Shown here: positions 1 through 64,000 of the stretch, one piece after another
Numbering within the stretch: the stretch's first letter is position 1
How the letters are laid out: each line of letters opens with the position of its first letter
Translations under genes and position numbers: made by a program
Assembly (NCBI GenBank): GCA_963730015.1
Contig: CAVSPZ010000002.1
Coordinates: 138,142 to 202,141, forward strand
Direction of reading: 5' to 3'
Origin: an uncultured Acidobacteriota bacterium
GTDB lineage: Bacteria; Acidobacteriota; Terriglobia; Terriglobales; Acidobacteriaceae
Length of the DNA: 64,000 bases
The notes under the pieces: generated by a model
The model's database searches: none
What the model saw: only the letters and a program-made list of their open reading frames with translations
Told to the model about the DNA's origin: nothing

Positions 1-44
1 AGGAAGAGCAAAGCAATCAATTTTTCGAAGAACTCGGCCGCCGA

Positions 45-875
45 GTGGACTTTATCCGCGGCCTCTATCTCCGGTACAGAATTGCGCTAAAGCCGGGAGA
101 AGGATTTGCCGTGGCTCTCGACGAAGCCGGAGCACTCGCCAAGGGAGTCAAAAATCCCCACTTTTCCATGGTCGCTCTAAAAGAGACGGTGCGCTCTGCC
201 CATGTGATCTACGCACTTGGTGAGAGCCTTTCGGTCTGCGTGGATGCTGGCCTCGATCTGCGCAATCATCTGGCAAATCTGACGACCGGAACGATTGACT
301 ACGGCACACCGTCTACCGTCCTGAAACGGATTTTCTTTAAAGATTTCGAATTTGAAACTTTCCTTGCATCGGTTCTCGTTAAGAAAGGCCTGACACCGGC
401 ATTCACCCCGCCCGGCGACCCCACTGGTGAACTTATCGTCGGAGACATATTCATCGAATGTAAGCACCCAAACTCGGTCGGACAACTCTCCGACTTGCTT
501 GGCAAGTTCAATAAGGCCTTAGCCGCGATCGACCGTTTCGGCATTTTCGCGGTCGCTTTGGAAGACGTGATGGAGATGGGAGACGTCGCTCAGTTTGACT
601 CCCAGCACGATTATGAGGGATGGCTTCAAGCCAAGCGAGCGGGTATGGAGGCCATCGGTCAAGAACTTATTCAACGCGCGGCCCGCTTGCCAAGAATCGC
701 AGCATTAATCCAAACCGAGACCAAGGATCCCATCATTGGCACAGGAACCACCCTGCGACGGCTGGGCAATTCGCTGCTCTTCGATCATCGACCAACTTTC
801 ATCAATTACGAAACTACCGCCAGAGCCATCGCCGCTTGCTTCAATCCGCACCCAGTCCTGTATTCAGAAATTTAG
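45..875 (+). CDS. hypothetical protein, possible PD-(D/E)xK nuclease fold
   Basis: 276-aa ORF. VGDIFIECK resembles the D..ExK core of restriction-endonuclease-like nucleases. Nothing else recognisable. Converges on 872..1716. Confidence 0.4.
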   Translation: MDFIRGLYLRYRIALKPGEGFAVALDEAGALAKGVKNPHFSMVALKETVRSAHVIYALGESLSVCVDAGLDLRNHLANLTTGTIDYGTPSTVLKRIFFKDFEFETFLASVLVKKGLTPAFTPPGDPTGELIVGDIFIECKHPNSVGQLSDLLGKFNKALAAIDRFGIFAVALEDVMEMGDVAQFDSQHDYEGWLQAKRAGMEAIGQELIQRAARLPRIAALIQTETKDPIIGTGTTLRRLGNSLLFDHRPTFINYETTARAIAACFNPHPVLYSEI

Positions 876-1716
876 ATACAGCTGCGCGGAATGACGCCAT
901 ATTTCGCGCCGAGAAAATTCTGCAGCACCCGAGGCAGAACTCTGGCCAGTTCCTGCCACGTCAGCACCTTGCATCTGGCTCGATGATCCAGCGATCGGAT
1001 CGAGCGGAGAACTTCGTACCAGTCTTCCATCAGGTCCGGTCGGCGGGCGTCAATGAGGGCGCAGAATTCGAGTGCAAGAGCATGAGCGGCAAGCACGTTG
1101 CGGATGAGCTGATACGAAACGTACTTTTTCCCTGCCGTTCGTAGTTGCCGGTATTCGAAAACCTCTTTGAAATCCCGGTAGCCTTCGACGAGGTCGGCCC
1201 GTTGCATTTGAAAATCACCCTCGGTGAGTTTCGCTTCAAAGAGCACGTTTCCGAGCTTCAAATCGATTTCGGTTCGCTCGATCGCTCCGCTCACGAGCGG
1301 CACGCGAGGCCGGAATCCGAATTCGGGATGACTTCCGCGCTCAATCCCAAGGACGCTCCCGACTTCCGGTTTCCGGGTGATGCGCGGATAACAGAAGATA
1401 TTCATCAGCAGAGCATCGGAACTCACAGAAGAATCGAGTTCACACCATTGTCGACCTCCCGCTGGAAGGCACCGTCTGCCCTGAGCATGGACTTTTTCGA
1501 GCCGCTTGCGCCATTGCGGTCGTTCAAAATTGCTTCATAACTCGCCTTGACGAAATTTCCGTGATAGCGGCCGCATTCCGAGGGCTGGTAAACGACGACC
1601 GGCGATTCCCCATAGCTGATCACATGTGGCAGCCGATTCACTTTCGCGAAGGCCTGGTTTCGAGCAATCAGTTCCTGCCGCAGCCTCGAGGCGTAGTTGT
1701 TCGATTCAGAAGACAC
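872..1716 (-). pseudogene. PD-(D/E)xK nuclease-like gene split between two reading frames
   Basis: ORFs 1423..1716 (97 aa) and 872..1426 (184 aa) overlap. The downstream frame stays open upstream of its GTG and reads ...ELDSSVSSDALLMNIF..., later LFEAKLTE (D and ExK motifs). Both frames are open over roughly 1426-1500, so this is either a 1-nt indel or two coupled ORFs. Confidence 0.45.
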
Positions 1717-1722
1717 GAACGT

Positions 1723-2181
1723 CTATCCTCTCAACCGTGCCTGGATCATCTCGGCCAGGCGGATACTGTCGGCGATCTTCGCGTAAACGACGGGAGATGA
1801 TTTTATTTCGTCGCGATTCAAGCGCACGGCGGCGATCAGTGAGGCAGCGATGAGCAAGACAGAGTCGGGTCTCGTTGCCTCCTTATTATTGGCATTGTTG
1901 ACGCTTCGATTTGCCCGGCAGATCGCGCTCGGCCCGGGCGGGCCCTTGAACACTTCAGCCGGATTGTACCGATATGCGGCCCAACAGCATGAGCAGGTTA
2001 CGACGACAGTATCTTGCGGTGGCGGCTCAGCTTTTTCCGGATCGGCATGCTCGATCTGCGCATCGATGGCGCGGCAGTTGACGGTGCAATCGCACTTTTT
2101 GCACTTCACAACCCAAGCCGTCGGCAGCCCCAGCTCACTTGTCACGCCCACCATCATAGGCGAATATATGGCGAAAGTCAT
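1723..2181 (-). CDS. Cys-rich hypothetical protein
   Basis: Start moved to the internal ATG (MTFAIYS) because the long 240-aa ORF would overlap the divergent SRAP gene start. Contains CKKCDC..C and CSCC clusters. Confidence 0.35.
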   Translation of the reverse strand: MTFAIYSPMMVGVTSELGLPTAWVVKCKKCDCTVNCRAIDAQIEHADPEKAEPPPQDTVVVTCSCCWAAYRYNPAEVFKGPPGPSAICRANRSVNNANNKEATRPDSVLLIAASLIAAVRLNRDEIKSSPVVYAKIADSIRLAEMIQARLRG

Positions 2182-2244
2182 CCTCGGCCAGTAAGGTGAT
2201 CCTGCGAGATAGATCTGCCCTTCGATTCTGCTAAAGTGACGATC

Positions 2245-2946
2245 ATGTGCGGACGCTATCGGCTCACGGCAAAGGAGCGCTACCTGCGGGACTACTTCGG
2301 CCTCGAGGAAGATCCTCCTTGGCAGCCGCGCTGGAACATCGCCCCCACTCAGCAGGTCGCCGCAATACGCCAGCACCCCGCGGAGCCGCGACGTATCTTC
2401 AGCCTCATGCGGTGGGGTCTGGTCCCATACTGGGCGAACGACCAATCGTTTGGCTTAAAAACCATCAATGCGATGTCTGAAACCGCAGCGCAGAAACCCG
2501 CCTTCCGCGATGCATTCAGGCGGCGCCGGTGTCTCCTACCTGCGGACGGCTTTTTCGAATGGAAGAAAACCGGGTCTAAGCATAAGCAGCCTTATAACAT
2601 CGGCCTGGCCACCGGCTCAGTGTTCGCTTTCGCGGGACTCTGGGATCTCTGGCGAGATCCGAACAACCATGGGCTCGAAACCTGCACGATTCTCACAACC
2701 CGTCCGAACTCTCTCGTCGCCGAGGTACACGACCGCATGCCGGCTATTCTGGATCCTGACGACTATGAGCGCTGGCTAGACCCTGGCATTACCAACCCCG
2801 AAATGATTCTGGACTGTCTAAAACCATTTGATGCCACCCCGATGAGCAAATATCCGGTGAGTCCCCGCGTCAATTGTCCTGAGAACGACGACGAGGAGTG
2901 TGCGAGAGAGGTGCCAGCCGAGAACTCGGCGCTGACGCTGTTCTGA
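2245..2946 (+). CDS. SOS-response-associated peptidase (SRAP/YedK family)
   Basis: Starts MCGRYRL with the catalytic Cys2. WNIAPTQ, MRWGLVPYWA, FFEW and HDRMPAIL motifs are typical of SRAP domain proteins. Confidence 0.9.
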   Translation: MCGRYRLTAKERYLRDYFGLEEDPPWQPRWNIAPTQQVAAIRQHPAEPRRIFSLMRWGLVPYWANDQSFGLKTINAMSETAAQKPAFRDAFRRRRCLLPADGFFEWKKTGSKHKQPYNIGLATGSVFAFAGLWDLWRDPNNHGLETCTILTTRPNSLVAEVHDRMPAILDPDDYERWLDPGITNPEMILDCLKPFDATPMSKYPVSPRVNCPENDDEECAREVPAENSALTLF

Positions 2947-3062
2947 CTTCATCGAGCGGCAGGAATCCGTCTGCATTTCCGCCAAAGTGCCTTTACAACC
3001 ATAAGCTCTTGGGGGCGTGACATGGCGGCGTATTATGTCGGTAAGTCCGGCAAGAAATACGT

Positions 3063-4706
3063 GTGGTGCTCACCGTGGATCCAGCCGACAAGCCCCGCTC
3101 TGAAACGTTTCCAGAGGGAACCCCGAGACGAGAGTGGAAGATTGCCTCACTCGTTCTCGTCGTCGCCTCGGCCGTTCTGGTTATCGCCGTTCTGGTTGCC
3201 AACCTTCAGTCGCCGCGAGTAGCACTGGCGCTGCTGATTTCATTGATCAGTTCCTTGCTTGTCTTTGCCCTCTTGTTGGCCGGCGTTTTCCGCCAGATGC
3301 ACAGGACCGAACGCCAGGCAAGGACTGTCTTTGAAGACAGGGAGCAGGAATTCCATCAGATGGCCGACAACATCCAGGAAATCTTCTGGGTGATCGACGC
3401 CGAGACGAAGAAAGCCACCTTCGTCAATCCGGCATACGAAACCATCACTGGCCGCTCCTGCCAATCCCTGATCGAAGAACCGTCCTCGTATGAAAAGGTC
3501 ATTCATCCGGACGATCGAGATCACGTGCTGGCAAAGCTTCAGCAAGCGGCCCAGACCGGACACTTCGACGAAAGATTTCGTATCCTCAAGCCGGACGGTG
3601 AAGTTCGCTGGGTTTGGGTCCGCGGCTTTCCACGGAAAGACGCTAACGGAAAGATCACTCGACTGGGGGGAACTGCGCTGGATATCACTGCGCTCAAGAG
3701 AGCGGAAGACCAGGTTGCGGCGAATCTTGCCAGGGCGAACTCGGCATGGGCGGAGGCGGAGGCGTTGCGCAAGGCAACGCTTGCCCTGACACAGGATTTG
3801 CACATGGACTGCGTTCTAGACGCGCTCCTCCGGTCTCTGGCTGAGTTGGTTCCGTATACCTGCGCCCGAGTACTCGTCCCCGAAGGTGGTCCCCACTGGC
3901 TGGCGCTGGGAGAAAAAACGTGTCCCGATCTCGCGAAGAAGTCTCCTCGGAGTCCCCTGACATTCGTTGCGGACGAATCCCCCTTTTTTCAACGTATCTG
4001 GTCGGAACGAAAGCGTATCTTGATCGCGGACACGAAACGGGAACAGGGATGGCAGACCTTCAAGGGACATGCGCAATTCCGTTCCTGGCTTGGCGTCCCC
4101 TTGCTGGCCTCTGACGAGTTCCTGGGTTTTCTCTCCGTCGGCCACGTGGAACCGAACCACTTTACTGAGGACCACCTTCGGCGCGCCGAGCTACTTTCCA
4201 TCCCGGCCGCTGCAGCCATTCAAAACGCACGCCTGTACTCTACCGCTGAGATCTATGGTTCGGAGCTGGAAAAGCGATTAGCGGACCTGCAAAACGCCGA
4301 ACGCGCGCTCAACCAATCAGAGGAATGTCGCCGGGTTTCCGAGGAGAAATTTCAGAAAATCTTCCACTCGAGCCCGGTTGCCTTTTCCATCACGACGCTG
4401 GAGGAAGGCCGCTTCTTGGAAGTCAACGCTGCATTTGAGGCACGTTATGGGTACTCCCGCCAGGAGGTCCTCGGACGCACAGTGCACGAACTAAGGATGT
4501 GGGACGATCCTGCCGACCGGAGATTACTGGTGACGCAGCTTCAGCGAGGAGGTCCGATTCGAAATGTAATTACCCGCCTTCGAGCAAAAACGGGCGAAAT
4601 CAAGCTTACGGCCTATTCTGCCGACCGGATTGAATTCGACGGGCAAAGGTGCATACTGGCTGTTTCGGAAGATGTGGTGACCCATGATCAAAAGTCCACA
4701 AATTAG
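3063..4706 (+). CDS. membrane-anchored PAS-GAF-PAS sensor protein without recognisable output domain
   Basis: Two N-terminal hydrophobic helices. PAS (FWVIDAETKKATFVNPAYETITG...DITALKRAE), a GAF-like middle part (SWLGVPLLASDEFLGFLSVGH) and a second PAS (FLEVNAAFEARYGYSRQEVLGRTVHEL). The ORF stops right after the second PAS. Confidence 0.75.
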   Translation: MVLTVDPADKPRSETFPEGTPRREWKIASLVLVVASAVLVIAVLVANLQSPRVALALLISLISSLLVFALLLAGVFRQMHRTERQARTVFEDREQEFHQMADNIQEIFWVIDAETKKATFVNPAYETITGRSCQSLIEEPSSYEKVIHPDDRDHVLAKLQQAAQTGHFDERFRILKPDGEVRWVWVRGFPRKDANGKITRLGGTALDITALKRAEDQVAANLARANSAWAEAEALRKATLALTQDLHMDCVLDALLRSLAELVPYTCARVLVPEGGPHWLALGEKTCPDLAKKSPRSPLTFVADESPFFQRIWSERKRILIADTKREQGWQTFKGHAQFRSWLGVPLLASDEFLGFLSVGHVEPNHFTEDHLRRAELLSIPAAAAIQNARLYSTAEIYGSELEKRLADLQNAERALNQSEECRRVSEEKFQKIFHSSPVAFSITTLEEGRFLEVNAAFEARYGYSRQEVLGRTVHELRMWDDPADRRLLVTQLQRGGPIRNVITRLRAKTGEIKLTAYSADRIEFDGQRCILAVSEDVVTHDQKSTN

Positions 4707-5375
4707 GATTTTGCCTTCTGACTTCGGGCTGCCACTGCCATTCATTGGTATCCCTTAACAGAAGTGTGTTCGTAGCTTCTTCGTTTCTCGTCTGTCCAGA
4801 ATTCCGACCGCCAAAAATAAATTTCACCACTTGCGAACGGAAATAGGTCAGGATGGTGATCATCCTTTCCGCGAGAAAACGTTGTGGGGACCAGCCATCG
4901 AGTAATTCGGAAAGCGATCGCGCCGCCAGCCAAACCGCGAAGATCAAGCACGCCATACGTCGGATGTTTCGCAAGTTGTCAAAAATGTAGGACTTCGCTC
5001 GCCGGTGGCGCGGACTCGTACATCGTTCGTCGATTCAAATCGAACAAACTTAGTCAGTCCCATGTGGAATCAGAACGATTCTCAAGGTCGCATAGCGTTC
5101 CGTTAAGCGCCAGAAGATCTCCACAAACGGTGCTTCAGGCCGGCAATTTGTACGGTTTTCCGACCGCCGGCGGAGGCTCTTTCCAAGGGCGTCTTGTAAG
5201 CGAACCGAACCGCGTCATGCTCGGGCGCTCTCGCATTCCCCGAGCGCTCCCGCTGGCCCGTGAAGCGATTCCGCAGGAATCTGACTTCATCCTCGATGTG
5301 AACACCTCCGTCTGGCCCGGATGTAATTTTCCACATTTCGTCGTGAATCGCGTTTCGTCGTGAATCAAAGGTGCA

Positions 5376-5930
5376 GTGATGGCGCGTGCAGGGAGAATAC
5401 TTGCTTGGTGGGACCGGGACGTGGATCGCACGGGAAGGCCGATTCGGCCTGACGTGCGATTGGCCGGCCATGAGATTTGGGAACAAGCCTGTCAGCGGAC
5501 ACATGTTCTTCTCGCTGATCATGGCCCCGCTGCCGAACTAATGGAGAGCACCGTTGCGCAGGTCTCCCGTTACTTGGATCGGATCGGGGCGCCCCTGTCC
5601 ACCCGGAAGCATGGACTTCTCTTGGTAGCCTTCTGCCGCGCCCTTCGCCGCTATACGGCCAAGTCGAGTCGCCTGGAATTGGTGGGAGGGTCCGGTGAAC
5701 TCTCAAACCACACAGCAGACAATGCTTGGGTCCGCCAAGTAAACGCCCGCCTGGATTTCGAAAAGATCGTTCGACAACTCAGCGAGAGAAATGCCGCCGT
5801 TCTGACGCTTAGAGCTGCTGAATACGAGTGGAAGGAAATTGCTCACCTGTTCGGAGTCTCTGTCGCTGCCGCTCGTAACAGCTTCTGGCGCGAGATAGGG
5901 AGGATCAGATGCGGAACCCGATCAGCGTGA
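5376..5930 (+). CDS. sigma-70 region-4-like HTH protein
   Basis: The C-terminal LSERNAAVLTLRAAEYEWKEIAHLFGVSVAAARNSFWR looks like a sigma region 4 / LuxR-type HTH. The N-terminal part is not recognisable. Confidence 0.35.
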   Translation: MMARAGRILAWWDRDVDRTGRPIRPDVRLAGHEIWEQACQRTHVLLADHGPAAELMESTVAQVSRYLDRIGAPLSTRKHGLLLVAFCRALRRYTAKSSRLELVGGSGELSNHTADNAWVRQVNARLDFEKIVRQLSERNAAVLTLRAAEYEWKEIAHLFGVSVAAARNSFWREIGRIRCGTRSA

Positions 5931-5948
5931 CCGGTCGAAAAGATGCGG

Positions 5949-6188
5949 CTATCGTCCAGTCTCTTGCAATTCCGAACCATAGAAGTGACGGCGCTCGAAA
6001 AGCGCCAGCGGGAGTTCGAAAACGCGAGTCTCGCTGGCTTCGAATTCAAAGTCCTTGCCACACTCCGATGCAGGGCAGATCGCTAAGGACTTTTCTTTGC
6101 TGAACGCGAGCTGGTTCTGTGGTCTGATGACGACCCAAATTCCGCACTTCGGGCAGGTGACGCATGAGCACACAATGCGATCGGCCAT
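5949..6188 (-). CDS. small Cys-rich (zinc-ribbon-like) protein
   Basis: 79-aa ORF with CxC..CxxC and CxxxxC pairs. Confidence 0.3.
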   Translation of the reverse strand: MADRIVCSCVTCPKCGIWVVIRPQNQLAFSKEKSLAICPASECGKDFEFEASETRVFELPLALFERRHFYGSELQETGR

Positions 6189-6370
6189 GCGAAAATTATA
6201 CGGCCATCGAGTCGTTCGCCGGCTTCAAGGCCGTTCGGCATTTCTTCGTTTTTCCGTTCGCGAAGCGGTAATGTGATGACTGAGTGGACAGGCCTTCGTC
6301 GTTTTTTTCCACAGAACTGCGCCCACGAGCCTTGCCGCAAGTCAGTTAAAATGGCAGTCGGAGGTCGCTC

Positions 6371-6577
6371 ATGATGACGGACCCAGCCCTCCCCATCAAG
6401 AATGAAGTGCAACAGTTGGTCGACGTTCAGATTGACACGTTGCGCAAGCCCTCGTCGTTAACCTCATTCGAACTTAATGAATATCACTCGCGATCCGAGA
6501 GAATTACCACGCTGTACGAAAAACTGGATCTCATCGCCAGGAAACGCTTCGACGCTCGATCGCAAACGGCCGCTTGA
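6371..6577 (+). CDS. small conserved hypothetical protein (paralog of 18274..18480)
   Basis: 68 aa, MMTDPALPIKNEVQQLVDVQIDTLRKPS... A clear paralog is present at 18274, which supports coding. Confidence 0.5.
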   Translation: MMTDPALPIKNEVQQLVDVQIDTLRKPSSLTSFELNEYHSRSERITTLYEKLDLIARKRFDARSQTAA

Positions 6578-6598
6578 ACCCAGGTCGTTTTGAGGGGG

Positions 6599-6641
6599 AC
6601 AGGCCGCCGCTCCCGGCAGTTTCGGTCGAGCGGCGGCCTGT
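6599..6641. terminator. bidirectional hairpin between convergent genes
   Basis: Perfect 14-bp stem ACAGGCCGCCGCTC / GAGCGGCGGCCTGT with a 15-nt loop, between 6371..6577 (+) and 6645..7385 (-). Confidence 0.5.
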
Positions 6642-6644
6642 ATC

Positions 6645-7385
6645 TTAAGCGGTAGCATCCAGTTCATCCTCCGCATCCGCTTCCCAACCTGCTTGTTTCT
6701 TGATCTGTTCGTCGTACGCTGCCTGTTCCTTCTTCGCTTGCCGGACGGGCAACAACTCCATATGGCTGGGCGGAAAGACAAATGTCTGCACAAAACTCAG
6801 CCGATCAGTGTTCAATCTTCGTCCCACGACTTCCCCGCGGTGCTGCTTGCAGAAATCACAAAAGTCTTCCGCGTCAATAATCTGTCTTTGGAGGCCGTTT
6901 GCATCGACGATTCGGCACCTCAACAGACCATCATCAATCCACTTCTGCACCTCGTCTGCGCGAACGTGCAGCGCTTCCGCCAGAGTGTGTTTCGTGAACC
7001 AGTCCTGGCCCATGCGAGCGCTGGCTCCGAGCCGGTGCAGCATCGTGCGCACTGAAGTCGGCGTCCGGCGGAGCACTATCGTGACTTCCTGCAGGGAATG
7101 CGAGGTGATCAAGTCGAGCAGTTTCTGTTGCTCGGCTTTTGTCCACCGCCGGTAGCTTCGCTTCGAGGTCACGCCCGACTGCCGCACGAATCTCCAGCAA
7201 GCTGCCCGAGGGTTTCCCGACACTGCGGCGATTCTTGTGATCAGCGCCTTTAGGCCGACCTGGGCCCGATGCCCGCCTTGCCCGGACGCTTCGGACGGCG
7301 TGTTCAGATACGCTCTCACCATTTCTCGCGCCGCCCCAGGCCAGCGGTAGGTACGACGATTGGCTTGTTGATTCAATTCCCCCAT
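6645..7385 (-). CDS. putative DNA-binding protein (Myb/SANT-like plus HTH)
   Basis: WTKAEQQKLLDLI is Myb-like. TLAEALHVRADEVQKWIDDGLL is an excisionase/MerR-like HTH. Start set at the internal ATG (MGELNQ). Confidence 0.45.
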   Translation of the reverse strand: MGELNQQANRRTYRWPGAAREMVRAYLNTPSEASGQGGHRAQVGLKALITRIAAVSGNPRAACWRFVRQSGVTSKRSYRRWTKAEQQKLLDLITSHSLQEVTIVLRRTPTSVRTMLHRLGASARMGQDWFTKHTLAEALHVRADEVQKWIDDGLLRCRIVDANGLQRQIIDAEDFCDFCKQHRGEVVGRRLNTDRLSFVQTFVFPPSHMELLPVRQAKKEQAAYDEQIKKQAGWEADAEDELDATA

Positions 7386-7605
7386 GTCCCCCAAAGACTG
7401 TGGAAGCCGGACGCCACAACCCCTCCTACCTATACATGGCGGCGAAATAGGAATGTGTCTCACTCTGGACTGAAATTTTCAATGCATGCGCCGAGAAGTG
7501 AATGCGCACAAAGATTTTCATCGACACCGATCATGGATCGTGGGATTCTGCTGGGGGCAACATGGCAGTCGGGCTTGGACTCCATGTTCAGTTGGGGCAT
7601 GCAGC

Positions 7606-7824
7606 ATGGACTTCGAAAAAGAGCTGCTCGACGCGTTTGACAGGGTCGTGCATGAAGACTTTCCCAATCCTCAGCGCGTCGCCTGTCCCGGGCGCGAAAT
7701 CCTGCTGAAACTCGCGCAACGGCCCGCGGACAGTCAACTCGCGCACTTGCTCGCCCACATCCGGCAATGTGCTCCCTGCTTTGATGAGCTGAAAGACCTT
7801 CGATGCAAGGCCCAAAAGCGATGA
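7606..7824 (+). CDS. small protein with zf-HC2-like motif
   Basis: HIRQCAPC fits the H-x3-C-x2-C motif of anti-sigma zinc fingers. Short, with no TM segment. Lies just upstream of the IS110 copy. Confidence 0.3.
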   Translation: MDFEKELLDAFDRVVHEDFPNPQRVACPGREILLKLAQRPADSQLAHLLAHIRQCAPCFDELKDLRCKAQKR

Positions 7825-8200
7825 AATCCGCCCCACAAGGCTTAAGGAAATTGCCAGAATGCTTGAGACGACCGACACCGCCGCCCGCGCAGCCGTTTGG
7901 CGTGAATTTAGACGAGCGCGGTTGAAGCGCTTGAGAAGAAGCCCCCAGGAGAGGCGTCAATGCATTATGAAAGAGCGCCCCGCTTCAGAAGGTCGAAGCC
8001 GGATGAGACGCCGCCTCCGCTCCGCTGCGCTGTGCTGGGCTTCGCTCCGCTACGGCGGCGCTAGAGAGTAACTGCAGTGGTGTGCGCGGTGGAAAAGGAC
8101 TACAGGAGAGTATAGGCAAGTCGGCGGGAGAATGGCACTTTACCTTGAGGGAAAGACAAGCGTCGACACGAATGAGCTTTCCCCCAAGGAGGCAACTCCA

Positions 8201-9271
8201 ATGAGTCACGACGTCAAATATATCGGAATGGACGTGCACAAGGAAGCCATTGTGATCGCTGTGCTGAATAGCACTGGAAAGCTGGTCATGGAAACCATCG
8301 TCGAAACCAAAGCCAGCAGCATTCTGCAGTTTCTCCACGGTCTACGGGGCGAGCTGCACGTGACCTGGGAAGAAGGCACCTGGGCCGCCTGGCTGTATGA
8401 TCTGCTGCAGCCGCAGGTGCAGCACATTGTGGTGTGCAATCCGCGCCGCAATGCCTTGTTAAAGGAGGGCAGCAAGAGCGACAAGGTGGATGCGCACAAG
8501 CTGGCCGACTTGTTACGCACCGGGATGCTGCGACCGGTCTACCACGGAGAACATGGACTACGGACGCTACGCGAGTTGGGGCGCAGTTATCAGACCATCA
8601 GCAAAGATTTGACGCGCGTGATGAATCGATTGAAGGCGCTGTATCGCGGTTGGGGCATTCCTTGTGCCGGCACCCAGGTCTATGCCGCGCGCTCTCGAGA
8701 GGAATGGTTGAGTAAGATTCCGCAAGCCGGGGTGCGCCGCCGCGCGGAGCTGCTCTATCAACAGCTGGACGGATTGCAGGCCTTACGGCGAGACCTCCGA
8801 CCTGAGTTCTTGGCCGAGAGCCGGAAACATAAGGCCGCGAAACTGCTGCGCCAGATTCCCTGCATCGGTCCGATTCGAGCCGCCCGCTTGATCGGGCTGA
8901 TGCAAACCCCGCACCGGTTCCGCAGCAAGCGGCAACTCTGGACCTATAGTGGGCTGGGCATTGAGACGCACGACAGTGCGCAATACCGCTTTGTAATCGG
9001 ACAACTGCAACGCTCCAAGAAACCCCAGCAGATTCGTGGTCTGAATCGAAATCACAACCATGAGATGAAAGAGATCTTCAAGAGTGCGGCCACCAGGGCC
9101 AGCTGTGGCAGGGGGCCGTTCCACGATTTCTACGCGGGTTTGCTGGCCAAGGGGATGAAGCCGGAGATGGCTCGTCTGACGCTGGCGCGCAAGATCGCGG
9201 CCATTACGTTGACACTTTGGAAAAAGGAGGAACGTTTCGACGCCGAACAGCTGAAGACGCAAGCAGCTTGA
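8201..9271 (+). CDS. IS110 family (DEDD) transposase
   Basis: MSHDVKYIGMDVHK start, WEEGTW, SDKVDA and the C-terminal IPCIGPIRAARLIG helix-hairpin region are typical of the IS110 family. AAGGAGG lies 7 nt before the ATG. Element ends not determinable, since the family lacks classical IRs. Confidence 0.9.
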   Translation: MSHDVKYIGMDVHKEAIVIAVLNSTGKLVMETIVETKASSILQFLHGLRGELHVTWEEGTWAAWLYDLLQPQVQHIVVCNPRRNALLKEGSKSDKVDAHKLADLLRTGMLRPVYHGEHGLRTLRELGRSYQTISKDLTRVMNRLKALYRGWGIPCAGTQVYAARSREEWLSKIPQAGVRRRAELLYQQLDGLQALRRDLRPEFLAESRKHKAAKLLRQIPCIGPIRAARLIGLMQTPHRFRSKRQLWTYSGLGIETHDSAQYRFVIGQLQRSKKPQQIRGLNRNHNHEMKEIFKSAATRASCGRGPFHDFYAGLLAKGMKPEMARLTLARKIAAITLTLWKKEERFDAEQLKTQAA

Positions 9272-9895
9272 GCATCGAATAGAACCCAGGTGTCTCCCAA
9301 GGTTTTCATGCCTCGGTGGTGGCCAATCGGTTCTTGCGATGCTCCGGTTCGAGGGAGAGTATCCATTCGCTCATTCAGGCACTCTGTGTGCTGTAGTCCA
9401 GCACCGAGTCTCCGGGTCAATCCTATGCCCCCTCGGATAACCGAAAAAAGCTGTAGGCCTCGAGCCTCACATAGGATCATGGTTGGCACTTAAGCCAACG
9501 TCTTGGCTTGCGTAGCTTCGGAACCGAACGGCGTCGTGCGCCACTGACTTCATGAAACCGTCGAGTTGGGACAAGCAACTGGGGTTGGCATCGCCGCGGA
9601 GAAGTGCGGCGAGCCAAAGCGACCAAACCAATAACCTCTCTAAGAATGAAGTGAGGAATGAGGTAGGGCTGGATGTAAGTCACCACGCCCGCATCTCCCA
9701 GAGGGGCGGGGAGAAGATTTTTCTCTTGACATCCTCTTTCATAGGATGAGCGGATGGCACCCTCCAGGCCCCATAAGAATGTTTCTAACATATTGAATAC
9801 AGAAGCATTAGTTGCTAGCTCGCAGTGACACAAAGGCACCTTGACTTCGACCTCTTTGGCATCTAAACTTTAGATGATAAATCGAGGAGAACAGC

Positions 9896-10405
9896 GTGGA
9901 GTCAGTCGAGCTCAAACTGAAACAGGCCAGCGCAGTACTGGGCATGCCCACGAAGGAACTGCAGAATTTGGTCCAGTTCGGCATCGTCAAGCCACGGCGA
10001 CAAAGGGGACTCTACCTGTTTGACATGGTATGCCTCTACCAGGCACAGGTTGCCGGCCATCTCAAACTCGCCCTGGGAACGCCTGCGAATAAGCTGACGG
10101 AATTTGTGGAAGCTTTTTCTGAATTTCTGAGGAGAGGCAAGAATGAGGTTCCGGACGTGCTGGTGTTCCGATCATCCTCGAAATATTGGACGCGACCGGT
10201 GGAAGTCAGACTTCCTTTCAGGCAGCTGCGCGAGAGCCTTGAGGAGAGACTGCAGCGAGTGGACGTGTATCGCGACTTGCCGCGGGGACGAAAGCGGCCG
10301 AACTGGAAAGCGGAGTTTCTCGCCACTTTGAAAGAAGCTTCGCAGGATATCGGCGACGTTTTGTTTTGGTTCAGCGTGAAATGGAGAAGCGGCGTTCTCC
10401 GTTAG
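9896..10405 (+). CDS. MerR/excisionase-like HTH protein
   Basis: The N-terminal LKQASAVLGMPTKELQNLVQFGIVKP is HTH-like. The rest is unknown. Confidence 0.4.
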   Translation: MESVELKLKQASAVLGMPTKELQNLVQFGIVKPRRQRGLYLFDMVCLYQAQVAGHLKLALGTPANKLTEFVEAFSEFLRRGKNEVPDVLVFRSSSKYWTRPVEVRLPFRQLRESLEERLQRVDVYRDLPRGRKRPNWKAEFLATLKEASQDIGDVLFWFSVKWRSGVLR

Positions 10406-10413
10406 TGTAGATT

Positions 10414-10431
10414 CCGCCCCTTCGGGGCGGG
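10414..10431 (+). terminator. GC hairpin after 9896..10405
   Basis: CCGCCCC-TTCG-GGGGCGG stem-loop directly after the stop codon, followed by GATTTTC. Confidence 0.4.
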
Positions 10432-10548
10432 GATTTTCAAGGCATGGGGGTCTATCGTCCGATGACTCGTTCTGCGCAATGCACAGCGCGAGAGGATTGG
10501 CTCCCGCGCTGCTAAACATCGGCTCGATGAGCCCCACCAGGTTATCCC

Positions 10549-11580
10549 TTAGCATGGTTGCCTCCCGGCAGAGCCCGCTTCCGTTTCACCCGGCGAGGTC
10601 ATTGTAGCTGCGGTAGAAGAGTGTGCAAATCTTAAAGATGCCGTCTGCTGCCGGCGAAGTTGTCGCTGCCTACGAGCGTCTTCTAACTTGCGATCGCGAG
10701 CCGCGTGGATCTCGGCCTGTCGTCCGGTGAGCCTGTCCTGCGGCGTCACATAGCCGATCGCGCTGTGCAGTCGCACCGTGTTGTAGTGATCCACGTACAT
10801 TTGAATCAAACGGCGCGCATCGTCCAGGGTCAACGGCGTCAGAGGCCGAATGCACTCCCGTTTGAGCGACTTATGCCAGCGTTCGATTTTTCCGTTCGAT
10901 TGCGGGTAAAACGGTGAGGTGCGCACGTGCGTCATCCCCGAGATGCGAATGAACTCCTTGAAGTCCCGCGCGATAAACTGCGGTCCGTTGTCGGAGATGA
11001 TCCGCGGCTTGGCGTCCGGGTACTTCTCCTTGGCTCGTTCCAGAATCCTCTCGATATCAGCTTCCTTCATCGACTCTCGCAAATCCCAATGCACCAGAAA
11101 ACGGCTGCATCCATCCAGCACGCTGCATAGGTAATAGAACGTGCCCGACAGGTTGATATAGGAAACATCGACATGCCAGTGCTGGTGCGGCTCGAGCGGC
11201 TGTTCGAAGCCGGTGCCCTTGCGCGACGGCTTCGCTTTCCAGCGCGACAGCAGTCCCGCTTGTCGCAGCACGCGCCATACGCTCGCCGGACTCACGGCCA
11301 CCACATCGTGATCTAACATCATGAACGTTAGTCGCCGATAGCCTTCCAACGGATTCTTCAGATGGAAACTCACGATCGCTTCCTTCTCCCACCGCTCCAA
11401 CCAGAAGTCTCGGGGCACCCAACCGTTGTGCTCATTCACGCGTCCATAGCGCTGCCGCCAGTCGTAGAACTTGCTCACGGTAACGCCCAGCCACGCAATG
11501 AATCGGCCGACGCTGATCTCACTCTTCTCCGACCAGCGCCGGACGAAATCTACCACCTGATCCCGCACATCGTGTGGCAC
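10549..11580 (-). CDS. IS3 family transposase OrfB (DDE integrase core)
   Basis: HWHVDVSY, ISDNGPQF and SPFYPQSNGKIERWHKSLK form an rve-type DDE core. It lies in the -1 frame relative to orfA. Confidence 0.9.
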   Translation of the reverse strand: MPHDVRDQVVDFVRRWSEKSEISVGRFIAWLGVTVSKFYDWRQRYGRVNEHNGWVPRDFWLERWEKEAIVSFHLKNPLEGYRRLTFMMLDHDVVAVSPASVWRVLRQAGLLSRWKAKPSRKGTGFEQPLEPHQHWHVDVSYINLSGTFYYLCSVLDGCSRFLVHWDLRESMKEADIERILERAKEKYPDAKPRIISDNGPQFIARDFKEFIRISGMTHVRTSPFYPQSNGKIERWHKSLKRECIRPLTPLTLDDARRLIQMYVDHYNTVRLHSAIGYVTPQDRLTGRQAEIHAARDRKLEDARRQRQLRRQQTASLRFAHSSTAATMTSPGETEAGSAGRQPC

Positions 11581-11591
11581 CCAGGTCGCGG

Positions 11592-11906
11592 TCAGAGTTC
11601 CCCAAGGCTTTTTTTTAACGCGATGTGCTCCGCCATCAGCTCGGCCAGGACCTCGTCCTTGGTCTGCACCTTCTTCTCCAAGAACTCAATCCGCTTCTGT
11701 TTCTCTTCGGCCTGGCGGCGAGGATGCTCCGTCGTTTGGAAAGCAGCCGCTCCGTTCTCGAACAACTCTTTTTGCCAGCGGTAAAACACGGTGGGTTGCA
11801 GTCCCAGTTCCTCACACAGCTCGGAAACCGGGACCTTGTCTAAAAGATGGCGCCGTAGAATGGCCACCTTCTCCTCAGCTGTGTAGTGCTTGCGCTCTTT
11901 GCTCAT
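11592..11906 (-). CDS. IS3 family transposase OrfA (HTH)
   Basis: MSKERKHYTAEEKVAILRRHL...VSELCEELGLQPTVFYRWQKEL followed by a leucine-zipper-like tail. Confidence 0.9.
   Translation of the reverse strand: MSKERKHYTAEEKVAILRRHLLDKVPVSELCEELGLQPTVFYRWQKELFENGAAAFQTTEHPRRQAEEKQKRIEFLEKKVQTKDEVLAELMAEHIALKKSLGEL
11609..11616 (-). promoter_or_regulatory. A8 slippery run, candidate programmed -1 frameshift site
   Basis: T8 on the plus strand = AAAAAAAA in orfA (..ALKKSLGEL*). orfB lies in the -1 frame, as in canonical IS3 elements. Confidence 0.6.
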
Positions 11907-12039
11907 ACGTTCGCTCCGCTATCTTAACGGACGAACGCTTTCTCCATTTCCAGCTGAGGCGGGACAGTTTCCCCTCAGGACGTTCAGCGTACCATTCGGG
12001 AGTACCGAACTTCCAAGAAGGAAAAGCCGGAGATAACCG

Positions 12040-12498
12040 TTGTCGCAGAAGCGGCGCAAGTCTAGGGGCGTGGTGGACACATCCGTGTTAGTCGCCGGCG
12101 TCGCTGGAATGAAAGACTCGGTCCACCAGAGCAACGTTGCGAGTGCGAAGTTCGTGCAGCGCTGGGTCGAGGACCGGACGTTCGTCTGGCTGATCAGCGA
12201 CGAAATTCTGGAGGAGTACAGAGAAGTGCTCGCCAGGCTTGGCGTCCGGCGCCCTCTCATCGGGAAAATCGTCAACATGCTGCGCGCTAAAGGCGAACCC
12301 GTTAAGCTCGGTCCGACCCGCAATCTTTCTCCTGACCCTGACGACAATCACATTTGTGATTGTGCGGAGTACGGAGATGCCGACTTCATCGTCACGCTGA
12401 ACCCGAAGGACTTTCCCCCAGCATCGCTGCGGGCGAAAGTAATTGGCCCCAGCGACCCACTGCCCGTTCGTCGCACAACAAGTCGGCGCAGAAATTAG
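12040..12498 (+). CDS. PIN-domain toxin-like protein
   Basis: VVDTSVLVAG near the N-terminus, SDEILEEY and DDNHICDCAEYGDADFIVTLNPKDF match the PIN_3-type toxin pattern. No antitoxin ORF seen upstream, where the IS3 copy lies instead. Confidence 0.7.
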   Translation: MSQKRRKSRGVVDTSVLVAGVAGMKDSVHQSNVASAKFVQRWVEDRTFVWLISDEILEEYREVLARLGVRRPLIGKIVNMLRAKGEPVKLGPTRNLSPDPDDNHICDCAEYGDADFIVTLNPKDFPPASLRAKVIGPSDPLPVRRTTSRRRN

Positions 12499-12711
12499 TG
12501 AAACGTAGTAGGGCGGGGACGGCACTCCCCAGTAGAAACAGAGCGAGACTGTTGAATTTCCCTCCTGCAGGGGTTCAACTGTATTAGTTTGAGCTCGACC
12601 TTGCGGACAGGGCTGGCAGGCTCCACGTATCGGACACCGATCCGGCGGATTTTGAGTGCAATCGCGATTTTGCAACAGTGAGCGCGTCGGGTAGCGGCGG
12701 AACATCATTAA

Positions 12712-13317
12712 CTACAAATGAAAATCGAGGCGCCGAGCAACAATGTCCACAAGCTTCTCTCGGCATTTATCTAACTGCCCGCTGTAAAACCTGTACCAGT
12801 AAACGGATTGGTTAGGGCCCACAAGTTGGTTGATGTCGGGGTCCCCCTCGACGGCGTGTCGGAAGACAGCGGCTTCATCTGCTAGGCCCAGATCACGGAG
12901 CGATGCACTAGCGCGCTGGATCCACGCCTCCCGCTTTTGGAGCCAAGGGCCGAAGACGGGTGACCCTTCGTGATGCGGAAGCCCTCGTCTCAGTTCGATC
13001 GCTAGAGCTTCTCCTTCCGTCATAAAGTCACCGAACACGCCGTGCAGGCGTCGTGCTTCAGCTTCATTCTCTCTATCGCGCTTCAGCGCGTCATCGAGGG
13101 AAGCAATCGTAGAGCGTTGGCTGGCGAAAACAAAAACGGCAGCGAGAAAAAAACAAGTGATCAAACAAGCATTGAATAATCTGCCCGCATCCGCCGCTCC
13201 CGGGTGGAAGACAAACAGCCATTCGCGGAACGTCGAGGTGATGCCGCTCATCAGGCCTATTGTGACCAATACCCAGAGCCAAATGTCTTTTCGTAATCCT
13301 GCCCATCGTGGGTTCAT
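12712..13317 (-). CDS. membrane protein, unknown function
   Basis: Two to three N-terminal hydrophobic helices and a soluble tail. Start set at MNPRWAG. Lies downstream of the AlbA_2 gene on the same strand. Confidence 0.45.
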   Translation of the reverse strand: MNPRWAGLRKDIWLWVLVTIGLMSGITSTFREWLFVFHPGAADAGRLFNACLITCFFLAAVFVFASQRSTIASLDDALKRDRENEAEARRLHGVFGDFMTEGEALAIELRRGLPHHEGSPVFGPWLQKREAWIQRASASLRDLGLADEAAVFRHAVEGDPDINQLVGPNQSVYWYRFYSGQLDKCREKLVDIVARRLDFHL

Positions 13318-13380
13318 AGTGGAGGATTTTAAAGCGCAGACCGTCAGGACGCACCTACTCATTGGCGAGGCGGGTGAAGC

Positions 13381-14730
13381 CTAGTTGTCGCGAATGAACT
13401 GTCTCAGTGCAGTTAGAAAGTCGCGGTTGTCACTCTTCCGATGACTTTTCGAGGCCGGGGTGTCAGTGCTTGCGACGAGTTTGATCCCCGTCTCGTGACG
13501 AACGGGATAGGAGAAACGACCTTCTCCGTCGCTTGCACCCACCGACGAACACGCCTGAGAAACCAGGATAATTAGGCATATCTTGTCGCGTTGTTCCCCC
13601 ATCGCGATTTGACGGAACGTGACAATCTCTCGCTCATACTCCAAATACTCGGTCAACACGTCGCGAGCGACCTTCAGGCGGTTTTCGAGATTCTTACCAT
13701 CGCCAATACCGACGATTTCTCGCTGGTCGGTTACACCGATAATGAGAACACCGCCCGTTGTATTCGCAAAACTTGCGACATCTTCCGCAAATGTTCTTTT
13801 GGCCTCCCTCCGCGCCGGCTCGTCTTTCACGTGCCAAATGTTGAGTGTCTCCTTGAAGTCCCACATCTGCGGTTCGGTCGTTTTAACCTTGCTCGTCTTT
13901 GTGATGAACGTGCGCCAAAACTCGTCACTCTCATACAGCTCTCGTTGCTCTTTGAACTTCTCAATGTCGATTTTTATATTCCGAAGTGAGTCTCTGATCT
14001 CTAAGAAATAGTCGGCGCACTTGCCATAAACGGCGTGGGAGGTTCTTCTGACCACCGTTCGCTCGGGTGGAATGATCTCCGTATCAGGAGGTGTGGTTTC
14101 GGGGTCCATACTCTCGAAAATCTCGAACCCGACTTCATGGTAGGTGTCCCAATAGACAAAGCGCCCTCTCTCACGAACACCAAGGGCAATTTCTGCGAGT
14201 GCACGACGGGTTTCTTTCTCCCATCCGCCGGTTTCTTCGCCAACCCATTTCATATCCCGGTCGGCCATCCTGGTAGAACCCCAGACACGGTAGGTAAAGA
14301 GCATGCACGGCGCCATTGCATGGCGCTTTTCAAGCAACCCGACATATTTGTGCAAAGCATCGATCTCGGCCTGGTGTTTATCGGCAAACTCTCTCAGGCT
14401 CAGGAGCAGAACCTCATACGATTCCGTCTCTCTACTTTTCAACTTCGCGGAATCGGTTTTCAAAACCTGCGCCGCGTTTAGCGCCTCTCCGGTCATGGCC
14501 AGCAGTTCGTCAACATTGGTTTCGTTCTCGAAAATCCACCAATGGATCTCGTCTTGACCGACATGGACTCCGAACTCGGTCCACTCCGTCGTCCAGCCAA
14601 ACTCCTTCTTGACTTGACTAAACCGTGCTTGATCCATGGCGTGAGCCGCTTTTAGGATCGCGCCGTGTACTTCTCCGAGCCTTAATGTGGCGTCAGAGAA
14701 CAGGACATCGCGCATGCGGTCATCGAGCAT
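13381..14730 (-). CDS. AlbA_2/Schlafen-type domain protein with large unknown N-terminal domain
   Basis: The C-terminal WDFKETL...EDVASFANTTGGVLIIGVTDQREIVGI matches the AlbA_2 (divergent AAA / Schlafen-like) signature. The first ~290 aa are unrecognisable. Confidence 0.65.
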   Translation of the reverse strand: MLDDRMRDVLFSDATLRLGEVHGAILKAAHAMDQARFSQVKKEFGWTTEWTEFGVHVGQDEIHWWIFENETNVDELLAMTGEALNAAQVLKTDSAKLKSRETESYEVLLLSLREFADKHQAEIDALHKYVGLLEKRHAMAPCMLFTYRVWGSTRMADRDMKWVGEETGGWEKETRRALAEIALGVRERGRFVYWDTYHEVGFEIFESMDPETTPPDTEIIPPERTVVRRTSHAVYGKCADYFLEIRDSLRNIKIDIEKFKEQRELYESDEFWRTFITKTSKVKTTEPQMWDFKETLNIWHVKDEPARREAKRTFAEDVASFANTTGGVLIIGVTDQREIVGIGDGKNLENRLKVARDVLTEYLEYEREIVTFRQIAMGEQRDKICLIILVSQACSSVGASDGEGRFSYPVRHETGIKLVASTDTPASKSHRKSDNRDFLTALRQFIRDN

Positions 14731-14866
14731 TATTCCTCCCGAAACATTTGGGACGGTACAAGTACAGTGATCTTAACCGTGCGGATGGAAGCCTAAGGGA
14801 AAAGAATTTCGAGACCCGAGTTCCGAGTTCGCGATAATACACTCGGGAAGTCGTGGCTATTACAGT

Positions 14867-15232
14867 TCAACATGCATCGATGTAGAAAACCAATTCCCCG
14901 TGTTTTCCGATGGAACTCCGCCATTGTTTGGACAAGCTCCGCATATTGTCGATCAAAACGATCAGGTCATTCCCGTTAACAGCTACCCCTTGTTCCCCCA
15001 TACTGTCTTTGAAACTGGCCGCACTGAAGCGCTCGTCTGCTTCCATGTAGTCCAGAACCTTTCTGCCGTTTTCAAGCCAGACGACCTGTTTGTCCCCGTA
15101 TTCGTGCTGGTCGCTCGCCGTACCCACCCTGGCGGCAAGGTCGTGGAGCAGCACAATCAACTTCTCCGGTTCGATGAAGCAGGACGAGTGTGCACTCCAT
15201 ATTTCTTTCACTGCCCGAAAGCTTTGGCTCAT
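14867..15232 (-). CDS. hypothetical protein, last gene of the E2/E1 cassette
   Basis: 121 aa from the ATG that overlaps the ThiF-like stop (ATGA). No recognisable motif. Confidence 0.45.
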   Translation of the reverse strand: MSQSFRAVKEIWSAHSSCFIEPEKLIVLLHDLAARVGTASDQHEYGDKQVVWLENGRKVLDYMEADERFSAASFKDSMGEQGVAVNGNDLIVLIDNMRSLSKQWRSSIGKHGELVFYIDAC

Positions 15233-16077
15233 TGCCTGACCACCTTCCTTCTCTTGCGTTTGGGTAATTCGTAATCTGCCGAGTGGGTCCTCATCCGCTG
15301 CCATAGGGCCGGGTCGACAGCGAGTGAGGTTGTGCGCCCCGTTCGCAGATTCACGAACCCGCCGTGGTACGAGAGCCGCCCATATCGGAATAGCCGCGCC
15401 AGCATTGCCAGCGCCTGGTAGGCGAGTGTCTGGTTCACGAATGGCTCTTGCCGCGCCAACGCTTCCAACGCGCTGCACGGTGGAAGTCTGTCTTTTTTGT
15501 CGAGCATTGGGTTGATGAGCTCAGGGAAAAGTTCCGAAGCTGTCGGCAAGCGCGAGTCTCGCGCTTTGTTTCGCTGGTTTTCGGGCTGGCCCAACACGAA
15601 CTGACCACTATCGGCATTGTTGCCCAGATCCAGCCAATAGTGGCAGTTCCAGTAGGTTTGCGTGCGCGTCATCGCGTTCCGGGCGGCACGAGAATCAACG
15701 CAGCCGATCAGGATGTCGGTCTCATGTCCCCAGTTCTCATCGACGAAGTGTGGCACTCCTTTCCAGCCAAGGCCCCAAAACAGATTGATCCGGGTGGCGA
15801 GTACTGTCGCCTTGTGCAGTCCGATCTCACTCTCACTGAAAGGTTGGCGGACGCAGTTGGTGCGGGAGATCCGGTCGCCGTCGACCAAGGTCACGTCCAG
15901 TCGATGCGGATGTCCTAAAGCGACGATGGCTTGGTGCAGATACGGCAATCCGGCCGCTATGGCGCTTCCCGTCCCACCACAACCGACTACGGTGATCAGA
16001 ACGTTCTTTTGCAGCAGTGCGCCAGGAATCTTGTGCTCAGTCTTCGTGGCGGTTGTCGTTTCGATAGCTGTGGTCAT
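15229..16077 (-). CDS. ThiF/E1-like adenylyltransferase (PRTRC-type)
   Basis: VVGCGGTGS Rossmann loop, LVDGDRISRTNCVRQPF adenylation motif and ILIGCVDSRAAR. The overall pattern is as in PRTRC-system ThiF family proteins. Confidence 0.85.
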   Translation of the reverse strand: MTTAIETTTATKTEHKIPGALLQKNVLITVVGCGGTGSAIAAGLPYLHQAIVALGHPHRLDVTLVDGDRISRTNCVRQPFSESEIGLHKATVLATRINLFWGLGWKGVPHFVDENWGHETDILIGCVDSRAARNAMTRTQTYWNCHYWLDLGNNADSGQFVLGQPENQRNKARDSRLPTASELFPELINPMLDKKDRLPPCSALEALARQEPFVNQTLAYQALAMLARLFRYGRLSYHGGFVNLRTGRTTSLAVDPALWQRMRTHSADYELPKRKRRKVVRQ

Positions 16078-16798
16078 CGTTCCTCACGAATTCCGCGAGT
16101 GTCTGCGGCAGCTTCACCAGGTATTTCTCTGGAAACGCTTTTTGTCCCGCTAGGGATTGCCACATCGCTAGGAAGCCGCCGCGAAACCGAACGTGTTTGC
16201 GAACGCCTGAGGCGTGCGTGAATTCGCTCTGGAAGAACGACTCCTCCCACAAGTCAACGGCAGTGACCGACTTCTCCTGCGGAATCTTCATGCTCCCAGT
16301 GCAACACACGCCGTTGTCGTAGCAGTTCCAGTACGGCGCCATGCAAAGTTGTGTTGCGGCCCTAGGCCGTTCGTTCTTAGCAAGAGCTCGAACCCACAAG
16401 TGAGATCCGCACGCCTTGAGCAGCAAGGGCGGGTGGGGATAGCGCTTGCCATTCATGCCCTCCAAGGCAAGGTCGTTGCCCCGGTCGCTGAAGAACATCG
16501 TCCGTTCGCAGGCTGGGGTCCACCACACGATCATTTCCGCCGTGCGCACCAGCACGCGCGCCGGCAAAATCTCGGCTGGAACCGACCTTCCAAGACCGGC
16601 CATCAGGTCGATCAGCATCTGCGGCGTCATCAACTGGCCTTCCGCCAGTCGCGCTACGTCGCCGTCATGGATCACTTCATGGAGAGTTACAAAAGGATGG
16701 CGATACGGGTAGCCGTCATAGCTGCTCTTCCCGTACACGAGCAGTGCCCGGCTCAACCGGAAGTCCTGACTTGATCCGATGTTCACGGAGATATTCAT
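16037..16798 (-). CDS. E2/UBC-like protein (Prok-E2_B / PRTRC protein B-like)
   Basis: LSRALLVYGKSSYDGYPYRHPFVTLHEV, MAPYWNCYDNGVCCTGSMKIP and FFQSEFTH are motifs I associate with PRTRC protein B. This is from memory, not searched. Start set at MNISVN. Confidence 0.6.
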   Translation of the reverse strand: MNISVNIGSSQDFRLSRALLVYGKSSYDGYPYRHPFVTLHEVIHDGDVARLAEGQLMTPQMLIDLMAGLGRSVPAEILPARVLVRTAEMIVWWTPACERTMFFSDRGNDLALEGMNGKRYPHPPLLLKACGSHLWVRALAKNERPRAATQLCMAPYWNCYDNGVCCTGSMKIPQEKSVTAVDLWEESFFQSEFTHASGVRKHVRFRGGFLAMWQSLAGQKAFPEKYLVKLPQTLAEFVRNDDHSYRNDNRHED

Positions 16799-17819
16799 CG
16801 TAGAGATCCCTGACGAGTTCAACGATCTTGGCAGCGGAGGCCAACGACCGAAGCATCGCGCTGGCGTGATCGAAGACGCGTCGCATTTCTTCATCCAGCT
16901 CTTTCACCGGCCTGTTGAGGTGAATGGGAAGCGCCACATTCGGCTGGCAAGGGCCGTTTTCGCCCATGTGTTGCGCCTCTTCATCAAAGCAGGCGTTAAT
17001 TGCATCACCCTCGTACCAGGTGATCAGACATCCGGGCCGGGAATAGTCAGCATCCGAGAGCCACGTGTCGATGCCTGGTACGTCCTTCTCACTGATCTGG
17101 CCGGGCCACGCATGCTCGTGCCCTTGGCCATGAGCATCCATCTCAAGCAGGTGGCGGATCAGCTCGCGGGCCACGCTTGTGTACACCCGGATCTCCTCAA
17201 GCAAGCTTCTGGCTCTCCTGTATTTGAGCGTCTTCGAGTGCCTCTTGATACAGACCGGGATTTCCATATCCACTTTGCGATAGGTCGATGCTTCCAGTTC
17301 CTCGTCGCTCAGATCCTCCATCCACATCTCGGCGTGCTCCTGGGCGTCGAGGTAGTCGTACACGCGCATCCATTTGTACAGGTTGGTGGTGAGGACCTCG
17401 TAGAAAGCGACCGGCAGAAGATTATGCTCGGCTTCAAGGCGTGCGAGTGTCGCGCCAATTGGAATGGAAGCGGCAGCCTCGTAGTCGCCGACCAGATACA
17501 GATGATCAGCCATTCCCTCTCTATCGGCTTCAACCTGATTTCGCTCTTGCTCCGTCAGCTCGAAGAGACTGTCCGTAATTCGCAGGTCGCCAACCCAGAC
17601 TTTCTTAACATCAGCGGCGCGATTCTGAGAGCAAAACCTCCTAAAACCGCGTTCGACAAAGTCCACCGCGCTACCCGACCAGTCATTGGAGCGGCAAATT
17701 CCCAGCCGCAACAGGCTCATTCCCAAAACCGCAGCAGGCCCTTCATCCCACCTCGTGCAGTAGCGCCATCGAATTCCCTTGAGCCTGGGGAACGTAACGT
17801 CTAGCGGCAGTCCGATCAC
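16716..17819 (-). CDS. hypothetical 367-aa protein of the E2/E1 cassette (possibly PRTRC protein F-like)
   Basis: A GTG start overlaps the stop of the 88-aa ORF (GTGA). Acidic and helical. Contains HEHAWPGQISEKD. No confident domain call. Confidence 0.5.
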   Translation of the reverse strand: MIGLPLDVTFPRLKGIRWRYCTRWDEGPAAVLGMSLLRLGICRSNDWSGSAVDFVERGFRRFCSQNRAADVKKVWVGDLRITDSLFELTEQERNQVEADREGMADHLYLVGDYEAAASIPIGATLARLEAEHNLLPVAFYEVLTTNLYKWMRVYDYLDAQEHAEMWMEDLSDEELEASTYRKVDMEIPVCIKRHSKTLKYRRARSLLEEIRVYTSVARELIRHLLEMDAHGQGHEHAWPGQISEKDVPGIDTWLSDADYSRPGCLITWYEGDAINACFDEEAQHMGENGPCQPNVALPIHLNRPVKELDEEMRRVFDHASAMLRSLASAAKIVELVRDLYDEYLREHRIKSGLPVEPGTARVREEQL

Positions 17820-18082
17820 ACGAGCGGTGGAATGACCACGCCGCTGGGCGGTAAGTATCGATCTCCGAGTTCGGCTCCGTCCTGAGCGTATTTGAGCGAG
17901 TCGAACGCCTTGCCTAGAATTTCCCCCACTTCGAATGCTTCTGGACATTGCTTCAATTGCTCCACGATGGGATCGTTCGTATTGGCGCGGCCATGCGTAG
18001 CTTCTGCCAACGCTCGCAGCACCCGCTTCGCATCTTCATCGATGGTTCGGCAGGCTGCGGCAGCTAGTATCCTGTGCTTCAT
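17816..18082 (-). CDS. hypothetical 88-aa protein, first gene of the E2/E1 cassette
   Basis: ORF coupled to the next gene by a GTGA overlap. Predicted helical. No C-terminal Gly-Gly. Confidence 0.4.
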   Translation of the reverse strand: MKHRILAAAACRTIDEDAKRVLRALAEATHGRANTNDPIVEQLKQCPEAFEVGEILGKAFDSLKYAQDGAELGDRYLPPSGVVIPPLV

Positions 18083-18273
18083 GGAAATCGCCTCTTATGA
18101 CGTTTGATTGACCGTGGAATTGTGGCCCTTGTGTAAGACAGTACGCCTCCATCCACGTTCGGCTGTCGATGGACTCACGAAGCTCGATGTCGGCAGTTAC
18201 GTTCCCGAGTCTGTGATATTTGCGCTCTGGGCAGGCTGTTGGGTATGGGCTACAATTGCCGCAGAGGAACCGT

Positions 18274-18480
18274 ATGATGACTGACCCAGCCTCCGCCATC
18301 AAACGTCAAGTTCACCAATTGGTTGATCTGCAAATCGAAACGCTGCGACAACCGTCGTGTTTGACTACTTCGGATCTGCTTGACTATCGCGTGCGTTCCG
18401 AGAAAATCGCCGGGTTGTACAAAGAGTTGGACCAGACACGAAGAACCAGCTTCAAGGGCCAATTGCGCAGAGCGTCTTAG
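18274..18480 (+). CDS. small conserved hypothetical protein (paralog of 6371..6577)
   Basis: MMTDPASAIKRQVHQLVDLQIETLRQPS... is colinear with the 6371 ORF. GAGGAA precedes the ATG. Confidence 0.5.
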   Translation: MMTDPASAIKRQVHQLVDLQIETLRQPSCLTTSDLLDYRVRSEKIAGLYKELDQTRRTSFKGQLRRAS

Positions 18481-18485
18481 CTGAA

Positions 18486-18980
18486 ATGTCAAATCCAGTG
18501 TATGTGTCCAACGTTCGGATTGAACGGCGCTCGGGGCCGCTTCGAATAGCGCGCCTGCCCGGGGAATCGCAGCCGGTATTCTTCAGCGTCCATGGAGCCA
18601 TTGCCGAGCATTATGGATTAGATCCAGCAAAACTACCCGAATCGCATGCGGCGACGCTTGATTATGTTGTGGCCGCCCTTGGTGGTTGAATGATCGGAAC
18701 CTTCGGGGGCGCGCTGGATGCGCGCAAAATAGATGCGAGCAATGGCCGGTTGCGTGCCGAAGTGAGAGGGGAAATCGAATCCGATCAGGGGGTTCTAGTA
18801 ATTCGCCGAGTTCACGTTCACTACTTACTTGATGGAGCCGAGCAGGCCAGGGAGACCGTGGAACGCGTCCATCGCGTATACGCGGACAAGTGTCCCGTTT
18901 ACAAGACACTGCGGCCTGCTTTCGAAATTACCTCAGATTTTGAACTTACAAGGACAAGCGCGACGGAAGGTACGCGATGA
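18486..18980 (+). CDS. OsmC/Ohr family peroxiredoxin with in-frame TGA at 18687-18689 (candidate selenocysteine)
   Basis: ORFs 18486..18689 and 18690..18980 are in the same frame, separated only by TGA. The joined sequence reads ..DYVVAALGG-[TGA]-MIGTFGGAL.., where OsmC proteins have the peroxidatic Cys. The second Cys motif, KCPVYKTL, is present. Confidence 0.7.
18709..18725 (+). promoter_or_regulatory. candidate SECIS-like hairpin
   Basis: GCGCGC-TGGAT-GCGCGC (6-bp stem, 5-nt loop) begins 22 nt after the U of the in-frame UGA. Confidence 0.3.
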
Positions 18981-19663
18981 CTCTTCAACAAAAGCTGGAT
19001 GACTTTAAAGCAAACTTCGAATCCGGCGGCCCTCCTTACAACGCTCCCAAGGCGGTGATCGAAATCTTTCATCGGGCTACGGAAGAGCTGCGCCAGTCCG
19101 GATTGGCCGAACGCGCTCTGAAGACCGGCGATCGGGCGCCGGCATTCGCCCTGAATAACCAGGACGGAAACTCGATCTCGTCTGCCGAACTCCTTGCAAA
19201 AGGCCCGCTGGTAATCACTTTCTTCCGTGGCCACTGGTGACCCTACTGCAACATGGAGCTGGAGGCTCTACAAGCAGCTTTGCCCGAAATACAGCGCCTG
19301 GGAGCCAGCCTAGTGGCAATTTCCCCGCAATTGGAGAGGTACGGACGTTCGATCCACCGTCGCCTCAGTCTGGGTTTCGATGTACTGACGGACCGTGGGT
19401 TGCAAGTCGCAGCACAATTTGGCCTCGTATTCACGCTTCCCGATTACCTGAAAACGGTTTATGTACAGTTCGGAAACAAGTTGGACGAGTTCCACGGCGA
19501 GAACGCTTTCCGCTTGCCGATGCCCGCACGATACGTCGTTGACCAACAAAGCCTGATTCGTAGCGCCAACGTGAGCCCGGATTACACTATACGTCCGGAC
19601 CCAAGTGAAACCATCAGCACGCTGGAGGAACTCAGGAAGGCGCGCTGCATGGAGCTCGATTAG
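18977..19663 (+). CDS. AhpC/TSA-type redoxin with in-frame TGA at 19238-19240 (candidate selenocysteine, UxxC)
   Basis: ORFs 18977..19240 and 19253..19663 share a frame. The joined sequence reads ..VITFFRGHW-[TGA]-PYCNMELEAL.., the W-C-P-Y-C redox motif with TGA replacing the first Cys. The start overlaps the OsmC-like stop (ATGA). Confidence 0.7.
19254..19270 (+). promoter_or_regulatory. candidate SECIS-like hairpin
   Basis: TGGAGC-TGGAG-GCTCTA (6-bp stem including one G-U, 5-nt loop) begins 16 nt after the U of the in-frame UGA. The loop starts UGGA, like the hairpin at 18709. Confidence 0.3.
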
Positions 19664-19865
19664 ATCTTCGGAAACGACCGGAAGTGCTGCAGGACTGGCG
19701 CCAAGATTTGCTATCGATTTCATGCTTCTACCTGTGTGAAACGATGTAAACACCGGTCGGTGATGTTGTACATGCACCCACTGCTGTCCAAATTAGCCGG
19801 GATTGAGGAGCAGGAGTAAGGGAATTGGGGCATTTTCTGCTTCTCAGTGGTCGCTCCCAGGTTGA

Positions 19866-21112
19866 GGTTGCCATTCTGCTGTCCAAGTTGGGTTACCAGG
19901 AAAGCGGGATTTGCTCGGCGATGTGAGCGAGTTGGGGCGGGGGTTGAAAGGGTTGATCGATCCAGGAGAACAGATCGCGATAGACGAACAGTTGCTGGCG
20001 CAGCAGAGCGGCGAGATTGGACAGGCTCCAACCGAAGCGGGCACGCAGTTGCAGGTACTTGAGCAGGAGCATGGCAATCAGCGCGGTCCAGACCTGAATC
20101 TGCAGCGCATTGGCGCTGATGCCAACGAAAGTTTTGATGCGGAGGTTTTGTTTGAGCGCCTTGAAAAACAATTCGATCTGCCAGCGCTGACGGTAGATAG
20201 CGGCGACAGTGGAGGCGGCAAAGCGGCGATGATTGGTGAGAAACACCAGGGTGCGTTGCTGCGCGTCGTCCCAGACCTCGATGCGGCGCAGGAACAGATC
20301 GCGCTCGCCGCTGCGGGCCAACTTGTACAGAAAGATGATCTCATCGTGCTGGACGGGGCCGCGCTCAGGCACGGGGCGGCGTTCCACAACACCGTAATCG
20401 GCGTTGTCTTTCATGCGGGTGACGAAGTAGACATCGTCGGCGTCGAGCGCAGAGAACCAGGCATAGTCGGTATAGCCACGGTCGAAGACCACGATGGCGC
20501 CGGGATCGAAGCGCAGCGTGCGGGCCACGCGGCTCTCATGCACGCGGCCTTCGGTGACGAGGGCAAAACTGGGCAGCAGCCCTTGATGATCGAGCAGCAG
20601 ATGCAGCTTCACAGCGCCCTTGGTGCGCCGGTACTGCGCCCAGTCGAAGACGCTGGCGCAGAGTTCGATCAGGGTGGCGTCCAGGCTCAGCAGTTTGTTC
20701 TTGAAGCGGAAACCATGCGGACCGGAAGCTTCGCGGCAGCGACCCAGCAGTTGATAGAACACGGCGCGGTACAACTGCCATGGCCGGTGCTCGTTGGCAT
20801 AGGCCAAGGTGGAGCGCTTGGGCGCATCGGGCAATCCCAAGTGCCGCAACTTGCCTTCGCTGGCGGCCAGTCCGCCGCAAATCTCGCGCAAGGACTGCGC
20901 CCGCCCCAGGTGACAGAACAACATGGCCACGAACTGTCCCCAGCAACTGAACCCGCGAGCGTGGCGCTCGGCCCGGTGCTCGGAAACGGCCTGTTCAAAC
21001 TCTGGCCGGGAAAACAACTGCAACATCTGGCTGAAAATGCTGGATACTCGTATCACGGCGGTGGTGGCCCTCCCTACGATTCACGTCTCGCAACGCAAAC
21101 CGTAGCAGAGTT
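19866..21112 (-). mobile_element. IS4 family insertion sequence (ends approximate)
   Basis: Single DDE transposase ORF. Weak terminal inverted similarity (GGTTGCCATTCTGCTGTCC near 19866 versus CCGTAGCAGAGTTCTACC near 21095). Confidence 0.7.
19893..21056 (-). CDS. IS4 family DDE transposase
   Basis: SLDAT, VFDRGY and YRQRWQIELFFKALK (Y-2-R-3-E-6-K signature). The N-terminal FSQMLQLFSRPEFEQAV domain is typical of the IS4Sa-like group. Confidence 0.9.
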   Translation of the reverse strand: MIRVSSIFSQMLQLFSRPEFEQAVSEHRAERHARGFSCWGQFVAMLFCHLGRAQSLREICGGLAASEGKLRHLGLPDAPKRSTLAYANEHRPWQLYRAVFYQLLGRCREASGPHGFRFKNKLLSLDATLIELCASVFDWAQYRRTKGAVKLHLLLDHQGLLPSFALVTEGRVHESRVARTLRFDPGAIVVFDRGYTDYAWFSALDADDVYFVTRMKDNADYGVVERRPVPERGPVQHDEIIFLYKLARSGERDLFLRRIEVWDDAQQRTLVFLTNHRRFAASTVAAIYRQRWQIELFFKALKQNLRIKTFVGISANALQIQVWTALIAMLLLKYLQLRARFGWSLSNLAALLRQQLFVYRDLFSWIDQPFQPPPQLAHIAEQIPLSW

Positions 21113-22306
21113 CTACCCCCGCCGCTCAAAACCTAATTTGGACAAGAGTGACATGCACCCAAACAGAAATGATCTCGGGATTCTGTCAGAGAGAAGCCTG
21201 GACGTCGATATTTCTTCAAGTCGCTGCAGACATCTCGAATGAAACTGCGTCCCATTATCGCTCAACTCGCCTGCATCCAGCTTCGCACGCAAAGCGAGAA
21301 GGGCTGCCGATACCTCACTTTCGAGAAGAGGACGTTCCTCAATATCAAGATACTTCGGCCGCAGAATCTCCCGGAGATACTCAGAACGCTGCTCTAAGGC
21401 CGTCTTCACGACATCGTCTGGGAGCAGCGCCCGTTTCATCTTACTCTCCAGTCTTTTTCCCGCGGCTTGGGCGGGATGCAGCATTTGGTCAACCGTGTTT
21501 CGGAGCCAGGCGACTAGTTCCTCCCGGCGAATCTTCTTTTCATTTGGCGCTTTCCGGAACTTTGCTGTTGCTGCATCCCACGCCTTTCGTACAAGCTTCG
21601 CGTATAACTCTTCTAGCTGATCAGACGCAACCAGATACCCAAGACTGTTGATAGCCCGATGGAGACGCTGAAGATTGCGATGCTTCTCGGAATCCAAGTC
21701 ATGAGCTATCTGCCAGAATGTCTCTTGTACCCAGAAGGCGACATCGTGGTTGTTGGGAGAACGAACGCTTGCCAGTTTCTCACACAGCTTAGTCGCAAGC
21801 TGTCGAAGTTCATCCGCAGCTTTGATTCGTGCCTCGCAGTTTCGGACAAGGCTCAATGGCTCAAGATCTTTGTTTATTGGCCGTGCAGTTACGATTCGAA
21901 AACAACACGCTTCCTGGCAGCGGTCATTCGCGAGCGACTTCTCCACAATGCACTTGCCAACACCTTTACTGTCACGGGTGGGTTCGGCTTCCGTGAGTTT
22001 TGCAATTGACCACAACTGTTCAAGCTCACTTCCCTTGACTTGAATAAACTCGACTTGCAGTCCACAACCTGATTGCATTTCCAAAAGCAACATCACGTCA
22101 TCGTGAGTTTCGCACCAGATTTCCTTAATTGTGGAATCGACCAAAGCGTCGATGCACAGACCTGCCACGATGTGATCTTGGAAACCCAGACCCCGGCGTG
22201 CAACTTCTCCACCTTGTTCCAACGGTTCCAGATCAAATATTGATTGCGGACGCGGCAATGTTTCTGGTGCTTGATCAGACATAGCTAAGTTGTCCGTTTC
22301 CAACAC
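21113..22306 (-). CDS. DUF4297/Cap4-like dsDNA nuclease domain protein
   Basis: The N-terminal GGEVARRGLGFQDHIVA...IWCETHDDVML...VEFIQVKG fits the DUF4297 PD-(D/E)xK pattern. Long helical C-terminal part. The stop abuts the IS4 end. Visibly AT-richer than its surroundings. Confidence 0.6.
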   Translation of the reverse strand: MLETDNLAMSDQAPETLPRPQSIFDLEPLEQGGEVARRGLGFQDHIVAGLCIDALVDSTIKEIWCETHDDVMLLLEMQSGCGLQVEFIQVKGSELEQLWSIAKLTEAEPTRDSKGVGKCIVEKSLANDRCQEACCFRIVTARPINKDLEPLSLVRNCEARIKAADELRQLATKLCEKLASVRSPNNHDVAFWVQETFWQIAHDLDSEKHRNLQRLHRAINSLGYLVASDQLEELYAKLVRKAWDAATAKFRKAPNEKKIRREELVAWLRNTVDQMLHPAQAAGKRLESKMKRALLPDDVVKTALEQRSEYLREILRPKYLDIEERPLLESEVSAALLALRAKLDAGELSDNGTQFHSRCLQRLEEISTSRLLSDRIPRSFLFGCMSLLSKLGFERRG

Positions 22307-22576
22307 CTTCTAGGTTTCGGCGACACTGTACCATACTTCCTCGTTGGCTATTGACGAATTCGCGGAATAATGCCACAGTGGTAGCTGAGTACTAGCAATG
22401 ATGCGCAAACCCCATACCGATTGCTTCCCGACACCGGCCACGTTTACGTGGCAAGGAGCGGGGGAAGGTACGTTCATGTAACGGGGGCGATCCATAGCGC
22501 GTAGTTTTTCTGAGCCTCCGATACAAATCGGGGGCTTTTGGTTTTTATGGCGCATTTTAGGGTTGCGCAGATAGGA

Positions 22577-22651
22577 GGCGGCGTCGTCTAACGGCCAGGA
22601 TGCGGCCCTTTCAAGGCTGAGATGGGAGTTCGATTCTCCTCGCTGCTACCA
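22577..22651 (+). tRNA. tRNA-Glu(UUC)
   Basis: Manual cloverleaf. Acceptor GGCGGCG/CGCTGCT, D-arm GTCT..GGAT as in Glu tRNAs, anticodon stem CGGCC/GGCTG, loop CTTTCAA, T-loop TTCGATT, CCA encoded. Confidence 0.8.
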
Positions 22652-22848
22652 AACCTATGAGTACACAAACGATTGAACTCGAAGGCTTTGAGATCGAGCT
22701 TGCATCGGACCTTTACTGCGGTCACGGCGGGGATCATCGGGAATTGGTTGATCGTGCGCGTACGGATCGGAGGAGACTTGGCCACAACGTCGATGAATCG
22801 GCCGTTTTGTGTGTACGGTGCATGAAAGCAATACCGCTGAAAGCGTGA

Positions 22849-22922
22849 TGCCGGGTCGTCTAGTGGCAGGACCCTGGACTTTGAATCCGGGTACGGGCGT
22901 TCGAATCGCTCCCCGGCAGCCA
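22849..22922 (+). tRNA. tRNA-Gln(UUG)
   Basis: U1-A72 and G73 (Gln identity). Anticodon stem CTGGA/TCCGG, loop CTTTGAA, T-loop TTCGAAT, CCA encoded. Confidence 0.85.
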
Positions 22923-22941
22923 GTTCTTTGACAATCGAAAT

Positions 22942-23012
22942 TCCCTCCTCGTCCAATGGCAGGACGCTGCGCTCTGAACGCGGAAATCGTGGTTCAAGTC
23001 CACGGGAGGGAG
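22942..23012 (+). tRNA. tRNA-Gln(CUG)
   Basis: Acceptor TCCCTCC/GGAGGGA, G73, loop CTCTGAA, T-loop TTCAAGT. Followed by only CC before the next tRNA. Confidence 0.8.
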
Positions 23013-23014
23013 CC

Positions 23015-23088
23015 GGAGCTATGGTCTATCGGCAGGATGGCTGACTGTCTATCAGCAGGGACGGGTTCAATTCCCGTTAGCTCCGCCA
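23015..23088 (+). tRNA. tRNA-Asp(GUC), U at position 37
   Basis: Acceptor GGAGCTA/TAGCTCC, G73, CCA. Anticodon stem GCTGA/TCAGC. Loop CTGTCTA has a pyrimidine at position 37. Confidence 0.8.
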
Positions 23089-23097
23089 AAAGTTTGC

Positions 23098-23172
23098 GGG
23101 AGATTCGTCCAGCGGCTAGGACACTGGCCTCCAGATCCAGTTACGAGGGTTCGAGTCCTTCATCTCCCGCCA
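23098..23172 (+). tRNA. tRNA-Trp(CCA), irregular anticodon arm
   Basis: Acceptor GGGAGAT/ATCTCCC, G73, CCA. Loop CTCCAGA with a C31-U39 mismatch; the alternative is a 5-bp stem ACTGG/CCAGT with a 9-nt loop. Confidence 0.6.
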
Positions 23173-23174
23173 GA

Positions 23175-23249
23175 GCGAGCATGGTATCGCGGCTGGTGCC
23201 TCGGGCCTCCAACCCGATGACGCGAGTTCAACTCTCGCTGCTCGCTCCA
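23175..23249 (+). tRNA. tRNA-Gly(UCC), C at position 33
   Basis: Acceptor GCGAGCA/TGCTCGC, U73, CCA. Perfect anticodon stem TCGGG/CCCGA. Loop CCTCCAA. Confidence 0.7.
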
Positions 23250-23250
23250 A

Positions 23251-23326
23251 GCGGAAGTCGTCTAGTGGCCAAGACGCGACGTTGCCAACGTCGAGAGCGC
23301 GGGTTCGAGTCCCGCCTTCCGCTCCA
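23251..23326 (+). tRNA. tRNA-Gly(GCC)
   Basis: Acceptor GCGGAAG/CTTCCGC, U73, CCA. Stem CGACG/CGTCG, loop TTGCCAA, T-loop TTCGAGT. Fully canonical. Confidence 0.85.
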
Positions 23327-23345
23327 AGTTAGTAAGCATGTTCGA

Positions 23346-23421
23346 GGCGGTGTAGCCAAGACAGCAAGGCATCTGCCTGCAAAGCAGACAAGCGGGAGTG
23401 CAATTCTCCCCACCGCCTCCA
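23346..23421 (+). tRNA. tRNA-Cys(GCA), atypical D- and T-loops
   Basis: Acceptor GGCGGTG/CACCGCC, U73, CCA. Stem TCTGC/GCAGA, loop CTGCAAA. The D-loop lacks GG and the T-loop is TGCAATT. Confidence 0.7.
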
Positions 23422-23442
23422 GGTTGGCGTAAAGAAGTTTGT

Positions 23443-23514
23443 GCTGGTGTAGCTCAGTGGGAAGAGCTCGGGCCTCGTAAGTCCGTGATCGGCGTTCGAA
23501 TCGCCGCGCCAGCT
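23443..23514 (+). tRNA. tRNA-Thr(CGU)
   Basis: Acceptor GCTGGTG/CGCCAGC. D-arm GCTC-AGTGGGAA-GAGC. Loop CTCGTAA, T-loop TTCGAAT. Followed by CC and then the next tRNA. Confidence 0.85.
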
Positions 23515-23516
23515 CC

Positions 23517-23591
23517 GCTGGTATAGCTCAACGGGAAGAGCAGGCGCACGGTAAGCGCCCGACCGCAGTTCGAGGCTGCGTGCCAGCTCCA
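23517..23591 (+). tRNA. tRNA-Thr(GGU), C at position 33
   Basis: Acceptor GCTGGTA/TGCCAGC, CCA. Perfect stem GGCGC/GCGCC. Loop ACGGTAA. Confidence 0.7.
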
Positions 23592-23598
23592 CAAGTTT

Positions 23599-23674
23599 GC
23601 TGCTGTGGCCGACATACAAAGGCACCTGCCTTGTAAGCAGGTCGATGCTGGTGGGAATCCAGCCAGCAGCTCCA
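23599..23674 (+). tRNA. tRNA-Thr(UGU), atypical D- and T-loops
   Basis: Acceptor GCTGCTG/CAGCAGC, CCA. Stem CCTGC/GCAGG, loop CTTGTAA. The D-loop GACATACAAA lacks GG and the T-loop is TGGGAAT. Confidence 0.65.
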
Positions 23675-23682
23675 AATTCGAT

Positions 23683-23758
23683 GGCGGGATTGGCCGAATG
23701 GCTTAGGCGCTGGATTGTGGCTCCAGTTACGAGAGTTCGATTCTCTCATCTCGCCCCA
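23683..23758 (+). tRNA. tRNA-His(GUG) with encoded G-1
   Basis: An extra 5' G opposite C73. Stem CTGGA/TCCAG, loop TTGTGGC, T-loop TTCGATT, CCA encoded. Confidence 0.85.
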
Positions 23759-23761
23759 ACT

Positions 23762-23835
23762 GGGCGGTTCGTATAAGGGGATTACCCACGGCCTGCAACC
23801 GTGAAATGCGAGTTCGAGTCTCGCACCGTCCACCA
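23762..23835 (+). tRNA. tRNA-Ala(UGC), C at position 33
   Basis: Acceptor GGGCGGT/ACCGTCC gives the G3-U70 Ala identity pair. A73, CCA. Perfect stem CACGG/CCGTG. Loop CCTGCAA. Confidence 0.75.
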
Positions 23836-23841
23836 AAGTTT

Positions 23842-23915
23842 GGCTCGGGAACTCGACGGCAGAGTGCTGGTCTGAAAAGCCAGTGGATACGGTTCAATTC
23901 CGTGCCGAGCCACCA
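23842..23915 (+). tRNA. tRNA-Phe(GAA)
   Basis: Acceptor GGCTCGG/CCGAGCC, A73, CCA. Loop CTGAAAA, T-loop TTCAATT. G instead of U at position 8. Confidence 0.75.
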
Positions 23916-23999
23916 GATCGGGGAGTGTCCTCACTTGGTTGAAGGCGCTGGGAATAGGCTGATCGATGGCGAGTTGGAAGGATGCAGAGGGGAACTGAA

Positions 24000-24290
24000 A
24001 TGCTAGACCCTGAAAGTGAACAAATCCGAGAAGTGTACGCACGGTTCGGTTTGGCAATTTATAGCGCCCAGTGCTTGGAACGGGAACTGGCAATGCTTCT
24101 CGCGGCCTCCGGAACTCCAGAGTACTTCACTGCATGGGACTACGATGACCGCCTAGCCGGCAATTTTGATTCTACGGTTGGTGCGCTCGTATCAATGTTC
24201 GCCGGAATCGCCGGTCCTTCGGACAAACCATTGCTAGCGGAACTTGAAAAGGCAGTTAAGCCTCAGCGATCACCCAAAACCGGCCAGTGA
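24000..24290 (+). pseudogene. hypothetical gene with its 3' end replaced by the IS21 terminus
   Basis: The ORF (MLDPESEQIREVYARFG...) runs into the IS21 left end at about 24260. The last ~10 codons are IS sequence. Confidence 0.35.
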
Positions 24291-24360
24291 TTATCACCTG
24301 AAAACCGGCCAACGAGAGTAGCGTCCGGGACATTGAATCCCGCGGAGGCTTGTAGGCTCC

Positions 24361-26031
24361 GTGGGCATGGCCAATGTCTTGAACGAAGAGAAGAAACAAC
24401 AAGTCTTAGCTCTGGGACGGCTGGGCTGGTCGCTGCGGCGCATCCAGCAAGCGACCCATGTCCGTCGGGAAACCGCCAGCGCTTATCTGAAAGCGGCCGG
24501 GATTGCAGTGCGTCTGCCCAGTGGTTGGGGGCGGGGCGAACCAAAACCGGCCAAGGAAGTGATCACCGACTCCGGTGCGGCAAAATCGGCCATTCCGGTG
24601 ATTCCCGATCCCCTCGACCCTAACTGCAACCCCAACCCCAAAAACCTTTCTAATAAGGGAAAAGCAAGAGCAACTTCAAAACCGGCCAACGAGAACGAGG
24701 TGATCACCGACTCTGCCGCGGTCCCCGGCGCCAGTGCCTGCGAGCCATACCGGGAAGCCATCGACTTGGGGATCAGCCGCGGCCGCAATGCCATGGCGAT
24801 CTGGCAGGATTTGGTTTCCGAGTACGGATTCGCCACCAGCTACCAAAGCGTGCAACGCTTCGTGCGGAAGCGGCGCGGAACGCAAACCCCCGAAGCCCGC
24901 GTCGTGATTGTCACCGCGTCCGGCCAGGAGGCGCAAGTCGATTACGGCACCGGCCCCATGGTGCGCGATCCCGAGAGCCGCAAGTATCGGCGCACCCGGC
25001 TGTTCGTGATGACGCTGGGCTGCAGCCGCAAGTCGGTTCGTCTGCTAACCTTCCGCTCCAGTTCGCGCATCTGGGCCGAACTGCACGAACGCGCCTTTCG
25101 CCGGCTGGGCGGAGCCACCCGCATCGTCGTGCTCGACAATCTGCGCGAGGGCGTGCTTGTCCCCGACATTTACGATCCCGCTCTCAATCCTCTCTATCGC
25201 GACGTGCTCGCGCACTACGGCGCAGTCGCCATGCCGTGCCGGATCCAAGATCCGGATCGCAAAGGCAAAGTCGAATCCGGCGTCGGTCATGCGCAGAAGA
25301 CACCGCTGAAAGGCTTGCGCTTCGAGACTCTGGAAGAAGCCCAAGCCTACCTCGATCACTGGGAACAACGCTGGGCCGACACGCGCATCCACGGCACCAC
25401 CAAACGGCAGGTCGCCGCCATGTTTGCGGAAGAGAAACCCACGTTGCTGCCACTGCCGCTGGAACCCTTTCGTTACTACCAGTACGGTGAGCGCATCGTG
25501 CATCTGGATGGTTGCGTCGAGGTCGAGGCCGCCTACTACGGCGCACCGCCAGGCTGGATCGGGCGCGTGCTGCGCGTGCAATGGGATGAGCTGTACGTTC
25601 GTCTGCTCGATCCTAAAACCGGGCAACTGCTGCGCGAACACGTGCGCCAGAAGCGCGGTTGGTATCGCATTAAAGAAGATGACCACCCCAAGCGAACACC
25701 ACTGCGTACCTCCCAACTGCTGTGGCGAGCCGGTCGTGCTGGGTCGCACATCGGTGCGCTCTGCGATGCCATCCACCACCAGCAAGGCGAGGTCGGTGTG
25801 CGCCGCATTCTCGGCGTTCTCTCCCTAGCCAAGAAGTACGGCACCGCGGCGGTCGATGAAGCCTGCGCCGCTGCGCTCGACATGGGAGTGCAGGAATACC
25901 GCTTCGTGCGTCGCTATCTGGAACGCTGCCCACAAGCCCCGCTGAGTTTGCAGCAAGTCGATCCTCTGATCCGCGAGCTGGTGCAATACCGCGACTTCAT
26001 CAACTACAGAACTAAGGAGATAGAAGAATGA
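24361..26031 (+). CDS. istA: IS21 family transposase IstA
   Basis: N-terminal HTH (LGWSLRRIQQATHVRRETASAYL). DDE core (QVDYG, VLDN, KGKVESGV). Typical IstA C-terminus. Confidence 0.9.
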   Translation: MGMANVLNEEKKQQVLALGRLGWSLRRIQQATHVRRETASAYLKAAGIAVRLPSGWGRGEPKPAKEVITDSGAAKSAIPVIPDPLDPNCNPNPKNLSNKGKARATSKPANENEVITDSAAVPGASACEPYREAIDLGISRGRNAMAIWQDLVSEYGFATSYQSVQRFVRKRRGTQTPEARVVIVTASGQEAQVDYGTGPMVRDPESRKYRRTRLFVMTLGCSRKSVRLLTFRSSSRIWAELHERAFRRLGGATRIVVLDNLREGVLVPDIYDPALNPLYRDVLAHYGAVAMPCRIQDPDRKGKVESGVGHAQKTPLKGLRFETLEEAQAYLDHWEQRWADTRIHGTTKRQVAAMFAEEKPTLLPLPLEPFRYYQYGERIVHLDGCVEVEAAYYGAPPGWIGRVLRVQWDELYVRLLDPKTGQLLREHVRQKRGWYRIKEDDHPKRTPLRTSQLLWRAGRAGSHIGALCDAIHHQQGEVGVRRILGVLSLAKKYGTAAVDEACAAALDMGVQEYRFVRRYLERCPQAPLSLQQVDPLIRELVQYRDFINYRTKEIEE

Positions 26032-26783
26032 ATCTGATCGAACTCGATCGTGCGCTCAAACAACTTCGCCTGGGCGGAATGGCCGCCGTGCTGGAGACCC
26101 GCCTGCGCCAGGCCCAGGCCGAACCGCTCGCCCCCATCGACCTGCTGTCGTGCCTGGTCTCCGACGAACTCGCCTTGCGTGGAGAACGCCTGCTGGAGCG
26201 GCGGAAAAAGCAAGCTCAGTTCCGCGACTCCCAGAAGACTCTCGACAACTTCGACTTCGCTTTCAACAAGAAGATGAATCGCGGCCTGGTCTTCGATCTC
26301 TCCACCGGCACCTTCATCTCGCGCCACGAAGATGCCCTGTTTCTCGGCCCACCCGGCACCGGCAAGAGTCACCTCGCACAAGCCATCGGCCAAGCCGCCA
26401 TCCAACAGGGATACCGCGTGCTCTATCGCGAGACCCACGCCTTGCTCGATGATCTCGCCGAAGCCACGCTCGACGGCACCCGCAAAGAGCACATGGAGTT
26501 CTTGGTGACCGTACCCTTGCTGATCATCGACGATCTCGGCATGCGCAAGCTGCCGCTCACCGCCGCTGAAGAACTGCTGGAAATCATCATGCGCCGCTAC
26601 GAGCGCGCCAGCACCATGCTGACCTCGAATCGCCCGGTGGAAGACTGGGGCAAACTGTTGGGCGATGCGGCCGCCGTGAGCGCCATGCTCGACCGCTTAC
26701 TGCATCACGGCCACGTGCTCAAGTGTGGCCCGCGGAGCTGGCGCACCAAAACCGACTTGCCACCACAGGAGGCGGCAGGGTAG
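26028..26783 (+). CDS. istB: IS21 helper ATPase IstB
   Basis: Walker A GPPGTGKSHLA and Walker B LLIIDDLG. The ATGA overlaps the istA stop. Confidence 0.9.
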   Translation: MNLIELDRALKQLRLGGMAAVLETRLRQAQAEPLAPIDLLSCLVSDELALRGERLLERRKKQAQFRDSQKTLDNFDFAFNKKMNRGLVFDLSTGTFISRHEDALFLGPPGTGKSHLAQAIGQAAIQQGYRVLYRETHALLDDLAEATLDGTRKEHMEFLVTVPLLIIDDLGMRKLPLTAAEELLEIIMRRYERASTMLTSNRPVEDWGKLLGDAAAVSAMLDRLLHHGHVLKCGPRSWRTKTDLPPQEAAG

Positions 26784-26857
26784 AACATTCTCAGTCCCGA
26801 ACGGCCAATCCCGTTGGCCGGTTTTGAAGTGATAACCGTTGGCCGCTTTTGAAGTGA

Positions 26858-26956
26858 TCACTGAGGCGACGGGAAAGCTCTCGCATAATCGAATAAGGCA
26901 GGCGCACCGCTGGAGACAACCAAGGTCTTTAGAAATCTACGACGCGTGTCTGCCAT
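26858..26956 (-). pseudogene. 5' fragment of a Tat-signal protein gene cut by the IS21 right end
   Basis: MADTRRRFLKTLVVSSGAP is a twin-arginine signal peptide. The reading frame runs into the IS21 terminus after about 30 codons. Confidence 0.35.
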
Positions 26957-27088
26957 GATGCGAAGTCCTCCGTGTAATGGGAAACCGTCTGCCCCACAGG
27001 ATGTTACGGGTAGACTTGGCTGAGGGTCAATGTAAGCCGACTCGTGAGTTAGTCGCCTTCCGAAGGAATAAAGACGCAACGGCACATA

Positions 27089-27265
27089 TCACAACGCGTT
27101 CCGGATGAGCCTTACCGCTGCGTCAGGATCGTCCACTTCCACGACCAACTCGTTGTACCGCTCGTCATGCAGGTCAATCACGATGGTCTTCTCCGGGTGG
27201 TGTACATCCCAGAAGACCCGCTTGCCGTCCTGATAGAAGATTCCCGCCGTGATAACTCCGGGCAC
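27089..27265 (-). CDS. small conserved hypothetical protein
   Basis: ..GVITAGIFYQDGKRVFWDVHHPEKTIVIDLHDERYNELVVEVDD.. Start uncertain: GTG at 27265 was chosen to avoid overlapping the TlpA-like gene, and the ORF track allows up to 27418. Confidence 0.3.
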   Translation of the reverse strand: MPGVITAGIFYQDGKRVFWDVHHPEKTIVIDLHDERYNELVVEVDDPDAAVRLIRNAL

Positions 27266-27284
27266 ATTGGTTCCACGGATGGCT

Positions 27285-28187
27285 CTACATGCGATCTTTG
27301 AGCGCAGTCGAAATCTCTTGAGCAAGATTGGATTCGAGCCGCTCTGAGCCATCGTAACCATCATGGATGAATCGAACGCGTCCGCTGGCGTCCAGCAATA
27401 CCAGAGTGGGATACCCATTTACTCCCAGTTGGACTGCGCTTGCATTTTCTGTGAATGCGACCGGGAGTTTTAATCGCATCTTCTTAGCGAAGGCTTGCGC
27501 TATTTCCTCTGTGTCTCCTCCGGCGTGTGCGTCAACCGCCCAGAAAAGTACATCTCCACTGCTCCTGTAGGAGGCATAAACCTTTTCGATTCTTGGCAAT
27601 TCCTGCCAGCAGGGTTCACACCATGTGGCCCAAAACGCTAGGACGACAACCTTGCCTTTCAGTGCGGAAGAACTGACGACTTTACCATCTTCGGTGGTCA
27701 GGGAGAATTCGGGCGCAGGCGTGTCCACGTGCTTGCCTGAAAGCATTCCCATTAGCGGAGGCAACACAAACATCGAAGCGGAGACAATGAGAGCGAGCGC
27801 AGAGAGCAAGAAATTGACGCCTGTTACTCGCCTGCCCCGTGCCCAATTCCGTCGAGCTTGGACTCCGCATAGGGTCATAAGCGTCGAGATCGCAAAGAAT
27901 ATAGCGAGCACTAGGTTCGCTCCGAAGGCGATGCCGAAAAAGGAAAGAATTAGAACTGGAACAGCCATTCCAGAAATGATTAAGACACCCTTCATCCAAG
28001 GCTCTTGCGGTGCGCTCTTACCACGGAGGAGTCCCAATCCAGCGCAGAGTGAGCCGCCGACGATGAAGAACCAGCGAAGATCGAACTTGATGTTGGTCCC
28101 GAAGACGAGAACCATGAACAGGACTAAACCCACAAAGCCTGTGAGCACATCGAGCAGCCCGGATTTCAAGGGAGATGAAATTGTCAT
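27285..28187 (-). CDS. membrane-anchored TlpA/ResA-like thiol:disulfide oxidoreductase
   Basis: Several N-terminal TM helices, then a thioredoxin fold with VVLAFWATWCEPCWQELP. GGAGAA precedes the ATG at 28187. Confidence 0.8.
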   Translation of the reverse strand: MTISSPLKSGLLDVLTGFVGLVLFMVLVFGTNIKFDLRWFFIVGGSLCAGLGLLRGKSAPQEPWMKGVLIISGMAVPVLILSFFGIAFGANLVLAIFFAISTLMTLCGVQARRNWARGRRVTGVNFLLSALALIVSASMFVLPPLMGMLSGKHVDTPAPEFSLTTEDGKVVSSSALKGKVVVLAFWATWCEPCWQELPRIEKVYASYRSSGDVLFWAVDAHAGGDTEEIAQAFAKKMRLKLPVAFTENASAVQLGVNGYPTLVLLDASGRVRFIHDGYDGSERLESNLAQEISTALKDRM

Positions 28188-28347
28188 GGATTTCTCCAGC
28201 ACAATGGGATTGCGTGGATACGAGCATTCTGTGGAACAGATACGAACGCACGGTACTGTTGGTTCCGTCATTCCGGCGACCGATTCGGTGCGGCAACAGT
28301 AAGGGAAGTTCAGTGATGGGATGCGCCCTGAAGGTCGTTATCACTCG

Positions 28348-29298
28348 TCAATTCTGAGCGGCATCGACCGTGACCCCAAGCTGCTCCAGCGCCTCGGCAA
28401 GTTGTCGATAGATCGGCGCAGGATTGGACGCCTCAGGCGGCATGTGTCCGGCATGTCGGGCGGCTCTCGCCAGCCGAGTAAGGACGGCGGGAATCGCCTC
28501 CTCAGGGATGCCGGAAACCTTCGCCCCTCGGTAGTTGCTCAGAATTGACTGCACCGCTTTCGGCAGTCGCTTGGCATCCACGGCTCCATCCGAGAGCAGA
28601 TAGGGGAGTTTCCATGTATGGGGCTTTGAATGGTCACCGACAAAAGCAAAGCACGTTGCCGGAAGATGATACTTCGGATGAAGCAGGCATTCGGTGCCAT
28701 TTCCTGTACCCGCGTCCGGTGAGAGTTGGACAGGTTCTTCAGGCAAGATTCGAAGCTCGGCTGCCCCGTTGGACTCCCGCTCCCGCCAGATTCCCTGCAC
28801 GCTCAACCACCACAGGTCGAGTGGCGGCTCGCTTGCGGACAAGGAGACAAACACTCGGTCTCGCAGCCCGCCATCGGCAATATTCGCTGCATAAAGCATG
28901 ATGCCGTCGCTGACCGCAACGGCTGTGATCTTTTGTTCATCCGCGTAACGCATCGCCTGAGCAAGTGCGCTTTCGACTGCACGGCGGCTCCAAGCCAGTG
29001 AGCCGGGTCGTTTCACTTCGACGACAAGCCGCTTGATTCCATGGTCGGTTAGCACAACATCCGCGTGCTCGACCTGATTGTTGAAATCGGACAGCGGCCA
29101 ATCCAGCACCGCCGTGAACAAATCCTCCAGTATGTTCTCAGCAACCTTTTCACATGCCTCACCGAGCCTGCGCTGTTGTTCGAGGCGCTCGTCTCTCTTA
29201 CTCAGGAAGTCCTGCCAAGCCACCTGAATACGCCCAGTACAGTGGCGATGGGATGCGAGGTTCGCAAGATGCTGAAGTTCGTGGTCAACAGTTGCCAC
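28348..29298 (-). CDS. HsdR-N-like PD-(D/E)xK nuclease domain protein
   Basis: HADVVLTDHGIKRLVVEVKRPG matches the D..(E)VK core of type I restriction enzyme R N-terminal-like domains. The C-terminal 150 aa are unknown. Confidence 0.5.
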   Translation of the reverse strand: MATVDHELQHLANLASHRHCTGRIQVAWQDFLSKRDERLEQQRRLGEACEKVAENILEDLFTAVLDWPLSDFNNQVEHADVVLTDHGIKRLVVEVKRPGSLAWSRRAVESALAQAMRYADEQKITAVAVSDGIMLYAANIADGGLRDRVFVSLSASEPPLDLWWLSVQGIWRERESNGAAELRILPEEPVQLSPDAGTGNGTECLLHPKYHLPATCFAFVGDHSKPHTWKLPYLLSDGAVDAKRLPKAVQSILSNYRGAKVSGIPEEAIPAVLTRLARAARHAGHMPPEASNPAPIYRQLAEALEQLGVTVDAAQN

Positions 29299-29501
29299 GG
29301 TGCGCCTCCCCTACGCCGCTGCTGAAATAGTAAGCAGGAAAACGGTTGCTGTGAAGCCGAAAAGTCCGGCTTGGCTGTCCAAAGTCACATCGGATCGGTC
29401 TCGCCTAAGCCGAGGGGCGCGGTCTAAAGCGATCTTGGGTTCGACCGTGCGTCCCTCCGCGTGTCGAACGCTCCACGAGTCGGCGGTCTGGCGTATCATC
29501 A

Positions 29502-29768
29502 GTGACCATGATCAGACCCATCACTCTGCTGGGTACGAAACGTAGACGCGGCAATCCCAACTGGGGTCAGCCGCCGCAACGTTTCCCTGTTGTTCCGACC
29601 GAGTTCGAAATACTGGTCAAACGGCTAGGACTCACCAAGCTGGAGTACGTTTCATCGGCTGAGCTAAAGAGCTGGTGTCAGCACAACCGGAATCGGGTCT
29701 ACGTTCCTGAGTGGCTACTTGACGCGTGGGGTATACAGGTCGAAGCGATCTTTAGCGGTGTGGCTTAA
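29502..29768 (+). CDS. hypothetical protein
   Basis: 88-aa ORF. No recognisable motif. Confidence 0.3.
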   Translation: MTMIRPITLLGTKRRRGNPNWGQPPQRFPVVPTEFEILVKRLGLTKLEYVSSAELKSWCQHNRNRVYVPEWLLDAWGIQVEAIFSGVA

Positions 29769-29798
29769 CCCCGGCGTCAGAGGCAACGCGCTTCCAGT

Positions 29799-30176
29799 TC
29801 AGGTCGGTCGAACAGCGACCGCTACATCGAACTTCGAATAATACTTCTTCACGTCGCTCGCGCCGTACTTCTCACGAAACTTCTCAACCACGGATTTCAC
29901 AGCTTTGGCTTCGGTGATAGAAACGGCTCTGAATTCAGCCTCCGCGCCTCGCGCATCAATCCGAATCGCCGGGTTCTTGAGCACGTTCTTGTACCACTGC
30001 GTGTCCGATCCTTTCACGGGCAAGAGATAGAGCATCTCGCCTTCCAGCGCGAACCAGACGGGGATCGCGATCTTCCTGCCGATCACGCTCAGCTTGATCT
30101 GGCGGTAGCGGGCGAGGCGTTCTTTGAAGTCGTCACTCTTTCTTGGCATCCCTTCCTTCTGCCTCATCGTAGCCAA
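29799..30176 (-). CDS. deazaflavin-dependent nitroreductase-like (DUF385-type) protein
   Basis: IPVWFALEGEMLYLLPVKGSDTQWYKNVLKNPAIRI resembles the split-barrel F420H2-dependent reductase family. Confidence 0.5.
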   Translation of the reverse strand: MATMRQKEGMPRKSDDFKERLARYRQIKLSVIGRKIAIPVWFALEGEMLYLLPVKGSDTQWYKNVLKNPAIRIDARGAEAEFRAVSITEAKAVKSVVEKFREKYGASDVKKYYSKFDVAVAVRPT

Positions 30177-30225
30177 CCAACACCGATGCCGTATCCTATA
30201 TCACCACAGCCAAGGGAGGCAGAGA

Positions 30226-31251
30226 ATGCGAAAAGTTCTTGGTCTAGCACTGGTAGCTATTGCCGTCTTGACAGCGCAATTATCCGCGCAAAGTGCTTCG
30301 AAAGCTGCACAGCCTGCTCCGCTGGTTTTGACAGGTGCCATCCCTCTTGAAAACGTCCGTGGACGCATTGACCACTTCGGCTTCGATCCGAAGAACAGGC
30401 TTTTCGTCTCTGCCCTCGGCAACAATACTGAGGAGGTCATCGATCTCAGCGCCCAACGGGTGGTTCACACCATCTCCGGAGTTCCCGTGCCTCAAGGCGT
30501 CGTGTATTCGCCTGAGACAAACAAGCTGTTCGTTGCGAGTACCAAAGGCAAGCTCTACATCTACGACGGAACCACCTTTGACCTGATAACCACGATTGAT
30601 TTCCACGGAGATGCCGACAACCTTCGGTACGACCCGGCAGAAAAGCGTGTGTATGTGGGCTATGGAGATGATGAGACTGCGGCAATCGGCATGGTTGACG
30701 CAACCACAAACAAGCGTCTGGACGAAGAGTTCAAGACTGGGGCACACCCGGAGTCTTTCCAACTCGAAACGTCAGGCTCGAACATTTATGTGAATCTCCC
30801 TGACCTCAAGCAGATTGCGGTAATCAACCGGAAGAGCCATGCAATTTCGCGATGGCCGCTTTCTCTGGGTGCAAACTTCCCGATGGCGCTGGATGAGTCG
30901 GACGACAGACTGTTCATTGCCAGCCGCGCACCCTCCAGAATGGCGGTATTCAACACGAAATCGGGGCAACTCGTTACGGCGCTTCCTTGTGCGCAGGATG
31001 CGGACGATCTCTATTACGACTCCGCACGCAGGCGGATATACGTGACAGGTGGGGAGGGCTACATCAGTGTCTTCCAGCAGAAGGATGCCGACCACTACTC
31101 GCTTCTCGCAAAGGTGCCGTCATCCTTGGGCGCACGCACGTCTGGATATTTTGGAAAGGTGGGAAAGAAGGGCTTTGACCGCTTGTACGTCGCGGTTCCT
31201 GCTCGCGGCAATCACGGTGCTGAGATTCGGATATATACGGTGCAGGATTGA
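30226..31251 (+). CDS. secreted YVTN-type beta-propeller repeat protein
   Basis: Signal peptide MRKVLGLALVAIAVLTAQLSAQ after a GGGAGG SD. Repeated ..RVYVG/..KLFVAS/..RIYVTG blades. Confidence 0.7.
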   Translation: MRKVLGLALVAIAVLTAQLSAQSASKAAQPAPLVLTGAIPLENVRGRIDHFGFDPKNRLFVSALGNNTEEVIDLSAQRVVHTISGVPVPQGVVYSPETNKLFVASTKGKLYIYDGTTFDLITTIDFHGDADNLRYDPAEKRVYVGYGDDETAAIGMVDATTNKRLDEEFKTGAHPESFQLETSGSNIYVNLPDLKQIAVINRKSHAISRWPLSLGANFPMALDESDDRLFIASRAPSRMAVFNTKSGQLVTALPCAQDADDLYYDSARRRIYVTGGEGYISVFQQKDADHYSLLAKVPSSLGARTSGYFGKVGKKGFDRLYVAVPARGNHGAEIRIYTVQD

Positions 31252-31500
31252 TCGGAAGGGCGTACTGAGGACAAAGGGAAGGGCGGTCTTGACTGCTGGT
31301 TCGAACCTTTACTGGCTGACCACCGCTCGCCAAGGCAAAACAGGGGGCGAAAGTCCGCGAAAAATGAGGGCGCTGGCGCACCCCTTTCGAACCACCGATG
31401 AAAAGAGGGGCTTAGGCTCTAGAACAGCCGCACGGCTTTCTCCGGGCGGCCTCTCGGAGAGCAGACTGCAATCATTCTTGTGCTCACCAAGTAAACGGAA

Positions 31501-31740
31501 TCACGCGGCTTCGCTATGCTGCCAAGCGGTTCTGAACGCACGCAAGGCATAGAGTGCGTCTTCCAAGGCTTCCTTTTCTTCCGGTATTCCGTTTCCGTAA
31601 AAGATTTCGCGTCCACGCACTCTCACGGCTTCTTCAGCTTCCGAGACTCGCTGTGGGAGAAGCATCTTGTTGGTTTCCAGAATAGCGGCACTGTACAAGG
31701 TCTTCCAGCGATTCAGGCATGGGGGGAATGCCGTGGTCAT
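31501..31740 (-). CDS. hypothetical protein
   Basis: 79-aa ORF from the internal ATG. No motif. Confidence 0.3.
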   Translation of the reverse strand: MTTAFPPCLNRWKTLYSAAILETNKMLLPQRVSEAEEAVRVRGREIFYGNGIPEEKEALEDALYALRAFRTAWQHSEAA

Positions 31741-31875
31741 GACTAGACTCCATCCGAGAAGATTTTGAGGGCTTGCCTGCTGCTTTGGTAGGTAGAGGTC
31801 TTCTACTTTCACCATAGTCCAATCACGGCAGAAGTCAAGCCGGAAAGGCAGTCCCCTCGCGCATACAATGACGGC

Positions 31876-32607
31876 ATGAAAGACCTGAAAAATCGAGTTG
31901 CGCTTGTGACTGGCGGCAGTCGAGGAATTGGAGCCGCAGTCGCCGTGGAATTAGCTAGGGCTGGTGCCGATGTCGGCGTCAACTTCCGTGAGCGGGCGGA
32001 CGCCGCGAATGCGGTCTGCGGCGAAATCAAAAAGTTCGGGAAGAAGGCAATCGCGGTTCAGGCCGACGTGTCAGTTGCCGCCCACGTGAGACGCATGGTC
32101 GCAGATGTTGAAGCGCAACTCGGCGGCATCGACATCCTCGTGAACAACGCTGCTATCGCCCACCCGTGCAAACTGGAGGAGATCACCGAGGCGGAATGGG
32201 ACGAGGTACTCACGGTCAATCTGAAGTCGGTTTTTTTGGTGACTCAGGCAGTGATCGGCGGGATGCGGCAAAGAAAATGGGGGCGCATCATCAATTTGTC
32301 CTCGGTTGCCGCCCAGACGGGCGGGGCTGTTGGAGCGCACTACGCCGCGTCCAAGGCCGGGATCATAGGGCTGACCCACTCCTGCGCCTCGGCGTTCATA
32401 CGAGAGGGGATCACCGTCCACGCCATTGCTCCCGCGTTGATCGAGACGGACATGGTGACCAGCAACCCGAATGCAAGTCCCGACCTGATTCCTATGGGGC
32501 ACTTCGGGTCGGTGGACGATGTAGCTTCGGTAGCCGTCATGCTGGCGACGAACGGCTACATGACCGGGCAGACGATTTCAGTGAATGGCGGCTGGTATAT
32601 GAGCTAA
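31876..32607 (+). CDS. fabG: SDR family 3-oxoacyl-ACP reductase-like oxidoreductase
   Basis: VTGGSRGIGAA cofactor motif, NNAA and the YAASKAG catalytic motif. Confidence 0.9.
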   Translation: MKDLKNRVALVTGGSRGIGAAVAVELARAGADVGVNFRERADAANAVCGEIKKFGKKAIAVQADVSVAAHVRRMVADVEAQLGGIDILVNNAAIAHPCKLEEITEAEWDEVLTVNLKSVFLVTQAVIGGMRQRKWGRIINLSSVAAQTGGAVGAHYAASKAGIIGLTHSCASAFIREGITVHAIAPALIETDMVTSNPNASPDLIPMGHFGSVDDVASVAVMLATNGYMTGQTISVNGGWYMS

Positions 32608-32647
32608 GGAAAGGAAAATCGCTAAAGAAAAACCACCACTGGAGAGG

Positions 32648-33436
32648 CTATTCGGCTGGGAAAAGTTCATCGAACAAACGATTGAGTAGCTGATCGTATG
32701 CGAGTGAGCCGTGCTCTTGCAGGTAGCGGCGTTCCGCAGAACGAACTGGATTATCGTCTGCATGTGCTGCCAGCAGAACACTCGCCTTCCTCTGTTGCGT
32801 AGAGCCTGCTACGCGGTTCTTGACCTGCTCGGACACCAGCACGCCTCTTCTCACACGGTCGCGTGCGCTACGCAGATTTTGGAACCGATCAAGGTCGTAA
32901 ATGACTCGGATCGCCTCAATCGCCCGGCAGTCGTCCGCGACTTTCCCATCTGTTCCTACCGCATAGATGTTCGGCATCGTCCAGATCGTCTGGTTATCCC
33001 GAGCCCACAGAAGTAGAGCGACCGTGCGCTCTGCGTCACGCATGTTATGAATCTCGGCGGCAGTGACGAAAGTCTCCTCCGGCGCTCCAATCTCGCGAAC
33101 GTACTGGTTCCACACATCGACAATGCGCTGCTCAGGGATGCGGTTGGCAGGGCTGCGAGCAGATTGGTGTTCGGCTTTGGCGACTCGCTGGTTGATGCCG
33201 CTGGCGAGCCACGCAGACGGCATTTCCTTGGAGAACAGAGCCGCGATCTCTTCAACGATAGCTTTGGCATCCGCCTCCGACTGAACTTGCGCGGCAAGAT
33301 CGTTGATCCGGATAGCGGCCTGTCTGTGCCGCTCATATTCTTCATGAGCACGCTGCTGCATATTCGTCGCGGAATCAGCCGAGCCGCCGTTCTGCTGACC
33401 CGCAAGAAGTAGTGCCAAGGCTAGGAAAAGCACCAT
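32648..33436 (-). CDS. secreted hypothetical protein
   Basis: Start at MVLFLALALLLAG (signal-like) avoids overlap with 33501..34109. No domain recognised. Confidence 0.45.
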   Translation of the reverse strand: MVLFLALALLLAGQQNGGSADSATNMQQRAHEEYERHRQAAIRINDLAAQVQSEADAKAIVEEIAALFSKEMPSAWLASGINQRVAKAEHQSARSPANRIPEQRIVDVWNQYVREIGAPEETFVTAAEIHNMRDAERTVALLLWARDNQTIWTMPNIYAVGTDGKVADDCRAIEAIRVIYDLDRFQNLRSARDRVRRGVLVSEQVKNRVAGSTQQRKASVLLAAHADDNPVRSAERRYLQEHGSLAYDQLLNRLFDELFPAE

Positions 33437-33500
33437 CGTGGAAAATCCCGAAGCGTTTTCAAACCAGACGGTCAATAATAAGCCGAAAGGCCGTTGGCGA

Positions 33501-34109
33501 TCAGCAACATCCGCAGGGCTTGCCCCGCATAGCTTCCCGCCCTTCCCAAACCACGAGCGGAACAATCGCTAACGCCGCAATCGAGTCCGCCCACGCCACG
33601 CGCCAAACAGCATTCACAACCAATCCCACCAAGGCGATTAGGGAAAGGTATCCGCACAGTGCCGACTCCGCTGCGTCCGCTCTGAGTGCTGCACTGCCAG
33701 TCTGGGCTGACAATCGCCGTTTCTCTCTCGCGAGCAACGGCATGAACGCGGCTGCGGCTATCAGAACCGCGATCCCCAGAAGCGTGGGCTTGGGTTCGCT
33801 GTATCCGAGCAGTGCCATAACCGAGGCGAGCACGACACATGCAGCGAGGGCGAACAGCAGTCCTCCCGCGATCCGGGCTGCTCTGCGCTCGGCGTGTTCT
33901 TGCGCAGCACTGGCGCGGAATCGCCAAAGCACAACGACCGCTGACATGAGTTCAACGGCACTGTCTCCACCGAACGCAAGCAGTGCAGGACTCCGTGCCC
34001 GCCATGCGGCAAAGAGTGATACCGCAGCCTCGACACTCATCCAAGCGATTGTGATTACCTGAACTCGCTGGATGCGCCGGACAGTGGCTTGAGTTGTGAT
34101 CTGCGGCAT
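33501..34109 (-). CDS. cation-efflux (CDF-like) membrane protein
   Basis: Six hydrophobic segments, GGDSAVELMS and ADAAES patterns as in cation diffusion facilitator TM domains. C-terminal CGCC. Confidence 0.5.
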   Translation of the reverse strand: MPQITTQATVRRIQRVQVITIAWMSVEAAVSLFAAWRARSPALLAFGGDSAVELMSAVVVLWRFRASAAQEHAERRAARIAGGLLFALAACVVLASVMALLGYSEPKPTLLGIAVLIAAAAFMPLLAREKRRLSAQTGSAALRADAAESALCGYLSLIALVGLVVNAVWRVAWADSIAALAIVPLVVWEGREAMRGKPCGCC

Positions 34110-34110
34110 G

Positions 34111-34812
34111 CTAATTCTCTGCCGAGTTCTCCATTGTATGTGCCGAGGCTACAAGTACCTCGGAAGTGATGCCCCAGCTTGTCACCTTGTTCTGGTGGTT
34201 AGGTTTCCACGCCCCGGACGGAAGATAATCCGAGAGTTCGACAGGATGGCAGCCGCCCACGATGCCCGGACTGAACCGCCAAAAGCGTTGCCAGCCCCAA
34301 CAGACGGCACGCGAAAGGGGAGACGCGCCGAACGTCATGCTTACCAGACAAAGCTTGCCTCCGGGCACGAGCACGCGGTGAGCCTCGGACAAGAGTTGAT
34401 GGATGAAGTCGGGAGTCAAAAGATCGAACACGTAGGTGGAAATAAAGCGGTCAAAGCTTCGATCAGGCTCAGGTATGCGAGGGGAACCGTCACTTTGATA
34501 GACACGTGCCCGATCTGACCACGATTTCAGACGCTCCTGCGCGAGCGAAACCATCGTGCTGCTGATGTCCAGCCCAAGGTAGCGAGCATCCGCTGGCAAC
34601 TTGTGCTGTAACAGGCGAGCAGCTAATGCCCCCGTGCCGCACCCGAACTCGAACACGGATTGTGCCGAACCGAAGGCGACATGCGCGATCATTTCATTGA
34701 TCGCGGGATTCTCGTAGAAACCTTGCCAGTCTTGCGCTGAGCCGAGGCGGTCATAGAAACGCTTGGCCTGTTCGGGCGAGAGGTAACGATCCGTTGGCTC
34801 GCGCACGCTCAC
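34111..34812 (-). CDS. class I SAM-dependent methyltransferase
   Basis: VFEFGCGTGALAARLL motif I, plus later motifs. Its 3' ~260 bp are duplicated at 40635-40880. Confidence 0.85.
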   Translation of the reverse strand: MSVREPTDRYLSPEQAKRFYDRLGSAQDWQGFYENPAINEMIAHVAFGSAQSVFEFGCGTGALAARLLQHKLPADARYLGLDISSTMVSLAQERLKSWSDRARVYQSDGSPRIPEPDRSFDRFISTYVFDLLTPDFIHQLLSEAHRVLVPGGKLCLVSMTFGASPLSRAVCWGWQRFWRFSPGIVGGCHPVELSDYLPSGAWKPNHQNKVTSWGITSEVLVASAHTMENSAEN

Positions 34813-34854
34813 ATGCGAATCTTAGCCCATCCGCTTTCAGCAAGCTCTCCGTTA

Positions 34855-35118
34855 CTAGACGCCGGGCTTAGCAAACTGATTGTAGAGCCAAGCAAAGACA
34901 GCGCCAGCGATGAGACCATCCACCGCCCCGTAGAGAGTCCCGACGATGACCTCCGCGATGCTGCGAGTCGCATGGTAGCCGAAGTAGACCGACGCCATTG
35001 TCTGGAGAAATTGCTGACCATAGCCGTTCCAGATCAAGTTCGCCAGACCCATGCCCAGCATCGCCAATCCCCACAGGATTGCGGATGCCACGGCGAGAGC
35101 TTTCACGTTGATTTTCAT
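34855..35118 (-). CDS. small membrane protein
   Basis: 87 aa with three hydrophobic Gly-rich helices. Confidence 0.45.
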   Translation of the reverse strand: MKINVKALAVASAILWGLAMLGMGLANLIWNGYGQQFLQTMASVYFGYHATRSIAEVIVGTLYGAVDGLIAGAVFAWLYNQFAKPGV

Positions 35119-35191
35119 GGCTTGATCCTTTCCCTAATCTTTAAGACTCGAAAGCCACGTCCGAACGGTTGGCTATCGAGGTTGTGGGCAT

Positions 35192-35548
35192 CTAAACGTC
35201 CTTCAGTTGCTCCTCGGTCATCCCAAAATAATGCCCCAGTTCATGTATGAGAGTTTGGCGGATTTGATGTCGGACTTCAGCCTCATTCGAGCAGACCGCC
35301 TCAATGTTTTTCTGGTAAAGCACGATGTGGGCAGGACCGACTGAGAAGTCAAAGACGCTCTTCTGGGTAGCGGGCACGCCGTGAAAGATGCCTAGAAGCA
35401 AACGCCTTTGCTGTCCGAGACGCGGGGATGGTTGGTTCGCCGGAAAATCTTCAACAAGGATCGCGACGTTCTGGATGCGGCTGCGGAACTCTTCCGGCAG
35501 CGAATCCAATGTTTCTTCAGCAACGTTGATGAAGTCTTCGCGCTTCAT
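35192..35548 (-). CDS. zinc metallopeptidase family protein
   Basis: HELGHYFG motif. Size and layout typical of the small MtfA-like/zincin family. Confidence 0.85.
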   Translation of the reverse strand: MKREDFINVAEETLDSLPEEFRSRIQNVAILVEDFPANQPSPRLGQQRRLLLGIFHGVPATQKSVFDFSVGPAHIVLYQKNIEAVCSNEAEVRHQIRQTLIHELGHYFGMTEEQLKDV

Positions 35549-35575
35549 CCTCCACCCACGGAAACAGTGGCACGC

Positions 35576-35749
35576 TCACTCCGAGTAGCCGTCGTCGGTT
35601 TCGTCGCCATGATCGTCATCTTCTTTGCCGTCGTTCTCGTCTTCCTCTTCGTCTTCTTCCTCGTCTGGCTCTTCCCGAAAGAGGACATCGGCAGCTACCG
35701 ACCCATCAGGAGGGTCTGAGTCAGGGCATTCTGGAATTGGTCTGCGCAT
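35576..35749 (-). CDS. 57-aa highly acidic mini-protein
   Basis: Not in the ORF track (<60 aa). MRRPIPECPDSDPPDG...EEPDEEEDEEEDENDGKEDDDHGDETDDGYSE, stop 27 nt before the metallopeptidase ATG. Confidence 0.3.
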   Translation of the reverse strand: MRRPIPECPDSDPPDGSVAADVLFREEPDEEEDEEEDENDGKEDDDHGDETDDGYSE

Positions 35750-35870
35750 GCTCAATGGTACGCCTCGTACGCGTGCCCTTCAGCAACTACAGCGTGCAAT
35801 AATCCCTCGATGGCTTCGATACTGCAAATTCCGACGCGGCATACCATGAGGTAAGTAGAGGGAGGTCAAG

Positions 35871-36194
35871 ATGGCGCAGTCTGAATGCATAAGAATTCGG
35901 ATGAAAGATGGAATGACGGACAAGTTCGTCGAATGGGCGAAGCAGGTGCCGAAGAGAATGGATGAAGTGAAAGCCTCCATGGCGGAACAGGGCGTTCTCG
36001 AACAACACATTTTCCTTGAACGGTCTTCGGATGGCGACTTTATTGTGTTTTATTGGAAAGTGGAAGACCCGGCTAAAGCTAGCGCCACGTTTCGGCAATC
36101 CAAGAGAAAGATAGATTTGGAAATGATCGAAATGATCGAAACGACTTGGGATCGTTCGCAGGTGTACAGACTTGAACTTGTCATAGACCTTTGA
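35871..36194 (+). CDS. hypothetical protein (dimeric alpha-beta-barrel-like)
   Basis: 107-aa ORF. Weak resemblance to the ABM/DUF6176 type. Confidence 0.45.
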   Translation: MAQSECIRIRMKDGMTDKFVEWAKQVPKRMDEVKASMAEQGVLEQHIFLERSSDGDFIVFYWKVEDPAKASATFRQSKRKIDLEMIEMIETTWDRSQVYRLELVIDL

Positions 36195-36268
36195 TCGAAA
36201 TTTCGCTTGGGTGGTGTAACCGGAATGCGGCTCCGCCACTTTATTGCAGGGAAACATGAATCATCGGG

Positions 36269-36775
36269 TTGATGGCTGACCCTTGCGGGAGTGAGCATGT
36301 GACAAATCCCCAACTGACAACTACGCTTGATGCCGCCACGATTCGACCAGCCAGCGACTCTGAAATCGATTGGTGCGCGGAACTGATGGCAAGCAACGAC
36401 CCGTGGCTCACGTACCAGTGCTCAGTTCAGTGGAGCATGAATGTCCTCAGATGGCCGGGAAGCTCTCTGTTTGTCGCAGATACGGGGAAGCCTGTCGGTC
36501 TCATGTTGCTTCATCCCAAGGGATTTCTGGGTTCGCCCTACATCGCCGCTATTGTCGTAGTCGAGGACTTTCGGGGTCGCAGAATCGGCAGCAGGATGTT
36601 GGCTTTTGCCGAGGGAGTCTTCACGGGAAGCCGCCATGCGTATCTTTGCGTCTCGTCATTCAATCCCAGAGCACTCGCGCTTTACGAGCGGCACGGATAT
36701 GTGAAGGTTGGAGAACTGCCTGACTTCATTGCTGAGGGGTACGCTGAATTTCTTTTGTGCAAGCGATTGAGCTAA
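36269..36775 (+). CDS. GNAT family N-acetyltransferase
   Basis: VVVEDFRGRRIGSRMLAFAE acetyl-CoA motif and C-terminal YERHGY. Confidence 0.8.
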   Translation: MMADPCGSEHVTNPQLTTTLDAATIRPASDSEIDWCAELMASNDPWLTYQCSVQWSMNVLRWPGSSLFVADTGKPVGLMLLHPKGFLGSPYIAAIVVVEDFRGRRIGSRMLAFAEGVFTGSRHAYLCVSSFNPRALALYERHGYVKVGELPDFIAEGYAEFLLCKRLS

Positions 36776-36796
36776 GGCATTCTGATAGTCGTTCAA

Positions 36797-37219
36797 TTGA
36801 AGCAATTCACGGTAACCATGGCGAAGACTGCCGTAGATGTCGCGTTAGCGTTTGTTGACCGCATCAACTGCCATGACGTGGGCGGGCTGGTTGCGCTGAT
36901 GACAGAAGACCACTGCTTTGTCGATGGTCTTGGGCAAGTCGTGCATGGCCGGGAAAAAATGGAGAAGGGCTGGCTCGGTTACTTTGCTTGGTTCCCCGAT
37001 TATTCCATCAAAGTGGACGAATCTTTCTCTAACGGGAATGTGGTCGCATTGTTCGGGACTGCTCAGGGCACCTACTCCGTGCATGGGCACATGCCTGCGG
37101 AAAATCATTGGGAAATTCCAGCGGCATGGAAGACCGTGGTTCACGGTGGGCGCGTCTCTGAGTGGCGCGTCTATGCTGATAACGAGCCTGTCTGGAAAAT
37201 TATGGGAGTGAAGCGGTAG
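36797..37219 (+). CDS. SnoaL/NTF2-like protein
   Basis: ALAFVDRINCHDVGGLVALMTEDHCFVD is typical of SnoaL-like folds. Confidence 0.7.
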   Translation: MKQFTVTMAKTAVDVALAFVDRINCHDVGGLVALMTEDHCFVDGLGQVVHGREKMEKGWLGYFAWFPDYSIKVDESFSNGNVVALFGTAQGTYSVHGHMPAENHWEIPAAWKTVVHGGRVSEWRVYADNEPVWKIMGVKR

Positions 37220-37331
37220 ACGAGTCGCAGGACGCACTGGCTGCTGATCCGCCGATAGCCACCAAGTGCGAGGTTCGGAGGAGGATTCATGGCTGAAATT
37301 CGAATACTCCGTTTTCAAGAGAGGCGAATCA

Positions 37332-37631
37332 ATGATAGCTCGAATCTGGCATGGGAAGACCAAGGCAAGCGATGCAGCAGCGTATCTCGAATACCTCTTC
37401 AAGTCCGGCATTCCCGCTTACCGAGCGACGAGCGGTAACAAAGGGGCGTGGGTTCTTCGCCGGATCGACAATGACGTAGCACACTTCATCACGCTTTCCT
37501 TTTGGGAGTCGCGGGAAGCAATTGCCGCGTTTGCGGGTGCCGACATTGAGGTTGCCAAGTACTATCCGGAGGACGAAAAGTACCTGCTCGAATTTGAACC
37601 AGCGGTGACGCACTACGAGTTGTTCCAGTGA
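37332..37631 (+). CDS. antibiotic-biosynthesis-monooxygenase (ABM) domain protein
   Basis: MIARIWHGKT...FITLSFWESREAIAAFAG pattern. Start set at the internal ATG. Confidence 0.7.
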   Translation: MIARIWHGKTKASDAAAYLEYLFKSGIPAYRATSGNKGAWVLRRIDNDVAHFITLSFWESREAIAAFAGADIEVAKYYPEDEKYLLEFEPAVTHYELFQ

Positions 37632-37934
37632 GTGATGCGATCACCTGAAGCCCAGAGATTTGACCCGTTGCCGGTTCGTACCGGATGATTACGACACTTG
37701 GACGTTAACCAAACCATCGCCGAAATCGAGCACCTTGAGCGCATCTTCGCAAAGCCGGACACCCGACCGCTGAGTCCGAGCGATCTCTTGGCTGCGAATC
37801 GAGGACACGATGAGAAGCTCGCTAATAGCCCGTGGTTTCGGCTCTGGCAGCGATATGGCGTTTGTTGCCGAGGCGAGTCCCCTGCAATCCTGTTAGGGGA
37901 AATTGAGAGCTAACGTCCGCAGACTGGTTCTATC

Positions 37935-38939
37935 CTAGTCACCGCTCAATAACTGACTTTCGGGAATCCGGTAAAGTAACCCTTTCTTGTAGTCCGTAAT
38001 CCAGACTGAAGAGAAACCAAAGCGCAGAGAGTCCCCTCCCTTGCCAATCCACTGCTTCAGGACTCTATTCGTGGTCGCCTCAACGCGGGTGAGGGGGACG
38101 TCAAACACGCTGAGCCAAATAGAACCCGCACCATAATCGATGTCCCCACCCGTTCCGGGGATTCCTGCCTGAATGCTGGCGAGAACCTTCCTGCTTTTCT
38201 CATCCACACGTGTGACGGAGCCATCACCTTGGTTCAGTGTCCAGATGGAACCGCCTCCTGCGGTTAGAAACCGAGGTTTCGCCCCGACACGTATCGATTC
38301 CAGCACTTTGCCAGTGTCGGCATCTACGGCGGTGACTACGCCGCTCTCGACTCCGGTGATCCAAACAATGCCATCGCTGAACAATGGATTGTAGGAGCCG
38401 GGCGGAAGTGGAATTTTCTGGCGCACGCTGTTGGTTGGTGGGTCGATCCGATTCAGCGTGCCCGCTTTGTCTGTCACCATCCAAACGCTGTCAGTGCTGG
38501 TTGCGATTCCGCCTTCTTCGCCTGCGGGAGGGATCGGAAGGGTCGCAATCACCTTGCCCTGCTGGGCATCGACCCGAACGAGAGCGGGCTTCTTCCCGCA
38601 TACCGGAACCCAAACACTGCCGAAACCGAATGCGAGACCGGAGCACGCTTCGCCGGGCAGGGCGACTTTCGCGACGATTCTGTTCGTAATGGGATCAATG
38701 TGCTGCACGGAGTAAGGCTTTGTGCCTGCAACCCAAACAGCATCGTCCGTCACGAGCACCCAGTCCGCCGTCCCACCGATCTTGAGAGTGGTGCTGGGCT
38801 TCAACGACGCGAACGGAACCTGAACACCCTTGACGCCGGGTTTCGGAGCATTCGCGGACTGGGCGACGATAGCACCACTCGTCGCAAGCAAGAAGAGCAG
38901 GGTGGGCAGAGCGACATTCAAACGAATTGCGCTCATCAT
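37935..38939 (-). CDS. secreted beta-propeller repeat protein
   Basis: Start at MMSAIRLNVALPTLLFLLATSGAIVAQ (signal peptide). Repeated ..VWV../..IWIT../..VWMVT.. blade motifs. Confidence 0.6.
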   Translation of the reverse strand: MMSAIRLNVALPTLLFLLATSGAIVAQSANAPKPGVKGVQVPFASLKPSTTLKIGGTADWVLVTDDAVWVAGTKPYSVQHIDPITNRIVAKVALPGEACSGLAFGFGSVWVPVCGKKPALVRVDAQQGKVIATLPIPPAGEEGGIATSTDSVWMVTDKAGTLNRIDPPTNSVRQKIPLPPGSYNPLFSDGIVWITGVESGVVTAVDADTGKVLESIRVGAKPRFLTAGGGSIWTLNQGDGSVTRVDEKSRKVLASIQAGIPGTGGDIDYGAGSIWLSVFDVPLTRVEATTNRVLKQWIGKGGDSLRFGFSSVWITDYKKGLLYRIPESQLLSGD

Positions 38940-38955
38940 GGCTCTTTTCTGCCTC

Positions 38956-39216
38956 TCAGTTCGCATACCAGCCCGAATGCAACGACCATCGGGCGCACGA
39001 GAGGCACTGGGTCTCAGTCCACTGGTGCAGGCACGCCGGACAGACGCCTCCGGTGTCGAAGGTGTTCCATCCGAAGCCGCAAGTGCAGAACCATTTGTCT
39101 TCCTTTCGGGGTGACCAAAGGCAGAGCGGACAGCGGATACGTGAGCCTGATGTGTCTCGGTCTCGCTCAACGTCGCGGTCGGGAGTAATCGTCGGAGTGT
39201 CAGTTGTGGGACTCAT
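38956..39216 (-). CDS. small zinc-ribbon protein
   Basis: CPLC...CTC...CPAC...CLSC cysteine pairs. Start set at the internal ATG. Confidence 0.35.
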   Translation of the reverse strand: MSPTTDTPTITPDRDVERDRDTSGSRIRCPLCLWSPRKEDKWFCTCGFGWNTFDTGGVCPACLHQWTETQCLSCARWSLHSGWYAN

Positions 39217-39221
39217 ATTTC

Positions 39222-39548
39222 TTACTGAATTTTCTCTTCTTCGCCGAGGGTGCTTCGGTTCTTCCCGATCACACGTACTTCCTTGCCACGCAGACCTGCG
39301 TACTTGATCGCCATGCCGAGTAGCATGTACTCGTCCTCTTGGTAATCGGCGGCAAAGGCGTCTTGGTGGAGTAACACCAGTTCCGTGTCGTCCGCACATG
39401 CTTTCGCGAAGTCGGAAAGGTTCTTTCTAATCGTAGCGATCAGGCGGGACTCTCGCTGCATCCGTTCGTCATTGGTCATCGTGCTAAGAGAATAGCTGAT
39501 TCTGGCTTTGAGCAAATTCCACAGGTCGGGAGCATTCTTCTTCATCAT
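39222..39548 (-). CDS. hypothetical protein
   Basis: 108-aa ORF coupled to the upstream ORF by a 4-nt overlap. Confidence 0.4.
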   Translation of the reverse strand: MMKKNAPDLWNLLKARISYSLSTMTNDERMQRESRLIATIRKNLSDFAKACADDTELVLLHQDAFAADYQEDEYMLLGMAIKYAGLRGKEVRVIGKNRSTLGEEEKIQ

Positions 39549-39919
39549 TCGCTACGTGATTGATCCGACTGCTCACGGGGTACACTCCCTTCCGAGTGCC
39601 CCTCTCCTCTCCTGCGGGCAAAAGTGACGCTTCTCAGGAGCTTGCCTTTGTGTCGGGAGATGATGGCGAAATCCTTGGGATTGCGGTGGGCACAGTCTGG
39701 GAGCGAGAAAGGAACGACAGTTCCATTTTGCCCGAGATGCAGCGCCATCAACTCTGAGCAGCGGCTGCACAGCCAGAAGTATTCCACTCTACCTTGGCTG
39801 CTGGCATAAGGGTTGACGGAAGGGGTCAATTCGGGGTCATCTTCCAGCCGAAAAAGTCTTCCTTCTTGCAGATAGTGGAACGATGCGGAACATGACGGGT
39901 TGGCACACTTCGCCAGCAT
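39545..39919 (-). CDS. Cys-rich hypothetical protein
   Basis: MLAKCANPSCSASFHYLQEGRLFRLE...CSRC. The long ORF was shortened because it overlapped the bacterioferritin gene. Confidence 0.4.
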   Translation of the reverse strand: MLAKCANPSCSASFHYLQEGRLFRLEDDPELTPSVNPYASSQGRVEYFWLCSRCSELMALHLGQNGTVVPFSLPDCAHRNPKDFAIISRHKGKLLRSVTFARRRGEGHSEGSVPREQSDQSRSE

Positions 39920-40049
39920 ACAAAACCCATCACACTTTCTATCTATGCCTATATTCTCTTGCCACGGCGAAAGTAGTTCAGTGACCTGAGTCACGCCAGC
40001 GTGACGGTTGAACCCCATGAGATCGAGGACGACAGGGTGTCCTCCGGAA

Positions 40050-40526
40050 CTACTTCTCACCGTGCAACTGTTGCCCGAGGTAGGCGCCAATGCCCATCTC
40101 CTTGATGGAATGAAGCTGAGCGTCCAAGAAGTCCGCGTGCCCTTCTTCGTCCTTGAGCATGCGCTGAAACAAGTCGCCTGATCCGTTGTCCAGAGCTTCG
40201 GCACAGATGCCTATAGCGGAGTTGTACTGGCGCACGGCACCTTCTTCGTCCTTGAGGTCGCCTTCGAGTTGCTGTTGCACGTTAGCGCCAATCTTCGGAG
40301 TGAGAGCGACATTCACCTTTGGTGTGGCATTCAAGAACACGATGCGTTCGATGAGACCTTCGGCGTGACCCATTTCCTCGATTGCGCGTCTCTTCAGGAA
40401 GTCGCCTAGCCGCACGTAGCCCCAGTTTTGGCAAGTCTCGGATTGAACCATGTACTGAACGATTGCGGTCAATTCGGAAGCGAGAGCCGCGTTCAATTGC
40501 TCGATTACCTTTTGGTCGCCGTGCAT
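40050..40526 (-). CDS. bfr: bacterioferritin
   Basis: MHGDQKVIEQLNAALASELTAIVQYM, EEMGHAE, and 158-aa length. Confidence 0.9.
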   Translation of the reverse strand: MHGDQKVIEQLNAALASELTAIVQYMVQSETCQNWGYVRLGDFLKRRAIEEMGHAEGLIERIVFLNATPKVNVALTPKIGANVQQQLEGDLKDEEGAVRQYNSAIGICAEALDNGSGDLFQRMLKDEEGHADFLDAQLHSIKEMGIGAYLGQQLHGEK

Positions 40527-40634
40527 AGTATTTGCCCTCCGTCCTTCCCATTGTGCGATCTGGACAAAAGGGAGGCTGTGATGCAGAGCACAGGGGCTTA
40601 GGAGTAGGCTGATGCGTCGGACGACCTCCTTACT

Positions 40635-40880
40635 ACCTCGCGGAGGCTACGAGAACTTCCGAACTGATGCCCCAACTTGTCACCTTGTTCTGGTGGTTAG
40701 GTTTCCACGCCCCGGACGGAAGATAATCCGAGAGTTCGATAGGATGGCAGCCGCCCACGATGCCCGGACTGAACCGCCAAAAGCGTTGCCAGCCCCAACA
40801 GACGGCACGCGAAAGGGGAGACGCGCCGAACGTCATGCTTACCAGACAAAGCTTGCCTCCGGGCACGAGCACGCGGTGAT
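40635..40880 (-). pseudogene. duplicated 3' fragment of the 34111..34812 methyltransferase gene
   Basis: Nearly identical by eye to 34145-34390. Encodes ..VLVPGGKLCLVSMTFGASPLSRAVCWGWQRFWRFSPGIVGGCHP.. without the N-terminal SAM-binding part. Confidence 0.6.
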
Positions 40881-41046
40881 CCTGCAATTTCATTATCATG
40901 ATTCGATCCCGTGGTACATCTGGATGCTTGCGCTGATCGCTCAGTGTGTCGCGTTCGGCGAACCGGCGATGCGGTCTGCCGCTTGGAAGAAGAACTGAAT
41001 GTGCGAAGGTGTGGCGCTGTGCGGATCAAGCTATCAAGGCGTTGAA

Positions 41047-41454
41047 ATGGGAACTCCCGCGTCCAGAATCGCTATTACCGGACTACTCCTTCTCATCGCA
41101 CTCCTGTCTGGCGTCTGGTTGAGTCGAAATCTCAGGCTAAACGACCCAAGGCCCTCCGGGAAGCCACTCACGGGGGCTGACTCCGCTATCCATAAACTCT
41201 CCGCGCTTGCGATGGGGATTATCGCAGGGGTGACCATTCGCAACCTGCACAGAGGTATCGAGTTCAGAAGCATCGAATTAACTGCCGTCATCGTCGCCGG
41301 ATTACTTTTTGTGCTTATGGTCGTTTCTGGCAGTTTGTTGAGCCTCGGCAAGGCAAGAAACGACTGGATGCTGGCCCTTCATAAGGCAGGCTCGCTTCTG
41401 ACAGTCATTGCCACATCTGGTGCTATTTACCTTTTGAGACGTGGCAGGTGGTAA
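41047..41454 (+). CDS. membrane protein
   Basis: Four hydrophobic helices. Start set at MGTPASRIAITGLLLL. Confidence 0.45.
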   Translation: MGTPASRIAITGLLLLIALLSGVWLSRNLRLNDPRPSGKPLTGADSAIHKLSALAMGIIAGVTIRNLHRGIEFRSIELTAVIVAGLLFVLMVVSGSLLSLGKARNDWMLALHKAGSLLTVIATSGAIYLLRRGRW

Positions 41455-41476
41455 ACAGTCGTGGAGGGCCGACCTT

Positions 41477-42445
41477 ATGCGCGTGCTTGTAGTCGGTGCT
41501 GGAATCATTGGCTCAATCTACGGCTGGGCGCTCGCCGAAAGCGGGCATCACGTCGTGCACCTTGTGCGGTCTGGCCGGGCTGCCGCTTTGGGCGGCGGTC
41601 TGAAGCTCGATGTCTTTGACCGACGCAAAGGGCACAAACGGAATTTCCGTGGGCTGTACAAACTTGAAGCGGTGGAAACGCTGCTGCCAGACGCGTCCTT
41701 CGAGTTGGTCATCGTACCTGTGAAGCACTATGCGCTGCTGCAAACCCTCAAGGAAATCGTCCCGCGATTGGGGGATGCAGAGTTCTTGTTTCTGACACAG
41801 AACTGGCGTGGAACCGAGGAGATCGACGCCTTCCTTCCGCGTCCACGCTACATATATGGGGACGCGAAGGCAGGCGGAATGTTTTCTGGAAGCACGCTGG
41901 TTGCGGCACTGAAGGCGATAGACATAGGATCACCGGAAGGCGAACCAACGGCACTTGCGAAAAAAGCTGCCGACCTATTCGCCTCAGCGGGCATACAAAC
42001 CAGACTTCATTCGAACATGCTGCACTACCTGTGGGTTCAATATGCGATGACCGCAGGTCCGTGGGCAGCACTCGTTCACGCCGGAAGCTTTGAGGCGATG
42101 CTGAATAACACAGATGCGTCCTCAGCAGCACTGAAAGCCGGGTGCGAATGCCTGCAAGTGGTACAGCGGCGAGGAATTGACCTCTCGCGTTACCCAGAAA
42201 CAAGTCCATTTCTGACGAATTCCGCCCTGCGCGGACGAATCAATGTCTGGTTCATGCGAAGAATGTTTCGCCACGATGAGTACACCAAGCGATGCTCTGC
42301 TCACGCCCTCGGTGACCCGGTTGAGATCAAGACGTTCTATGATGACCTTATTGCCGCTGGACATGATCTTGGCGTTTCGATGCCCGTGATGGAGAGCTAT
42401 GCGGAACCCATCAGGCGGTTTTGGGAAAACAGCGTAGCGATTTAA
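41477..42445 (+). CDS. 2-dehydropantoate 2-reductase (ApbA/PanE) family oxidoreductase
   Basis: MRVLVVGAGIIGSIYG Rossmann start and ApbA-type layout. Confidence 0.8.
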   Translation: MRVLVVGAGIIGSIYGWALAESGHHVVHLVRSGRAAALGGGLKLDVFDRRKGHKRNFRGLYKLEAVETLLPDASFELVIVPVKHYALLQTLKEIVPRLGDAEFLFLTQNWRGTEEIDAFLPRPRYIYGDAKAGGMFSGSTLVAALKAIDIGSPEGEPTALAKKAADLFASAGIQTRLHSNMLHYLWVQYAMTAGPWAALVHAGSFEAMLNNTDASSAALKAGCECLQVVQRRGIDLSRYPETSPFLTNSALRGRINVWFMRRMFRHDEYTKRCSAHALGDPVEIKTFYDDLIAAGHDLGVSMPVMESYAEPIRRFWENSVAI

Positions 42446-42894
42446 TTCGCGGATGGAGTCTCTCCGGCGCTCAGCGAAAAGTGCTGCACAATCTTCCACT
42501 CCCCGCCGATCTTCTCCATGACAATCAGGTATTGTCCCAGATGAACGACGGAGCCAACAAGCCTTCTCGTTCGCCCAGTTCCGTAGGCGAGCGTTCCAGA
42601 ACTCTTCTCAACGATCGGCTCGATTGCTTCCAGCCTGCTTCCTCGATCCAGTCCCGACTTGACCCAGTTCCGAATCTCGTCCCGTCCTTTGAAAGTACCG
42701 CCATCACTTACCAGCGTGGCGTCTTCGGCGTACAGTGCCACAACCTCATCTGCGTCCTTCGCGTTGTACGCTCTGAGGAATTCCTGCCTTACCTGCGCTC
42801 CCGGTTCGGCGCTGGACAGCGGTTTCATCCCCGGCTGCAGCGCCCACATGTTCAGGCTGGAAATCAATAATAGCGGTGCTATGAGGCTCCTCAC
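42442..42894 (-). CDS. secreted SnoaL/DUF4440-like protein
   Basis: GTG start after a GGAGGGA SD. Signal-like RSLIAPLLLISSLNMWA. FLRAYNAKDADEVVALYAEDATLV is NTF2-like. Confidence 0.55.
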   Translation of the reverse strand: MRSLIAPLLLISSLNMWALQPGMKPLSSAEPGAQVRQEFLRAYNAKDADEVVALYAEDATLVSDGGTFKGRDEIRNWVKSGLDRGSRLEAIEPIVEKSSGTLAYGTGRTRRLVGSVVHLGQYLIVMEKIGGEWKIVQHFSLSAGETPSAN

Positions 42895-43179
42895 GTTCTC
42901 CCTCCAAATGCCGCCGTTCTCGATTTTATTTCGCAGGGTTCGACATTGGCGAAGTTCTTCTGTAATCCTCCTGTAACACACGCGAGCTAACCTCGAAAGG
43001 CGAGGCGCTCATGTCGTGGTGGTTTGACTTAGCGGTCTTGGCTATAGTCGTCCTCATGCTGGTGGTTATGCCGTGGAAGCGCCCACACCCGAACCACATT
43101 TTCGCGCTGGACATGCTTACGCTTCTCGCCGATGAGGACTCCGCGCCCCACTCGGGACTTTCTGGCAACCCCGGCTTGA

Positions 43180-43452
43180 GTGAACCGCATAAGCAAACTG
43201 AGGGGAGCCACTGATGAGAGTGCTACTCGCAGATTATGGACTGAAGAGAGGGGTCAGGACATCGCCGGGTACGCGGTGATGCTGGCGGTAATCCTAGTGC
43301 TCGTCGTCGGCACGGTTCGGCTCGTCGGCTCGAATGCCAACAACGCCTTCTCTAGCGTGGCGAGCGCGGCTGCAAGGCACCAAGCAGCGTCTGGTCGCAT
43401 GAGCGACATGCGTACCGAAAACAACCCACGCTGCTTTGCCCAACCCGCATAA
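43180..43452 (+). CDS. Flp/Fap-type pilin-like protein
   Basis: EERGQDIAGYAVMLAVILVLVVGTVRLVGSNANNAFSSV matches the Flp prepilin core. Unusually long C-terminal tail. Overlaps antisense ORF 43254..43727. Confidence 0.4.
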   Translation: MNRISKLRGATDESATRRLWTEERGQDIAGYAVMLAVILVLVVGTVRLVGSNANNAFSSVASAAARHQAASGRMSDMRTENNPRCFAQPA

Positions 43453-43857
43453 CCCCAGACCAGCAGTGAGCGGGCGGCGATGATGAAAACGAACATCTCC
43501 GCGACGGTCATCGCCCGCATTGACTTGAACGCGAAAGTGTAATGTCCCTCAAGCAGGTATGGAATCACCCCCGAAACCAGATCAGGCGCAGGGAGCGCAA
43601 CGAGGAAAAAGAAGAATCCGCCCAGCAAGGCATAGAGAGGACGGTGATGCATTGTGCTGTAAGGAGCCGATTGAGCAACGGTCGCCATAGACTCTCCGTT
43701 TCTGAATCCACCTGCGGCTGAGTCCAAGCATATTGGCGTCGGAAGAGCGATGCTGTGACTTAAAGCACAAGAATGAGCCTGCTCCTGCTCACTGAATTGC
43801 TCTTGCCGCTGTGCTAGGGTTTCCCTTCGGCCGCAAGAAGTGTGTCAGGAGGGATTT

Positions 43858-44010
43858 ATGTTGGGAGGCTTGCTCCTCGTGGTGTGTGTCATCCTGCAAT
43901 TTCATTATCATGACCCGATTCCGTGGTACATCTGGGTGCTTGCGCTGATCGCACAGTGTGTTGCATTCGGCGAACCAGCGATGCGATCTGCTGTTTCGAA
44001 GAAGAACTGA
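43858..44010 (+). CDS. 50-aa membrane mini-protein
   Basis: Not in the ORF track. CAGGAGGG then ATG. MLGGLLLVVCVILQFHYHDPIPWYIWVLALIAQCVAFGEPAMRSAVSKKN. A 5'-truncated second copy lies at 40878-41000. Confidence 0.4.
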   Translation: MLGGLLLVVCVILQFHYHDPIPWYIWVLALIAQCVAFGEPAMRSAVSKKN

Positions 44011-44038
44011 ATTTAGACCGGTTGTTCGCAAGTGCGTT

Positions 44039-44979
44039 ATGGCAAGTGACGATGCCAGAATTCTCGTGATCGGCGCCGGGGTGAACGGCTCGGTCTGCGC
44101 CGCCCGCCTGTTCCAGCGCGGTGTCGATGTCACTGTGCTGGCGCGTGGCCAGCGGCTCGCCGAGATTGAGAGCAACGGGATCGTCATCGAGAACCCGTTG
44201 AGCCGGAAACGCACGGTCACCAAAGTCGGGGTTATCGGCGAACTCGCGCCGGCCGACACCTACGACTACATCCTGGTCGTCGTGCGCCGCAACGAGGTGG
44301 CCGAATTGTTGCCCACGCTGGCCGCCAACAGTTCGCTCAACATCGTTTTCATGAACAACAATCTCAATGGTCCCGCGGAGATCATTGCGGCTTTGGGAAC
44401 GCAACGGCCGATGCTTGGCTTCGTCTTTGCCGGGGGCAAACGCGATGGCGAGATCATTCGGGCGATCGGCCCATTCGACCGCTGATGACGACCCCTTTCG
44501 GCGAGATCAACGGAACGGTCACTCCACGGCTGAAGAGGCTGGTGAACCTGCTCAATCGGGCCGGTCTCAGGGCCAAGGTCTCAACTCACATCGTCGATTA
44601 CCTCGCCACGCACGCCGCCGCTGTGGCAGCGATGACAGCGCTGGCTGTGAAGTACCGGAACGACTTCAAGGCGGCGGTCCATTCGCCCGACGACCTGAAG
44701 CTAGCCGCCGCGGCCATGCGCGAAACCATTCCAGTGCTGAAGGCGTTGGGGCACAAGATCGTGCCGGCCGGTCAGCAGATCCTCGCCTTCACGCCGGTGT
44801 TCGTGCTGGCCTTCCTGCTTCGTCTGCTGTGCAACTCCAAATTCGGCGAAGTCGGCGCTGCTTGGCACGCTCAGCAGGCGGCGGACGAACTGCTTGCGCT
44901 TGCCGACGATCTCCGCTCGGCGGTTATAAGGTCTGGCGTTCCGGCCCCGGCCATCAGAAAAGTGTTAGACATGAAGTAG
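44039..44979 (+). pseudogene. ApbA/PanE-family reductase gene split in two frames
   Basis: MASDDARILVIGAGVNGS... ends at 44485 (TGATG). The C-terminal-domain ORF 44485..44979 continues colinearly with the paralog 41477..42445. Either a frameshift or a genuine split. Confidence 0.55.
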
Positions 44980-45113
44980 CACCCGCTTGTGGCCTTGGCG
45001 AACCCGCTGAAATCAAAACGTTTTATGACGACATCACAACCACGGGTTATGATCTCCTCGATGAGCTATCTCGGCGAGAGAGGTGAGCGTCCACGCGCCC
45101 GTGAAGGGATAGA

Positions 45114-46016
45114 TTGATGGCCAAGATCGTTGACTCTTACCGCTTCCTGGATAGCATCCCGAAACGGATGATGAAGCACTGGGCTACCCTCGGCACGCTA
45201 CGGCAAATCCCTTGGAGTCCTCTGGCCAAGCCGCTGTCACAATGCACGGTCTCGATTGTGAGTTCCGCAGGAGTTGCCCTGAAGACCGATCGGCCATTTG
45301 ATCAACAGATCGAGCGCCGGGATCCCTGGTCCGCCGATCCATCGTATCGAGTTCTTCCTCGAACAACGGCAAATGGCGACGTTCGCGTACACCACTTGCA
45401 TATCAATACATCCTTCGCAGAGCAGGATCTCAACTGCGTGCTGCCTCTCGATCGATTAAACGAGCTCGAAGCCGTGGGCGAGATTGCGCACTCGGCTCCT
45501 TCTCATTATTCATATATGGGCTATACGCTTCGGCCCGATACGCTGCTGCGTCACGCAGTTCTTGGCATCATCGCCCAGCTTCTCCGGGAACAGGTGGATG
45601 CAGTATTGCTGGTTCCGGTTCGACCGGTCTGCTGCTGGTCCGTGGGACTGGTTCAGCGTGAAATCGAAGCCGCCGGCTTCAGTACCATCTCGCTTTCCAT
45701 GATGCCGGAACTGACCAGAACTGTAGGTGTCCCGCGCATTGCGGCGATCGAGCACCCTTTTGGGCTGCCTCTGGGCCTGCCCCAAGACGTGGTACATCAA
45801 CTTGCGGTATTGAGGGCAACCTTGCGGGCGCTCGAGGAGATTTCTGAACCCGGTTCCGTCGTGCATCTCCCGTTTGAATGGAACTCCAAGGAGGAGCTCA
45901 ACCTACATCCGCCGGAAGCTCCGCCGATCGCACGGTTTCTCAGGCGGCATCCGTGGTATGTGACGAAGTTCTTGAACCGGACACCCCCGGATGTTTCAGG
46001 ACAGGCCGTTTCGTGA
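45114..46016 (+). CDS. GrdB/PrdB-like reductase family protein (Cys form)
   Basis: SIVSSAGV, HYSYMGY and LLVPVRPVCCWSVGLVQREIE resemble the glycine/betaine/proline reductase B-subunit family. Confidence 0.5.
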   Translation: MMAKIVDSYRFLDSIPKRMMKHWATLGTLRQIPWSPLAKPLSQCTVSIVSSAGVALKTDRPFDQQIERRDPWSADPSYRVLPRTTANGDVRVHHLHINTSFAEQDLNCVLPLDRLNELEAVGEIAHSAPSHYSYMGYTLRPDTLLRHAVLGIIAQLLREQVDAVLLVPVRPVCCWSVGLVQREIEAAGFSTISLSMMPELTRTVGVPRIAAIEHPFGLPLGLPQDVVHQLAVLRATLRALEEISEPGSVVHLPFEWNSKEELNLHPPEAPPIARFLRRHPWYVTKFLNRTPPDVSGQAVS

Positions 46017-46033
46017 ACCCAATCGCGCCTTCG

Positions 46034-46309
46034 TCAATACTCTTGCGGCAACAGAAGAGTGGTCGCCGAGCGGTCCGCCTCGGTGATCACCCATAGCTTC
46101 TCCCCACTGGCGGTCGCGTAGCTGCTCAACAGCCGAAATCCGTGTGCCACACTGTATTCGTTCTCGGCGACGTCGGCCGAATCAAGTTCGCCCCAGTCTC
46201 CTGTTGCATGGCGTACCAGGAAAACCGCTGGGGACTGCTTCGCTCGCTCCAGCGCTGAGACTGCAGCGGGAGTCGCCACGATTTGCCCAAGTGGGAACAA
46301 TGCAAACAT
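46034..46309 (-). CDS. small ICE/plasmid-associated protein of unknown function
   Basis: MFALFPLGQIVATP...RHATGDWGELD...WVITEADRSATTLLLPQEY is a motif set I know from integrative-element accessory regions. Confidence 0.5.
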   Translation of the reverse strand: MFALFPLGQIVATPAAVSALERAKQSPAVFLVRHATGDWGELDSADVAENEYSVAHGFRLLSSYATASGEKLWVITEADRSATTLLLPQEY

Positions 46310-46400
46310 GGAAGTGACTCCTTTCGTTCGCTTCTCCAAAACCAGTTCAGTTTTGTTAGTGGAATGGAGCGGCGGTCCGGCGCCGGTACCGCCGAGTTAG

Positions 46401-46826
46401 TTAGAACGATTGGGAGAAGCGGGCTTCCAGAAATTCTCCCAGCTTGGCTGTCGCCTTAAACTGCGGGATGGGATCCAGTTCCTTGAATGCCGAAGTGAAC
46501 GCATTCGAAAGACTCCAGATCGTGCGCGGCCGGAAGTCCTCGTACGTGGGCTCGAAGTACAGATCGTGTACCGTGCGCGCCAAATGCTTCGGAGCTTCCA
46601 GTTGGCCCTCCACAAATGCCTCGTAGATGACCACTTTAGCGGTGACGTCTGTCAACTCACTCCTCTGCCAAGCTTCCACCTGCTTTCGCATGGGCTCGAA
46701 GTTTCGCTGCATCCGATCAACGCCCACCGAAATGCAGTCGATCAGCGAGAACGACTTCGAATGTTTGGCGAGCACCGGCGTAAACACGCCTGGGACAATG
46801 TTTCCAGATTCCGGTCCCGTGAACAT
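46401..46826 (-). pseudogene. C-terminal fragment of a DUF932 (phage/plasmid-like) gene
   Basis: Only about 140 aa, ending ..KATAKLGEFLEARFSQSF. Full-length family members are about twice as long. The upstream part has been replaced by the IS110 copy. Confidence 0.6.
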
Positions 46827-46912
46827 TAGATCTCCCAGAATGTATGGTCCGCCGCCCGACTACAAGGAGAGATTCTTGGACGAAGTATAGTCTGCGCAAA
46901 TGTATCCGGCCT

Positions 46913-47893
46913 CTAGTTGGAGAATGTTCTCCGGGCCATGATGATGATCCGTGCGTGCTGGACCTGACAAGCCGAACGATCACGATCGACCTCTGCTGAT
47001 GAACCCACTGGCCGAAAGCCTCCGGTGTCGTACTTCACCCGGAGCAGCACGGCGCGTGCGCCGTGAACGAACATGCGTCGCAGATAGAGGTTGCCGCGCT
47101 TACTGATGCCGTATAGCTTCGCCTTGTCTCCGGTAGGGTGCTGACGGGGCACGAGCCCGAGCAAGGCAGCGAAGTCACGTCCCTTACGGAAGGCGGCCCC
47201 GTTGCCGATGGCCGCAACCGTGGCGGTTGAAACCAGAGGGCCAACTCCAGGTATCTGCCGTAAGCGCTTGCAGCCTGCGTCTTCATTGGAAATGCGCTCT
47301 ATCTCGTCGCTGGGATCGGCGATGTCGATCTCGAGTTGCTTCCACTCCTGCCAGACCCGAGCCAACAGGGTCCGCATACGTGGCGAGATGTTCTGCTCGG
47401 CGTCTTCGAGAATCGCCGGCATTCGGTTGCACAGGTTCGCCGATCCTTTCGCGAAGGTAACGCCGCGCTCCAGCAGGAACCGGCGGATCTGGTTGATGAT
47501 CGCGGTGCGGCGATGCACCAGCCGGTCGCGTGCAGGATGGAGCGCCTGAAGATCGAGCTGGTCCTCGGTCTTGATGGGGACAAAGCGCATGTTCTGTCGC
47601 GCCACTGCCTCGCCGATGGCTTCCGCATCCAGGAAGTCGTTCTTGTTCGACTTTACATAAGGCTTCACGAACTGGGCCGGGATGAGCCGCACGTCGTGTC
47701 CTTGGCTGCGCCGATGAAGCGTGCTCCCGAGCAGGCTTCGATGCCAATCAGCGAGCTTTTGCCGGTTGGCCGTGTAGGCCGGCAGTTGCTTGCTCGAAAA
47801 CTTCTTCCTCACGACTACCTTGTCCTTGCTCTCCCAGTGCAACCAGGTAAATGTTGTCTTGCCGAGATCGACGCCGATAGAAGCGATGTGCAT
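46913..47893 (-). pseudogene. IS110 family transposase, probably inactivated by two frameshifts
   Basis: MHIASIGVDLGKTTF.. and ..GHDVRLIPAQFVKPYVKSNKND.. are in frame. The conserved SLIGIEACSGARFIGAA segment (catalytic Glu) is encoded only in another frame at about 47703-47755. Confidence 0.7.
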
Positions 47894-48232
47894 GTGGTGA
47901 TCCTCCTGTATATGCTACCAGCCTGATCATCCCAAACTCAGGACGATCAGGTCAGCGGACCATCTCATCAGCCGACTTATCGCTACTACTCCGTGGAGTC
48001 TCGTTTCGATCACTCCCGTTTGGCTGACCCTCCAAACAGAATGATCCGCAGTGTCCTTACTGGCTTACCATTGCAGAGCCGCGATTCTACGCGCTTTGAT
48101 ATCCCGGATTGGTGGTTGGCCGAAGAAGCGTTAGTATTCGCGGCTGAGGTGGCTTGCGCTTTCATATCCAAGTTAGAATGCGGCGCTCGCGGCTTGGCGA
48201 GAGTGGTGTCCCCAGATCGTGTTGCTGAATGC

Positions 48233-48309
48233 TGGGGCGGGGAGGCGGGATCGAACCGCCACCTCCGGGTGGGAGCCCTCGGCGCACTACCTAGTTGCGC
48301 TATCCCCGC
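48233..48309 (-). tRNA. tRNA, probably Gly(CCC), irregular anticodon stem
   Basis: Acceptor GCGGGGA/TCCCCGC, C73, CCA. D-arm GCGC..GCGC. T-arm GGCGG-TTCGATC-CCGCC. The anticodon region CCGAGGGCTCCCACCCGG cannot be folded into a clean 5-bp stem with a 7-nt loop. Confidence 0.7.
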
Positions 48310-48345
48310 ATCCTAAGTCCATTTCTCGAAGGTTGCGAAGAATTC

Positions 48346-48549
48346 TTACTCGTGAAGGCGGTGGGAGAAACGGACGGCGTCGAGGCATTTACTGCACGGG
48401 CACCGGAAAGTTCTGTCTTTAGGAAATGCGACGTGTCCGCAATTTTCACATCTCAGTCTTCCGTTACCGAGTGCCCTCATCAGTCTGAATTCCGAGTCGC
48501 GAGTGCAATATGGGCATCGAGGCTCTTCGTTCTCTGCAGTTAAGCCCAT
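48346..48549 (-). CDS. small zinc-ribbon protein
   Basis: CPYC...CENC...CPCSKC cysteine pairs. Confidence 0.35.
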   Translation of the reverse strand: MGLTAENEEPRCPYCTRDSEFRLMRALGNGRLRCENCGHVAFPKDRTFRCPCSKCLDAVRFSHRLHE

Positions 48550-49129
48550 TGTCTTGGTGCCTTTTTGTGGCGAGATTCGCTCTCCTTCCCCTTTCTTGGA
48601 AAACAGAACGCCTGTCGAACGCTTAGGCTGCCAGGTCTCGCGCGCTTTCTTTTCATGCTCTACTTCGCCGCATCTAGCTGTTGAACGTGATAGACCACGC
48701 GAATTTGAGCCACCGAATACGCTCGGTCAGGCGCCCGACTTCATCATGACCCTACAGGCGCAACTCCCAGAGTACCCGCTCCCCGTTTCTCGTAATTTCC
48801 CGGCATTGTGCCGAGAAACCGCACGTACGAACCCCACTCAACCAGGATTCAACGTCCTGGACACCGTATCCGCGTGGAAACTCCCCACACCCAAGCGATA
48901 CCAGGGACTCCAAGTTATTCCTGAGCCGCTGAGCTTCGACCCGGAATCAGCAGTTATGATTGCAGGCGCTACTGCTTGCGAGGCTTCCGCAGACGCGATC
49001 ACCAGTCTTCCGTGAGACCGCCGGGCAAGCTCTTCCGCTGCGGCTGGAATCCACTGACTTGCAGGCGATCCTGCGCAGGGCTACCCATTTCTTGGCGCAC
49101 GGCACAGCAAAATATTAATCGCATTAGAT

Positions 49130-49879
49130 TCATTGCACTTTCTGAAAAAGTCGGGCAACGGGTTCCGGAATGCCTTGTTCAATCTTCTGGGACAGCCAAC
49201 TCTGTAATAGCCGCCTCTGCTCCGATGAGACGGATCGAAAATGCAGCCCGGCACGGCCTTTGTTGTCACACCAGCAAGTCTCAGCGTCAAGCGAAAAATT
49301 GGTTGCTTCGCCCGGAAGCGTAAATTCTGTTTTCACTCGAGCACCAGGTTGGAAGCGGACCACAGTAGTGACCGCCAGGCCACCTTCACTGATATTCATC
49401 ATTTCACAAGGTATTTCTGCCATACTCTCCAACCGGATCCGGACAGGAACCGTCAGCGGACAGCGAAAATATCGCCGGTAGTCTCGGATAATCAGTCCCA
49501 GAGCAGCCTTTAAAACGCTTCCGATCAGACTCTCCGTCAATGGCTTCGCGATGATGAAGTTGGGCTGAAATCTCGCGTCTGCTGCCGCCTCAGAATCGAC
49601 AACCGCGAACGTGACGGAGCTCTGATTGGAGGGGGAGAACCGGACGTGCTCGAGTACGTGCATACTTTGTTCACCGAGTCCGAGATCGACGACGATGGCC
49701 TCAAATTTTCGTGTGTTGATGAGGCTGGCTGCCGTGGGCAGATCGGGGCAAACCTCTACCGCAATTGCGAACCGTTGCATGCCACTCTCAAGCTGTCCGA
49801 TGACGATCGAATCATTCGATACGAGCAATGCACGTCCTACGATCGCGGGAACTGGAGAAGAACTCGCATGGCTGCTCAT
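49130..49879 (-). CDS. receiver-like domain plus PilZ domain protein
   Basis: N-terminal CheY-like layout (ALLVSND..AIVVDLGLG). C-terminal PilZ motifs RDYRRYFR (RxxxR) and NISEGGLAV (D/NxSxxG). Confidence 0.7.
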   Translation of the reverse strand: MSSHASSSPVPAIVGRALLVSNDSIVIGQLESGMQRFAIAVEVCPDLPTAASLINTRKFEAIVVDLGLGEQSMHVLEHVRFSPSNQSSVTFAVVDSEAAADARFQPNFIIAKPLTESLIGSVLKAALGLIIRDYRRYFRCPLTVPVRIRLESMAEIPCEMMNISEGGLAVTTVVRFQPGARVKTEFTLPGEATNFSLDAETCWCDNKGRAGLHFRSVSSEQRRLLQSWLSQKIEQGIPEPVARLFQKVQ

Positions 49880-50101
49880 GTTTGTTTGACAAAACCTTAC
49901 CTATCCGGTAACGTGGCGGGGCCGTATCAATAGGTCCCGCTCGCTTGAATCATTACTTAATAGGAGTTCGGCAGTCTTGAAAGATTTTTTGCACGTTGTC
50001 GGAGAACCGACGATATAAGAACTCGAAAAGCGTGAGGTAGGCCCACTGCTAGGCGCAGGATAGGACTGGCAAAGACCGCAAAGAATTCAAGATTCTAATC
50101 A

Positions 50102-50650
50102 GTGATGCCAAACCCAGCGCGTGACATTTCAGTGCGGGATTTAAACCACAGGGCTCACCCCGATTCTGTTCCCTTCGATCGCCGGCCCGAAACACGTGAA
50201 CGATCGGACATTATCAGCGATTATGCGAAAGAGGTGGGTTTGGGTTCTCTCCCCAACGATCTGACCCGGTCGCTGTACTTGGCTTCCCTGCGGGACTGCA
50301 ATAGCGGCTGTTACCTTCATCCTCAGCTCTCTCAGAGGATTGGAATGGAGGCGGCGGATGAAGCGTTGCGCGCCTGCCACGATCAAGTTTTTCGGCGCTT
50401 GCTGATAACTTCCACGTCAGGATATATACAGCAACTCGATGAGTACATCCGGTACACCAGAACAGACAGGACAGCCGTCCTGGAGACGTGGCGGTCGTTG
50501 CAGGCTTACCGCGCAACAGTGCCGTTGCGCGCTCTTCCCATCTACTGCGAACTCTTCTGCCTGAACATTGAACTTGCACTGACAATTCTAGGACCACAAG
50601 CACCTACAAACACGATGGGCTCTCAGGACGCAATTTCGCGTTGCGTTTGA
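50102..50650 (+). CDS. hypothetical protein
   Basis: 182-aa ORF. No motif recognised. Confidence 0.3.
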   Translation: MMPNPARDISVRDLNHRAHPDSVPFDRRPETRERSDIISDYAKEVGLGSLPNDLTRSLYLASLRDCNSGCYLHPQLSQRIGMEAADEALRACHDQVFRRLLITSTSGYIQQLDEYIRYTRTDRTAVLETWRSLQAYRATVPLRALPIYCELFCLNIELALTILGPQAPTNTMGSQDAISRCV

Positions 50651-51402
50651 ATGGACTCGAACGGAAGCCAGGCATTTGTCACTCTGCCGACAACAGTCGC
50701 TTCGCTCGGCGTTTTGAAACGGCGAATCAACTGGCGCGAGATTGGGTGAGGGATCAGCGTCAGTTCTCTCCCATCCACTTGGCACCAACCGCAGGTATGC
50801 CCCTCGCTATGCCAAACAAGATAGATAGGACGCTCCCGGAGAGTTCGCCACGCGAAGACCTGCACTGCCTTTTGAGCAGTGTCGACCTCTACCAGCGATC
50901 GCGGAGGAAGCAGATCCGCCATGCTGTCGTCTTTTGAACCGATTAAGGCGTAGCGGTAGCGGACTGGATCAATGCGAGCCTGGAGAGCCGATGGCAGCAT
51001 CGAGAGGTCCTGCGACTGGAGTTTCAACAAGATCGTTTCGGGGCTGCTTACTTTGGCGTCGAAGTTAAGTTGAAACCGGAAGGCTGGCTCACGAACGAGC
51101 GGAGCCGGCGACGTAGCCAAGTCTGGTGCTGGTTCCGCTTCGTAGGCTGTTGTAGCTTCCTCCAGATCGACGCCGAACGGCATGAGCAAATCATTCAATG
51201 GGAGCTTGAAACAAAGAGCCAGGCTGAAGAGTTTGTGGATGCTCGGGATCGAGCCTGCTTCAATATCCGCCAGGGTTGAATGTGACACATAAAAATCGGT
51301 GTTTCCTTTGAGCTCTGCAATGTTCCTAGTTATACGTTCGACGTCGCTTGGCTTAATCAGTCGCTCTTCCCGCAATGCCCGAATCCACTTGCCTGGTTCC
51401 AT
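50623..51402 (-). CDS. XRE-family HTH regulator with C-terminal S24-like domain
   Basis: N-terminal WIRALREERLIKPSDVERITRNIA..STLADIEAG HTH. The C-terminal part is similar in layout to the middle of 53821..55029. Confidence 0.6.
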   Translation of the reverse strand: MEPGKWIRALREERLIKPSDVERITRNIAELKGNTDFYVSHSTLADIEAGSIPSIHKLFSLALCFKLPLNDLLMPFGVDLEEATTAYEAEPAPDLATSPAPLVREPAFRFQLNFDAKVSSPETILLKLQSQDLSMLPSALQARIDPVRYRYALIGSKDDSMADLLPPRSLVEVDTAQKAVQVFAWRTLRERPIYLVWHSEGHTCGWCQVDGRELTLIPHPISRQLIRRFKTPSEATVVGRVTNAWLPFESIQTQREIAS

Positions 51403-51609
51403 TCTTTTCTAACCTGACGCTCCCAGCCTTGTTTCATTTGGGACTCCTCATTCCGCTGATAAATGCCCCATATTCGGCCATCGGGCAAAGCAGTCCCCAC
51501 AACGTTCGTCCCGAATTATCAGACCTACATTTCTCTCATCTCCATACATGAGAACATATGTTACCAAATCCGAACACAAGCTCGTACAAGTAAGATTACT
51601 CCAGGATGA

Positions 51610-52128
51610 TCAATGGAGGGTCTGCCAGGCGTGCTGCTGGACACGGGTCAGAGAATCCAACAAATGCTGGTATCGTACGTCCCAGGCAGCCAACAACAGT
51701 CCCAACGAGGGGAAGAGCCACTGCATGTAGAGGCAGGGCCTCGCCAGGAAGAGATTCAGCCGAAACCGGATCGCGTTGGTGATCAATTCATCGGCCTTCT
51801 CGGTGAGCGCTGGGTCGCGCTTCAGTCGCGCGAACTGTCCTAGTCTGATCAGCATGCCGGCATTCTCCTCGACCAATCGCAGCATGCCCAATGTTAACCG
51901 AATTCGTTTTCTCTGGAAAATCCGAAATTGATTCTTTGACAGAGAACTGCGGAGATAGCGTGCCTCGTTATAGTCGAGCAGCGCGCGAAAAATCTGAACG
52001 TCGACGACGTGCTTTTGCTGCTCCCAATCCTGCTCGTTGCGTATTTCTAGATGCCCGCCGCGGAGAAGTGACCACGCGAGGGCCAGAGCCGATGCAGCTA
52101 CTGTGAGGATTAAAACTGTCGATACCAT
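51610..52128 (-). CDS. hypothetical membrane-anchored protein
   Basis: An N-terminal TM helix then a helical domain. Overlaps the upstream gene end by 19 nt. Confidence 0.4.
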   Translation of the reverse strand: MVSTVLILTVAASALALAWSLLRGGHLEIRNEQDWEQQKHVVDVQIFRALLDYNEARYLRSSLSKNQFRIFQRKRIRLTLGMLRLVEENAGMLIRLGQFARLKRDPALTEKADELITNAIRFRLNLFLARPCLYMQWLFPSLGLLLAAWDVRYQHLLDSLTRVQQHAWQTLH

Positions 52129-52910
52129 TGCTCAACGTAGTCGGTTACCGCCTCATTCCATTCCGGCAAATCCGTTTTCGGCAACGACTCGATGGGCGCG
52201 TTCCGCCGGGCTCGCCAAAAATAGAAGACCCAGATCAGGGCTGCGGTATTATATGCCGCCGAATTAATTACCGCCAATGCTGCGTGGCTTAGCAAATGCA
52301 GGTGGGCTCGAAATTCGAAGGCTGCAAGCGCTACCGACGAGTAAATCCCGAAGCCCACGACAATTCCTACCGAATAGTGGTGCCACGTCAGGCCGAGGCG
52401 CGCCATCAGCGCGACCACTACTATCAACAGGGAAGCTTGCAGAAAACGCGCCGAGCGTTCCCCTAACATTATGAACTCAGAGACTCGATCTGCACTCGCA
52501 CCACCTCGGGTAAGGAAAAACATAAGCAGCGCTGTGGCTGCAAGAATGAAGCCCAAAATCCAGATTGAGTTCAAAACGAAGCTCAGCGATGGAAGGGGCA
52601 CAAAGACGCGCCTCAACACTTCGACGATCACGCCCAGCCCGAGCAAGACCGCAAGTATTTCCCCGCACCAGTAAACGAGTCTGTAAGGGCTACCTGGGTA
52701 CGTAAGAAATAACAGGATGAATTCGCGTGAGGACACCACGGCGGTATAGCTGAAAAAGACCGGGAAGACATGCACCAGCCTGCGCCTAACCATCACCGCG
52801 ACGATGGCAGCCTGGCATATAAGCGGACAGATCCACAAAATCTTGGTTATAACGTATGAGAAGCTCATGGGCCGCACTGGTAGATTACGCGCAAACCAGC
52901 CGGCCCACAA
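52110..52910 (-). CDS. polytopic membrane protein
   Basis: About seven hydrophobic helices. The true start may be the internal MSFSYV. Confidence 0.5.
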   Translation of the reverse strand: MWAGWFARNLPVRPMSFSYVITKILWICPLICQAAIVAVMVRRRLVHVFPVFFSYTAVVSSREFILLFLTYPGSPYRLVYWCGEILAVLLGLGVIVEVLRRVFVPLPSLSFVLNSIWILGFILAATALLMFFLTRGGASADRVSEFIMLGERSARFLQASLLIVVVALMARLGLTWHHYSVGIVVGFGIYSSVALAAFEFRAHLHLLSHAALAVINSAAYNTAALIWVFYFWRARRNAPIESLPKTDLPEWNEAVTDYVEQWYRQF

Positions 52911-53820
52911 CCGTTTATCGACCTGTTTTCAGATCGCTTGCTCTTTAGCGCGCCATTCTAAGGGTGCAGGGTGCAAAACGAACACTGCGTTGTTTTCGGC
53001 GGTATGGGCGATCCTCCGTCGGCTAGTGAGACAGTGGACGTTGCCAACATCAAAATCGATGTCGCAAGGATCAAACGCACAATCGTTTTCATGGGTCTCT
53101 CCTTAATGGCTATTGGTACCAGACTGGTACTGGTAGAGACCTTAAGTGCATTCCTCGGGAAATTGGTCACATGTTCGAAAATTGCGCGATTCGCGAAAGC
53201 CATGGCTCGTGATAACGTTTGACGTCGGCCGCTCAAGGAGAACCCAAACTCCTGTTCGGCGACAGATGTCGGTCTACCGACGGTAAGAAAAGGAAGGGGA
53301 CGGGCGGTTGTTCCTCCGTCTAGCTTTAGAAAATGAATTAGAAAATCGGTTAGTGTTCTGCGTGTGAAGACTAAACGACTGGACCGAGTTGCTCGTCGGC
53401 AAACCGACAACTAGCGCTCATTCGTTTCAATTCCGCTTGCGAGCGATATGCTACTTCTAATTTTCCTAAGCGTCTGGGTGGGTACCGAGATTCCAGAAAG
53501 ACCAAACCAGGTCCGCCCGAGTGAATCCCCATTTGAACGCGTCGAGAACTGGAAGGGACAATTCTGGATGAATCCAATCGATGTGCCAAGATTCATCAGC
53601 AGTGGTCAGACAGCAGGACGACGCAAACCGTACGTTACACCTGCGTGCAGACGGCTAACTCTGGAGGAAGCGAAAGAGGTACTCTTACGTCACGCTGACA
53701 GCAGCGATCCCGAAGTACGGCGCATGCTCGAATGCAGCGAAGAACTGCAAAAAAAGAAAAGCTCCTGAACCAAGCGGTAGGTCGCGCCCCAAACGGCAGC
53801 GCCGTTCTGGACCAGCGCTG

Positions 53821-55029
53821 ATGGATGAGCGCGCATCTCCAAAGCTGCGTGATTTAGTCGGCTGGCCGCCAGAGAGATCTGCGTTTTGCACCGCCAATCT
53901 CCCATCCACGCCCACGCCACAATGGGACCAAGAAGTCTGCGCGAGACGAATCAAGCAGATTTTGAGACGGGTCGGACTAACCATGAATGATGTTTCGGTC
54001 CTTACGAGCGTGCGCTTTGGAAAGAAAACCCCGTATTTCATCCCGCCGACTTTCCTGTTCAGGCACAGCCGGGGAACCACCCCTCACATCTGTCAAATCG
54101 TAGCGCTGAGCCAGATTACAGGATTCCGTTTTGCCGACTGGATGAACCTTTTTGGCTTTGATCTAAAGCTGATTTTTGCCTTACAACTCAAGCTTCACAC
54201 CGAACGTACAGCTATGGTTACGCCCAGTCCGTTCGTTCCCGCCCCTGATGCCTTCGTTGCGCACTGCAGCTCGGGATACCCTATAGAAAATGATGAGCGC
54301 TATCTGTTCGCCAAGATTGGTAGTCAAGACGCCGTCATCTACCCAAGAATTCTTCCCGGAAGCATAGTGCGGGCCGATCGACATTATTCACGCCGTGTTA
54401 TCGATGAGATCGATGGTGAGGTCCCTGTGTGGCTCGTGGAACATCCCAGCGGCCTTACGTGTTGTTATGTGAAGCATGTCGATAACAGACATGTAATCTT
54501 GCTTCCGAACCGTCCTCCGTTATCAGCCTGGCCGCTATGCCTCTCGAGCGAGGTACGGATCTTGGGCTTGGTTGATCTCGAATTTCGGCCCCGGACGTCG
54601 GCCCCAGTGCGGCCTATGTGCCGCGCAAGAAAATCTGAGTTCCCGCCAGGGTTAGCGTACAGCCTTGGCACCGGCGTCAACTTGTCAGCCTTGCTGCGCA
54701 GGTCGCGGGCGCGTTCTGGTTTGACCCTTCGCGCAGTCCATGAAATGACAGTGCAAATTGCGAGACTGCTTGGAAATCAAGAATACGGCGTCGCCCTGGG
54801 TCTGTTGTCAGATTACGAGGCAATTAACAAAGTGCCAAGACATGTTGCCAAGATCATGACCCTCTGCATTATTTATGGCCTGCACCTTTGTGAACTGCTG
54901 AAAGCTGGTGGAATCCACATCGATGATTCTGACAAAGTACCGCTGGATCCGTATGACGGGAAACGCGATTTGCCCTTAGCGTTTGATGTTGGTGTCAACG
55001 GCCGTGAGTCTTTTGCGGCTCGCTATTGA
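53821..55029 (+). CDS. putative regulator with two HTH-like regions flanking an S24-like domain
   Basis: IKQILRRVGLTMNDVSVLT and LRRSRARSGLTLRAVHEMT are HTH-like segments. The middle is similar to 50623..51402. Confidence 0.5.
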   Translation: MDERASPKLRDLVGWPPERSAFCTANLPSTPTPQWDQEVCARRIKQILRRVGLTMNDVSVLTSVRFGKKTPYFIPPTFLFRHSRGTTPHICQIVALSQITGFRFADWMNLFGFDLKLIFALQLKLHTERTAMVTPSPFVPAPDAFVAHCSSGYPIENDERYLFAKIGSQDAVIYPRILPGSIVRADRHYSRRVIDEIDGEVPVWLVEHPSGLTCCYVKHVDNRHVILLPNRPPLSAWPLCLSSEVRILGLVDLEFRPRTSAPVRPMCRARKSEFPPGLAYSLGTGVNLSALLRRSRARSGLTLRAVHEMTVQIARLLGNQEYGVALGLLSDYEAINKVPRHVAKIMTLCIIYGLHLCELLKAGGIHIDDSDKVPLDPYDGKRDLPLAFDVGVNGRESFAARY

Positions 55030-55451
55030 GTTGGACGGCAATGGAACATCGAGCGAGCTCAACGACTTGAAACTGGACTTGACGTGGGTCGCATACGACA
55101 AAAAATCGCTCAGGTAATGGCCGGCGTCACTAGTTCCCTGGTCTCGGATAATGTCGCGGATGACGAGGAGCGGAAAACCGAGGATCTTGCTCGCTCCCTG
55201 CTCGATTACCTACGAATGAGGCTGCGCGAGTACCCACATCAAGGGTTCATCGTGGAAATATCCGAGTTGGCCTTTCGATTCAGAGAGAGGGAGTGGGCGC
55301 TGGAGAGTCGGGGACAAGCCACACCGACGGATTTTAAAGGTCTCTGGAGGTTGCGAGTTCCTTCTTCAGCAGGTGGCCAAAGCAAGAATCTTCTCGAGGG
55401 TAACTCAAATCAAAGGATTCCTGGGCTAAAAACTAAACGGGAGACATCATC

Positions 55452-55733
55452 TTGAGAAGCCTCGGTCTCACTGACATGGAAAGAAAACAAATCGGATGGA
55501 AGCACTGCCCATACTGCGGAGACGATGAAATTTACCGTTCGCGACGGGAGCCATTGACATGGGTGGATCGAGTTTGTGGGCTCTTGCTTCTTCAACTTGT
55601 CAGGTGCCGTCGTTGCCAAATGCGTCATTATCGACCGGTCTTTTTTCGAGCAGCTGAATACTCAGGACGCATCGGCAACATCCAATCCGTCCAGAACGGT
55701 GGCAAGGATGAAAAACACGAGCGTTCCGCGTGA
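55452..55733 (+). CDS. small zinc-ribbon protein
   Basis: CPYCG...CRRC pairs. The start may be the internal MERKQ. Confidence 0.35.
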   Translation: MRSLGLTDMERKQIGWKHCPYCGDDEIYRSRREPLTWVDRVCGLLLLQLVRCRRCQMRHYRPVFFRAAEYSGRIGNIQSVQNGGKDEKHERSA

Positions 55734-56217
55734 CGATCGTGTTGATCACGAGCGTGGTGGCGGTGCCGGCAAAGGTGTCTAAGATGTGAGAGAAATTGGC
55801 TGCGGAAGGGGGAGAAGTTCTGGAATTCTACCCTGACGGCCCACGGAACTAGAGCAAGTTGTAGCCCAGCCCGCCTTATGGCCGCGCCCTTAACCCAGCC
55901 TCGCCTCCGGGCCCAATCTCCACTGCCAGGTAGGATTGCGCGCACTCGAGAGCGAAACGGCGATGTTTTCAACAACACTTCCGTTTTCCGAGCAACACCG
56001 CGCTCCAGTGCTATCCCCTGTTTCGTTCTTGCAGGTCACCTGCGCCCGGATCGGCACACGCACATATCTCCTTCGATTCTGTAGTAGCTCTCCAATGAAT
56101 GTGTGCAGTCGGTCTTAAACCGCTGCCTGCCTTTGATGCGGATAATCGAAGTGTACCTCGATTCAGCCACTCGTCGCTTGATTGACCCCACCCCCCAGAG
56201 GTGTACGGTCCTTCGTT

Positions 56218-56258
56218 CTCGGGTCGTGATCTCGGGTCGTGATTCCTCGGGTCGTGAT
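56218..56258 (+). repeat. three perfect direct repeats CTCGGGTCGTGAT
   Basis: Copies start at 56218, 56231 and 56246. They lie 48-88 nt upstream of the REC-GGDEF start codon. Confidence 0.6.
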
Positions 56259-56305
56259 CTTGCCTAGCTCACGAAGAGCTGTCACCATCGTGGGGCGTGA
56301 ATGTT

Positions 56306-57227
56306 ATGAAGATATTGCTGGTTGAAGATTCCCGCCTTGAACGACACAAGATTGGTCGTTGCTTAACCGACTGGCGGCTCGATTTTGTCGCTGTCGAAAG
56401 CGGAACAGAAGCCATCGCGTCGTTGGAGCGTCCCGAACCTCCCAACATGATTTTGCTCGATCGGATGCTGCCCGATCTCGACGGCATTGACATTTGCCGC
56501 CGCACAAGGGCAAACGGAGCGAGAGCACCCTACATTTACATCGTAATGCTGACGGCCAAGAGCCTGAAGCAGGATCTGCTAATTGCTATGGCGGCCGGTG
56601 CCGACGACTACCTGGCTAAGCCGGTTGAATCCTTCGGAACTGCGGGCCCGAATTATGCCAGGGAGAAGAATTTTGGAACTCCAGCAATCTCTACGGTTCG
56701 CTGCCACTCACGATTTTCTGACTAACCTGTTGAACCACTCAGAAATACTTGCAGCGATTGACCAAGAGCGTTCGCGGAGCGGACGGGAGGAAAAACCCAC
56801 CACGATCATTATGGCCGACATCGACCACTTCAAGCGCATCAACGATTCCCTCGGTCACGCAGCAGGCGACGAGGTTTTGAAAGAAGTGGGGCGCAGGTTG
56901 AAATCAGACTTGCGTCCCTACGATGTCGTCGGACGATACGGTGGGGAGGAGTTCCTCATCATTCTACCTGGCTGCGATCTAACCACGGGTGCTCGACGCG
57001 CGGACGAGCTTCGTAACTTAGTCGCGAAAGATCCGATTTTCACTCCCTTTGGTACAACTACCGCCACCATCAGTCTGGGAGTTACTGCAACATCCAATCG
57101 CGAATGCCCAGTGTCAGACCTTCTGCACGAAGCCGACGTTTGCATGTATGCCGCCAAGAAGAAGGGTAGGAACCGAGTCGAATTCCTTTCCGCCAAGGCC
57201 CGGCAGAAGGGTGCGGGACAGCAGTAA
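56306..57227 (+). pseudogene. response-regulator diguanylate cyclase (REC-GGDEF) with a frameshift in the linker
   Basis: REC (MKILLVEDS..ILLDRMLPDLDG..DDYLAKPV) is in one frame. NPSELRARI...THDFLTN...GGEEF...ADVCMYAAKKKGRNRV is in the next frame. The switch lies near 56621-56630. Confidence 0.75.
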
Positions 57228-58095
57228 AATATACGCGAAAGCGCCAACAGGCGCTTCGCTGAGGCTAACAAGAAGGGGGCACCTCAAGGTACCGCTGAGA
57301 AAGACCCAGGGACCCGCCAAAGGGCCTTGGGCTCTTTTGATTGTCCTCTGCTACTCGGAACTCACGATCTCTCGCGAACCGTCGCGAACTGGGGCTTACC
57401 GCCGCCGCACGTTGCGAGTTGAGGCTCGCAACATCGCCGAGAGTAAAGCTGGCGCAGGTATCGCCGGCTTAGCGGCAACATCGCTGGGTACAGGAGCCTC
57501 AGTAAGGTTGTTCAGAATATTCTCCTTTTACGCTGGCCGCAGCTTATCTTTTGTGCACGAGGCGTCTCAAGTGACCAAGGTCTTTGGGCCCACGCCCTGG
57601 AGGTTTGCCGAGCGGTCAATCCGCGGAAAGCGGAGACGAAGGACACGAACTTGGGTACGTGAAGCTTAGCTACCGGAAGCAAAAGGAGGCGAGTTGCATT
57701 GCTCTTGCGTTCGACGGACTTCTTGACAGGACAGGATCACAAGGTCGCATACTGCGAGGTTCGAGGTCCATGCATGGCGCCACAGCTTCGAGGCTGGAAG
57801 GTAAGGATTTTCTCCTTGCTGCTGCTCTGTTACGGAATCCGAACAGACTTAGAGAAGCATGACTTCAGTAATTAGAGCTCATTGTCTCGCTGTGCGACCC
57901 TTAACAGGTCCCTTAGCGGAGTAAGTGTATGTTCCACAAGTCGCATTAATTTGTCGCAGAAACTGTCCTGGTCGGCCCGATGATCGCAATGCGAACTGGG
58001 ACCTATAAAGGGAATTCCTCTCAAACCGAGGATTCAAAGTTCATTTTCGCTTCCCGACGAGAAACCGCCTGCAACGGGAAACAGGCGCCCAAAGC

Positions 58096-60159
58096 ATGCG
58101 TAAACCCGCGACATTCGCGAACAAAACCAAGACCTCCGCTTTCCGCATGCGCCAAGTCGAGGGACGCGAGTGGTGGCTTTGGAGTTCCGCCGTAGCCGTC
58201 ACGCTAGCCCTGACATTCGGTATTCTTTCTTTAACGTTTCCTGGTCTGCATCAACCCACCGACAACGTCTATTCCCTGAATCTCAAAGAGTGGGTTCGCG
58301 GACTGGCTGCACTGGTCCTGTTATTTAACATCTACACCGTATACCAGCATCTGCAATTGCAGCGAGTCCGCCGGCAGTTGGCCGAACGCGAACAAATCTT
58401 TCAACTGATCACGGAAAATGCCGCGGATATGATCGCAGTGATCGACCGCAACGGGAATCGCCTCTACAACAGTCCCGCCTACCAGAAAATCCTGGGATAT
58501 GGGCCGGAAGAGCTGGCAGCAACTTCTTCTATGGATCAGATTCATCCCGACGACCGTGCGCGGGTGCAGGAGGCCTCTTCCAAGGCGAGCACCACCGGCC
58601 GGGGAGAGCAACTCGAATACCGCATCCGACACAAGGACGGTTCATGGCGTTTTCTTGAGTCCACGGCGAGCGCCATTCGGAGTCCGCAGGGCGAGGCTGT
58701 CGGACTAGTCATCGTCAACCGTGACATTACACAGAGAAAACGCGCCGAGGAAAGGTTGGAACACCAGTCTTTCCACGACAGTTTAACCGATCTCCCGAAC
58801 CGCTCCCTTTTTCTCGACCGCTTGCAACGCAGCGTCGCCGTTTCACGTCGGCACTCAGAATTGAAGTGTGCTGTTTTATTCATTGACATCGACGAGTTCA
58901 AGGTGTTCAACGACAGTCTGGGCCACGACACCGGGGATAGCCTGCTCGTACAAATCGCGAACCGTCTGAGCGCAGGTCTTCGCGGCAGTGACACGATCTC
59001 ACGGCCGCGCGTTGACGAAGACACGGACCTCTTTGTTGGCGAGGGTACCCTCGCCCGGCCTGGTGGCGATGAGTTCACGGTCCTCATCGAAGAGTTGAAT
59101 GACCCCAGCGACGCCATTCGAGTCGCTGAGCGCATTCAGCAGAGACTCGCCGTTCCTTTCCACTTCAACGGCCAGGAGATTGTGCTCTCGGTGAGCATTG
59201 GCATCGCGTTCAGCAACGACGGCGCAACCGAGGCTCCGGATCTCTTGCGCGACGCCGAGATTGCTATGTATCGCGCCAAAGGCAGCGGCAAGGGCCGCTG
59301 CCAGGTATTCGACCATGCTATGCACGCCGAAGCTATTAAACGGCTGCAGCTTGAGACTGACCTGCGCAAAGGTCTTGAGTTGAATCAGTTCCACGTCTAT
59401 TACCAGCCTGTGGTTTCTTTGCGCAGTGGCCAGATCGTAGGGTTCGAGACGCTCAGTCGCTGGCAGCAACCCGAAGGTCTCGTCATGCCCGGAGAATTCA
59501 TCTCTGTTGCGGATGAGACCGGCATCATCTTAGCCATAAACCGGCAACTGCTTTATGAAGCTTGCCGGCAAATCCGTTCATGGCAAGCGCTGTTCCCTTC
59601 TGGCCCTCCCTTGTCGGTCAATGTAAATATCTCGCCCAAGCAGTTCGCTCAGCCGGATTTAGCTTCGCAGCTTGGGAAGATCTTGCAGGAAACCGGACTC
59701 GCCGCTTCTTCTCTTAACCTGGAGATCACGGAGACGATCGCCATGGCCGATGCCCAGAGGTCGGCAGCAGTCTTCTCCGAGTTAAAGGCGCTTGGCGTCC
59801 GCCTGGACATCGACGACTTCGGCACCGGCTACTCGTCCCTGAGCCGGTTGCAGCGCTTTCCGGTCGATACTCTGAAGATTGACCGTTCGTTTATCTCGCG
59901 GGTGGATACGGACGTTGAAACTGCCGAAATCGTTCGTGTCATCGTCATGCTTGCCCGGGGTCTTCACCTGGAGGTGGTCGCGGAAGGCGTCGAGACACAG
60001 GCGCAAGCGGACTGGTTGAAGGACATTGGCTGTGAACTCGCGCAAGGATACCTCTTTTCCAAACCCGTTCCCAGCGAGACTATTGTGCAACTCCTCGGCA
60101 ATGCCGCAAACGTTTCCGCCAACCACCTAGCAAAAGCCGCTAGTGCAAACTACGCGTGA
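58096..60159 (+). CDS. membrane-anchored PAS-GGDEF-EAL protein
   Basis: Two TM helices, PAS (ITENAADMIAVIDRNGNRLYNSPAYQKILGY), GGDEF (RPGGDEFTVL) and EAL domain (ETLSRW..DDFGTGYSSL..KIDRSF). Confidence 0.9.
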   Translation: MRKPATFANKTKTSAFRMRQVEGREWWLWSSAVAVTLALTFGILSLTFPGLHQPTDNVYSLNLKEWVRGLAALVLLFNIYTVYQHLQLQRVRRQLAEREQIFQLITENAADMIAVIDRNGNRLYNSPAYQKILGYGPEELAATSSMDQIHPDDRARVQEASSKASTTGRGEQLEYRIRHKDGSWRFLESTASAIRSPQGEAVGLVIVNRDITQRKRAEERLEHQSFHDSLTDLPNRSLFLDRLQRSVAVSRRHSELKCAVLFIDIDEFKVFNDSLGHDTGDSLLVQIANRLSAGLRGSDTISRPRVDEDTDLFVGEGTLARPGGDEFTVLIEELNDPSDAIRVAERIQQRLAVPFHFNGQEIVLSVSIGIAFSNDGATEAPDLLRDAEIAMYRAKGSGKGRCQVFDHAMHAEAIKRLQLETDLRKGLELNQFHVYYQPVVSLRSGQIVGFETLSRWQQPEGLVMPGEFISVADETGIILAINRQLLYEACRQIRSWQALFPSGPPLSVNVNISPKQFAQPDLASQLGKILQETGLAASSLNLEITETIAMADAQRSAAVFSELKALGVRLDIDDFGTGYSSLSRLQRFPVDTLKIDRSFISRVDTDVETAEIVRVIVMLARGLHLEVVAEGVETQAQADWLKDIGCELAQGYLFSKPVPSETIVQLLGNAANVSANHLAKAASANYA

Positions 60160-60540
60160 GACGTGGAGCAGCGTGGCCAGGGAAGAAGGCGAGGTTCTCG
60201 GTTTACCGAGCGCTCGGCCTTTTCCGTCTCAGCTATAACGGCGTATTGACCATACCCGTCGTACGTCCACTATTGGAGTCAAAATTCCAAGTGGTTCGCC
60301 TCGTGTGCCTTGGGCGCGTTCTTTCTCTCGCTCAGTGGCACCGAAGTGGTGCCTACGAATTCCTGAGAATTTCTGGAAACCAAGGCATTGCCCGAAGTAT
60401 TGGAAAATATTACCCCTTGTCGAGGAATTACCGGTCAGACGGGTCAGACATGTGTCAGTGCTTTCCCAAGCGGAACGACCGTCGCCTTAGTATTTCGCAG
60501 ATAAGCTGGGCAGCGGTTGCCAGGAACCGCTGTTCGCTCA

Positions 60541-60616
60541 GAACGACTGTGAGAATCTAGCTTCCAGGAATTCGCCTAGCTTGGCTGTTGCCCTGAATTG
60601 CGGAATGGGATCCGGT
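60541..60616 (-). pseudogene. remnant of the last ~25 codons of a DUF932 gene
   Basis: Encodes DPIPQFRATAKLGEFLEARFSQSF*, matching the C-terminus of 46401..46826. No upstream continuation. Confidence 0.5.
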
Positions 60617-61363
60617 AGGTTAGCTTGCATAGGAAAGAAATCCTCCGTTCAGAGAACGCTTTTTGCATGGCTGCGAGTTTTCCACAACTTTCAGCGTTGA
60701 AGTTGTGACATCCGTCACATCAGGAGGCCGTCGGGGTATGTTAGTTCTTCAGAATGGACACCGAAGACCAGATCTTCAGGCGCTACAAGGCCGAATTGGA
60801 TGCAATCGGGGCTCTTGATCGTTGCTATTATCTAAGTCCATCCCCGACTGTCGCTGATCGACGGGACTACGCCGCAGGTCAACTGCAGATGGAAGAGACA
60901 CGTTCTCGGTTCTACGCAGAGCTCACTGCTTGTCGAGAACACGGTCTACTGTCCCGAACGGTGTACCGAAACTGCCGAACGAAGGTCACATTGCGCAATG
61001 TGGCGTGATCGAGTGCGACGATAAGTAAAGCATTTCCCGAGCGGGAAGGTCAGCCGTCGTACCAAACACTCCCATCTGTTCCTTGTCTGCGATCGTGCGA
61101 AGTACCTGATAGCCTCATCATTCTTGCCTTCGGCGTGATCTGCCCATGCTTCGGCTTCCTTCATCTCACGGTCAACCCAATCTGCAAGGGGAAACTTTTT
61201 CGCGACAACCTGATTGTAAATAGACTCGACCTCGCCCACGTTGTGGCGTGCTTGGTCCGCATGGCCACTGCGAGCTGCCTTCAATAGCCCGGACAAGGTA
61301 GGTGATCGAGTCGTCTCCAAATCCTGTACCTGGTGCTGAAGGAAGATTCTTCTTGAGAACCCG

Positions 61364-61954
61364 TCAAGGCGTGGCTTGCGCCTGAATGCGAAGGGTGCCG
61401 GTGTAAGTGTCGGCCGGGAACTGCGGAAGTGTTGTCAAATTCAGCTGGACATCCATAGCATCCGTCCGACTGCTCGTCCGGTTCCCGGAGTTGATCGTCT
61501 GCGTAAACAGCAAGCGTCCCGATGCTGACGCGTTGAAAGGGGTAGTGCTGGACAGCGGATTGTAACCCCCGGAGCCATTCATGCGAACCTGGATTGCAGT
61601 GGAAGGAATATCGGTCGTGTTCAGTGAGTTTGTGTGCACCAGGGCAGAGGTTGCGCTCGCGAAGTAGGCATAGAGCTTTACGGCAGTGCGGCTGCTTTTG
61701 AGCGATGTCCAGGAAGTGGTAATGCTCACCGGCCCCCCGGAAAAGCTGTTGACCGCTCCAGGCGTGAGCGAGCTGATCGACAGGCTGCTTCCGGAGTTGA
61801 TCTGCACGCTCAGAGAGTCAGAGACTTGAGCGGCTTGAACACCCACGCGAATCTGTCCGTGTACTGACGGACTGACCGCCAGTAATGCCAGCCCACACAC
61901 CGCTACCGAGATCCATGCGTGTCGACGCTCCGTCCTGGTTGGCCTCATTCTCAT
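61364..61954 (-). CDS. secreted protein, possibly spore-coat-U/Csu-pilin-like fold
   Basis: Signal peptide ..AVCGLALLAVSPSVHGQ. Ser/Thr/Asn-rich beta-type sequence ending PADTYTGTLRIQAQATP. Paralog of 62169..62759. Confidence 0.6.
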   Translation of the reverse strand: MRMRPTRTERRHAWISVAVCGLALLAVSPSVHGQIRVGVQAAQVSDSLSVQINSGSSLSISSLTPGAVNSFSGGPVSITTSWTSLKSSRTAVKLYAYFASATSALVHTNSLNTTDIPSTAIQVRMNGSGGYNPLSSTTPFNASASGRLLFTQTINSGNRTSSRTDAMDVQLNLTTLPQFPADTYTGTLRIQAQATP

Positions 61955-62230
61955 TTCCTCTCTGCTGCTGGCAGGAAAAAAGCTACCGCAACTCCAACCT
62001 ACACATGTCCAAGAAGGCTCACAACATTACCAAGTCGCCATCCCCACGGTTACTGATGTAATTCCACTCTCCTTCCCCCGATGCGGCATTTGCGAGCACT
62101 CGCCGCGACGTTAACTTGGGCCTGTGGATGACAGTTCCACAAAACAAAATCGAAACGGAGGAACAAAAGTGAAATCACTAACCAGATGGATTATGGCTTG
62201 CGCGGTGCTCGCCCTTCCCTTGGCGGCCAG
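61727..62230. repeat. segmental duplication, copy A (divergent promoter region plus both gene starts)
   Basis: Colinear, with most positions identical by eye, with 63521-64000. A short unrelated stretch sits around 61930-61990. Confidence 0.7.
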
Positions 62231-62759
62231 TGCACAGCTGAACTCAAACACAACCAACGTGAGCCTTTCGGCTACGCTCAATGAATCGCTCTCGGTAACC
62301 CTGAACTCAGGCGCCACCCAGTCGATAACCTCGCTGACCCCGGCGGCTGTCAACAGCTTCAACGGCGGCCCGGCCAACGTCACGACCGCTTGGGTATTAA
62401 AGCCCGGCCGTACGGCGGTTGCTCTTTACGCCTACTTTGATGCCCCAATCGGCGCGATGCTTCACACCGACTCGAGCAACACGGTGGACATCCCGGCAGC
62501 GGCGATCAAGGCCCAACTCAACGGCGCCGGCGCGAACAACGGGCTGGGCAATAGCCTGGCCAGCACGTTTGGCGGCACCGCAACCGGTCTCCAGTTGTTC
62601 TCCCAATCGATCACAGGCACGAACAAAAATTCGAGCCGTACCGACACGATTGCGTTGCAGTTGGATCTGTCCGGTCCGGCCAACGGCCAGGATATGACTC
62701 AGCTTCCCGCCGACACCTACACTGGAACGATGCACATCCGGGCGCAGGCCACTCCGTAA
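62169..62759 (+). CDS. secreted protein, paralog of 61364..61954
   Basis: GTG after a GGAGGA SD. Signal KSLTRWIMACAVLALPLAASAQ. Ends PADTYTGTMHIRAQATP. Confidence 0.6.
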   Translation: MKSLTRWIMACAVLALPLAASAQLNSNTTNVSLSATLNESLSVTLNSGATQSITSLTPAAVNSFNGGPANVTTAWVLKPGRTAVALYAYFDAPIGAMLHTDSSNTVDIPAAAIKAQLNGAGANNGLGNSLASTFGGTATGLQLFSQSITGTNKNSSRTDTIALQLDLSGPANGQDMTQLPADTYTGTMHIRAQATP

Positions 62760-62950
62760 TTCCATGAGTAATTCCACGAGGGATTCCATGACTACACTGA
62801 AGCACAACTCGCAAGGAAACCGGCCCTCCCCCTTCCGGTTTCTGGTTTTCCTGATCGCCTTACTCGGAACGAGCGTTTGCAAGGAATTGAGCGAGACCGG
62901 CGAAATCAGCCGCGGGGAAATTGTCCGCGGCCGGGAAGGAGATTGAAACC

Positions 62951-63340
62951 ATGATTACTTTGGAGACGTCCCACAACAACACGATGGTTTTCGCGGAGGA
63001 GCGCAGACGATTTCCACGGGTCGCGGTTGCTCTTCAAGTCGAAATTCGACGTGAGGACGCGGATGTGCCCTTGCGCTCGCAAACTACAGACATCAGTCTG
63101 GGCGGGTGTTATGTGGAGATGCCGCTCACGCTGGTGATAGCAAGCAAGGTGGACATGGTGTTTTGGCTCGGTGACCAAAAAGTGAGTGCGAAGGGGGTTG
63201 TCGTCACATGCCATCCCCAATTCGGCAACGGCATCGAGTTCACCAGCATGTCTTTGGAAGGACAGAGCAGGCTACGCCATTACCTGGATTCTTTTGGAGA
63301 GCGACCGGCGACGAATTCCACCGCGCGTGTCCGCGTGTGA
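62951..63340 (+). CDS. PilZ domain protein
   Basis: RRRFPR (RxxxR) and DISLGGCYV (DxSxxG) motifs. Confidence 0.75.
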   Translation: MITLETSHNNTMVFAEERRRFPRVAVALQVEIRREDADVPLRSQTTDISLGGCYVEMPLTLVIASKVDMVFWLGDQKVSAKGVVVTCHPQFGNGIEFTSMSLEGQSRLRHYLDSFGERPATNSTARVRV

Positions 63341-63474
63341 CCGGAAAGCGGAACTTCCATTGCCCTATGCGGTGCCCGACTCCGATCTTCGCTTGACAAT
63401 GGCGAAAAAAACGCGGATTGGTAGGCAGAAGTTAAGAAGTTGCTGGCGGGCCAAATCATAATGTCTTCCCCAAG

Positions 63475-63693
63475 TTAAGGCTGAGCCCGTGTCGGTGCAC
63501 AGGGGGGAGAAGTATGCCCACACCGGGCTCCGGAAAAGCTGTTGACCGCTCCAGGTGCGAGCGAGCTGATCGACAGGCTGCTGACGGAGTTGATCTGCAC
63601 GCTCAGAGACTCAGATACTTGAGCGGCTTGAACACCCACCCGAATCTGTCCGTATACTGACGGGCTGACCGCCAGTAATGCCAGCCCACGCAC
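63475..63693 (-). pseudogene. truncated copy of the 61364..61954 secreted-protein gene
   Basis: The first ~55 codons (..LALLAVSPSVYGQIRVGVQAAQVSESLSVQINS..) are colinear with 61364..61954. Similarity then ends and the frame closes. Confidence 0.45.
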
Positions 63694-64000
63694 CGCTACT
63701 GCGATCCGTGCGCGTCGACGCCCCGCCCTGGTTCACCGCAATCGCATTTCCTCTTCTGTCCTGTTCTGTTTCTGTGCTGGCACAACATTACCAAGTCGCC
63801 ATCCCCACGGTTACTGATGTAATTCCACTCTCCTTCCGCCGATGCGGCATTTACGGGCACTCGCCGCGACGTTAACTTGAGCCTGTGGATGACAGTTCCA
63901 CAAAACAAAATCGAAACGGAGGATTACAAAGTGAAATCGCTAACCAGATGGATTATGGCTTGCGCCGTGCTCGCCCTTCCCTTGGCAGCCAACGCACAGC
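63521..64000. repeat. segmental duplication, copy B
   Basis: See 61727-62230. The copy extends to the window edge. Confidence 0.7.
63931..64000 (+). CDS. 5' end of another paralog of 62169..62759 (runs off the window)
   Basis: GTGAAATCGCTAACCAGATGGATTATGGCTTGCGCC... is the same start as at 62169, preceded by the same duplicated intergenic region. Confidence 0.5.
   Translation, partial: MKSLTRWIMACAVLALPLAANAQ

Follow-up and report, generated by a model that had tools for sequence, protein, structure and literature searches.

PRTRC gene sets ('ParB-related, ThiF-related cassette', TIGR03734-03742) are carried by conjugative plasmids and ICEs; in Cupriavidus necator pHG1 their order is ParB-E-C-F-B-A-ThiF. 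The same system was predicted in 2006 as operon type 6d, one of the bacterial E1/E2/Ubl operon families, and combines a Ubl, a JAB protein, an E1-like protein, an E2-like protein and a novel alpha-helical protein (Iyer, Burroughs and Aravind 2006, PMC1779556). The type 6d E2 has no classical His; a conserved His follows the catalytic Cys on its C-terminal side (PMC1779556). In the literature searched we found no experimental study of PRTRC, nor did we find a sequence relative of its B or F protein among solved structures. Experimentally proven analogues of the inferred chemistry are Bil (BilABCD), Bub and type II CBASS with Cap2/Cap3 (PMC11601603). A reduced PRTRC set in the order E-C-hyp338-B-ThiF-hyp136 is present on a Tunicatimonas pelagia plasmid (NZ_CP120684.1).

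Here we analyzed an E1/E2-like operon in a 64-kb stretch of acidobacterial DNA, referred to as the window, in comparison with 39 related Acidobacteriota loci (sister loci) for which flanks of up to 10 kb on each side were fetched. The locus is very probably the 3' portion of a ParB-less and JAB-less Acidobacteriota variant of PRTRC (type 6d), the E/C stretch of which has been replaced in this copy.

Results and discussion

The locus consists of five chained minus-strand ORFs (14867-18082), all of which are present at the sizes claimed in an earlier note on this DNA (Table 1). The GTGA overlap of g88 and g367 at 17816-17819 and the ATGA overlap of ThiF and g121 at 15229-15232 were read directly in the sequence; overlaps of 83 nt between g367 and E2 and of 41 nt between E2 and E1 agree with the ORF coordinates. 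A GGAAGG Shine-Dalgarno-like motif is located 5' of the g121 start. The proposal of a single tightly coupled operon was borne out, and the gene order is conserved elsewhere: g88-g367-E2-E1 is kept in the related loci spanning it. Pairwise dN/dS values against sister loci range from 0.12 to 0.32 for all five genes, which are therefore real coding genes, intact and under purifying selection.

Table 1. Features of the cassette and its surroundings in the window.
Feature	Position	Strand	Remarks
Window-specific cargo 3' of g121	7825-14864		Pfam, L001 gene calls
g121	14867-15232	minus	121 aa
E1-like PRTRC ThiF-family adenylating enzyme	15229-16077	minus	282 aa
E2-like PRTRC protein B	16037-16798	minus	253 aa
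g367, diverged PRTRC protein F	16716-17819	minus	367 aa, GTG start
g88	17816-18082	minus	88 aa
up86, small ORF in divergent orientation immediately 5' of g88	18220-18480	plus	conserved in 13 sister loci
OsmC-like and AhpC/TSA-like cargo	18486-19663	plus	common to L013, L036, L047
Junction segment	19641-19778		138 nt, no match in any sister locus
IS4-like element	19779-21150	minus	18-nt terminal inverted repeats 19779-19796 and 21133-21150
Element-backbone remnant	46037-46889	minus	truncated DUF932 gene and 91-aa c22 gene; tblastn 77-78% identity

The E1/E2 pair had been described as PRTRC-type, and both proteins score above the curated cut-offs. The E1-like protein matches TIGR03736 over its full length with 266.5 bits (cut-off 144.75) as well as PF00899 of Pfam. 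When aligned with canonical PRTRC ThiF proteins, G32, G34, G35 and G37 (GxGGxG), D66, N74, R77, Q78, K89, D128, R133, D150 and the C201-S202 pair are invariant. The HMM check of the E2-like ORF likewise gave significant E2 matches, to TIGR03737 (172 bits, cut-off 131.45) and to the Pfam family Prok-E2_D (PF14460, 4.7e-37), so that the earlier assignment to Prok-E2_B has to be corrected. In comparison with plasmid B proteins P155, N158, C166 and G168 are invariant and H195 is conserved at 90%. Cys166 is thus the putative catalytic Cys of protein B, with His195 downstream; as in the type 6d E2 the classical His is missing, and these two residues correspond to its Cys and conserved His. The E1 and E2 motifs quoted earlier are present and fall on conserved columns. 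Of the proposed E2 'Cys pair', C166 is invariant and the other Cys is not.

One of the ORFs left unassigned by the earlier note, g367, could be placed by profile methods and operon slot. Its position between C and B is the one taken by F, or by an F-like 'hypothetical' protein, in six plasmid PRTRC loci. A profile search identified 271 relatives, and TIGR03742 was matched by 15 of 50 aligned family members; the window protein itself gave no direct TIGR03742 match at E <= 0.01 and does not reach the curated cut-off. Aligning the g367 family with the plasmid proteins at the F position by hhalign yielded a probability of 89.8% (E = 1.8e-6) over 296 columns, nearly end to end. The profile comparisons and the shared operon position thus give good support for g367 being a diverged form of PRTRC protein F, which is the largely helical component of type 6d operons. 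Its AF2 model (pLDDT 89.8) matches no fold in the PDB.

The remaining two genes, g88 and g121, are conserved small genes reported only from this acidobacterial group. g88 always lies directly 5' of protein F, to which it is translationally coupled, and is found in 35 of the 39 sister loci; its 590 close homologs are nearly all called at 88 aa. The conserved core is DPIxEQLKQCPEAFKVGE...LPPxGxxIPPLV, and C46, K58, P78, P79 and G81 are invariant in the alignment. Its dN/dS is about 0.3, that of g121 about 0.17. Searches of Pfam, NCBIfam, PADLOC, PHROGs and the PDB with g88 gave no match. g121 is located 3' of ThiF in 25 of the 39 sister loci, sometimes with HTH and Fic cargo between the two genes, and ends in an invariant Cys (..FYIDAC); its 375 close homologs carry no domains. 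It is unrelated to PRTRC A and E, g88 is unrelated to A, and no counterparts of either gene were found in the six plasmid PRTRC loci.

The earlier note regarded the E1/E2 pair as an orphan or minimal architecture. The sister loci contradict this: a dedicated Ubl, PRTRC C, is encoded upstream of g88 in 34 of the 39 loci and PRTRC E in 33, giving the consensus order E-C-g88-F-B-ThiF-g121. Protein C of the sister loci comprises 67 aa, ends in ...GAKG and matches Prok_Ub (PF14454, 82-84 bits) as well as TIGR03738 (93.5 bits, cut-off 45.95); protein E matches TIGR03741 (78 bits, cut-off 37.95), and a match to PF19556 adds to the evidence for C and E in the relatives. In 10 loci the distance from C to g88 is 17-19 bp. 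Of the 35 sister loci in which g88 is intact and preceded by 600 bp or more of sequence, 34 have a Prok_Ub gene. L047, the g88 of which is 99% identical to that of the window, carries both E and Prok_Ub. Since L018 is the sole other locus with an intact g88 but without E and C, the E/C-less state is rare and scattered.

The window itself contains no Ubl, JAB or ParB gene, as stated earlier: tblastn with the Ubl and E of sister loci gave a best E value of 0.87 across the 64 kb, and HMMs of C, E, A and ParB, made from canonical plasmid representatives, found no match in the window at E <= 1. Protein A (HMM of four plasmid A proteins) and ParB (HMM of five plasmid PRTRC ParB proteins) were also without a match at E <= 1 in the sister loci; no related locus has JAB (protein A) or ParB within the flanks that were fetched. 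Among the six plasmid PRTRC loci examined, three likewise have no adjacent protein A gene. Protein D (TIGR03739) was matched by none of 8 window and 10 sister-locus proteins in an NCBIfam scan, nor is it annotated in any of the six plasmid loci.

We then located the point at which the window departs from its relatives. Homology by blastn to L013 (91.8% nt), L036 (89.2%) and L047 (93.4%) ends at one base, 19640, a position 23 nt short of the AhpC-like stop codon, so that the 3' end of this gene is clipped; homology picks up again at the tRNA array. In these three loci the OsmC/AhpC cargo block lies between PRTRC C and g88; in the window both cargo genes have one in-frame TGA apiece. Beyond the junction segment follows the IS4-like element, with a transposase (19893-21056) of the DDE_Tnp_1 and DUF4372 families, which is absent from sister loci and sits where these carry PRTRC E and C. 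The DUF932-c22 pair, found just upstream of PRTRC E in sister loci, abuts an IS110 transposase (46913-47893) in the window: DUF932 has been cut short by the IS110 element, a further case of IS damage. The common break, the clipped gene and the nearby IS4-like element together indicate a secondary truncation. The window cassette thus appears to be a degraded copy that lost E and C beside an insertion sequence, in line with the alternative of an IS-fragmented PRTRC locus already raised in the earlier note. Because the end of the IS is 138 nt from the break and the segment in between is unmatched, we can only infer that the deletion of E and C was mediated by the IS. The E/C stretch has probably been replaced by the IS4-like element and a HamA-like cargo gene, a replacement that also took a 137-aa gene, located beside C in L047, and the 3'-terminal codons of the AhpC-like gene. 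As a result of this replacement the E1/E2 pair looks orphaned.

This footprint bears on the idea of a truly minimal E1/E2 module acting on something other than a dedicated Ubl, be it the C-terminus of a target, one of the small proteins g88 and g121, or a substrate that is not a protein. Ubl, JAB and ParB are indeed missing from the window while the genes are intact and constrained, and a precedent exists in CBASS Cap2, as E1-E2 enzymes of this kind are able to conjugate a non-Ubl C-terminus (PMC11601603). However, the near-universal Prok_Ub gene of comparable sister loci, the rarity of the E/C-less state and the deletion at the IS speak against it, and neither the PPLV end of g88 nor the terminal Cys of g121 is a typical E1 substrate end. 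As the family has its own Ubl, protein C, a non-Ubl substrate is no longer needed to explain the window copy, and we consider such a module highly improbable.

The truncated cassette might alternatively still function with C and E supplied by a second element copy in the same genome. Several cassette copies do occur in sister MAGs, three in MFD01299.bin.2.91 (L002, L015, L033) and two in MFD05705.bin.2.13. In addition, dN/dS of the window genes against their relatives is not above the level among intact loci; with intact ORFs and retained catalytic residues there is consequently no sign of lost function in the sequence. A recent deletion explains the absent decay equally well, however, and the 64-kb window contains no second cassette copy. 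Complementation of this kind is therefore unlikely in our judgment, though the genome beyond the window may hold E and C or a further copy of the element.

Taken as a 3' portion of a PRTRC variant, the locus can be compared with the described systems. It resembles plasmid PRTRC in that ThiF and B, and in sister loci C and E, score above cut-off, that F is homologous by profile, that the order E-C-...-F-B-ThiF is shared, and that the context is a mobile element with an SNF2-type helicase and DUF932 nearby. It differs in that the window and sister loci are without ParB and protein A (JAB), in two additional conserved genes, with g88 separating C from F and g121 following ThiF, and in the Acidobacteriota host and chromosomally integrated element; the window copy in addition is without E and C. 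Relative to type 6d, the JAB component is missing throughout the acidobacterial group. The Tunicatimonas locus has the same reduced set of E, C, F-like, B and ThiF; neither ParB nor A is annotated in its vicinity, and a small ORF follows ThiF. Its B protein, however, is only 26% identical, there is no g88 equivalent, and the 136-aa ORF after ThiF looks unrelated to g121 as judged by eye. With Bil, Bub and CBASS the cassette would share E1-like and E2-like chemistry on a C-terminal Gly, whereas the E1 and E2 families differ; those systems lack F, E, g88 and g121 and include a JAB/DUB, unlike the cassette described here.

In order to judge the earlier description of a defense-flavored island, we considered the neighboring genes. 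3' of g121 homology to sister loci ends at 14865 and backbone homology restarts at 7824 (compared with L005); the cargo in between comprises an AlbA_2/SLFN protein, a 216-aa ORF, PIN_3 and elements of the IS3 and IS110 families. On the other side, up86 was detected by tblastn with 57-86% identity in L005, L009, L012, L013, L016-L018, L021, L023, L025, L030 and L036, and a gene is called at this position in L047; a regulatory function of up86 is a guess. An SNF2-type helicase, a DUF6094 methyltransferase and DUF932 form the conserved backbone near the cassette. The AlbA_2, PIN and HamA-like genes occupy variable cargo slots rather than being conserved cassette partners, and the cassette itself appears to belong to the conserved backbone of an integrated element carrying many variable inserts. 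A Bil- or CBASS-like Ubl-conjugating anti-phage module in a defense island would agree with the HamA-like, AlbA_2, PIN, AbiE and Fic genes nearby and with E1 matches to PADLOC models. In the comparison with the Bil, CBASS type II and Bub models these matches are to CBASS E1-E2 models; they are weak (E about 2e-6, none below 1.9e-6) and cover the ATP-binding region only (residues 20-100). To Cap2 models, too, only the ATP-binding stretch of the E1 is matched, at E about 1e-6, and the other four window proteins (B, F, g88 and g121) match no PADLOC model. Moreover, the defense-like neighbors vary by locus in insertion slots while the cassette is invariant backbone, and plasmid cassettes adjoin ParB, SSB, DnaN, SNF2 helicase and DUF932. 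On this evidence from context we regard a defense module as quite unlikely; an anti-defense role is as possible as a defensive one.

Since the cassette is located in the backbone and the defense-like genes in variable slots, it is more likely that it serves the element itself, in establishment or maintenance, than host anti-phage defense. In an intact cassette ThiF would adenylate the C-terminal Gly of protein C, as family knowledge suggests. Cys166 of protein B would then receive the Ubl, perhaps by way of the invariant ThiF residue Cys201, and hand it on to a target. F may serve as adaptor, as E3-like factor or as enzyme, and for E, g88 and g121 a role as substrates or accessory subunits would be expected. 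A processing peptidase would be dispensable, as the sequence of protein C stops precisely at the Gly. Both this mechanism and the element-serving role are proposed from homology and gene context. For the window copy the reaction is impossible with a Ubl encoded in cis; this copy is either a young remnant that has not yet decayed or dependent on the Ubl of another element copy. A further reading takes the acidobacterial cassette as a self-sufficient Ubl machine free of JAB and ParB, in which g88 and g121 are new obligate subunits or substrates and the window copy remains active, its substrate being either a trans-supplied Ubl or something other than a Ubl. g88 has an invariant Cys46 and an LPPxGxxIPPLV end, g121 an invariant C-terminal Cys; as a whole we consider this reading quite improbable.

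Conclusion

To a family predicted in 2006 our analysis adds a large and well-sampled Acidobacteriota cassette group, with hundreds of homologs from soil and peat metagenomes, that has no JAB or ParB nearby and encodes a Ubl already ending in Gly. It further identifies g88 and g121 as new, conserved companions of the cassette and provides a confident model of protein F that has no PDB fold match. The location of the cassette in the backbone, with defense genes in insertion slots, directs experiments at establishment and maintenance of the element over host immunity. For a seemingly orphan E1/E2 pair, sister loci should be compared before a minimal architecture is proposed.

A PRTRC cassette without ParB and JAB

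The five minus-strand ORFs that the earlier note had read as an orphan or minimal E1/E2 operon were all found where it had placed them. Their GTGA and ATGA stop/start overlaps were read directly in the sequence, and the longer overlaps were derived from the coordinates. Pairwise comparison with related loci gave dN/dS values of 0.12-0.32 for all five, which marks them as real protein-coding genes maintained by purifying selection.

Coordinates of the features discussed
Feature	Locus	Position	Strand	Remarks
g121	window	14867-15232	-	ORF
E1-like gene	window	15229-16077	-	ORF
E2-like gene	window	16037-16798	-	ORF
g367	window	16716-17819	-	ORF, GTG start
g88	window	17816-18082	-	ORF
86-aa ORF	window	18220-18480	+	divergent from g88
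OsmC-like gene	window	18486-18980	+	one in-frame TGA at 18687-18689 (..ALGG-TGA-MIGT)
AhpC/TSA-like gene	window	18977-19663	+	one in-frame TGA at 19238-19240 (..RGHW-TGA-PYCN)
IS4-like element	window	19779-21150		18-nt inverted repeats (right: 21133-21150); DDE_Tnp_1/DUF4372 transposase
HamA-like/Cap4-nuclease gene	window	21113-22306	-	PADLOC HamA, 7e-55
tRNA array	window	22577-23835	+	13 genes in 1.26 kb: Glu, Gln x2, Asp, Trp, Gly x2, Cys, Thr x3, His, Ala
IS21-like element	window	24361-26783
IS3 element	window	10549-11906
Truncated DUF932 and 91-aa c22	window	46037-46889	-	element backbone pair, 28 kb upstream of cassette
IS110-family transposase	window	46913-47893	-	abuts and truncates DUF932-c22 pair
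tRNA-like gene	window	48233-48309	-	4-base anticodon (ctcc)
HTH_3 + Fic insert	L002	12808-13844
HTH_3 + Fic insert	L047	12885-15321
HTH_3 + Fic insert	L010	12623-15068
Protein C gene	L044 (Xanthomonas citri plasmid)	5258-5653		131 aa

The HMM searches proposed earlier placed both enzymes above the PRTRC cut-offs: the E1-like protein scores 266.5 bits against TIGR03736 (PRTRC ThiF; cut-off 144.75) and the E2-like protein 172 bits against TIGR03737 (PRTRC protein B; cut-off 131.45). The Pfam family of the latter is Prok-E2_D, not the Prok-E2_B that had been guessed. We aligned both with the corresponding proteins of six plasmid loci annotated as PRTRC. The E1-like protein retains the GxGGxG loop, D66, N74, R77, Q78, K89, D128, R133 and D150 as well as the C201-S202 pair; the E2-like protein retains the invariant P155, N158, C166 and G168, and its H195 is near-invariant. 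In PADLOC the ATP-binding stretch of the E1-like protein weakly matches CBASS E1-E2 models.

For g367 we found 465 close homologs, nearly all of them in Acidobacteriota metagenomes, and searching 1.84 billion representative proteins with a profile yielded 271 relatives. TIGR03742 (PRTRC_F) is matched by 15 of the 50 sequences in the g367 family alignment A2, and hhalign aligned the deep family with the six plasmid proteins in the F position nearly end to end (probability 89.8%, E = 1.8e-6, 296 columns). Judged by these profiles, g367 is the predicted PRTRC protein F. The deep alignment from the 1.84-billion-protein search was needed for this match, as hhalign with a shallow alignment (Neff 1.46) gave none. 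When g367 was compared by pairwise BLASTP with protein F of pHG1 and with the F-like protein of Pelobacter, no alignment reached significance. The AlphaFold2 model from the deep alignment (pLDDT 89.8, pTM 0.87; the shallow alignment gave an unusable model with pLDDT 49) consists mainly of helices, plus a small sheet. Foldseek found no match for it in the PDB (best E = 0.26), and the single weak match in BFVD, the uncharacterised protein A0A6J5L345 of an uncultured Caudovirales phage (E = 3.3e-4, TM 0.36), was regarded as uninformative.

Proteins E and C in the sister loci

Scanning with g367, one genome per species, gave 38 sister loci, nearly all in Terriglobales or Ca. Sulfotelmatobacter MAGs, some of which hold two or three cassette copies. 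A 39th, L047, came from looking up a g88 homolog 99% identical to that of the window. Three single loci on long contigs (L023, L030 and L025) lie in MAGs labelled Alphaproteobacteria, Ca. Dormibacterota and Ca. Aquilonibacter, with protein F 72-90% identical; these reflect either cross-phylum horizontal transfer of the element or mis-binning.

The order g88-g367-B-ThiF is unchanged in every locus spanning it. ORF clustering revealed two further conserved genes upstream of g88. One encodes a protein of ~170 aa, which is PRTRC E (PF19556; TIGR03741 78 bits, cut-off 37.95), the other a 67-aa protein ending in ...AIGAKG, which is the ubiquitin-like PRTRC C/Prok_Ub (TIGR03738 93.5 bits, cut-off 45.95; PF14454 82-84 bits). 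Of the 39 loci, 34 carry C and 33 carry E, and in ten of them 17-19 bp separate the end of C from g88. Among the five loci lacking C, two have no upstream sequence and two are visibly degraded; the fifth, L018, is alone in lacking E and C although its g88 is intact and 9.7 kb of sequence is available upstream. The conservation of E, C and gene order defines the consensus cassette E-C-g88-F-B-ThiF-g121.

Neither E nor C was detected in the whole 64-kb window by tblastn and HMMs, and HMMs built from the plasmid proteins matched no JAB (protein A) or ParB, neither in the window nor among the sister loci. The statement that the window lacks all three partners therefore stands, but given the frequency of C in the sister loci its interpretation as a minimal operon has to be replaced: the window cassette is most likely a copy, truncated next to an IS, of a PRTRC variant that contains a Ubl.

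Probable loss of E and C next to an IS element

Across the operon and the upstream AhpC/OsmC block the window shares 91.8%, 89.2% and 93.4% nucleotide identity with loci L013, L036 and L047, respectively. In all three comparisons homology breaks at 19640, 23 nt ahead of the stop codon of the AhpC-like gene. Past this point the relatives continue with C and E (in L047 preceded by a 137-aa gene), then a variable gene and the shared tRNA array. The window continues with 138 unmatched nt, the IS4-like element and the HamA-like gene, and homology resumes at the tRNA array, which lies upstream of E in the three relatives. From this arrangement the junction is the apparent footprint of a replacement or deletion beside the IS. 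The slot after the array holds the HamA-like gene in the window and proteins of 1519 aa (L047) and 392 aa (L013) without Pfam matches in the relatives. No HamB helicase was found beside the HamA-like gene; as the IS4-like element has its right inverted repeat within the last codons of this gene, the same IS event may have removed a Hachiman partner gene.

Damage to the element is seen at other points as well: an IS110 element truncates the DUF932-c22 backbone pair 28 kb away. Altogether the window carries at least five IS elements (IS4-like, IS21-like, IS3 and two IS110), and a 7-kb block (AlbA_2, PIN, IS3, IS110) is inserted after g121. ARAGORN did not assign an identity to a tRNA-like gene in the window (see table).

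The five ORFs of the window copy are intact, catalytic residues are retained, and dN/dS against the relatives equals that among intact loci. This leaves three options: E and C were lost recently, the window copy is complemented in trans by another copy of the element, or, least likely, its enzymes act on a different substrate.

The TGA codons of the OsmC-like and AhpC-like genes are also present in L047, and Pfam matches span them when read as Cys. Sec in the AhpC-like protein would yield a UxxC motif at the usual redox Cys site of peroxiredoxin-like proteins. Both genes are candidate selenoprotein genes.

Comparison with canonical PRTRC cassettes

Gene order in annotated plasmid PRTRC loci
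Cupriavidus necator pHG1	ParB-E-C-F-B-A-ThiF
Xanthomonas citri	ParB-E-C-hyp414-B-A-ThiF
Sphingobium xenophagum	ParB-E-C-hyp74-hyp269-B-A-ThiF
Pelobacter propionicus pPRO1	ParB-E-C-hyp367-B-ThiF-UvrD-A
P. aeruginosa megaplasmid	ParB-E-C-hyp458-B-ThiF
Tunicatimonas pelagia	E-C-hyp338-B-ThiF-hyp136

The canonical PRTRC cassette corresponds to operon type 6d as defined by Iyer et al. 2006 (PMC1779556), with a Ubl, a JAB, an E1-like and an E2-like component plus a “rapidly diverging alpha-helical protein”. In the plasmid loci the protein between C and B is mostly annotated just as “hypothetical”, and adjacency of A (JAB) and ParB to the cassette is variable. The acidobacterial cassette differs in lacking ParB and JAB and in two added conserved genes, g88 and g121. 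Whereas its protein C terminates at Gly as encoded, C-terminal extensions are found in pHG1 (5 aa) and Xanthomonas citri (60 aa following the Ubl domain end ..TKG), both of which have protein A. In Xanthomonas citri the Gly would have to be exposed by cleavage, presumably by the neighbouring JAB protein A. This difference would fit an acidobacterial cassette without need of a processing peptidase.

All known close homologs of g88 (590) and g121 (375) belong to the acidobacterial cassette group, and Pfam, NCBIfam, PADLOC, PHROGs and PDB yielded no relative of either gene. PHROGs gave no match for any of the five cassette proteins, and PDB profile searches with g121, g88, F and B gave chance-level matches only. 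We rejected g88 as a diverged C, there being no BLASTP alignment and a separate true C gene in the sister loci; likewise, we rejected g121 or g88 as a remnant of A (JAB-N), and g121 as E. Neither of the two small proteins bears a resemblance to A, C or E. The g88 HMM found nothing significant in the six plasmid loci (best E = 0.66), and matches of the g121 HMM to ThiF proteins were discarded because ORF clustering had merged g121 and E1, so that the profile was mixed with E1 C-terminal fragments. Anecdotally, the g88 C-terminus (LPPSGVVIPPLV) recalls the end of the 74-aa ORF that separates C from the F-like gene in Sphingobium (PPPGLRLAPLG) and the C-terminal extension of Xanthomonas protein C (LLIPMA). 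The 86-aa ORF divergent from g88 has no family match, occurs at the same position in 13 sister loci (57-86% identity) and might be a cassette regulator.

Element context and likely role

In the sister loci the cassette forms part of the conserved backbone of an integrated mobile element. Upstream of it lie genes for a DUF6094 methyltransferase, a 223-aa protein and an SNF2-type helicase together with DUF932 and c22; downstream follow c12 and a TSCPD protein. Fixed slots carry variable inserts (AbiE, Fic, NorB, AhpC/OsmC, HamA-like, AlbA_2, large unknown proteins). In about a third of the sister loci an HTH_3 and Fic pair lies between ThiF and g121, in some cases with a second DUF4172-Fic gene on the opposite strand; the insert resembles a toxin-antitoxin-like module carried as cargo at a fixed site. 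Neighbours of the plasmid PRTRC cassettes are ParB, SSB, DnaN, SNF2 helicases, DUF932 and UmuDC.

On PRTRC or Prok-E2_D function the literature searched offered genome descriptions only, and one preprint expands the acronym wrongly. The cassette belongs to the known, functionally uncharacterised PRTRC kind as a variant lacking ParB and JAB, and from the gene context we infer that it more likely serves the mobile element than host defence.

Follow-up and report, generated by a model that had tools for sequence, protein, structure and literature searches.

Two adjacent redox genes that are each interrupted by an in-frame TGA raise the question of whether they are damaged genes or whether the codon is read through. 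We encountered this situation at positions 18486-19663 of the window, by which we mean the whole stretch of 64,000 nt of DNA from a soil acidobacterium analysed here. The upstream, OsmC-like gene is subsequently referred to as gene A, the downstream, AhpC/TSA-like gene as gene B. The best explanation, to which we assign a probability of roughly 0.88, is that the segment is a two-gene operon and that both genes encode selenoproteins. The comparative data strongly support this reading: in both genes, a conserved in-frame TGA takes the place of a catalytic Cys codon and is followed by a conserved RNA hairpin, which argues that these are real selenocysteine (Sec)-encoding genes.

The layout of the pair can be read directly from the sequence. 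Gene A opens with the ATG at 18486, reads ...AALGG-TGA-MIGTFGG... around its internal TGA and ends with a TGA stop at 18978-18980. Gene B opens with the ATG at 18977, reads ...FFRGHW-TGA-PYCNMEL... and ends with a TAG stop at 19661-19663. An earlier note on this DNA had described both internal TGAs as being in frame, with zero frameshifts, and the two genes as overlapping, and this is what the sequence contains (Table 1). The ATGA overlap couples the two genes translationally and makes them a single operon. Of the in-frame TGA junctions that a scan of the whole window brought up, those at 18687 and 19238 alone looked real; the others were noise. Both genes are split by gene callers, and the NCBI and ENA entries consist of fragments of 96, 87 and 132 aa. 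With the TGAs read as Sec (U), the predicted tryptic peptide spanning the Sec of gene A would be ...AALGG-U-MIGTFGGALDAR, and the predicted Sec-spanning peptide of gene B would be GHW-U-PYCNMELEALQAALPEIQR. The window also contains an array of 14 tRNA genes and one odd tRNA-like gene.

Table 1. Coordinates of the two genes, their predicted functional sites and the neighbouring mobile-element genes in the window
Feature	Position	Strand	Details
PRTRC system ThiF-family protein	15229-16077	-	TIGR03736 266.5 bits, cut-off 144.75; Pfam ThiF
PRTRC protein B / Prok-E2_D	16037-16894	-	TIGR03737 171.4 bits, cut-off 131.45; Pfam Prok-E2_D
Gene A, predicted OsmC-like selenoprotein	18486-18980	+	164 codons; Sec codon 68; conserved Cys codon 136
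Gene A in-frame TGA, predicted Sec68	18687-18689	+	predicted peroxidatic residue
Gene A SECIS-like element	18703-18733	+	core 18709-18725 GCGCGC-UGGAU-GCGCGC; loop starts 25 nt past UGA
Gene A SECIS-like element, weaker lower stem	18703-18706 / 18730-18733	+	
Gene A Cys136 codon	18891-18893	+	K-C-P motif; predicted resolving cysteine; invariant C136-P137 in alignment A1
ATGA overlap, gene A stop / gene B start	18977-18980	+	read directly from sequence
Gene B, predicted Prx-like thiol:disulfide oxidoreductase selenoprotein	18977-19663	+	228 codons; motif W-U88-P-Y-C91
Gene B in-frame TGA, predicted Sec88	19238-19240	+	first residue of UxxC redox motif
Gene B SECIS-like element	19246-19277	+	core 19254-19270 UGGAGC-UGGAG-GCUCUA (MFE structure); loop ~19 nt past UGA
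Gene B SECIS-like element, lower stem	19246-19249 / 19274-19277	+	4 bp, CUGC/GCAG
IS4-type DDE transposase	19893-21056	-	immediately downstream of gene B; Pfam DDE_Tnp_1 and DUF4372

The assignment of the genes to the OsmC-like and AhpC/TSA-like families, made at first sight in the earlier note, is borne out by Pfam: gene A matches OsmC (PF02566) with an E-value of 5.5e-13 (49.6 bits, cut-off 27.5), and gene B matches AhpC-TSA/Redoxin (PF00578) with an E-value of 5.7e-23. A single-sequence search of the PDB with gene A gave nothing meaningful and a profile search gave marginal OsmC matches (E 0.039), so we used structure prediction and Foldseek. The AF2 model of a Cys-containing homologue (P0024, pLDDT 82.5) had solely OsmC/Ohr structures as its top matches, with TM values of 0.6-0.8. 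The earlier note had placed the TGA of gene A at the OsmC Cys position. In the alignments, it falls on the Cys of the Cys-containing homologues (12 clusters of full-length sequences), and in the OsmC-like structure 1LQL it corresponds to the first of the conserved Cys residues. C136 aligns with the second conserved Cys of that structure (R-C-P). The pair of conserved redox residues of OsmC/Ohr proteins is matched in gene A by U68 and the invariant C136, and R80, E98, R108 and R127 are conserved as well.

In principle, both TGAs could be inactivating nonsense mutations or sequencing errors, and genes A and B pseudogenes. The splitting of both genes by gene callers would fit, as would the IS-rich region and the frameshift in a related copy of gene B (L003). 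However, TGA occupies exactly the same codon in 160 of 160 independent relatives of gene A. These come from unbiased scans of 80 species-level genomes and 80 metagenome contigs, are spread across Acidobacteriota and share 60 to 95% identity; beyond these scans, 9 further gene-A loci also carry TGA. The earlier note had proposed an alignment with orthologues and had named strain-specific lesions, with TGC or TGT in close relatives, as the finding that would speak against Sec; the orthologues carry TGA instead. Cys forms of gene A are a small minority: a metagenome scan seeded with Cys-type homologues returned 80 loci, every one with TGA, so that the DNA of Cys forms had to be retrieved one by one. 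No relatives of gene A were found among viral contigs.

The frame of gene A is also kept open on either side of the TGA. Across 165 gene-A loci, the 67 codons that precede it and the 85 that follow are free of stops and frameshifts, and comparison with the relatives gives a dN/dS of 0.09 for the upstream and 0.13 for the downstream part. Judging from these ratios, both halves of gene A are under purifying selection. In gene B, TGA is likewise found in every other Sec-type locus (19 of 19, or 20 with the window), comprising 16 linked loci and 3 loci at 60% identity. Since TGA is present in all 160 gene-A relatives and all 19 of these gene-B loci, chance cannot account for the two TGAs. TGA conservation and dN/dS already refute the pseudogene explanation at the level of the family, and we consider its probability to be vanishingly small.

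Another possibility is that gene A is truly split, i.e. that translation ends at the TGA and resumes at the ATG next to it, and that the resulting 67-aa and 96-aa chains form an OsmC fold without the first catalytic residue. The codon after the TGA is indeed ATG in 126 of 139 unique sequences, and a 96-aa ORF is what the gene callers predict. In the other 13, however, this codon specifies Leu (CTG, CTT or CTC), and in the Cys homologues, too, the position is taken by Leu or Met. Because Leu alternates with Met in TGA-containing and Cys-containing homologues alike, the Met is best regarded as a residue of the protein and not as a start. In gene B, the TGA is followed by CCC, and no start occurs within four codons. 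A split would moreover delete the sole residue essential to the chemistry of the family, and it leaves the frozen hairpin described below unexplained. The Leu alternatives, the CCC of gene B and the frozen hairpin led us to reject a split gene, to which we attach next to no weight.

As suggested in the earlier note for the WCPYC motif, the TGA of gene B aligns with the first Cys of an otherwise invariant W-C-P-Y-C. Gene B can be aligned over its full length with two published Prx-like selenoproteins, at 37% (E 7e-53) and 47% identity (E 4e-78), and these have U at the same position of the W-U-P-Y-C motif. On the basis of these alignments, gene B is assigned to the published family of Prx-like UxxC selenoproteins, which includes Geobacter sulfurreducens WP_010940744.1 (PMC1088965, PMC13188914, PMC12013277 supplement). 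It shares with them an N-terminal helical extension, the ISPQ and PDYT.RP motifs and the Sec position. Unlike these published members, it belongs to an acidobacterial host, overlaps an OsmC-like selenoprotein gene upstream and lies beside a PRTRC cassette. In a plasmid collection, the homologues of gene B were all Cys-type and proteobacterial, and nothing turned up for gene A or the PRTRC element.

Each of the two TGAs is followed by a stem-loop. The hairpins that the earlier note had placed at 18709-18725 and 19254-19270, and had called compatible with bacterial SECIS elements, are present exactly there and are conserved at the nucleotide level beyond the protein requirement. Compared with dinucleotide shuffles, their folding energies show no excess stability (z -0.06 and +0.31). 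Since shuffled sequences fold equally stably, we dropped energy as a criterion by itself, and the significance of the hairpins rests on comparative data. Rfam holds no usable bacterial SECIS model, and none of its models hit the hairpins, either in the window at the gathering threshold or in 18400-19800 at E-values up to 10; only tRNAs and chance matches were returned.

Of 138 unique gene-A sequences, 136-138 retain the stem pairs, and one change (G:C to A:U) is compensatory. Two Ala codons of the hairpin are GCG in 156 and 154 of 157 sequences (98-99%), and its Leu codon is CTG in 157 of 157 (100%), compared with 34% GCG for Ala and 37% CTG for Leu outside the hairpin in the same genes (overall synonymous background 34-54%). 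Judged by codon choice, the synonymous positions of the gene A hairpin are frozen, that is, conserved beyond the needs of the protein. The hairpin is lost in three of four distinct Cys forms; because the fourth (L170) retains it, it is not strictly Sec-specific. For gene B, the available sequences are few and closely related (11 unique sequences, plus 2 distinct sequences from 3 loci at 60% identity). The core of the hairpin is identical in orthologues with only 60% protein identity, one G to A change preserves pairing (U:G to U:A), and the nearest Cys form has a disrupted stem. No such hairpin accompanies the UGA that ends gene A.

The bacterial SECIS element, as Zhang and Gladyshev are said to have described it in 2005 (bSECISearch, E. 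coli fdhF), is a stem-loop after the UGA, reportedly with a distance of 16-37 nt between UGA and apical loop and a G in the first two loop positions. Both elements found here resemble it in lying inside the coding sequence with loops at 25 and about 19 nt, and in combining a GC-rich upper stem (6-8 bp) with a G at loop position 2. They differ from the fdhF element, which has a GGUC-type loop, by the UGGAN apical loop in both genes. No bulged U was identified in the predicted SECIS stems of genes A and B.

The conserved UGA could also be read as an amino acid other than Sec, either as Trp or Gly throughout the lineage or as Ser or Cys by means of a suppressor (an allo-tRNA or a tRNA-Sec-like tRNA-Cys). 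The codon appears as W in gene calls from JGI and as G in another source, Acidobacteria carry unusual allo-tRNAs that have been proposed as nonsense suppressors (PMC5389517), and the tRNA array and the odd tRNA-like gene of the window could be taken to point the same way. However, TGA is the ordinary stop of 7 of the 17 domain-supported ORFs in the window, gene A among them, and no tRNA with the anticodon UCA was found in the window. The internal codon always lies at the redox Cys position and always has the conserved hairpin after it, which is required by Sec decoding but not by a general suppressor. In two acidobacterial relatives, finally, the gene is flanked by canonical tRNA-Sec, SelA and SelD (L023 and L042) and also by SelB (L023). 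Given the TGA stops elsewhere in the window and the Sec-type hairpin and machinery, we rejected a reassigned code, which we regard as very improbable.

The gene order in L023 is Prx-like(U) - tRNA-Sec - SelD - SelA - SelB - OsmC-like(U), and its SelD itself has a TGA at 1296-1298. In L042, SelA, SelD and tRNA-Sec lie beside the gene A homologue, selB not being among them, and tRNA-Sec adjoins the gene A homologue in L110 and L120. In the 64-kb window itself, searches with ARAGORN, with Rfam and, for 20 of the largest ORFs, with Pfam gave no selA, selB, selD or tRNA-Sec, so that Sec competence of the host is inferred. Within the Acidobacteriaceae, use of Sec has been documented for an isolate (PMC12013277).

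The pair seems to sit as cargo beside a PRTRC (ThiF / E2-like) mobile-element cassette. PRTRC systems (ParB-related, ThiF-related cassettes) are found on plasmids, islands and ICEs, for example the phn island (PMC3318190). The window has their ThiF-family and protein B genes, both above the curated cut-offs. Its positions 15308-19640 are syntenic with three related contigs (L002-L004) at 88-89% nucleotide identity, and the synteny stops at 19640. These contigs carry Prok_Ub (PRTRC C) and PRTRC_E; in the related elements, PRTRC genes lie on both sides of the selenoprotein pair. In the window, in contrast, Prok_Ub and PRTRC_E were not found next to genes A and B, this side being replaced by the IS4 transposase and a Cap4-like nuclease gene.

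Such a setting suggests that the genes might be true selenoprotein genes by origin while the copy in the window is silent, carried by a PRTRC-linked element into a Sec-less host in which only truncated products are made. This would agree with the mobile context (PRTRC ThiF and B, the adjoining IS4 transposase and other IS elements), with the occurrence of the same 1.16-kb pair in unrelated flanks in other genomes and with the lack of Sec machinery among the genes found in the window. However, the frames and hairpins of both genes are intact in the window, and the Sec trait is documented in the Acidobacteriaceae, as cited above. In addition, four close relatives from the same clade (L011, L013, L016 and L033) have further TGA-containing Prx-like genes nearby, which suggests Sec-competent hosts. 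A silent copy seems to us unlikely.

In the proposed selenoprotein operon, each in-frame UGA would be read as Sec by the standard bacterial route: SelB, recruited by the in-gene stem-loop about 19-25 nt past the UGA, would deliver Sec-tRNA(Sec), and the hairpin-less terminal UGA of gene A would serve as an ordinary stop. Full-length expression would require a Sec-competent host, as we presume this one to be. Gene A probably encodes a hydroperoxide reductase of the OsmC/Ohr fold with Sec68 in place of the peroxidatic Cys and Cys136 as resolving residue, and gene B a Prx-like protein of the thioredoxin fold with the redox centre U88-x-x-C91. Peroxide would oxidise Sec68 to the selenenic acid, which would then form a Se-S bond with Cys136, and gene B may act as the dedicated reductant that recycles gene A. 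Such a functional coupling is suggested by the ATGA overlap and by 71 of about 170 loci in which an OsmC-like(U) gene has a Prx-like(U) partner of one kind or another.

Both Prx-like and OsmC-like proteins have been counted among the known prokaryotic selenoprotein families since 2004-2005 (PMC1088965, PMC13188914), in agreement with the earlier note. The OsmC-like selenoproteins from the Sargasso Sea comprised 3 Sec and 10 Cys forms (PMC1088965). Gene A resembles this type (COG1765/YhfA, MCS5647933.1) in its fold superfamily and in the equivalent position of Sec, which in both stands in for the first conserved Cys, where the long helix begins. However, it is only 16% identical to MCS5647933.1 (pairwise E 2e-4) and scores 21 bits with the NCBIfam model NF041052 (OsmC_like_Se), below the cut-off of 95. 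Its motif is U-M/L-x-G-T-F-G-G (U-M-I-G-T in the window), compared with UxxT in the Sargasso proteins. In the gene A subfamily, Sec forms vastly outnumber Cys forms, opposite to the Sargasso set, and its members come from terrestrial Acidobacteriota and not from marine plankton. With Cys-based OsmC/Ohr proteins (E. coli OsmC 1NYE/1QWI, Ohr 1N2F/1ZB9, M. pneumoniae 1LQL), gene A shares the fold and the two redox positions, but it has Sec for the peroxidatic Cys, marginal sequence similarity and about 35 extra N-terminal residues.

By these sequence comparisons, gene A stands for a separate subfamily of OsmC-like selenoproteins in which Sec dominates and which is routinely mis-annotated. Database entries show the family as 96-aa fragments or place Trp at the Sec codon, and a single 90%-identity cluster has 352 member sequences; in some genomes it is physically joined to selC-selD-selA-selB. 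More tentatively, and at somewhat less than even odds, an unannotated, near-obligately Sec-containing OsmC-like subfamily and its UxxC partner may together form a widely distributed core component of the selenoproteome of aerobic soil Acidobacteriota, with capture by a PRTRC element in the lineage of the window.

The known principles of Sec decoding are unchanged by these genes. For annotation, they mean that hundreds of acidobacterial genomes, and a very large number of metagenome contigs from soil, show fragments or the wrong active-site residue. Because the SECIS of this Sec-dominant OsmC subfamily is clearly defined, a search model can be built on it. The mobile setting prompts the question of how genes for selenoproteins move between hosts; if the PRTRC capture is true, selenoprotein genes would spread together with their SECIS elements horizontally among Sec-competent soil bacteria. 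Genes A and B suggest a two-component, selenium-based peroxide defence, and they show that the use of selenocysteine in a dominant, largely aerobic soil phylum extends beyond the few recorded families.

Comparison with relatives supports the proposal of an earlier note that two adjacent redox genes of the window, OsmC-like gene A and Prx-like (AhpC-TSA) gene B, encode selenoproteins: their TGA codons are conserved, the hairpins that follow are constrained and some relatives carry sel genes. The two in-frame TGAs are present as it described, in the contexts ...LDYVVAALGG-TGA-MIGTFGGALDAR... (gene A) and ...FFRGHW-TGA-PYCNMELEALQ... (gene B). When the TGA is translated as Cys, the Pfam match of gene A is OsmC (E = 5.5e-13), and those of gene B are AhpC-TSA (E = 5.7e-23) and Redoxin. 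The genes overlap, which is the usual mark of translational coupling. Both hairpins had also been placed correctly, and they have a UGGA loop in common. Neither stands out from shuffled sequence in folding energy (z = -0.06 for gene A, +0.31 for gene B), so the case must rest on comparison with relatives.

Positions of the features discussed (window coordinates refer to the forward strand; L numbers are related loci or contigs)
Feature	Sequence	Position	Detail
Mobile/defence-type genes	window	8132-9271, 10549-11580, 13381-14730, 19893-22306, 24361-26031, 46913-47893	two IS110 transposases, IS3-type integrase, IS4 transposase, Mu-like transposase, Schlafen/AlbA_2, Cap4-like dsDNA nuclease
Block syntenic with L002-L004	window	15308-19640	88-89% nt identity
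Pair common to other genomes	window	18480-19640	1.16 kb
Gene A	window	ATG 18486 to stop TGA 18978-18980	single in-frame TGA 18687-18689
Gene A hairpin	window	18709-18725	GCGCGC-UGGAU-GCGCGC
Gene A/gene B overlap	window	18977-18980	ATGA
Gene B	window	ATG 18977 to stop TAG 19661-19663	single in-frame TGA 19238-19240
Gene B hairpin	window	19254-19270	UGGAGC-UGGAG-GCUCUA, plus lower stem CUGC/GCAG
tRNA array	window	22577-23912 (+)	14 tRNA genes in about 1.3 kb
14th tRNA gene	window	23842-23912	detected by Rfam only
Cys-based Redoxin/AhpC-TSA/thioredoxin-like protein	window	27285-28271 (-)	328 aa, no in-frame TGA
tRNA-like gene	window	48233-48309 (-)	8-nt anticodon loop
Second-type Prx-like(U) region	L001	5-1075	
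Second-type Prx-like(U) region	L120	93-2984	
Third Prx-like type	L011	about 5314 (-)	
Third Prx-like type	L100	about 2733 (+)	
Frameshifted gene B copy	L003	about 7970-8384	
tRNA array match	L003	12865-14581	84-92% nt identity
Cys-type (TGT) gene A homologue	L170	4001-4474	
Sec island	L023	1-6489	
tRNA-Sec	L023	1087-1181	
SelD	L023	GTG 1245 to 2300	own in-frame TGA 1296-1298
SelA	L023	2237-3796	
SelB	L023	3876-5792	
OsmC-like(U)	L023	6001-6489	

A protein search with gene A returned dozens of 90%-identity clusters at 80–96% identity, each of them a 96-aa fragment beginning exactly after the TGA; one comprises 352 member sequences. NCBI and ENA entries hold this C-terminal fragment only, under the name 'OsmC family protein'. 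"Full-length" JGI proteins of about 65% identity show W at the Sec position, a gene-call artefact, since the DNA of one of them (L001) reads TGA at that codon. Across the matching clusters P0001–P0120, the codon appears as Trp in 24 JGI clusters and as Gly in two clusters of another source. Cys forms are uncommon and account for 12 of the 120 best clusters, at 47–61% identity.

Scanning one genome per species yielded at least 567 stretches encoding a gene A relative, and the best 80 were examined; a metagenome scan with Cys-type homologues as seed added 80 loci. Nearly all of the best 80 genome stretches are labelled Acidobacteriota MAGs (Terriglobales, Acidobacteriaceae, Sulfotelmatobacter, Acidiferrales, Bryobacteraceae, Vicinamibacterales), and one contig each is labelled Dormiibacterota and Acidimicrobiales. 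The earlier note had looked to orthologues to tell a conserved TGA from a lesion: TGA occupies the Sec codon in 160 of 160 loci from these two unbiased scans and is thus conserved. In 165 loci, the 67 codons that precede it and the 85 that follow are free of further stops, and 153 of these loci have a start codon at a distance of exactly 67 codons upstream. Relative to the window copy, dN/dS is about 0.09 upstream of the TGA and 0.13 downstream. It follows that translation covers both halves of gene A in this frame and that selection maintains them. We consider it very improbable that gene A is a split gene. The universal TGA and the low dN/dS on either side speak against the TGAs being pseudogene lesions, which we regard as extremely unlikely. 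Genes A and B are intact, recoded and under selection.

The gene A stem-loop covers the codons Gly-Ala-Leu-Glu/Asp-Ala-Arg. We compared codon usage there with the rest of the same genes in 157 unique family sequences. The two Ala codons are GCG in 156 and 154 sequences (34% elsewhere), Leu is CTG in all 157 (37%), and Arg is CGC/CGT and Gly GGC/GGT in 156 each (54% for both). Judging from this codon choice, the hairpin is under constraint at the RNA level. Stem pairs are retained in 136–138 of 138 unique 60-nt segments; the changes tolerated turn G:C into G:U or C:G into U:G, and one locus (L147) has a double change from G:C to A:U, at the cost of Ala to Val. The loop is always UGGA plus any base. 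It begins 25 nt after the UGA, with G as its second position, and both features agree with how bacterial SECIS elements are generally described (bSECISearch criteria). The hairpin is gone in three of four distinct Cys-type homologues, through codon changes such as Leu CTC and Ala GCC. The fourth, from a Pyrinomonadaceae MAG (L170), has the full GC-rich hairpin and could be a recent Sec-to-Cys conversion.

A search of solved structures with the single gene A sequence gave no match. The family profile aligned marginally with the OsmC-like 1LQL; in this alignment the TGA column is the first conserved Cys of 1LQL, and K-C136-P falls on its R-C-P. The AlphaFold model of a Cys homologue (P0024, pLDDT 82.5) retrieves OsmC and Ohr structures only, at TM 0.6–0.8. 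Gene A shares only 16% identity with the published OsmC-like selenoprotein (COG1765 type, UxxT), yet the selenocysteines (U) align. With the NCBIfam model of that family, gene A reaches 21 bits, where the cut-off is 95. Gene A thus lies within the OsmC superfamily, with Sec at the canonical position, and stands for a separate, Sec-dominant subfamily.

In gene B, the TGA aligns to the first Cys of a W-C-P-Y-C motif that is otherwise invariant in 16 homologues; both JGI homologues showing "WW" have TGA in their DNA. Sixteen related loci carry gene B 551 nt downstream of the gene A TGA, all with the TGA. Three loci with orthologues only 60% identical in protein also have it, together with an identical core hairpin (AUGGAGCUGGAGGCUCUA). 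A G-to-A change in two relatives preserves the pair (U:G to U:A), and in the nearest Cys form, AUGGAGAUGGAAGCUCUA, the stem is broken. Because few sequences were sampled, the SECIS of gene B stands on less firm ground than the one in gene A. By whole-length alignment to two published members (37% and 47% identity, U at the same position), gene B belongs to the known Prx-like thiol:disulfide oxidoreductase selenoprotein family. A copy on the 503-kb contig L003 is frameshifted after the TGA, with the next stop at 82 codons instead of 136, owing to decay or else to an error in long-read assembly. A separate Cys-based redoxin is encoded 8 kb downstream in the window.

By analogy with established OsmC/Ohr chemistry, Sec68 of gene A would attack a hydroperoxide, the selenenic acid thus formed would condense with Cys136, and the Se–S bond would then be reduced by a thiol/selenol oxidoreductase. 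We propose gene B (U88-x-x-C91, thioredoxin fold) as this reductase, because the genes overlap and because OsmC-like(U) and Prx-like(U) genes are repeatedly found together across the family. The window-type partner (FFRGHW-U-PYC) lies downstream of OsmC-like(U) in 16 loci, and a second type (FFRSADW-U-PF/YC, fused to DsbD_N) about 1.1 kb upstream in 55. This second, secreted-looking protein is the partner of most gene A homologues (the clade of about 65% identity); in L120, a DsbD_TM/CcdA-like gene, a TlpA-like redoxin and tRNA-Sec come after it. The SECIS of this partner, GCAGCU-NGUNN-AGCUGC, displays clean covariation (G:C 43 times, A:U four, G:U once). A third type with an in-frame TGA (FYRGYW-U-PF/YC) adjoins gene A homologues in two loci.

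The window contains no tRNA-Sec, nor SelA, SelB or SelD among its large ORFs, as would suit a silent passenger copy, a reading to which we assign little weight. A tRNA-Sec lies within a few kb of a gene A homologue in L023, L042, L110 and L120 (ARAGORN; Rfam RF01852, 58–66 bits), and in L042 SelA and SelD adjoin as well. L023, from an Acidobacteriota MAG, is a compact Sec island ordered Prx-like(U), tRNA-Sec, SelD, SelA, SelB, OsmC-like(U), in which the SelD TGA occupies the Cys17-equivalent position (...SSCAG-TGA-ASK...). Acidobacteria are listed as Sec users (PMC1794560); one that has been named is Occallatibacter riparius, an Acidobacteriaceae isolate for which three selenoproteins are known (PMC12013277). 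Unusual Acidobacteria tRNAs have been proposed as suppressors (PMC5389517), but UGA being read here by a suppressor or an altered code is hardly probable: TGA is the ordinary stop for 7 of 17 domain-supported window ORFs, gene A included, which excludes a general code change. The dense tRNA array of the window (Glu, Gln x2, Asp, Trp, Gly x2, Cys, Thr x3, His, Ala and the Rfam-only gene) contains no anticodon UCA. For a separate tRNA-like gene, ARAGORN gives 'tRNA-???' and the anticodon ctcc, and a local search with the Rfam tRNA model gives 42 bits.

Upstream of the pair are two genes of a PRTRC (ParB-related, ThiF-related cassette) system, one of the ThiF family and one for protein B, and each scores above its curated cut-off. 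In the syntenic metagenome contigs L002–L004 the pair is nested between PRTRC genes and Prok_Ub (PRTRC C)/PRTRC_E; in the window, an IS4 transposase and a Cap4-like nuclease gene take the place of this far side. Other genomes have only the pair in common, with unrelated flanks that lack PRTRC genes. The pair is therefore found in several kinds of genomic surroundings, and a mobile-element cassette is one of these. Neither viral contigs nor plasmids yielded a relative. Since the tRNA array is shared with L003, which also has the PRTRC-linked pair, it may be part of the same element. The window is dense in mobile and defence-type genes.

Both families have already been listed among the selenoproteins of prokaryotes (PMC1088965, PMC13188914), so genes A and B add to known families. 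Worth recording are the Sec-dominant OsmC subfamily with its well-defined SECIS, its breadth in soil Acidobacteriota and its systematic mis-annotation, together with the linkage of the OsmC-like(U) gene to sel genes in some genomes and to a PRTRC cassette in the window.

Follow-up and report, generated by a model that had tools for sequence, protein, structure and literature searches.

Genomic organization of the tRNA gene block

The window analysed here is a stretch of 64,000 nucleotides from an uncultured Acidobacteriota bacterium (GenBank assembly GCA_963730015.1, contig CAVSPZ010000002.1, positions 138,142 to 202,141). Fourteen tRNA genes were located on its plus strand at positions 22577–23915, within 1.34 kb. 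ARAGORN called 13 of the 14 genes and missed tRNA-Phe; the Rfam tRNA model (RF00005) recovered 13 of the 14 at the gathering threshold and, once the filters were made permissive, all 14. The bit scores of the 14 genes ranged from 45.6 to 66.6 against a gathering score of 29, with E-values from 4e-8 to 7e-14. Cloverleaf parsing revealed seven of seven acceptor pairs and five of five T-stem pairs in every gene. The 14 cloverleaves proposed in the initial annotation were thus confirmed, 13 of them by all three approaches and tRNA-Phe by Rfam and the cloverleaf parse. As every gene scored above the Rfam gathering score, the pseudogene reading does not hold, and all 14 are real, intact tRNA genes.

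The first gene, tRNA-Glu-UUC (22577–22651), has U33 in the window copy (anticodon loop CUUUCAA) and an encoded CCA end, and is followed by tRNA-Gln-UUG (22849–22922), which was detected by ARAGORN, Rfam and the cloverleaf parse. tRNA-Gln-CUG (22942–23014) ends in CC with zero-nucleotide spacing to tRNA-Asp-GUC (23015–23088), which has U37 in its loop CUGUCUA. tRNA-Trp-CCA (23098–23172) contains a C31-U39 mismatch and G37, tRNA-Gly-UCC (23175–23249) has C33 in the loop CCUCCAA, tRNA-Gly-GCC (23251–23326) was again found by all three approaches, and tRNA-Cys-GCA (23346–23421) has the T-loop UGCAAUU. Next come tRNA-Thr-CGU (23443–23516), which ends in CC with G1 of the next gene directly after it, tRNA-Thr-GGU (23517–23591), with A32 and C33 in the loop ACGGUAA, and tRNA-Thr-UGU (23599–23674), a divergent allele with the T-loop UGGGAAU and without G18-G19. 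The block ends with tRNA-His-GUG (23683–23758), tRNA-Ala-UGC (23762–23835; C33 in the loop CCUGCAA) and tRNA-Phe-GAA (23842–23915; G8), the last of which was supported by Rfam and the cloverleaf parse. The 3' CCA is encoded by 12 of the 14 genes, the exceptions being Gln-CUG and Thr-CGU, in each of which the 3' CC abuts G1 of the following tRNA.

The cloverleaf parse also reproduced all the identity elements that had been described earlier, namely U1-A72 with G73 in both Gln genes, an encoded G-1 with C73 in His, G3-U70 in Ala, U73 in Gly and Cys, and G73 in Trp. The same was true of the listed anomalies: the three C33 loops, U37 in Asp, the C31-U39 mismatch and G37 in Trp, and G8 in Phe.

Leader and protein-coding genes

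The block is preceded by a conserved non-coding leader (22344–22576, plus strand), in which alignment across 27 arrays revealed long invariant stretches. Promoter and terminator scanning identified a TTGACG −35-like box at 22351–22356 and several hairpins, the last of which abuts tRNA-Glu. A terminator-like hairpin with a T-run (22512–22547) separates the putative promoter from the first tRNA gene, a placement that counts against the reserve role discussed below. The leader is 91% identical to that of the closest named relative, a Terriglobales MAG locus (L072), and comparison with Rfam matched no family (best E = 2.6). RNAalifold gave a consensus energy of −50 kcal/mol with one covarying pair only, and as the variation was too low for a covariation test, the structure is unproven.

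A 63-codon gene, ORF63 (22657–22848, plus strand), is embedded in the array, and its stop codon abuts tRNA-Gln. The ORF was intact in 21 of 22 spacers of 195–197 nt, with C21, H27, C52 and C55 invariant. A pN/pS ratio of 0.19 and 22, 16 and 53 variable sites at the first, second and third codon positions were obtained. At least 598 metagenome clusters could be counted at 90% identity, one of them named and assigned to Terriglobales. No match was found in Pfam or NCBIfam, and the AF2 model (pLDDT 79) had no fold match in the PDB.

Downstream of tRNA-Phe, the first 86 codons of a 281-codon gene remain (24000–24259, plus strand), cut by an IS21 insertion. In the closest intact relative, the 281-codon gene is followed by rtcB and then tRNA-Pro. 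The protein family comprised 48 clusters, every one of which carried a Terriglobales or Acidoferrales name. Searches of Pfam, NCBIfam, PADLOC and PDB sequences produced no significant match for the 281-residue protein, nor did its AF2 model (pLDDT 91) have a significant fold match. An invariant R-N-x3-H motif is situated in a helical domain, which is followed by a beta domain. The faint resemblance of the beta domain to a tRNA-binding fold, and likewise a resemblance to HEPN, can be taken as leads only. The ORFs preceding rtcB in two other loci (L032 and L053) were considered as homologues of this gene and were ruled out by tblastn; their Pfam searches were empty.

Flanking genes and mobile elements

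The initial annotation placed the array in a mobile-element pocket between a DUF4297 nuclease gene with an IS4 copy and an IS21 copy, and this setting was borne out. A HamA-like (Hachiman) gene with a Cap4/DUF4297 nuclease domain (21113–22306, minus strand; Pfam Cap4_nuclease 70.9 bits, PADLOC HamA 184.7 bits) is divergent from the array and has no HamB partner. It is followed on the same strand by an IS4-type transposase gene (19893–21056; DDE_Tnp_1 plus DUF4372). On the other side, an IS21 element (24260–26867, plus strand), with istA at 24361–26031 and istB at 26028–26783, truncates the array unit. The homology to L072 begins only at 22344, and the HamA-like gene occupies a variable cargo slot upstream of tRNA-Glu. 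The flanks varied among the array copies, with IS4, IS21, IS110 and defence genes around the arrays, and the pocket is rich in both IS elements and defence genes. No phage genes were seen in the array flanks.

Relatives of the array

A metagenome scan, with a pattern that left positions 32 and 33 of Gly-UCC free, matched 34 loci, of which 33 had the same gene order and near-identical spacing. This order is common to the 33 loci and L072 with the spacing kept to the nucleotide, and the zero-nucleotide spacing of Gln-CUG and Asp was kept in all homologues. Full-length family arrays have about 31 tRNA genes (30–31 in L032, L042 and L045). Judged by this shared order, the window block is the central Glu-to-Phe part of a widespread, approximately 31-gene long tRNA array ('L-array') family, which occurs in soil metagenomes and in MAGs of Terriglobales (Acidobacteriota). 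The earlier picture of a self-contained 14-gene set was therefore not upheld.

L072 was 88–91% identical to the window over 22344–24257. The divergent Thr-UGU is identical to the L072 allele (76/76) within flanking DNA of 88–91% identity, and the other family copies, at least 24, carry the canonical allele. The window copy lacks the first module (Asn to Arg-CCG) and has also lost, through IS21/IS4-associated rearrangement, the downstream part with the rest of the 281-codon gene, rtcB, tRNA-Pro and further tRNAs. What it retains is the leader, ORF63 and head-to-tail tRNAs whose spacing is conserved. In a related genome, module 1 stands alone next to another IS21 copy, and approximately 170 kb examined around the IS21 copies of related genomes contained only array module 1 and no housekeeping tRNA.

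Such a truncated copy, from which rtcB, the 281-codon gene and half of the array have gone, may no longer serve its host. It could be a silent remnant of a functional family, a fragment cut from module 1 and rtcB that is now being lost, as the 14 genes left of about 31, the cut after codon 86 and the solitary module 1 beside IS21 would suggest, together with the HamA-like neighbour that has no HamB. The window also lacks any RtcB, Hen1 or Ro60-like gene. Against this, the acceptor and T stems are perfect in all 14 genes, the leader is 91% identical to that of an intact relative, and assembly GCA_049688875.1 carries an identical 3421-bp segment. We therefore regard a silent remnant as quite unlikely.

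Homologous arrays were also sought in phages and plasmids, as had been suggested, by blastn, tblastn and pattern search of PLSDB, INPHARED and IMG/VR, and none was found. Blastn in 'distant' mode against PLSDB and INPHARED returned single-tRNA matches only, neither ORF63 nor the 281-residue protein had a tblastn match in the plasmid and phage collections, and the family pattern did not occur in 2.9 million viral contigs (IMG/VR). A three-loop pattern (Asp-U37, Trp-G37, Gly-C33) matched three viral contigs by chance, at sites without tRNAs. Outside the family, arrays on phage contigs and arrays from four other phyla also had Asp-U37 followed by Trp.

Non-canonical loop bases across the family

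Few bases in biology vary as little as U33 and the purine at position 37 of tRNA. Measured against this near-universal pattern, the array loops deviate. Of 527 family tRNAs, 100 had C33, and none had a purine at that position. It was fixed across the family in Ala-UGC (24 of 24 copies), Val-UAC, Ile-GAU and Ser-UGA, and alternated with U33 in Thr-GGU (C33 in 19/26), Glu (12/28), Gly-UCC (11/35, linked to a doubly compensated anticodon stem), Asp and Thr-CGU. U37 occurred in every Asp copy (32/32), in which all stems were invariant and positions 32, 33 and 38 varied, producing five loop variants. G8 of Phe (22/22), the T-loop UGCAAUU of Cys (28/28) and the 31-39 mismatch of Trp (33/33) were likewise constant, and G37 of Trp was found in 5 of 34 copies. 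The loop variants are systematic, as had been proposed, and not scattered at random. They had, however, been presented as changes of the island array itself, and this was not borne out: C33 and U37 appear, from the family alignment, to be inherited traits of the whole array family and not local decay, and they did not arise in this island.

These bases might reflect neutral tolerance or a habit of the lineage. The array would then be horizontally spread cargo that adds tRNA copies or matches the codon usage of its element, and C33, U37 and G8 would be oddities that these tRNAs, or translation and modification in Terriglobales, can tolerate and that have nothing to do with nucleases. Position 33 alternates only between U and C, as expected for weakly constrained transitions, and the C33 states were uncorrelated between the tRNAs of one array or with neighbouring genes. 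In addition, L-arrays are reported mostly to add isodecoder redundancy (PMC8421152), and cleavage by gamma-toxin is unchanged by U33C (PMC2275089). On the other hand, four isoacceptors have C33 throughout and every Asp copy has U37 despite 46% divergence at neutral sites, which indicates constraint and not drift. U33 and purine-37 are described as near-universal in tRNA in two reports (PMC2275089; PMC7812866), Asp-U37 recurs in arrays of unrelated phyla and phage contigs, and RNA-repair genes recurrently adjoin the arrays. Together, these observations make a neutral explanation unlikely. The restriction of the changes at position 33 to transitions means that the U/C alternation itself could be near-neutral drift, a point against a reserve role.

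Selection on the tRNA genes

Stem cells were paired in 99.2% of 2240 cases across the family, compared with 38–46% in slid controls, and double changes were observed at seven stem pairs compared with 3.4 ± 1.1 in shuffles. The median tRNA divergence was 0.036, against a synonymous divergence (pS) of 0.46 in ORF63. The paired stems, the compensatory changes and a tRNA divergence of about 4% compared with about 46% at synonymous sites indicate that the genes are under selection; the suggestion of a decaying relic is thereby contradicted for the tRNA genes. A tRNA pseudogene cluster was also rejected on the basis of scores above gathering, intact stems and the difference between 0.036 and 0.46.

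The anticodons and identity elements were conserved, and positions 33 and 38 were among the fastest-changing. On an approximate tree, and with counts that recombination would inflate, the changes per site by parsimony came to 1.29 for position 33 and 1.50 for position 38, the mean being 0.47. Position 33 was polymorphic in 5 of the 14 tRNAs compared with 115 of 948 other columns, a difference of modest significance (p = 0.022).

RNA-repair neighbours and known systems

RtcB (Pfam 428 bits) adjoins the array in seven metagenome loci and in L071–L075, Hen1 was found beside it in four loci and Ro60/TROVE in three, the counts being checked by tblastn. The truncated gene that precedes rtcB in L072 is the only remnant of this neighbourhood in the window. 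Neither RtcR nor RtcA turned up in the loci examined, and for Y RNA no Rfam match exceeded the threshold, a sub-threshold YrlA match falling inside tRNA genes only. RNA-repair operons (rsr-yrlBA-rtcBA of Salmonella; Pnkp-Hen1; PMC7790460, PMC4201824) likewise combine RtcB, Hen1 and Ro60/TROVE-vWA proteins, as found beside intact arrays, and encode tRNA-like RNAs between the repair genes. They differ from the present family, which encodes full tRNAs with anticodons and CCA and showed no RtcR, RtcA or Y RNA, and from the window copy, which is without repair genes.

The presence of RtcB, Hen1 and Ro60-like genes could also point to decoys or sponges, that is, array tRNAs that draw tRNA-targeting RNases or other tRNA-binding factors away from the housekeeping pool, translation not being their main use. 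This idea was raised for the Anabaena L-array, in which only the operonic tRNAs were seen to be cleaved (PMC8421152). A decoy should mimic the loop of the target, whereas the array loops depart from the canonical state at 33 and 37; moreover, the conserved acceptor identity elements, His G-1, Ala G3-U70 and CCA ends fit charging and translation. Decoys are thus an improbable explanation.

The family fits a known kind, the horizontally spread L-arrays, for example the trn operon of Anabaena sp. PCC 7120 (Santamaria-Gomez et al. 2021, PMC8421152; Puerto-Galan and Vioque 2012). It shares with them a long, non-periodic and tightly spaced series of tRNA genes, a neighbourhood rich in RNA-processing and repair genes (rtcB, hen1-pnkP) and a proposed role in translation stress (PMC8421152). 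The tRNA genes of L-arrays are also supernumerary and patchily distributed, as those of the present family may be. Unlike the Anabaena array, to which no DNA similarity could be detected (PLSDB, which should include the Anabaena plasmid, had no array match), the Acidobacterial family is modular: protein genes lie between the modules, a 63-codon gene is embedded in the array, and the leader is conserved. C33 and U37 are traits of the Acidobacterial family, and position 33 is not mentioned in PMC8421152. The phylum differs too, Acidobacteriota being listed in that survey among those with accretive arrays only.

The tRNA array units of Acidithiobacillus ferrooxidans ICEAfe1 and A. ferrivorans CF27 (Tran et al. 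2015, PMC4758250) are likewise chromosomal arrays of Gram-negative bacteria and are carried on mobile DNA, as the present family may be. They are syntenic among related copies or strains, with tRNA gene insertions and deletions there, and their flanks are not conserved. PMC4758250 makes no mention of Acidobacteria or RNA ligase. Such units are defined by at least 20 tRNA genes at two or more per kb; the window, with 14 genes in 1.34 kb, reaches the density but not the count, and as complete homologues have 30–31 genes, it is a fragment of a qualifying array.

Phage tRNA sets that have been proposed to evade anticodon nucleases (van den Berg et al. 2023, PMC10264068), like the phage tRNAs that evade retrons or PARIS (PMC11555353, PMC11464382), keep the anticodon and differ from the host pattern in loop bases. 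The array tRNAs also keep the anticodon and deviate in the loop from near-universal U33 and purine-37, and, as noted, arrays on phage contigs have the same Asp-U37 and Trp succession. In contrast to phage tRNA sets, the window array has no phage genes around it, and the family is absent from IMG/VR and INPHARED. Positions 33 and 37 are not discussed in PMC10264068.

Proposed role of the array

Three explanations had been offered earlier: a nuclease-resistant backup set, decoys or a relic. The relic fell away, and among the three the backup set appears best in line with the evidence, namely conserved anticodons and identity elements, fast change at positions 33 and 38, and RtcB, Hen1 and Ro60-like genes beside intact copies. 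We consider a reserve tRNA set, usable when housekeeping tRNAs are cut in the anticodon loop, to be the most likely role, with about an even chance of being correct. Transcription from the promoter-like box of the leader would yield a single precursor of the whole block, to be cut by RNase P and 3' processing, and A76 would be added to the two tRNAs that end in CC. The product would be a second tRNA set with normal anticodons and identity elements and non-standard positions 32, 33, 37 and 38, which could remain usable while toxins or defence nucleases cleave housekeeping tRNAs in the anticodon loop. C33 may, in addition, prevent modification of the array tRNAs in the loop, for example to t6A37. 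The RtcB, Hen1 and Ro60-like repair enzymes encoded nearby would be partners of this pool in intact copies.

Several reports bear on this role. L-arrays adjoin and are co-regulated with rtcB and aid survival under translational stress (PMC8421152), and altered loops have been suggested as the means by which phage tRNAs avoid anticodon nucleases (PMC10264068). A CDI toxin cleaves between C32 and U33 (PMC11724271), cleavage by gamma-toxin is abolished by any change at position 37 (PMC2275089), and E. coli TsaBCDE is unable to place t6A on a U33C tRNA (PMC8887486).

The window copy is a truncated example and is of modest importance alone. The family has hundreds of independent environmental copies with sound tRNA genes that carry C33, fixed or alternating, and a pyrimidine at 37. 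It provides natural matched alleles (Gly-UCC, Thr-GGU and Glu with U33 or C33; Asp with U37), which allow tests of nuclease protection, of the block of modifications such as t6A and of the cost at the ribosome. With this family, the range of long and probably horizontally spread tRNA arrays comes to include Acidobacteriota, a phylum dominant in soil. The family also ties such arrays once more to RNA-repair genes and contributes three uncharacterised conserved parts: the 63-residue protein, the leader of approximately 230 nt and the 281-residue protein.

A bolder and rather improbable extension of the reserve role is that array, RNA ligase and intervening gene form one self-contained 'tRNA replacement' module of an element that encodes or provokes an anticodon-loop RNase. 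The 281-residue protein would be the candidate RNase, disabling ordinary U33/A37 tRNAs. The C33/U37 tRNAs of the module would be immune, partly because C33 blocks t6A or other loop modifications, and translation would continue. If so, the alternation of U33 and C33 would be what an arms race has left behind at the tRNA base that is conserved most.

Detection and anatomy of the tRNA genes

The initial annotation had described 14 plus-strand tRNA genes, at 22577–23915, and scoring by ARAGORN and by the covariance model bore this count out. ARAGORN called 13 plus-strand genes at 22577–23835, with Phe missed. The Rfam tRNA model found 13 at the gathering score, with Thr-GGU missed, while all 14 could be detected with permissive filters at 45.6–66.6 bits against a threshold of 29. 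A position-by-position parse likewise revealed the 14 genes, with the seven pairs of the acceptor stem and the five of the T stem complete in 14/14. CCA is encoded in 12 genes, and the remaining two end in CC abutting G1 of the next gene. The identity elements read earlier from folding were all present, namely U1-A72/G73 in Gln, G-1/C73 in His, G3-U70 in Ala, U73 in Gly and Cys, and G73 in Trp. The parse also reproduced the unusual bases that had been reported: C33 in Gly-UCC (loop CCUCCAA), Thr-GGU (ACGGUAA), and Ala-UGC (CCUGCAA), U37 in Asp, the C31-U39 mismatch and G37 in Trp, and G8 in Phe. In addition, Cys carries the T-loop UGCAAUU.

The window's Thr-UGU gene (23599–23674, +) has the T-loop UGGGAAU and a 5-nt variable loop and lacks G18-G19, which differs from the canonical allele carried by at least 24 copies of the array family. 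This allele is identical at 76/76 positions in the window and in L072, a locus in a Terriglobales metagenome-assembled genome (MAG), while the surrounding DNA is only 88–91% identical; the window Thr-UGU is a replaced allele.

A further tRNA-like gene was observed at 48236–48309 (-), adjoining an IS110 copy. It scored 42.1 bits in Rfam, with permissive filters only. No flaw was seen in its acceptor, D and T arms, while ARAGORN gave the anticodon arm a loop of 8 nt (GGCUCCCA) and a stem with an A.C mismatch. The gene could represent a pseudogene, what remains of an attachment site, or a tRNA with a four-base anticodon.

Gene order and relatives of the array

A metagenome collection was scanned once using a pattern of the Trp, Gly-UCC, and Gly-GCC loops and T-loops, with positions 32/33 of Gly-UCC left free. 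The scan returned 34 loci, 33 of which were arrays with the window's gene order. Complete arrays (L032, L042, and L045) begin with Asn, Met, Ile-UAU, Val-UAC, Ile-GAU, Lys-CUU, Lys-UUU, Arg-UCU, Arg-ACG, Arg-CCU, and Arg-CCG (module 1), continue with Glu, Gln-UUG, Gln-CUG, Asp, Trp, Gly-UCC, Gly-GCC, Cys, Thr-CGU, Thr-GGU, Thr-UGU, His, Ala, and Phe, and end with Pro followed by Leu, Tyr, Ser, Ser, and Leu. The window retains the middle block, Glu to Phe, alone. Spacing is kept to the nucleotide across arrays (0 for Gln-CUG/Asp and Thr-CGU/Thr-GGU, 2 nt for Trp/Gly, and 1 nt for Gly/Gly), and the Glu-to-Gln gap is 195–197 nt. Between Arg-CCG and Glu lie 0.2–5.6 kb of unrelated protein genes that differ among copies, and this gap is therefore a variable cargo slot.

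Among named relatives, L072 (GCA_049511255.1) is the closest, with 88–91% identity over window 22344–24257; there, Phe is followed by a gene of 281 codons, rtcB, and tRNA-Pro. The left limit of homology, 22344, lies just beyond a HamA-like gene of the window. A 3421-bp contig delimited by the window's two IS elements, IS4 and IS21, and identical to this segment of the window is present in assembly GCA_049688875.1. The flanks named in the initial annotation were all found, with a Cap4/DUF4297-domain gene and an IS4-type transposase upstream and IS21 (24260–26867) downstream. Module 1 occurs alone at L059 819–1753 (-), on the related 2.75-Mb contig ERZ25039491 contig_8844, flanked by KAP NTPase and metallo-beta-lactamase/Apyc1-like genes with an IS21 copy about 7 kb off; the array has therefore been split in that lineage. 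All family proteins with a named source belong to Terriglobales or 'Candidatus Acidoferrales'. The window array belongs to a class of long, horizontally spread tRNA arrays, and its copy is truncated. Such arrays are not reported for Acidobacteriota in the tRNA-array surveys consulted, and no related array was found in the phage or plasmid collections searched.

Two other window proteins resemble ORFs upstream of family arrays: a PAS/GAF protein (3063–4706, +) is 69% identical to one at L032, and an unannotated protein (16716–18302, -) is 75% identical to one at L053. The wider neighbourhood is thus partly common to array-bearing genomes.

Selection on the tRNA genes and their unusual bases

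C33 was present in 100 of the 527 family tRNA genes called by ARAGORN, and a purine at position 33 in none. It is fixed in Ala-UGC (24/24), Val-UAC (9/9), Ile-GAU (9/9), and Ser-UGA (5/5), and alternates with U33 in Thr-GGU (19/26), Glu (12/28), Gly-UCC (11/35), Asp (5/32), and Thr-CGU (4/29). U37 in Asp (32/32), G8 in Phe (22/22), the Cys T-loop UGCAAUU (28/28), and a 31-39 mismatch in Trp (33/33) are universal, and G37 occurs in 5/34 Trp genes. The odd bases C33, U37, and G8 are a family trait and not decay.

Pairing was evaluated in eight distinct full 14-gene concatenates, comprising 2240 stem cells, of which 99.2% held standard pairs compared to 38–46% with slid partners. Two-sided changes affected 7 pairs, against 3.4 ± 1.1 in shuffles, and the observed 7 was reached by 1/500 of them; the observed 13 stem cells with such changes were reached by 0/500. 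Compensated pairs include two in the Gly-UCC anticodon stem and 3-70 and 6-67 in Cys. ORF63, a 63-codon gene embedded in the array, served as the neutral yardstick, with pS 0.46, pN 0.088 (pN/pS 0.19), and variable sites by codon position of 22/16/53. The median tRNA divergence in the family is 0.036, and the tRNA genes therefore evolve at roughly a tenth of the rate of silent sites, so that a pseudogene cluster is ruled out. With stems 99.2% paired, compensatory changes, and this low divergence, the earlier suggestion of a decaying relic was not sustained for the tRNA genes. A rival reading concerns the truncated window copy, which may be a silent remnant in its own genome.

Changes were counted by Fitch parsimony on a neighbour-joining tree (14 tRNAs, 1004 columns, 34 loci), giving a mean of 0.47 changes per site. 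This tree is an approximation, and any recombination would make the counts too high. The values per site were 1.93 at position 26, 1.50 at position 38, 1.29 at position 33, 0.57 at positions 32 and 37, and 0.29–0.55 in stems. Anticodons received 0 changes, which is in part a consequence of sorting orthologues by anticodon; at orthologous slots, the anticodon had switched in three cases. The Asp stems are invariant in 31 copies, yet the gene has five loop variants. Position 33 was polymorphic in 5/14 tRNAs compared to 115/948 other columns (one-sided Fisher p = 0.022). This position is normally the least variable base of tRNA; in the family it is among the most variable sites and is confined to U or C.

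A rival explanation for the odd loop bases is neutral tolerance or a lineage-wide habit. Outside the family, a pattern of Asp loop CUGUCNA followed by Trp, in which C32 and A38 were forced so that it yields no unbiased frequency, matched eight phage-contig arrays, 7/8 with U at position 37. When U37 was fixed, one genome scan returned nine loci, 9/9 inside arrays of 15 to 28 genes, in MAGs of Terriglobia, Labilithrix, Bacteroidota, and Clostridiales. Arrays of different phyla repeatedly carry Asp-U37 adjoining Trp as a signature. C33 could be observed in 4/16 genes of a Terriglobia locus (L013) and in one or two genes of three further viral or genome contigs (L005, L018, and L020). The window tRNAs share only 55–75% sequence identity with the phage-contig and other-phyla arrays.

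Conserved parts of the array outside the tRNA genes

ORF63 (22657–22848, +) lies between tRNA-Glu and tRNA-Gln. Its frame is kept in 21/22 homologous spacers, and C21, H27, C52, and C55 are invariant. The protein occurs in at least 598 clusters, with all metagenomic homologues annotated as hypothetical; no family match was obtained, and its AF2 model (pLDDT 79) gave no fold match.

Upstream of tRNA-Glu, a non-coding leader of about 230 nt (22344–22576, +) is conserved in 27 arrays. Its elements are a TTGACG box, a terminator-like hairpin (22512–22547) that is invariant and carries a T-run, and a hairpin abutting tRNA-Glu. Rfam offered no match for the leader, and too few positions covary to establish a fold. 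It may function as an attenuator or be a small RNA.

The 281-codon gene (L072 11378–12223 at full length) is represented in the window by its first 86 codons (ORF 23982–24290, +), since IS21 cuts it just before an R-N-x3-H motif. The protein falls in no established family; its 48 clusters are restricted to Terriglobales and Acidoferrales. Its AF2 model (pLDDT 91) comprises a bundle of helices and then a beta domain, with the HEPN-like R89-N90-x3-H94 invariant. Searches gave only sub-threshold hints of HEPN families and of a tRNA-binding fold, the best PDB sequence match being a tRNA-binding domain (E = 0.36); these hints are leads and not findings.

A literature search found no earlier report of the conserved or alternating C33, the universal Asp U37 and Phe G8, the embedded small gene, or the conserved leader. 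These loop-base traits, the small gene and the leader are family-level observations that merit follow-up.

Neighbouring genes and proposed function

Neighbouring genes were assigned by tblastn and Pfam. RtcB (428 bits) adjoins the array in L027, L029, L032, L041, L047, L048, L053, and the L071–L075 group, Hen1 (Hen1_L, 378 bits) in L023, L037, L040, and L054, and a Ro60/TROVE-vWA protein in L026, L042, and L045; none of the three is present in the window. Among the cargo genes are those for a TrlF-family ATPase (621 bits), a fusion of reverse transcriptase with a phosphorylase domain, a TIR protein, an MrfA-like helicase, and giant repeat proteins. In the window, the corresponding slot is occupied by a gene with a HamA-like (Hachiman) nuclease domain (21113–22306, -; PADLOC HamA 184.7 bits), lacking a HamB helicase partner and followed by an IS4-type transposase gene. 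Other array subtypes have a different gene directly before rtcB: at this place L032 (7446–8345) and L053 (8001–8882, both in oriented coordinates) encode a protein of roughly 295 residues that has no Pfam match and shows no homology to the 281-residue protein. Its N-terminal 'FDTS/FDTT' motif recalls PIN domains.

The block is a set of tRNAs that is under selection and probably transferable. Its members are normal in structure, their anticodons and identity elements are canonical, and their loop flanks depart from the standard; intact copies of the array are linked to RNA-repair enzymes. The block would be co-transcribed from the leader, and the precursor would be processed by RNase P and 3' trimming. 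The most likely role of the tRNAs would then be that of a reserve pool when the ordinary tRNAs suffer anticodon-loop attack. CdiA-CT(EC536) cleaves between C32 and U33 (PMC11724271), and cleavage by gamma-toxin of its substrate loop is abolished by any change at position 37 and not by U33C (PMC2275089). A U33C tRNA cannot receive t6A from E. coli TsaBCDE (PMC8887486); therefore, C33 copies of Thr-GGU, Ile-GAU, and Thr-CGU would be expected to keep A37 unmodified. As a rival to the reserve pool, the array tRNAs may act as decoys. The reserve-pool idea, a sponge idea and the rtcB link have already been proposed for the cyanobacterial L-array, a long tRNA array (PMC8421152), and loop-based escape has been proposed for phage tRNAs (PMC10264068).

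Elsewhere in the window, the stretch 13381–16894 (-) carries a Schlafen/AlbA_2-domain protein (13381–14730) adjoined by a ThiF-like E1 (15229–16077) and a prokaryotic E2 family D protein (16037–16894), all on the minus strand. Bacterial Schlafen nucleases have recently been reported as tRNA-cleaving defence effectors (PMC13056530).
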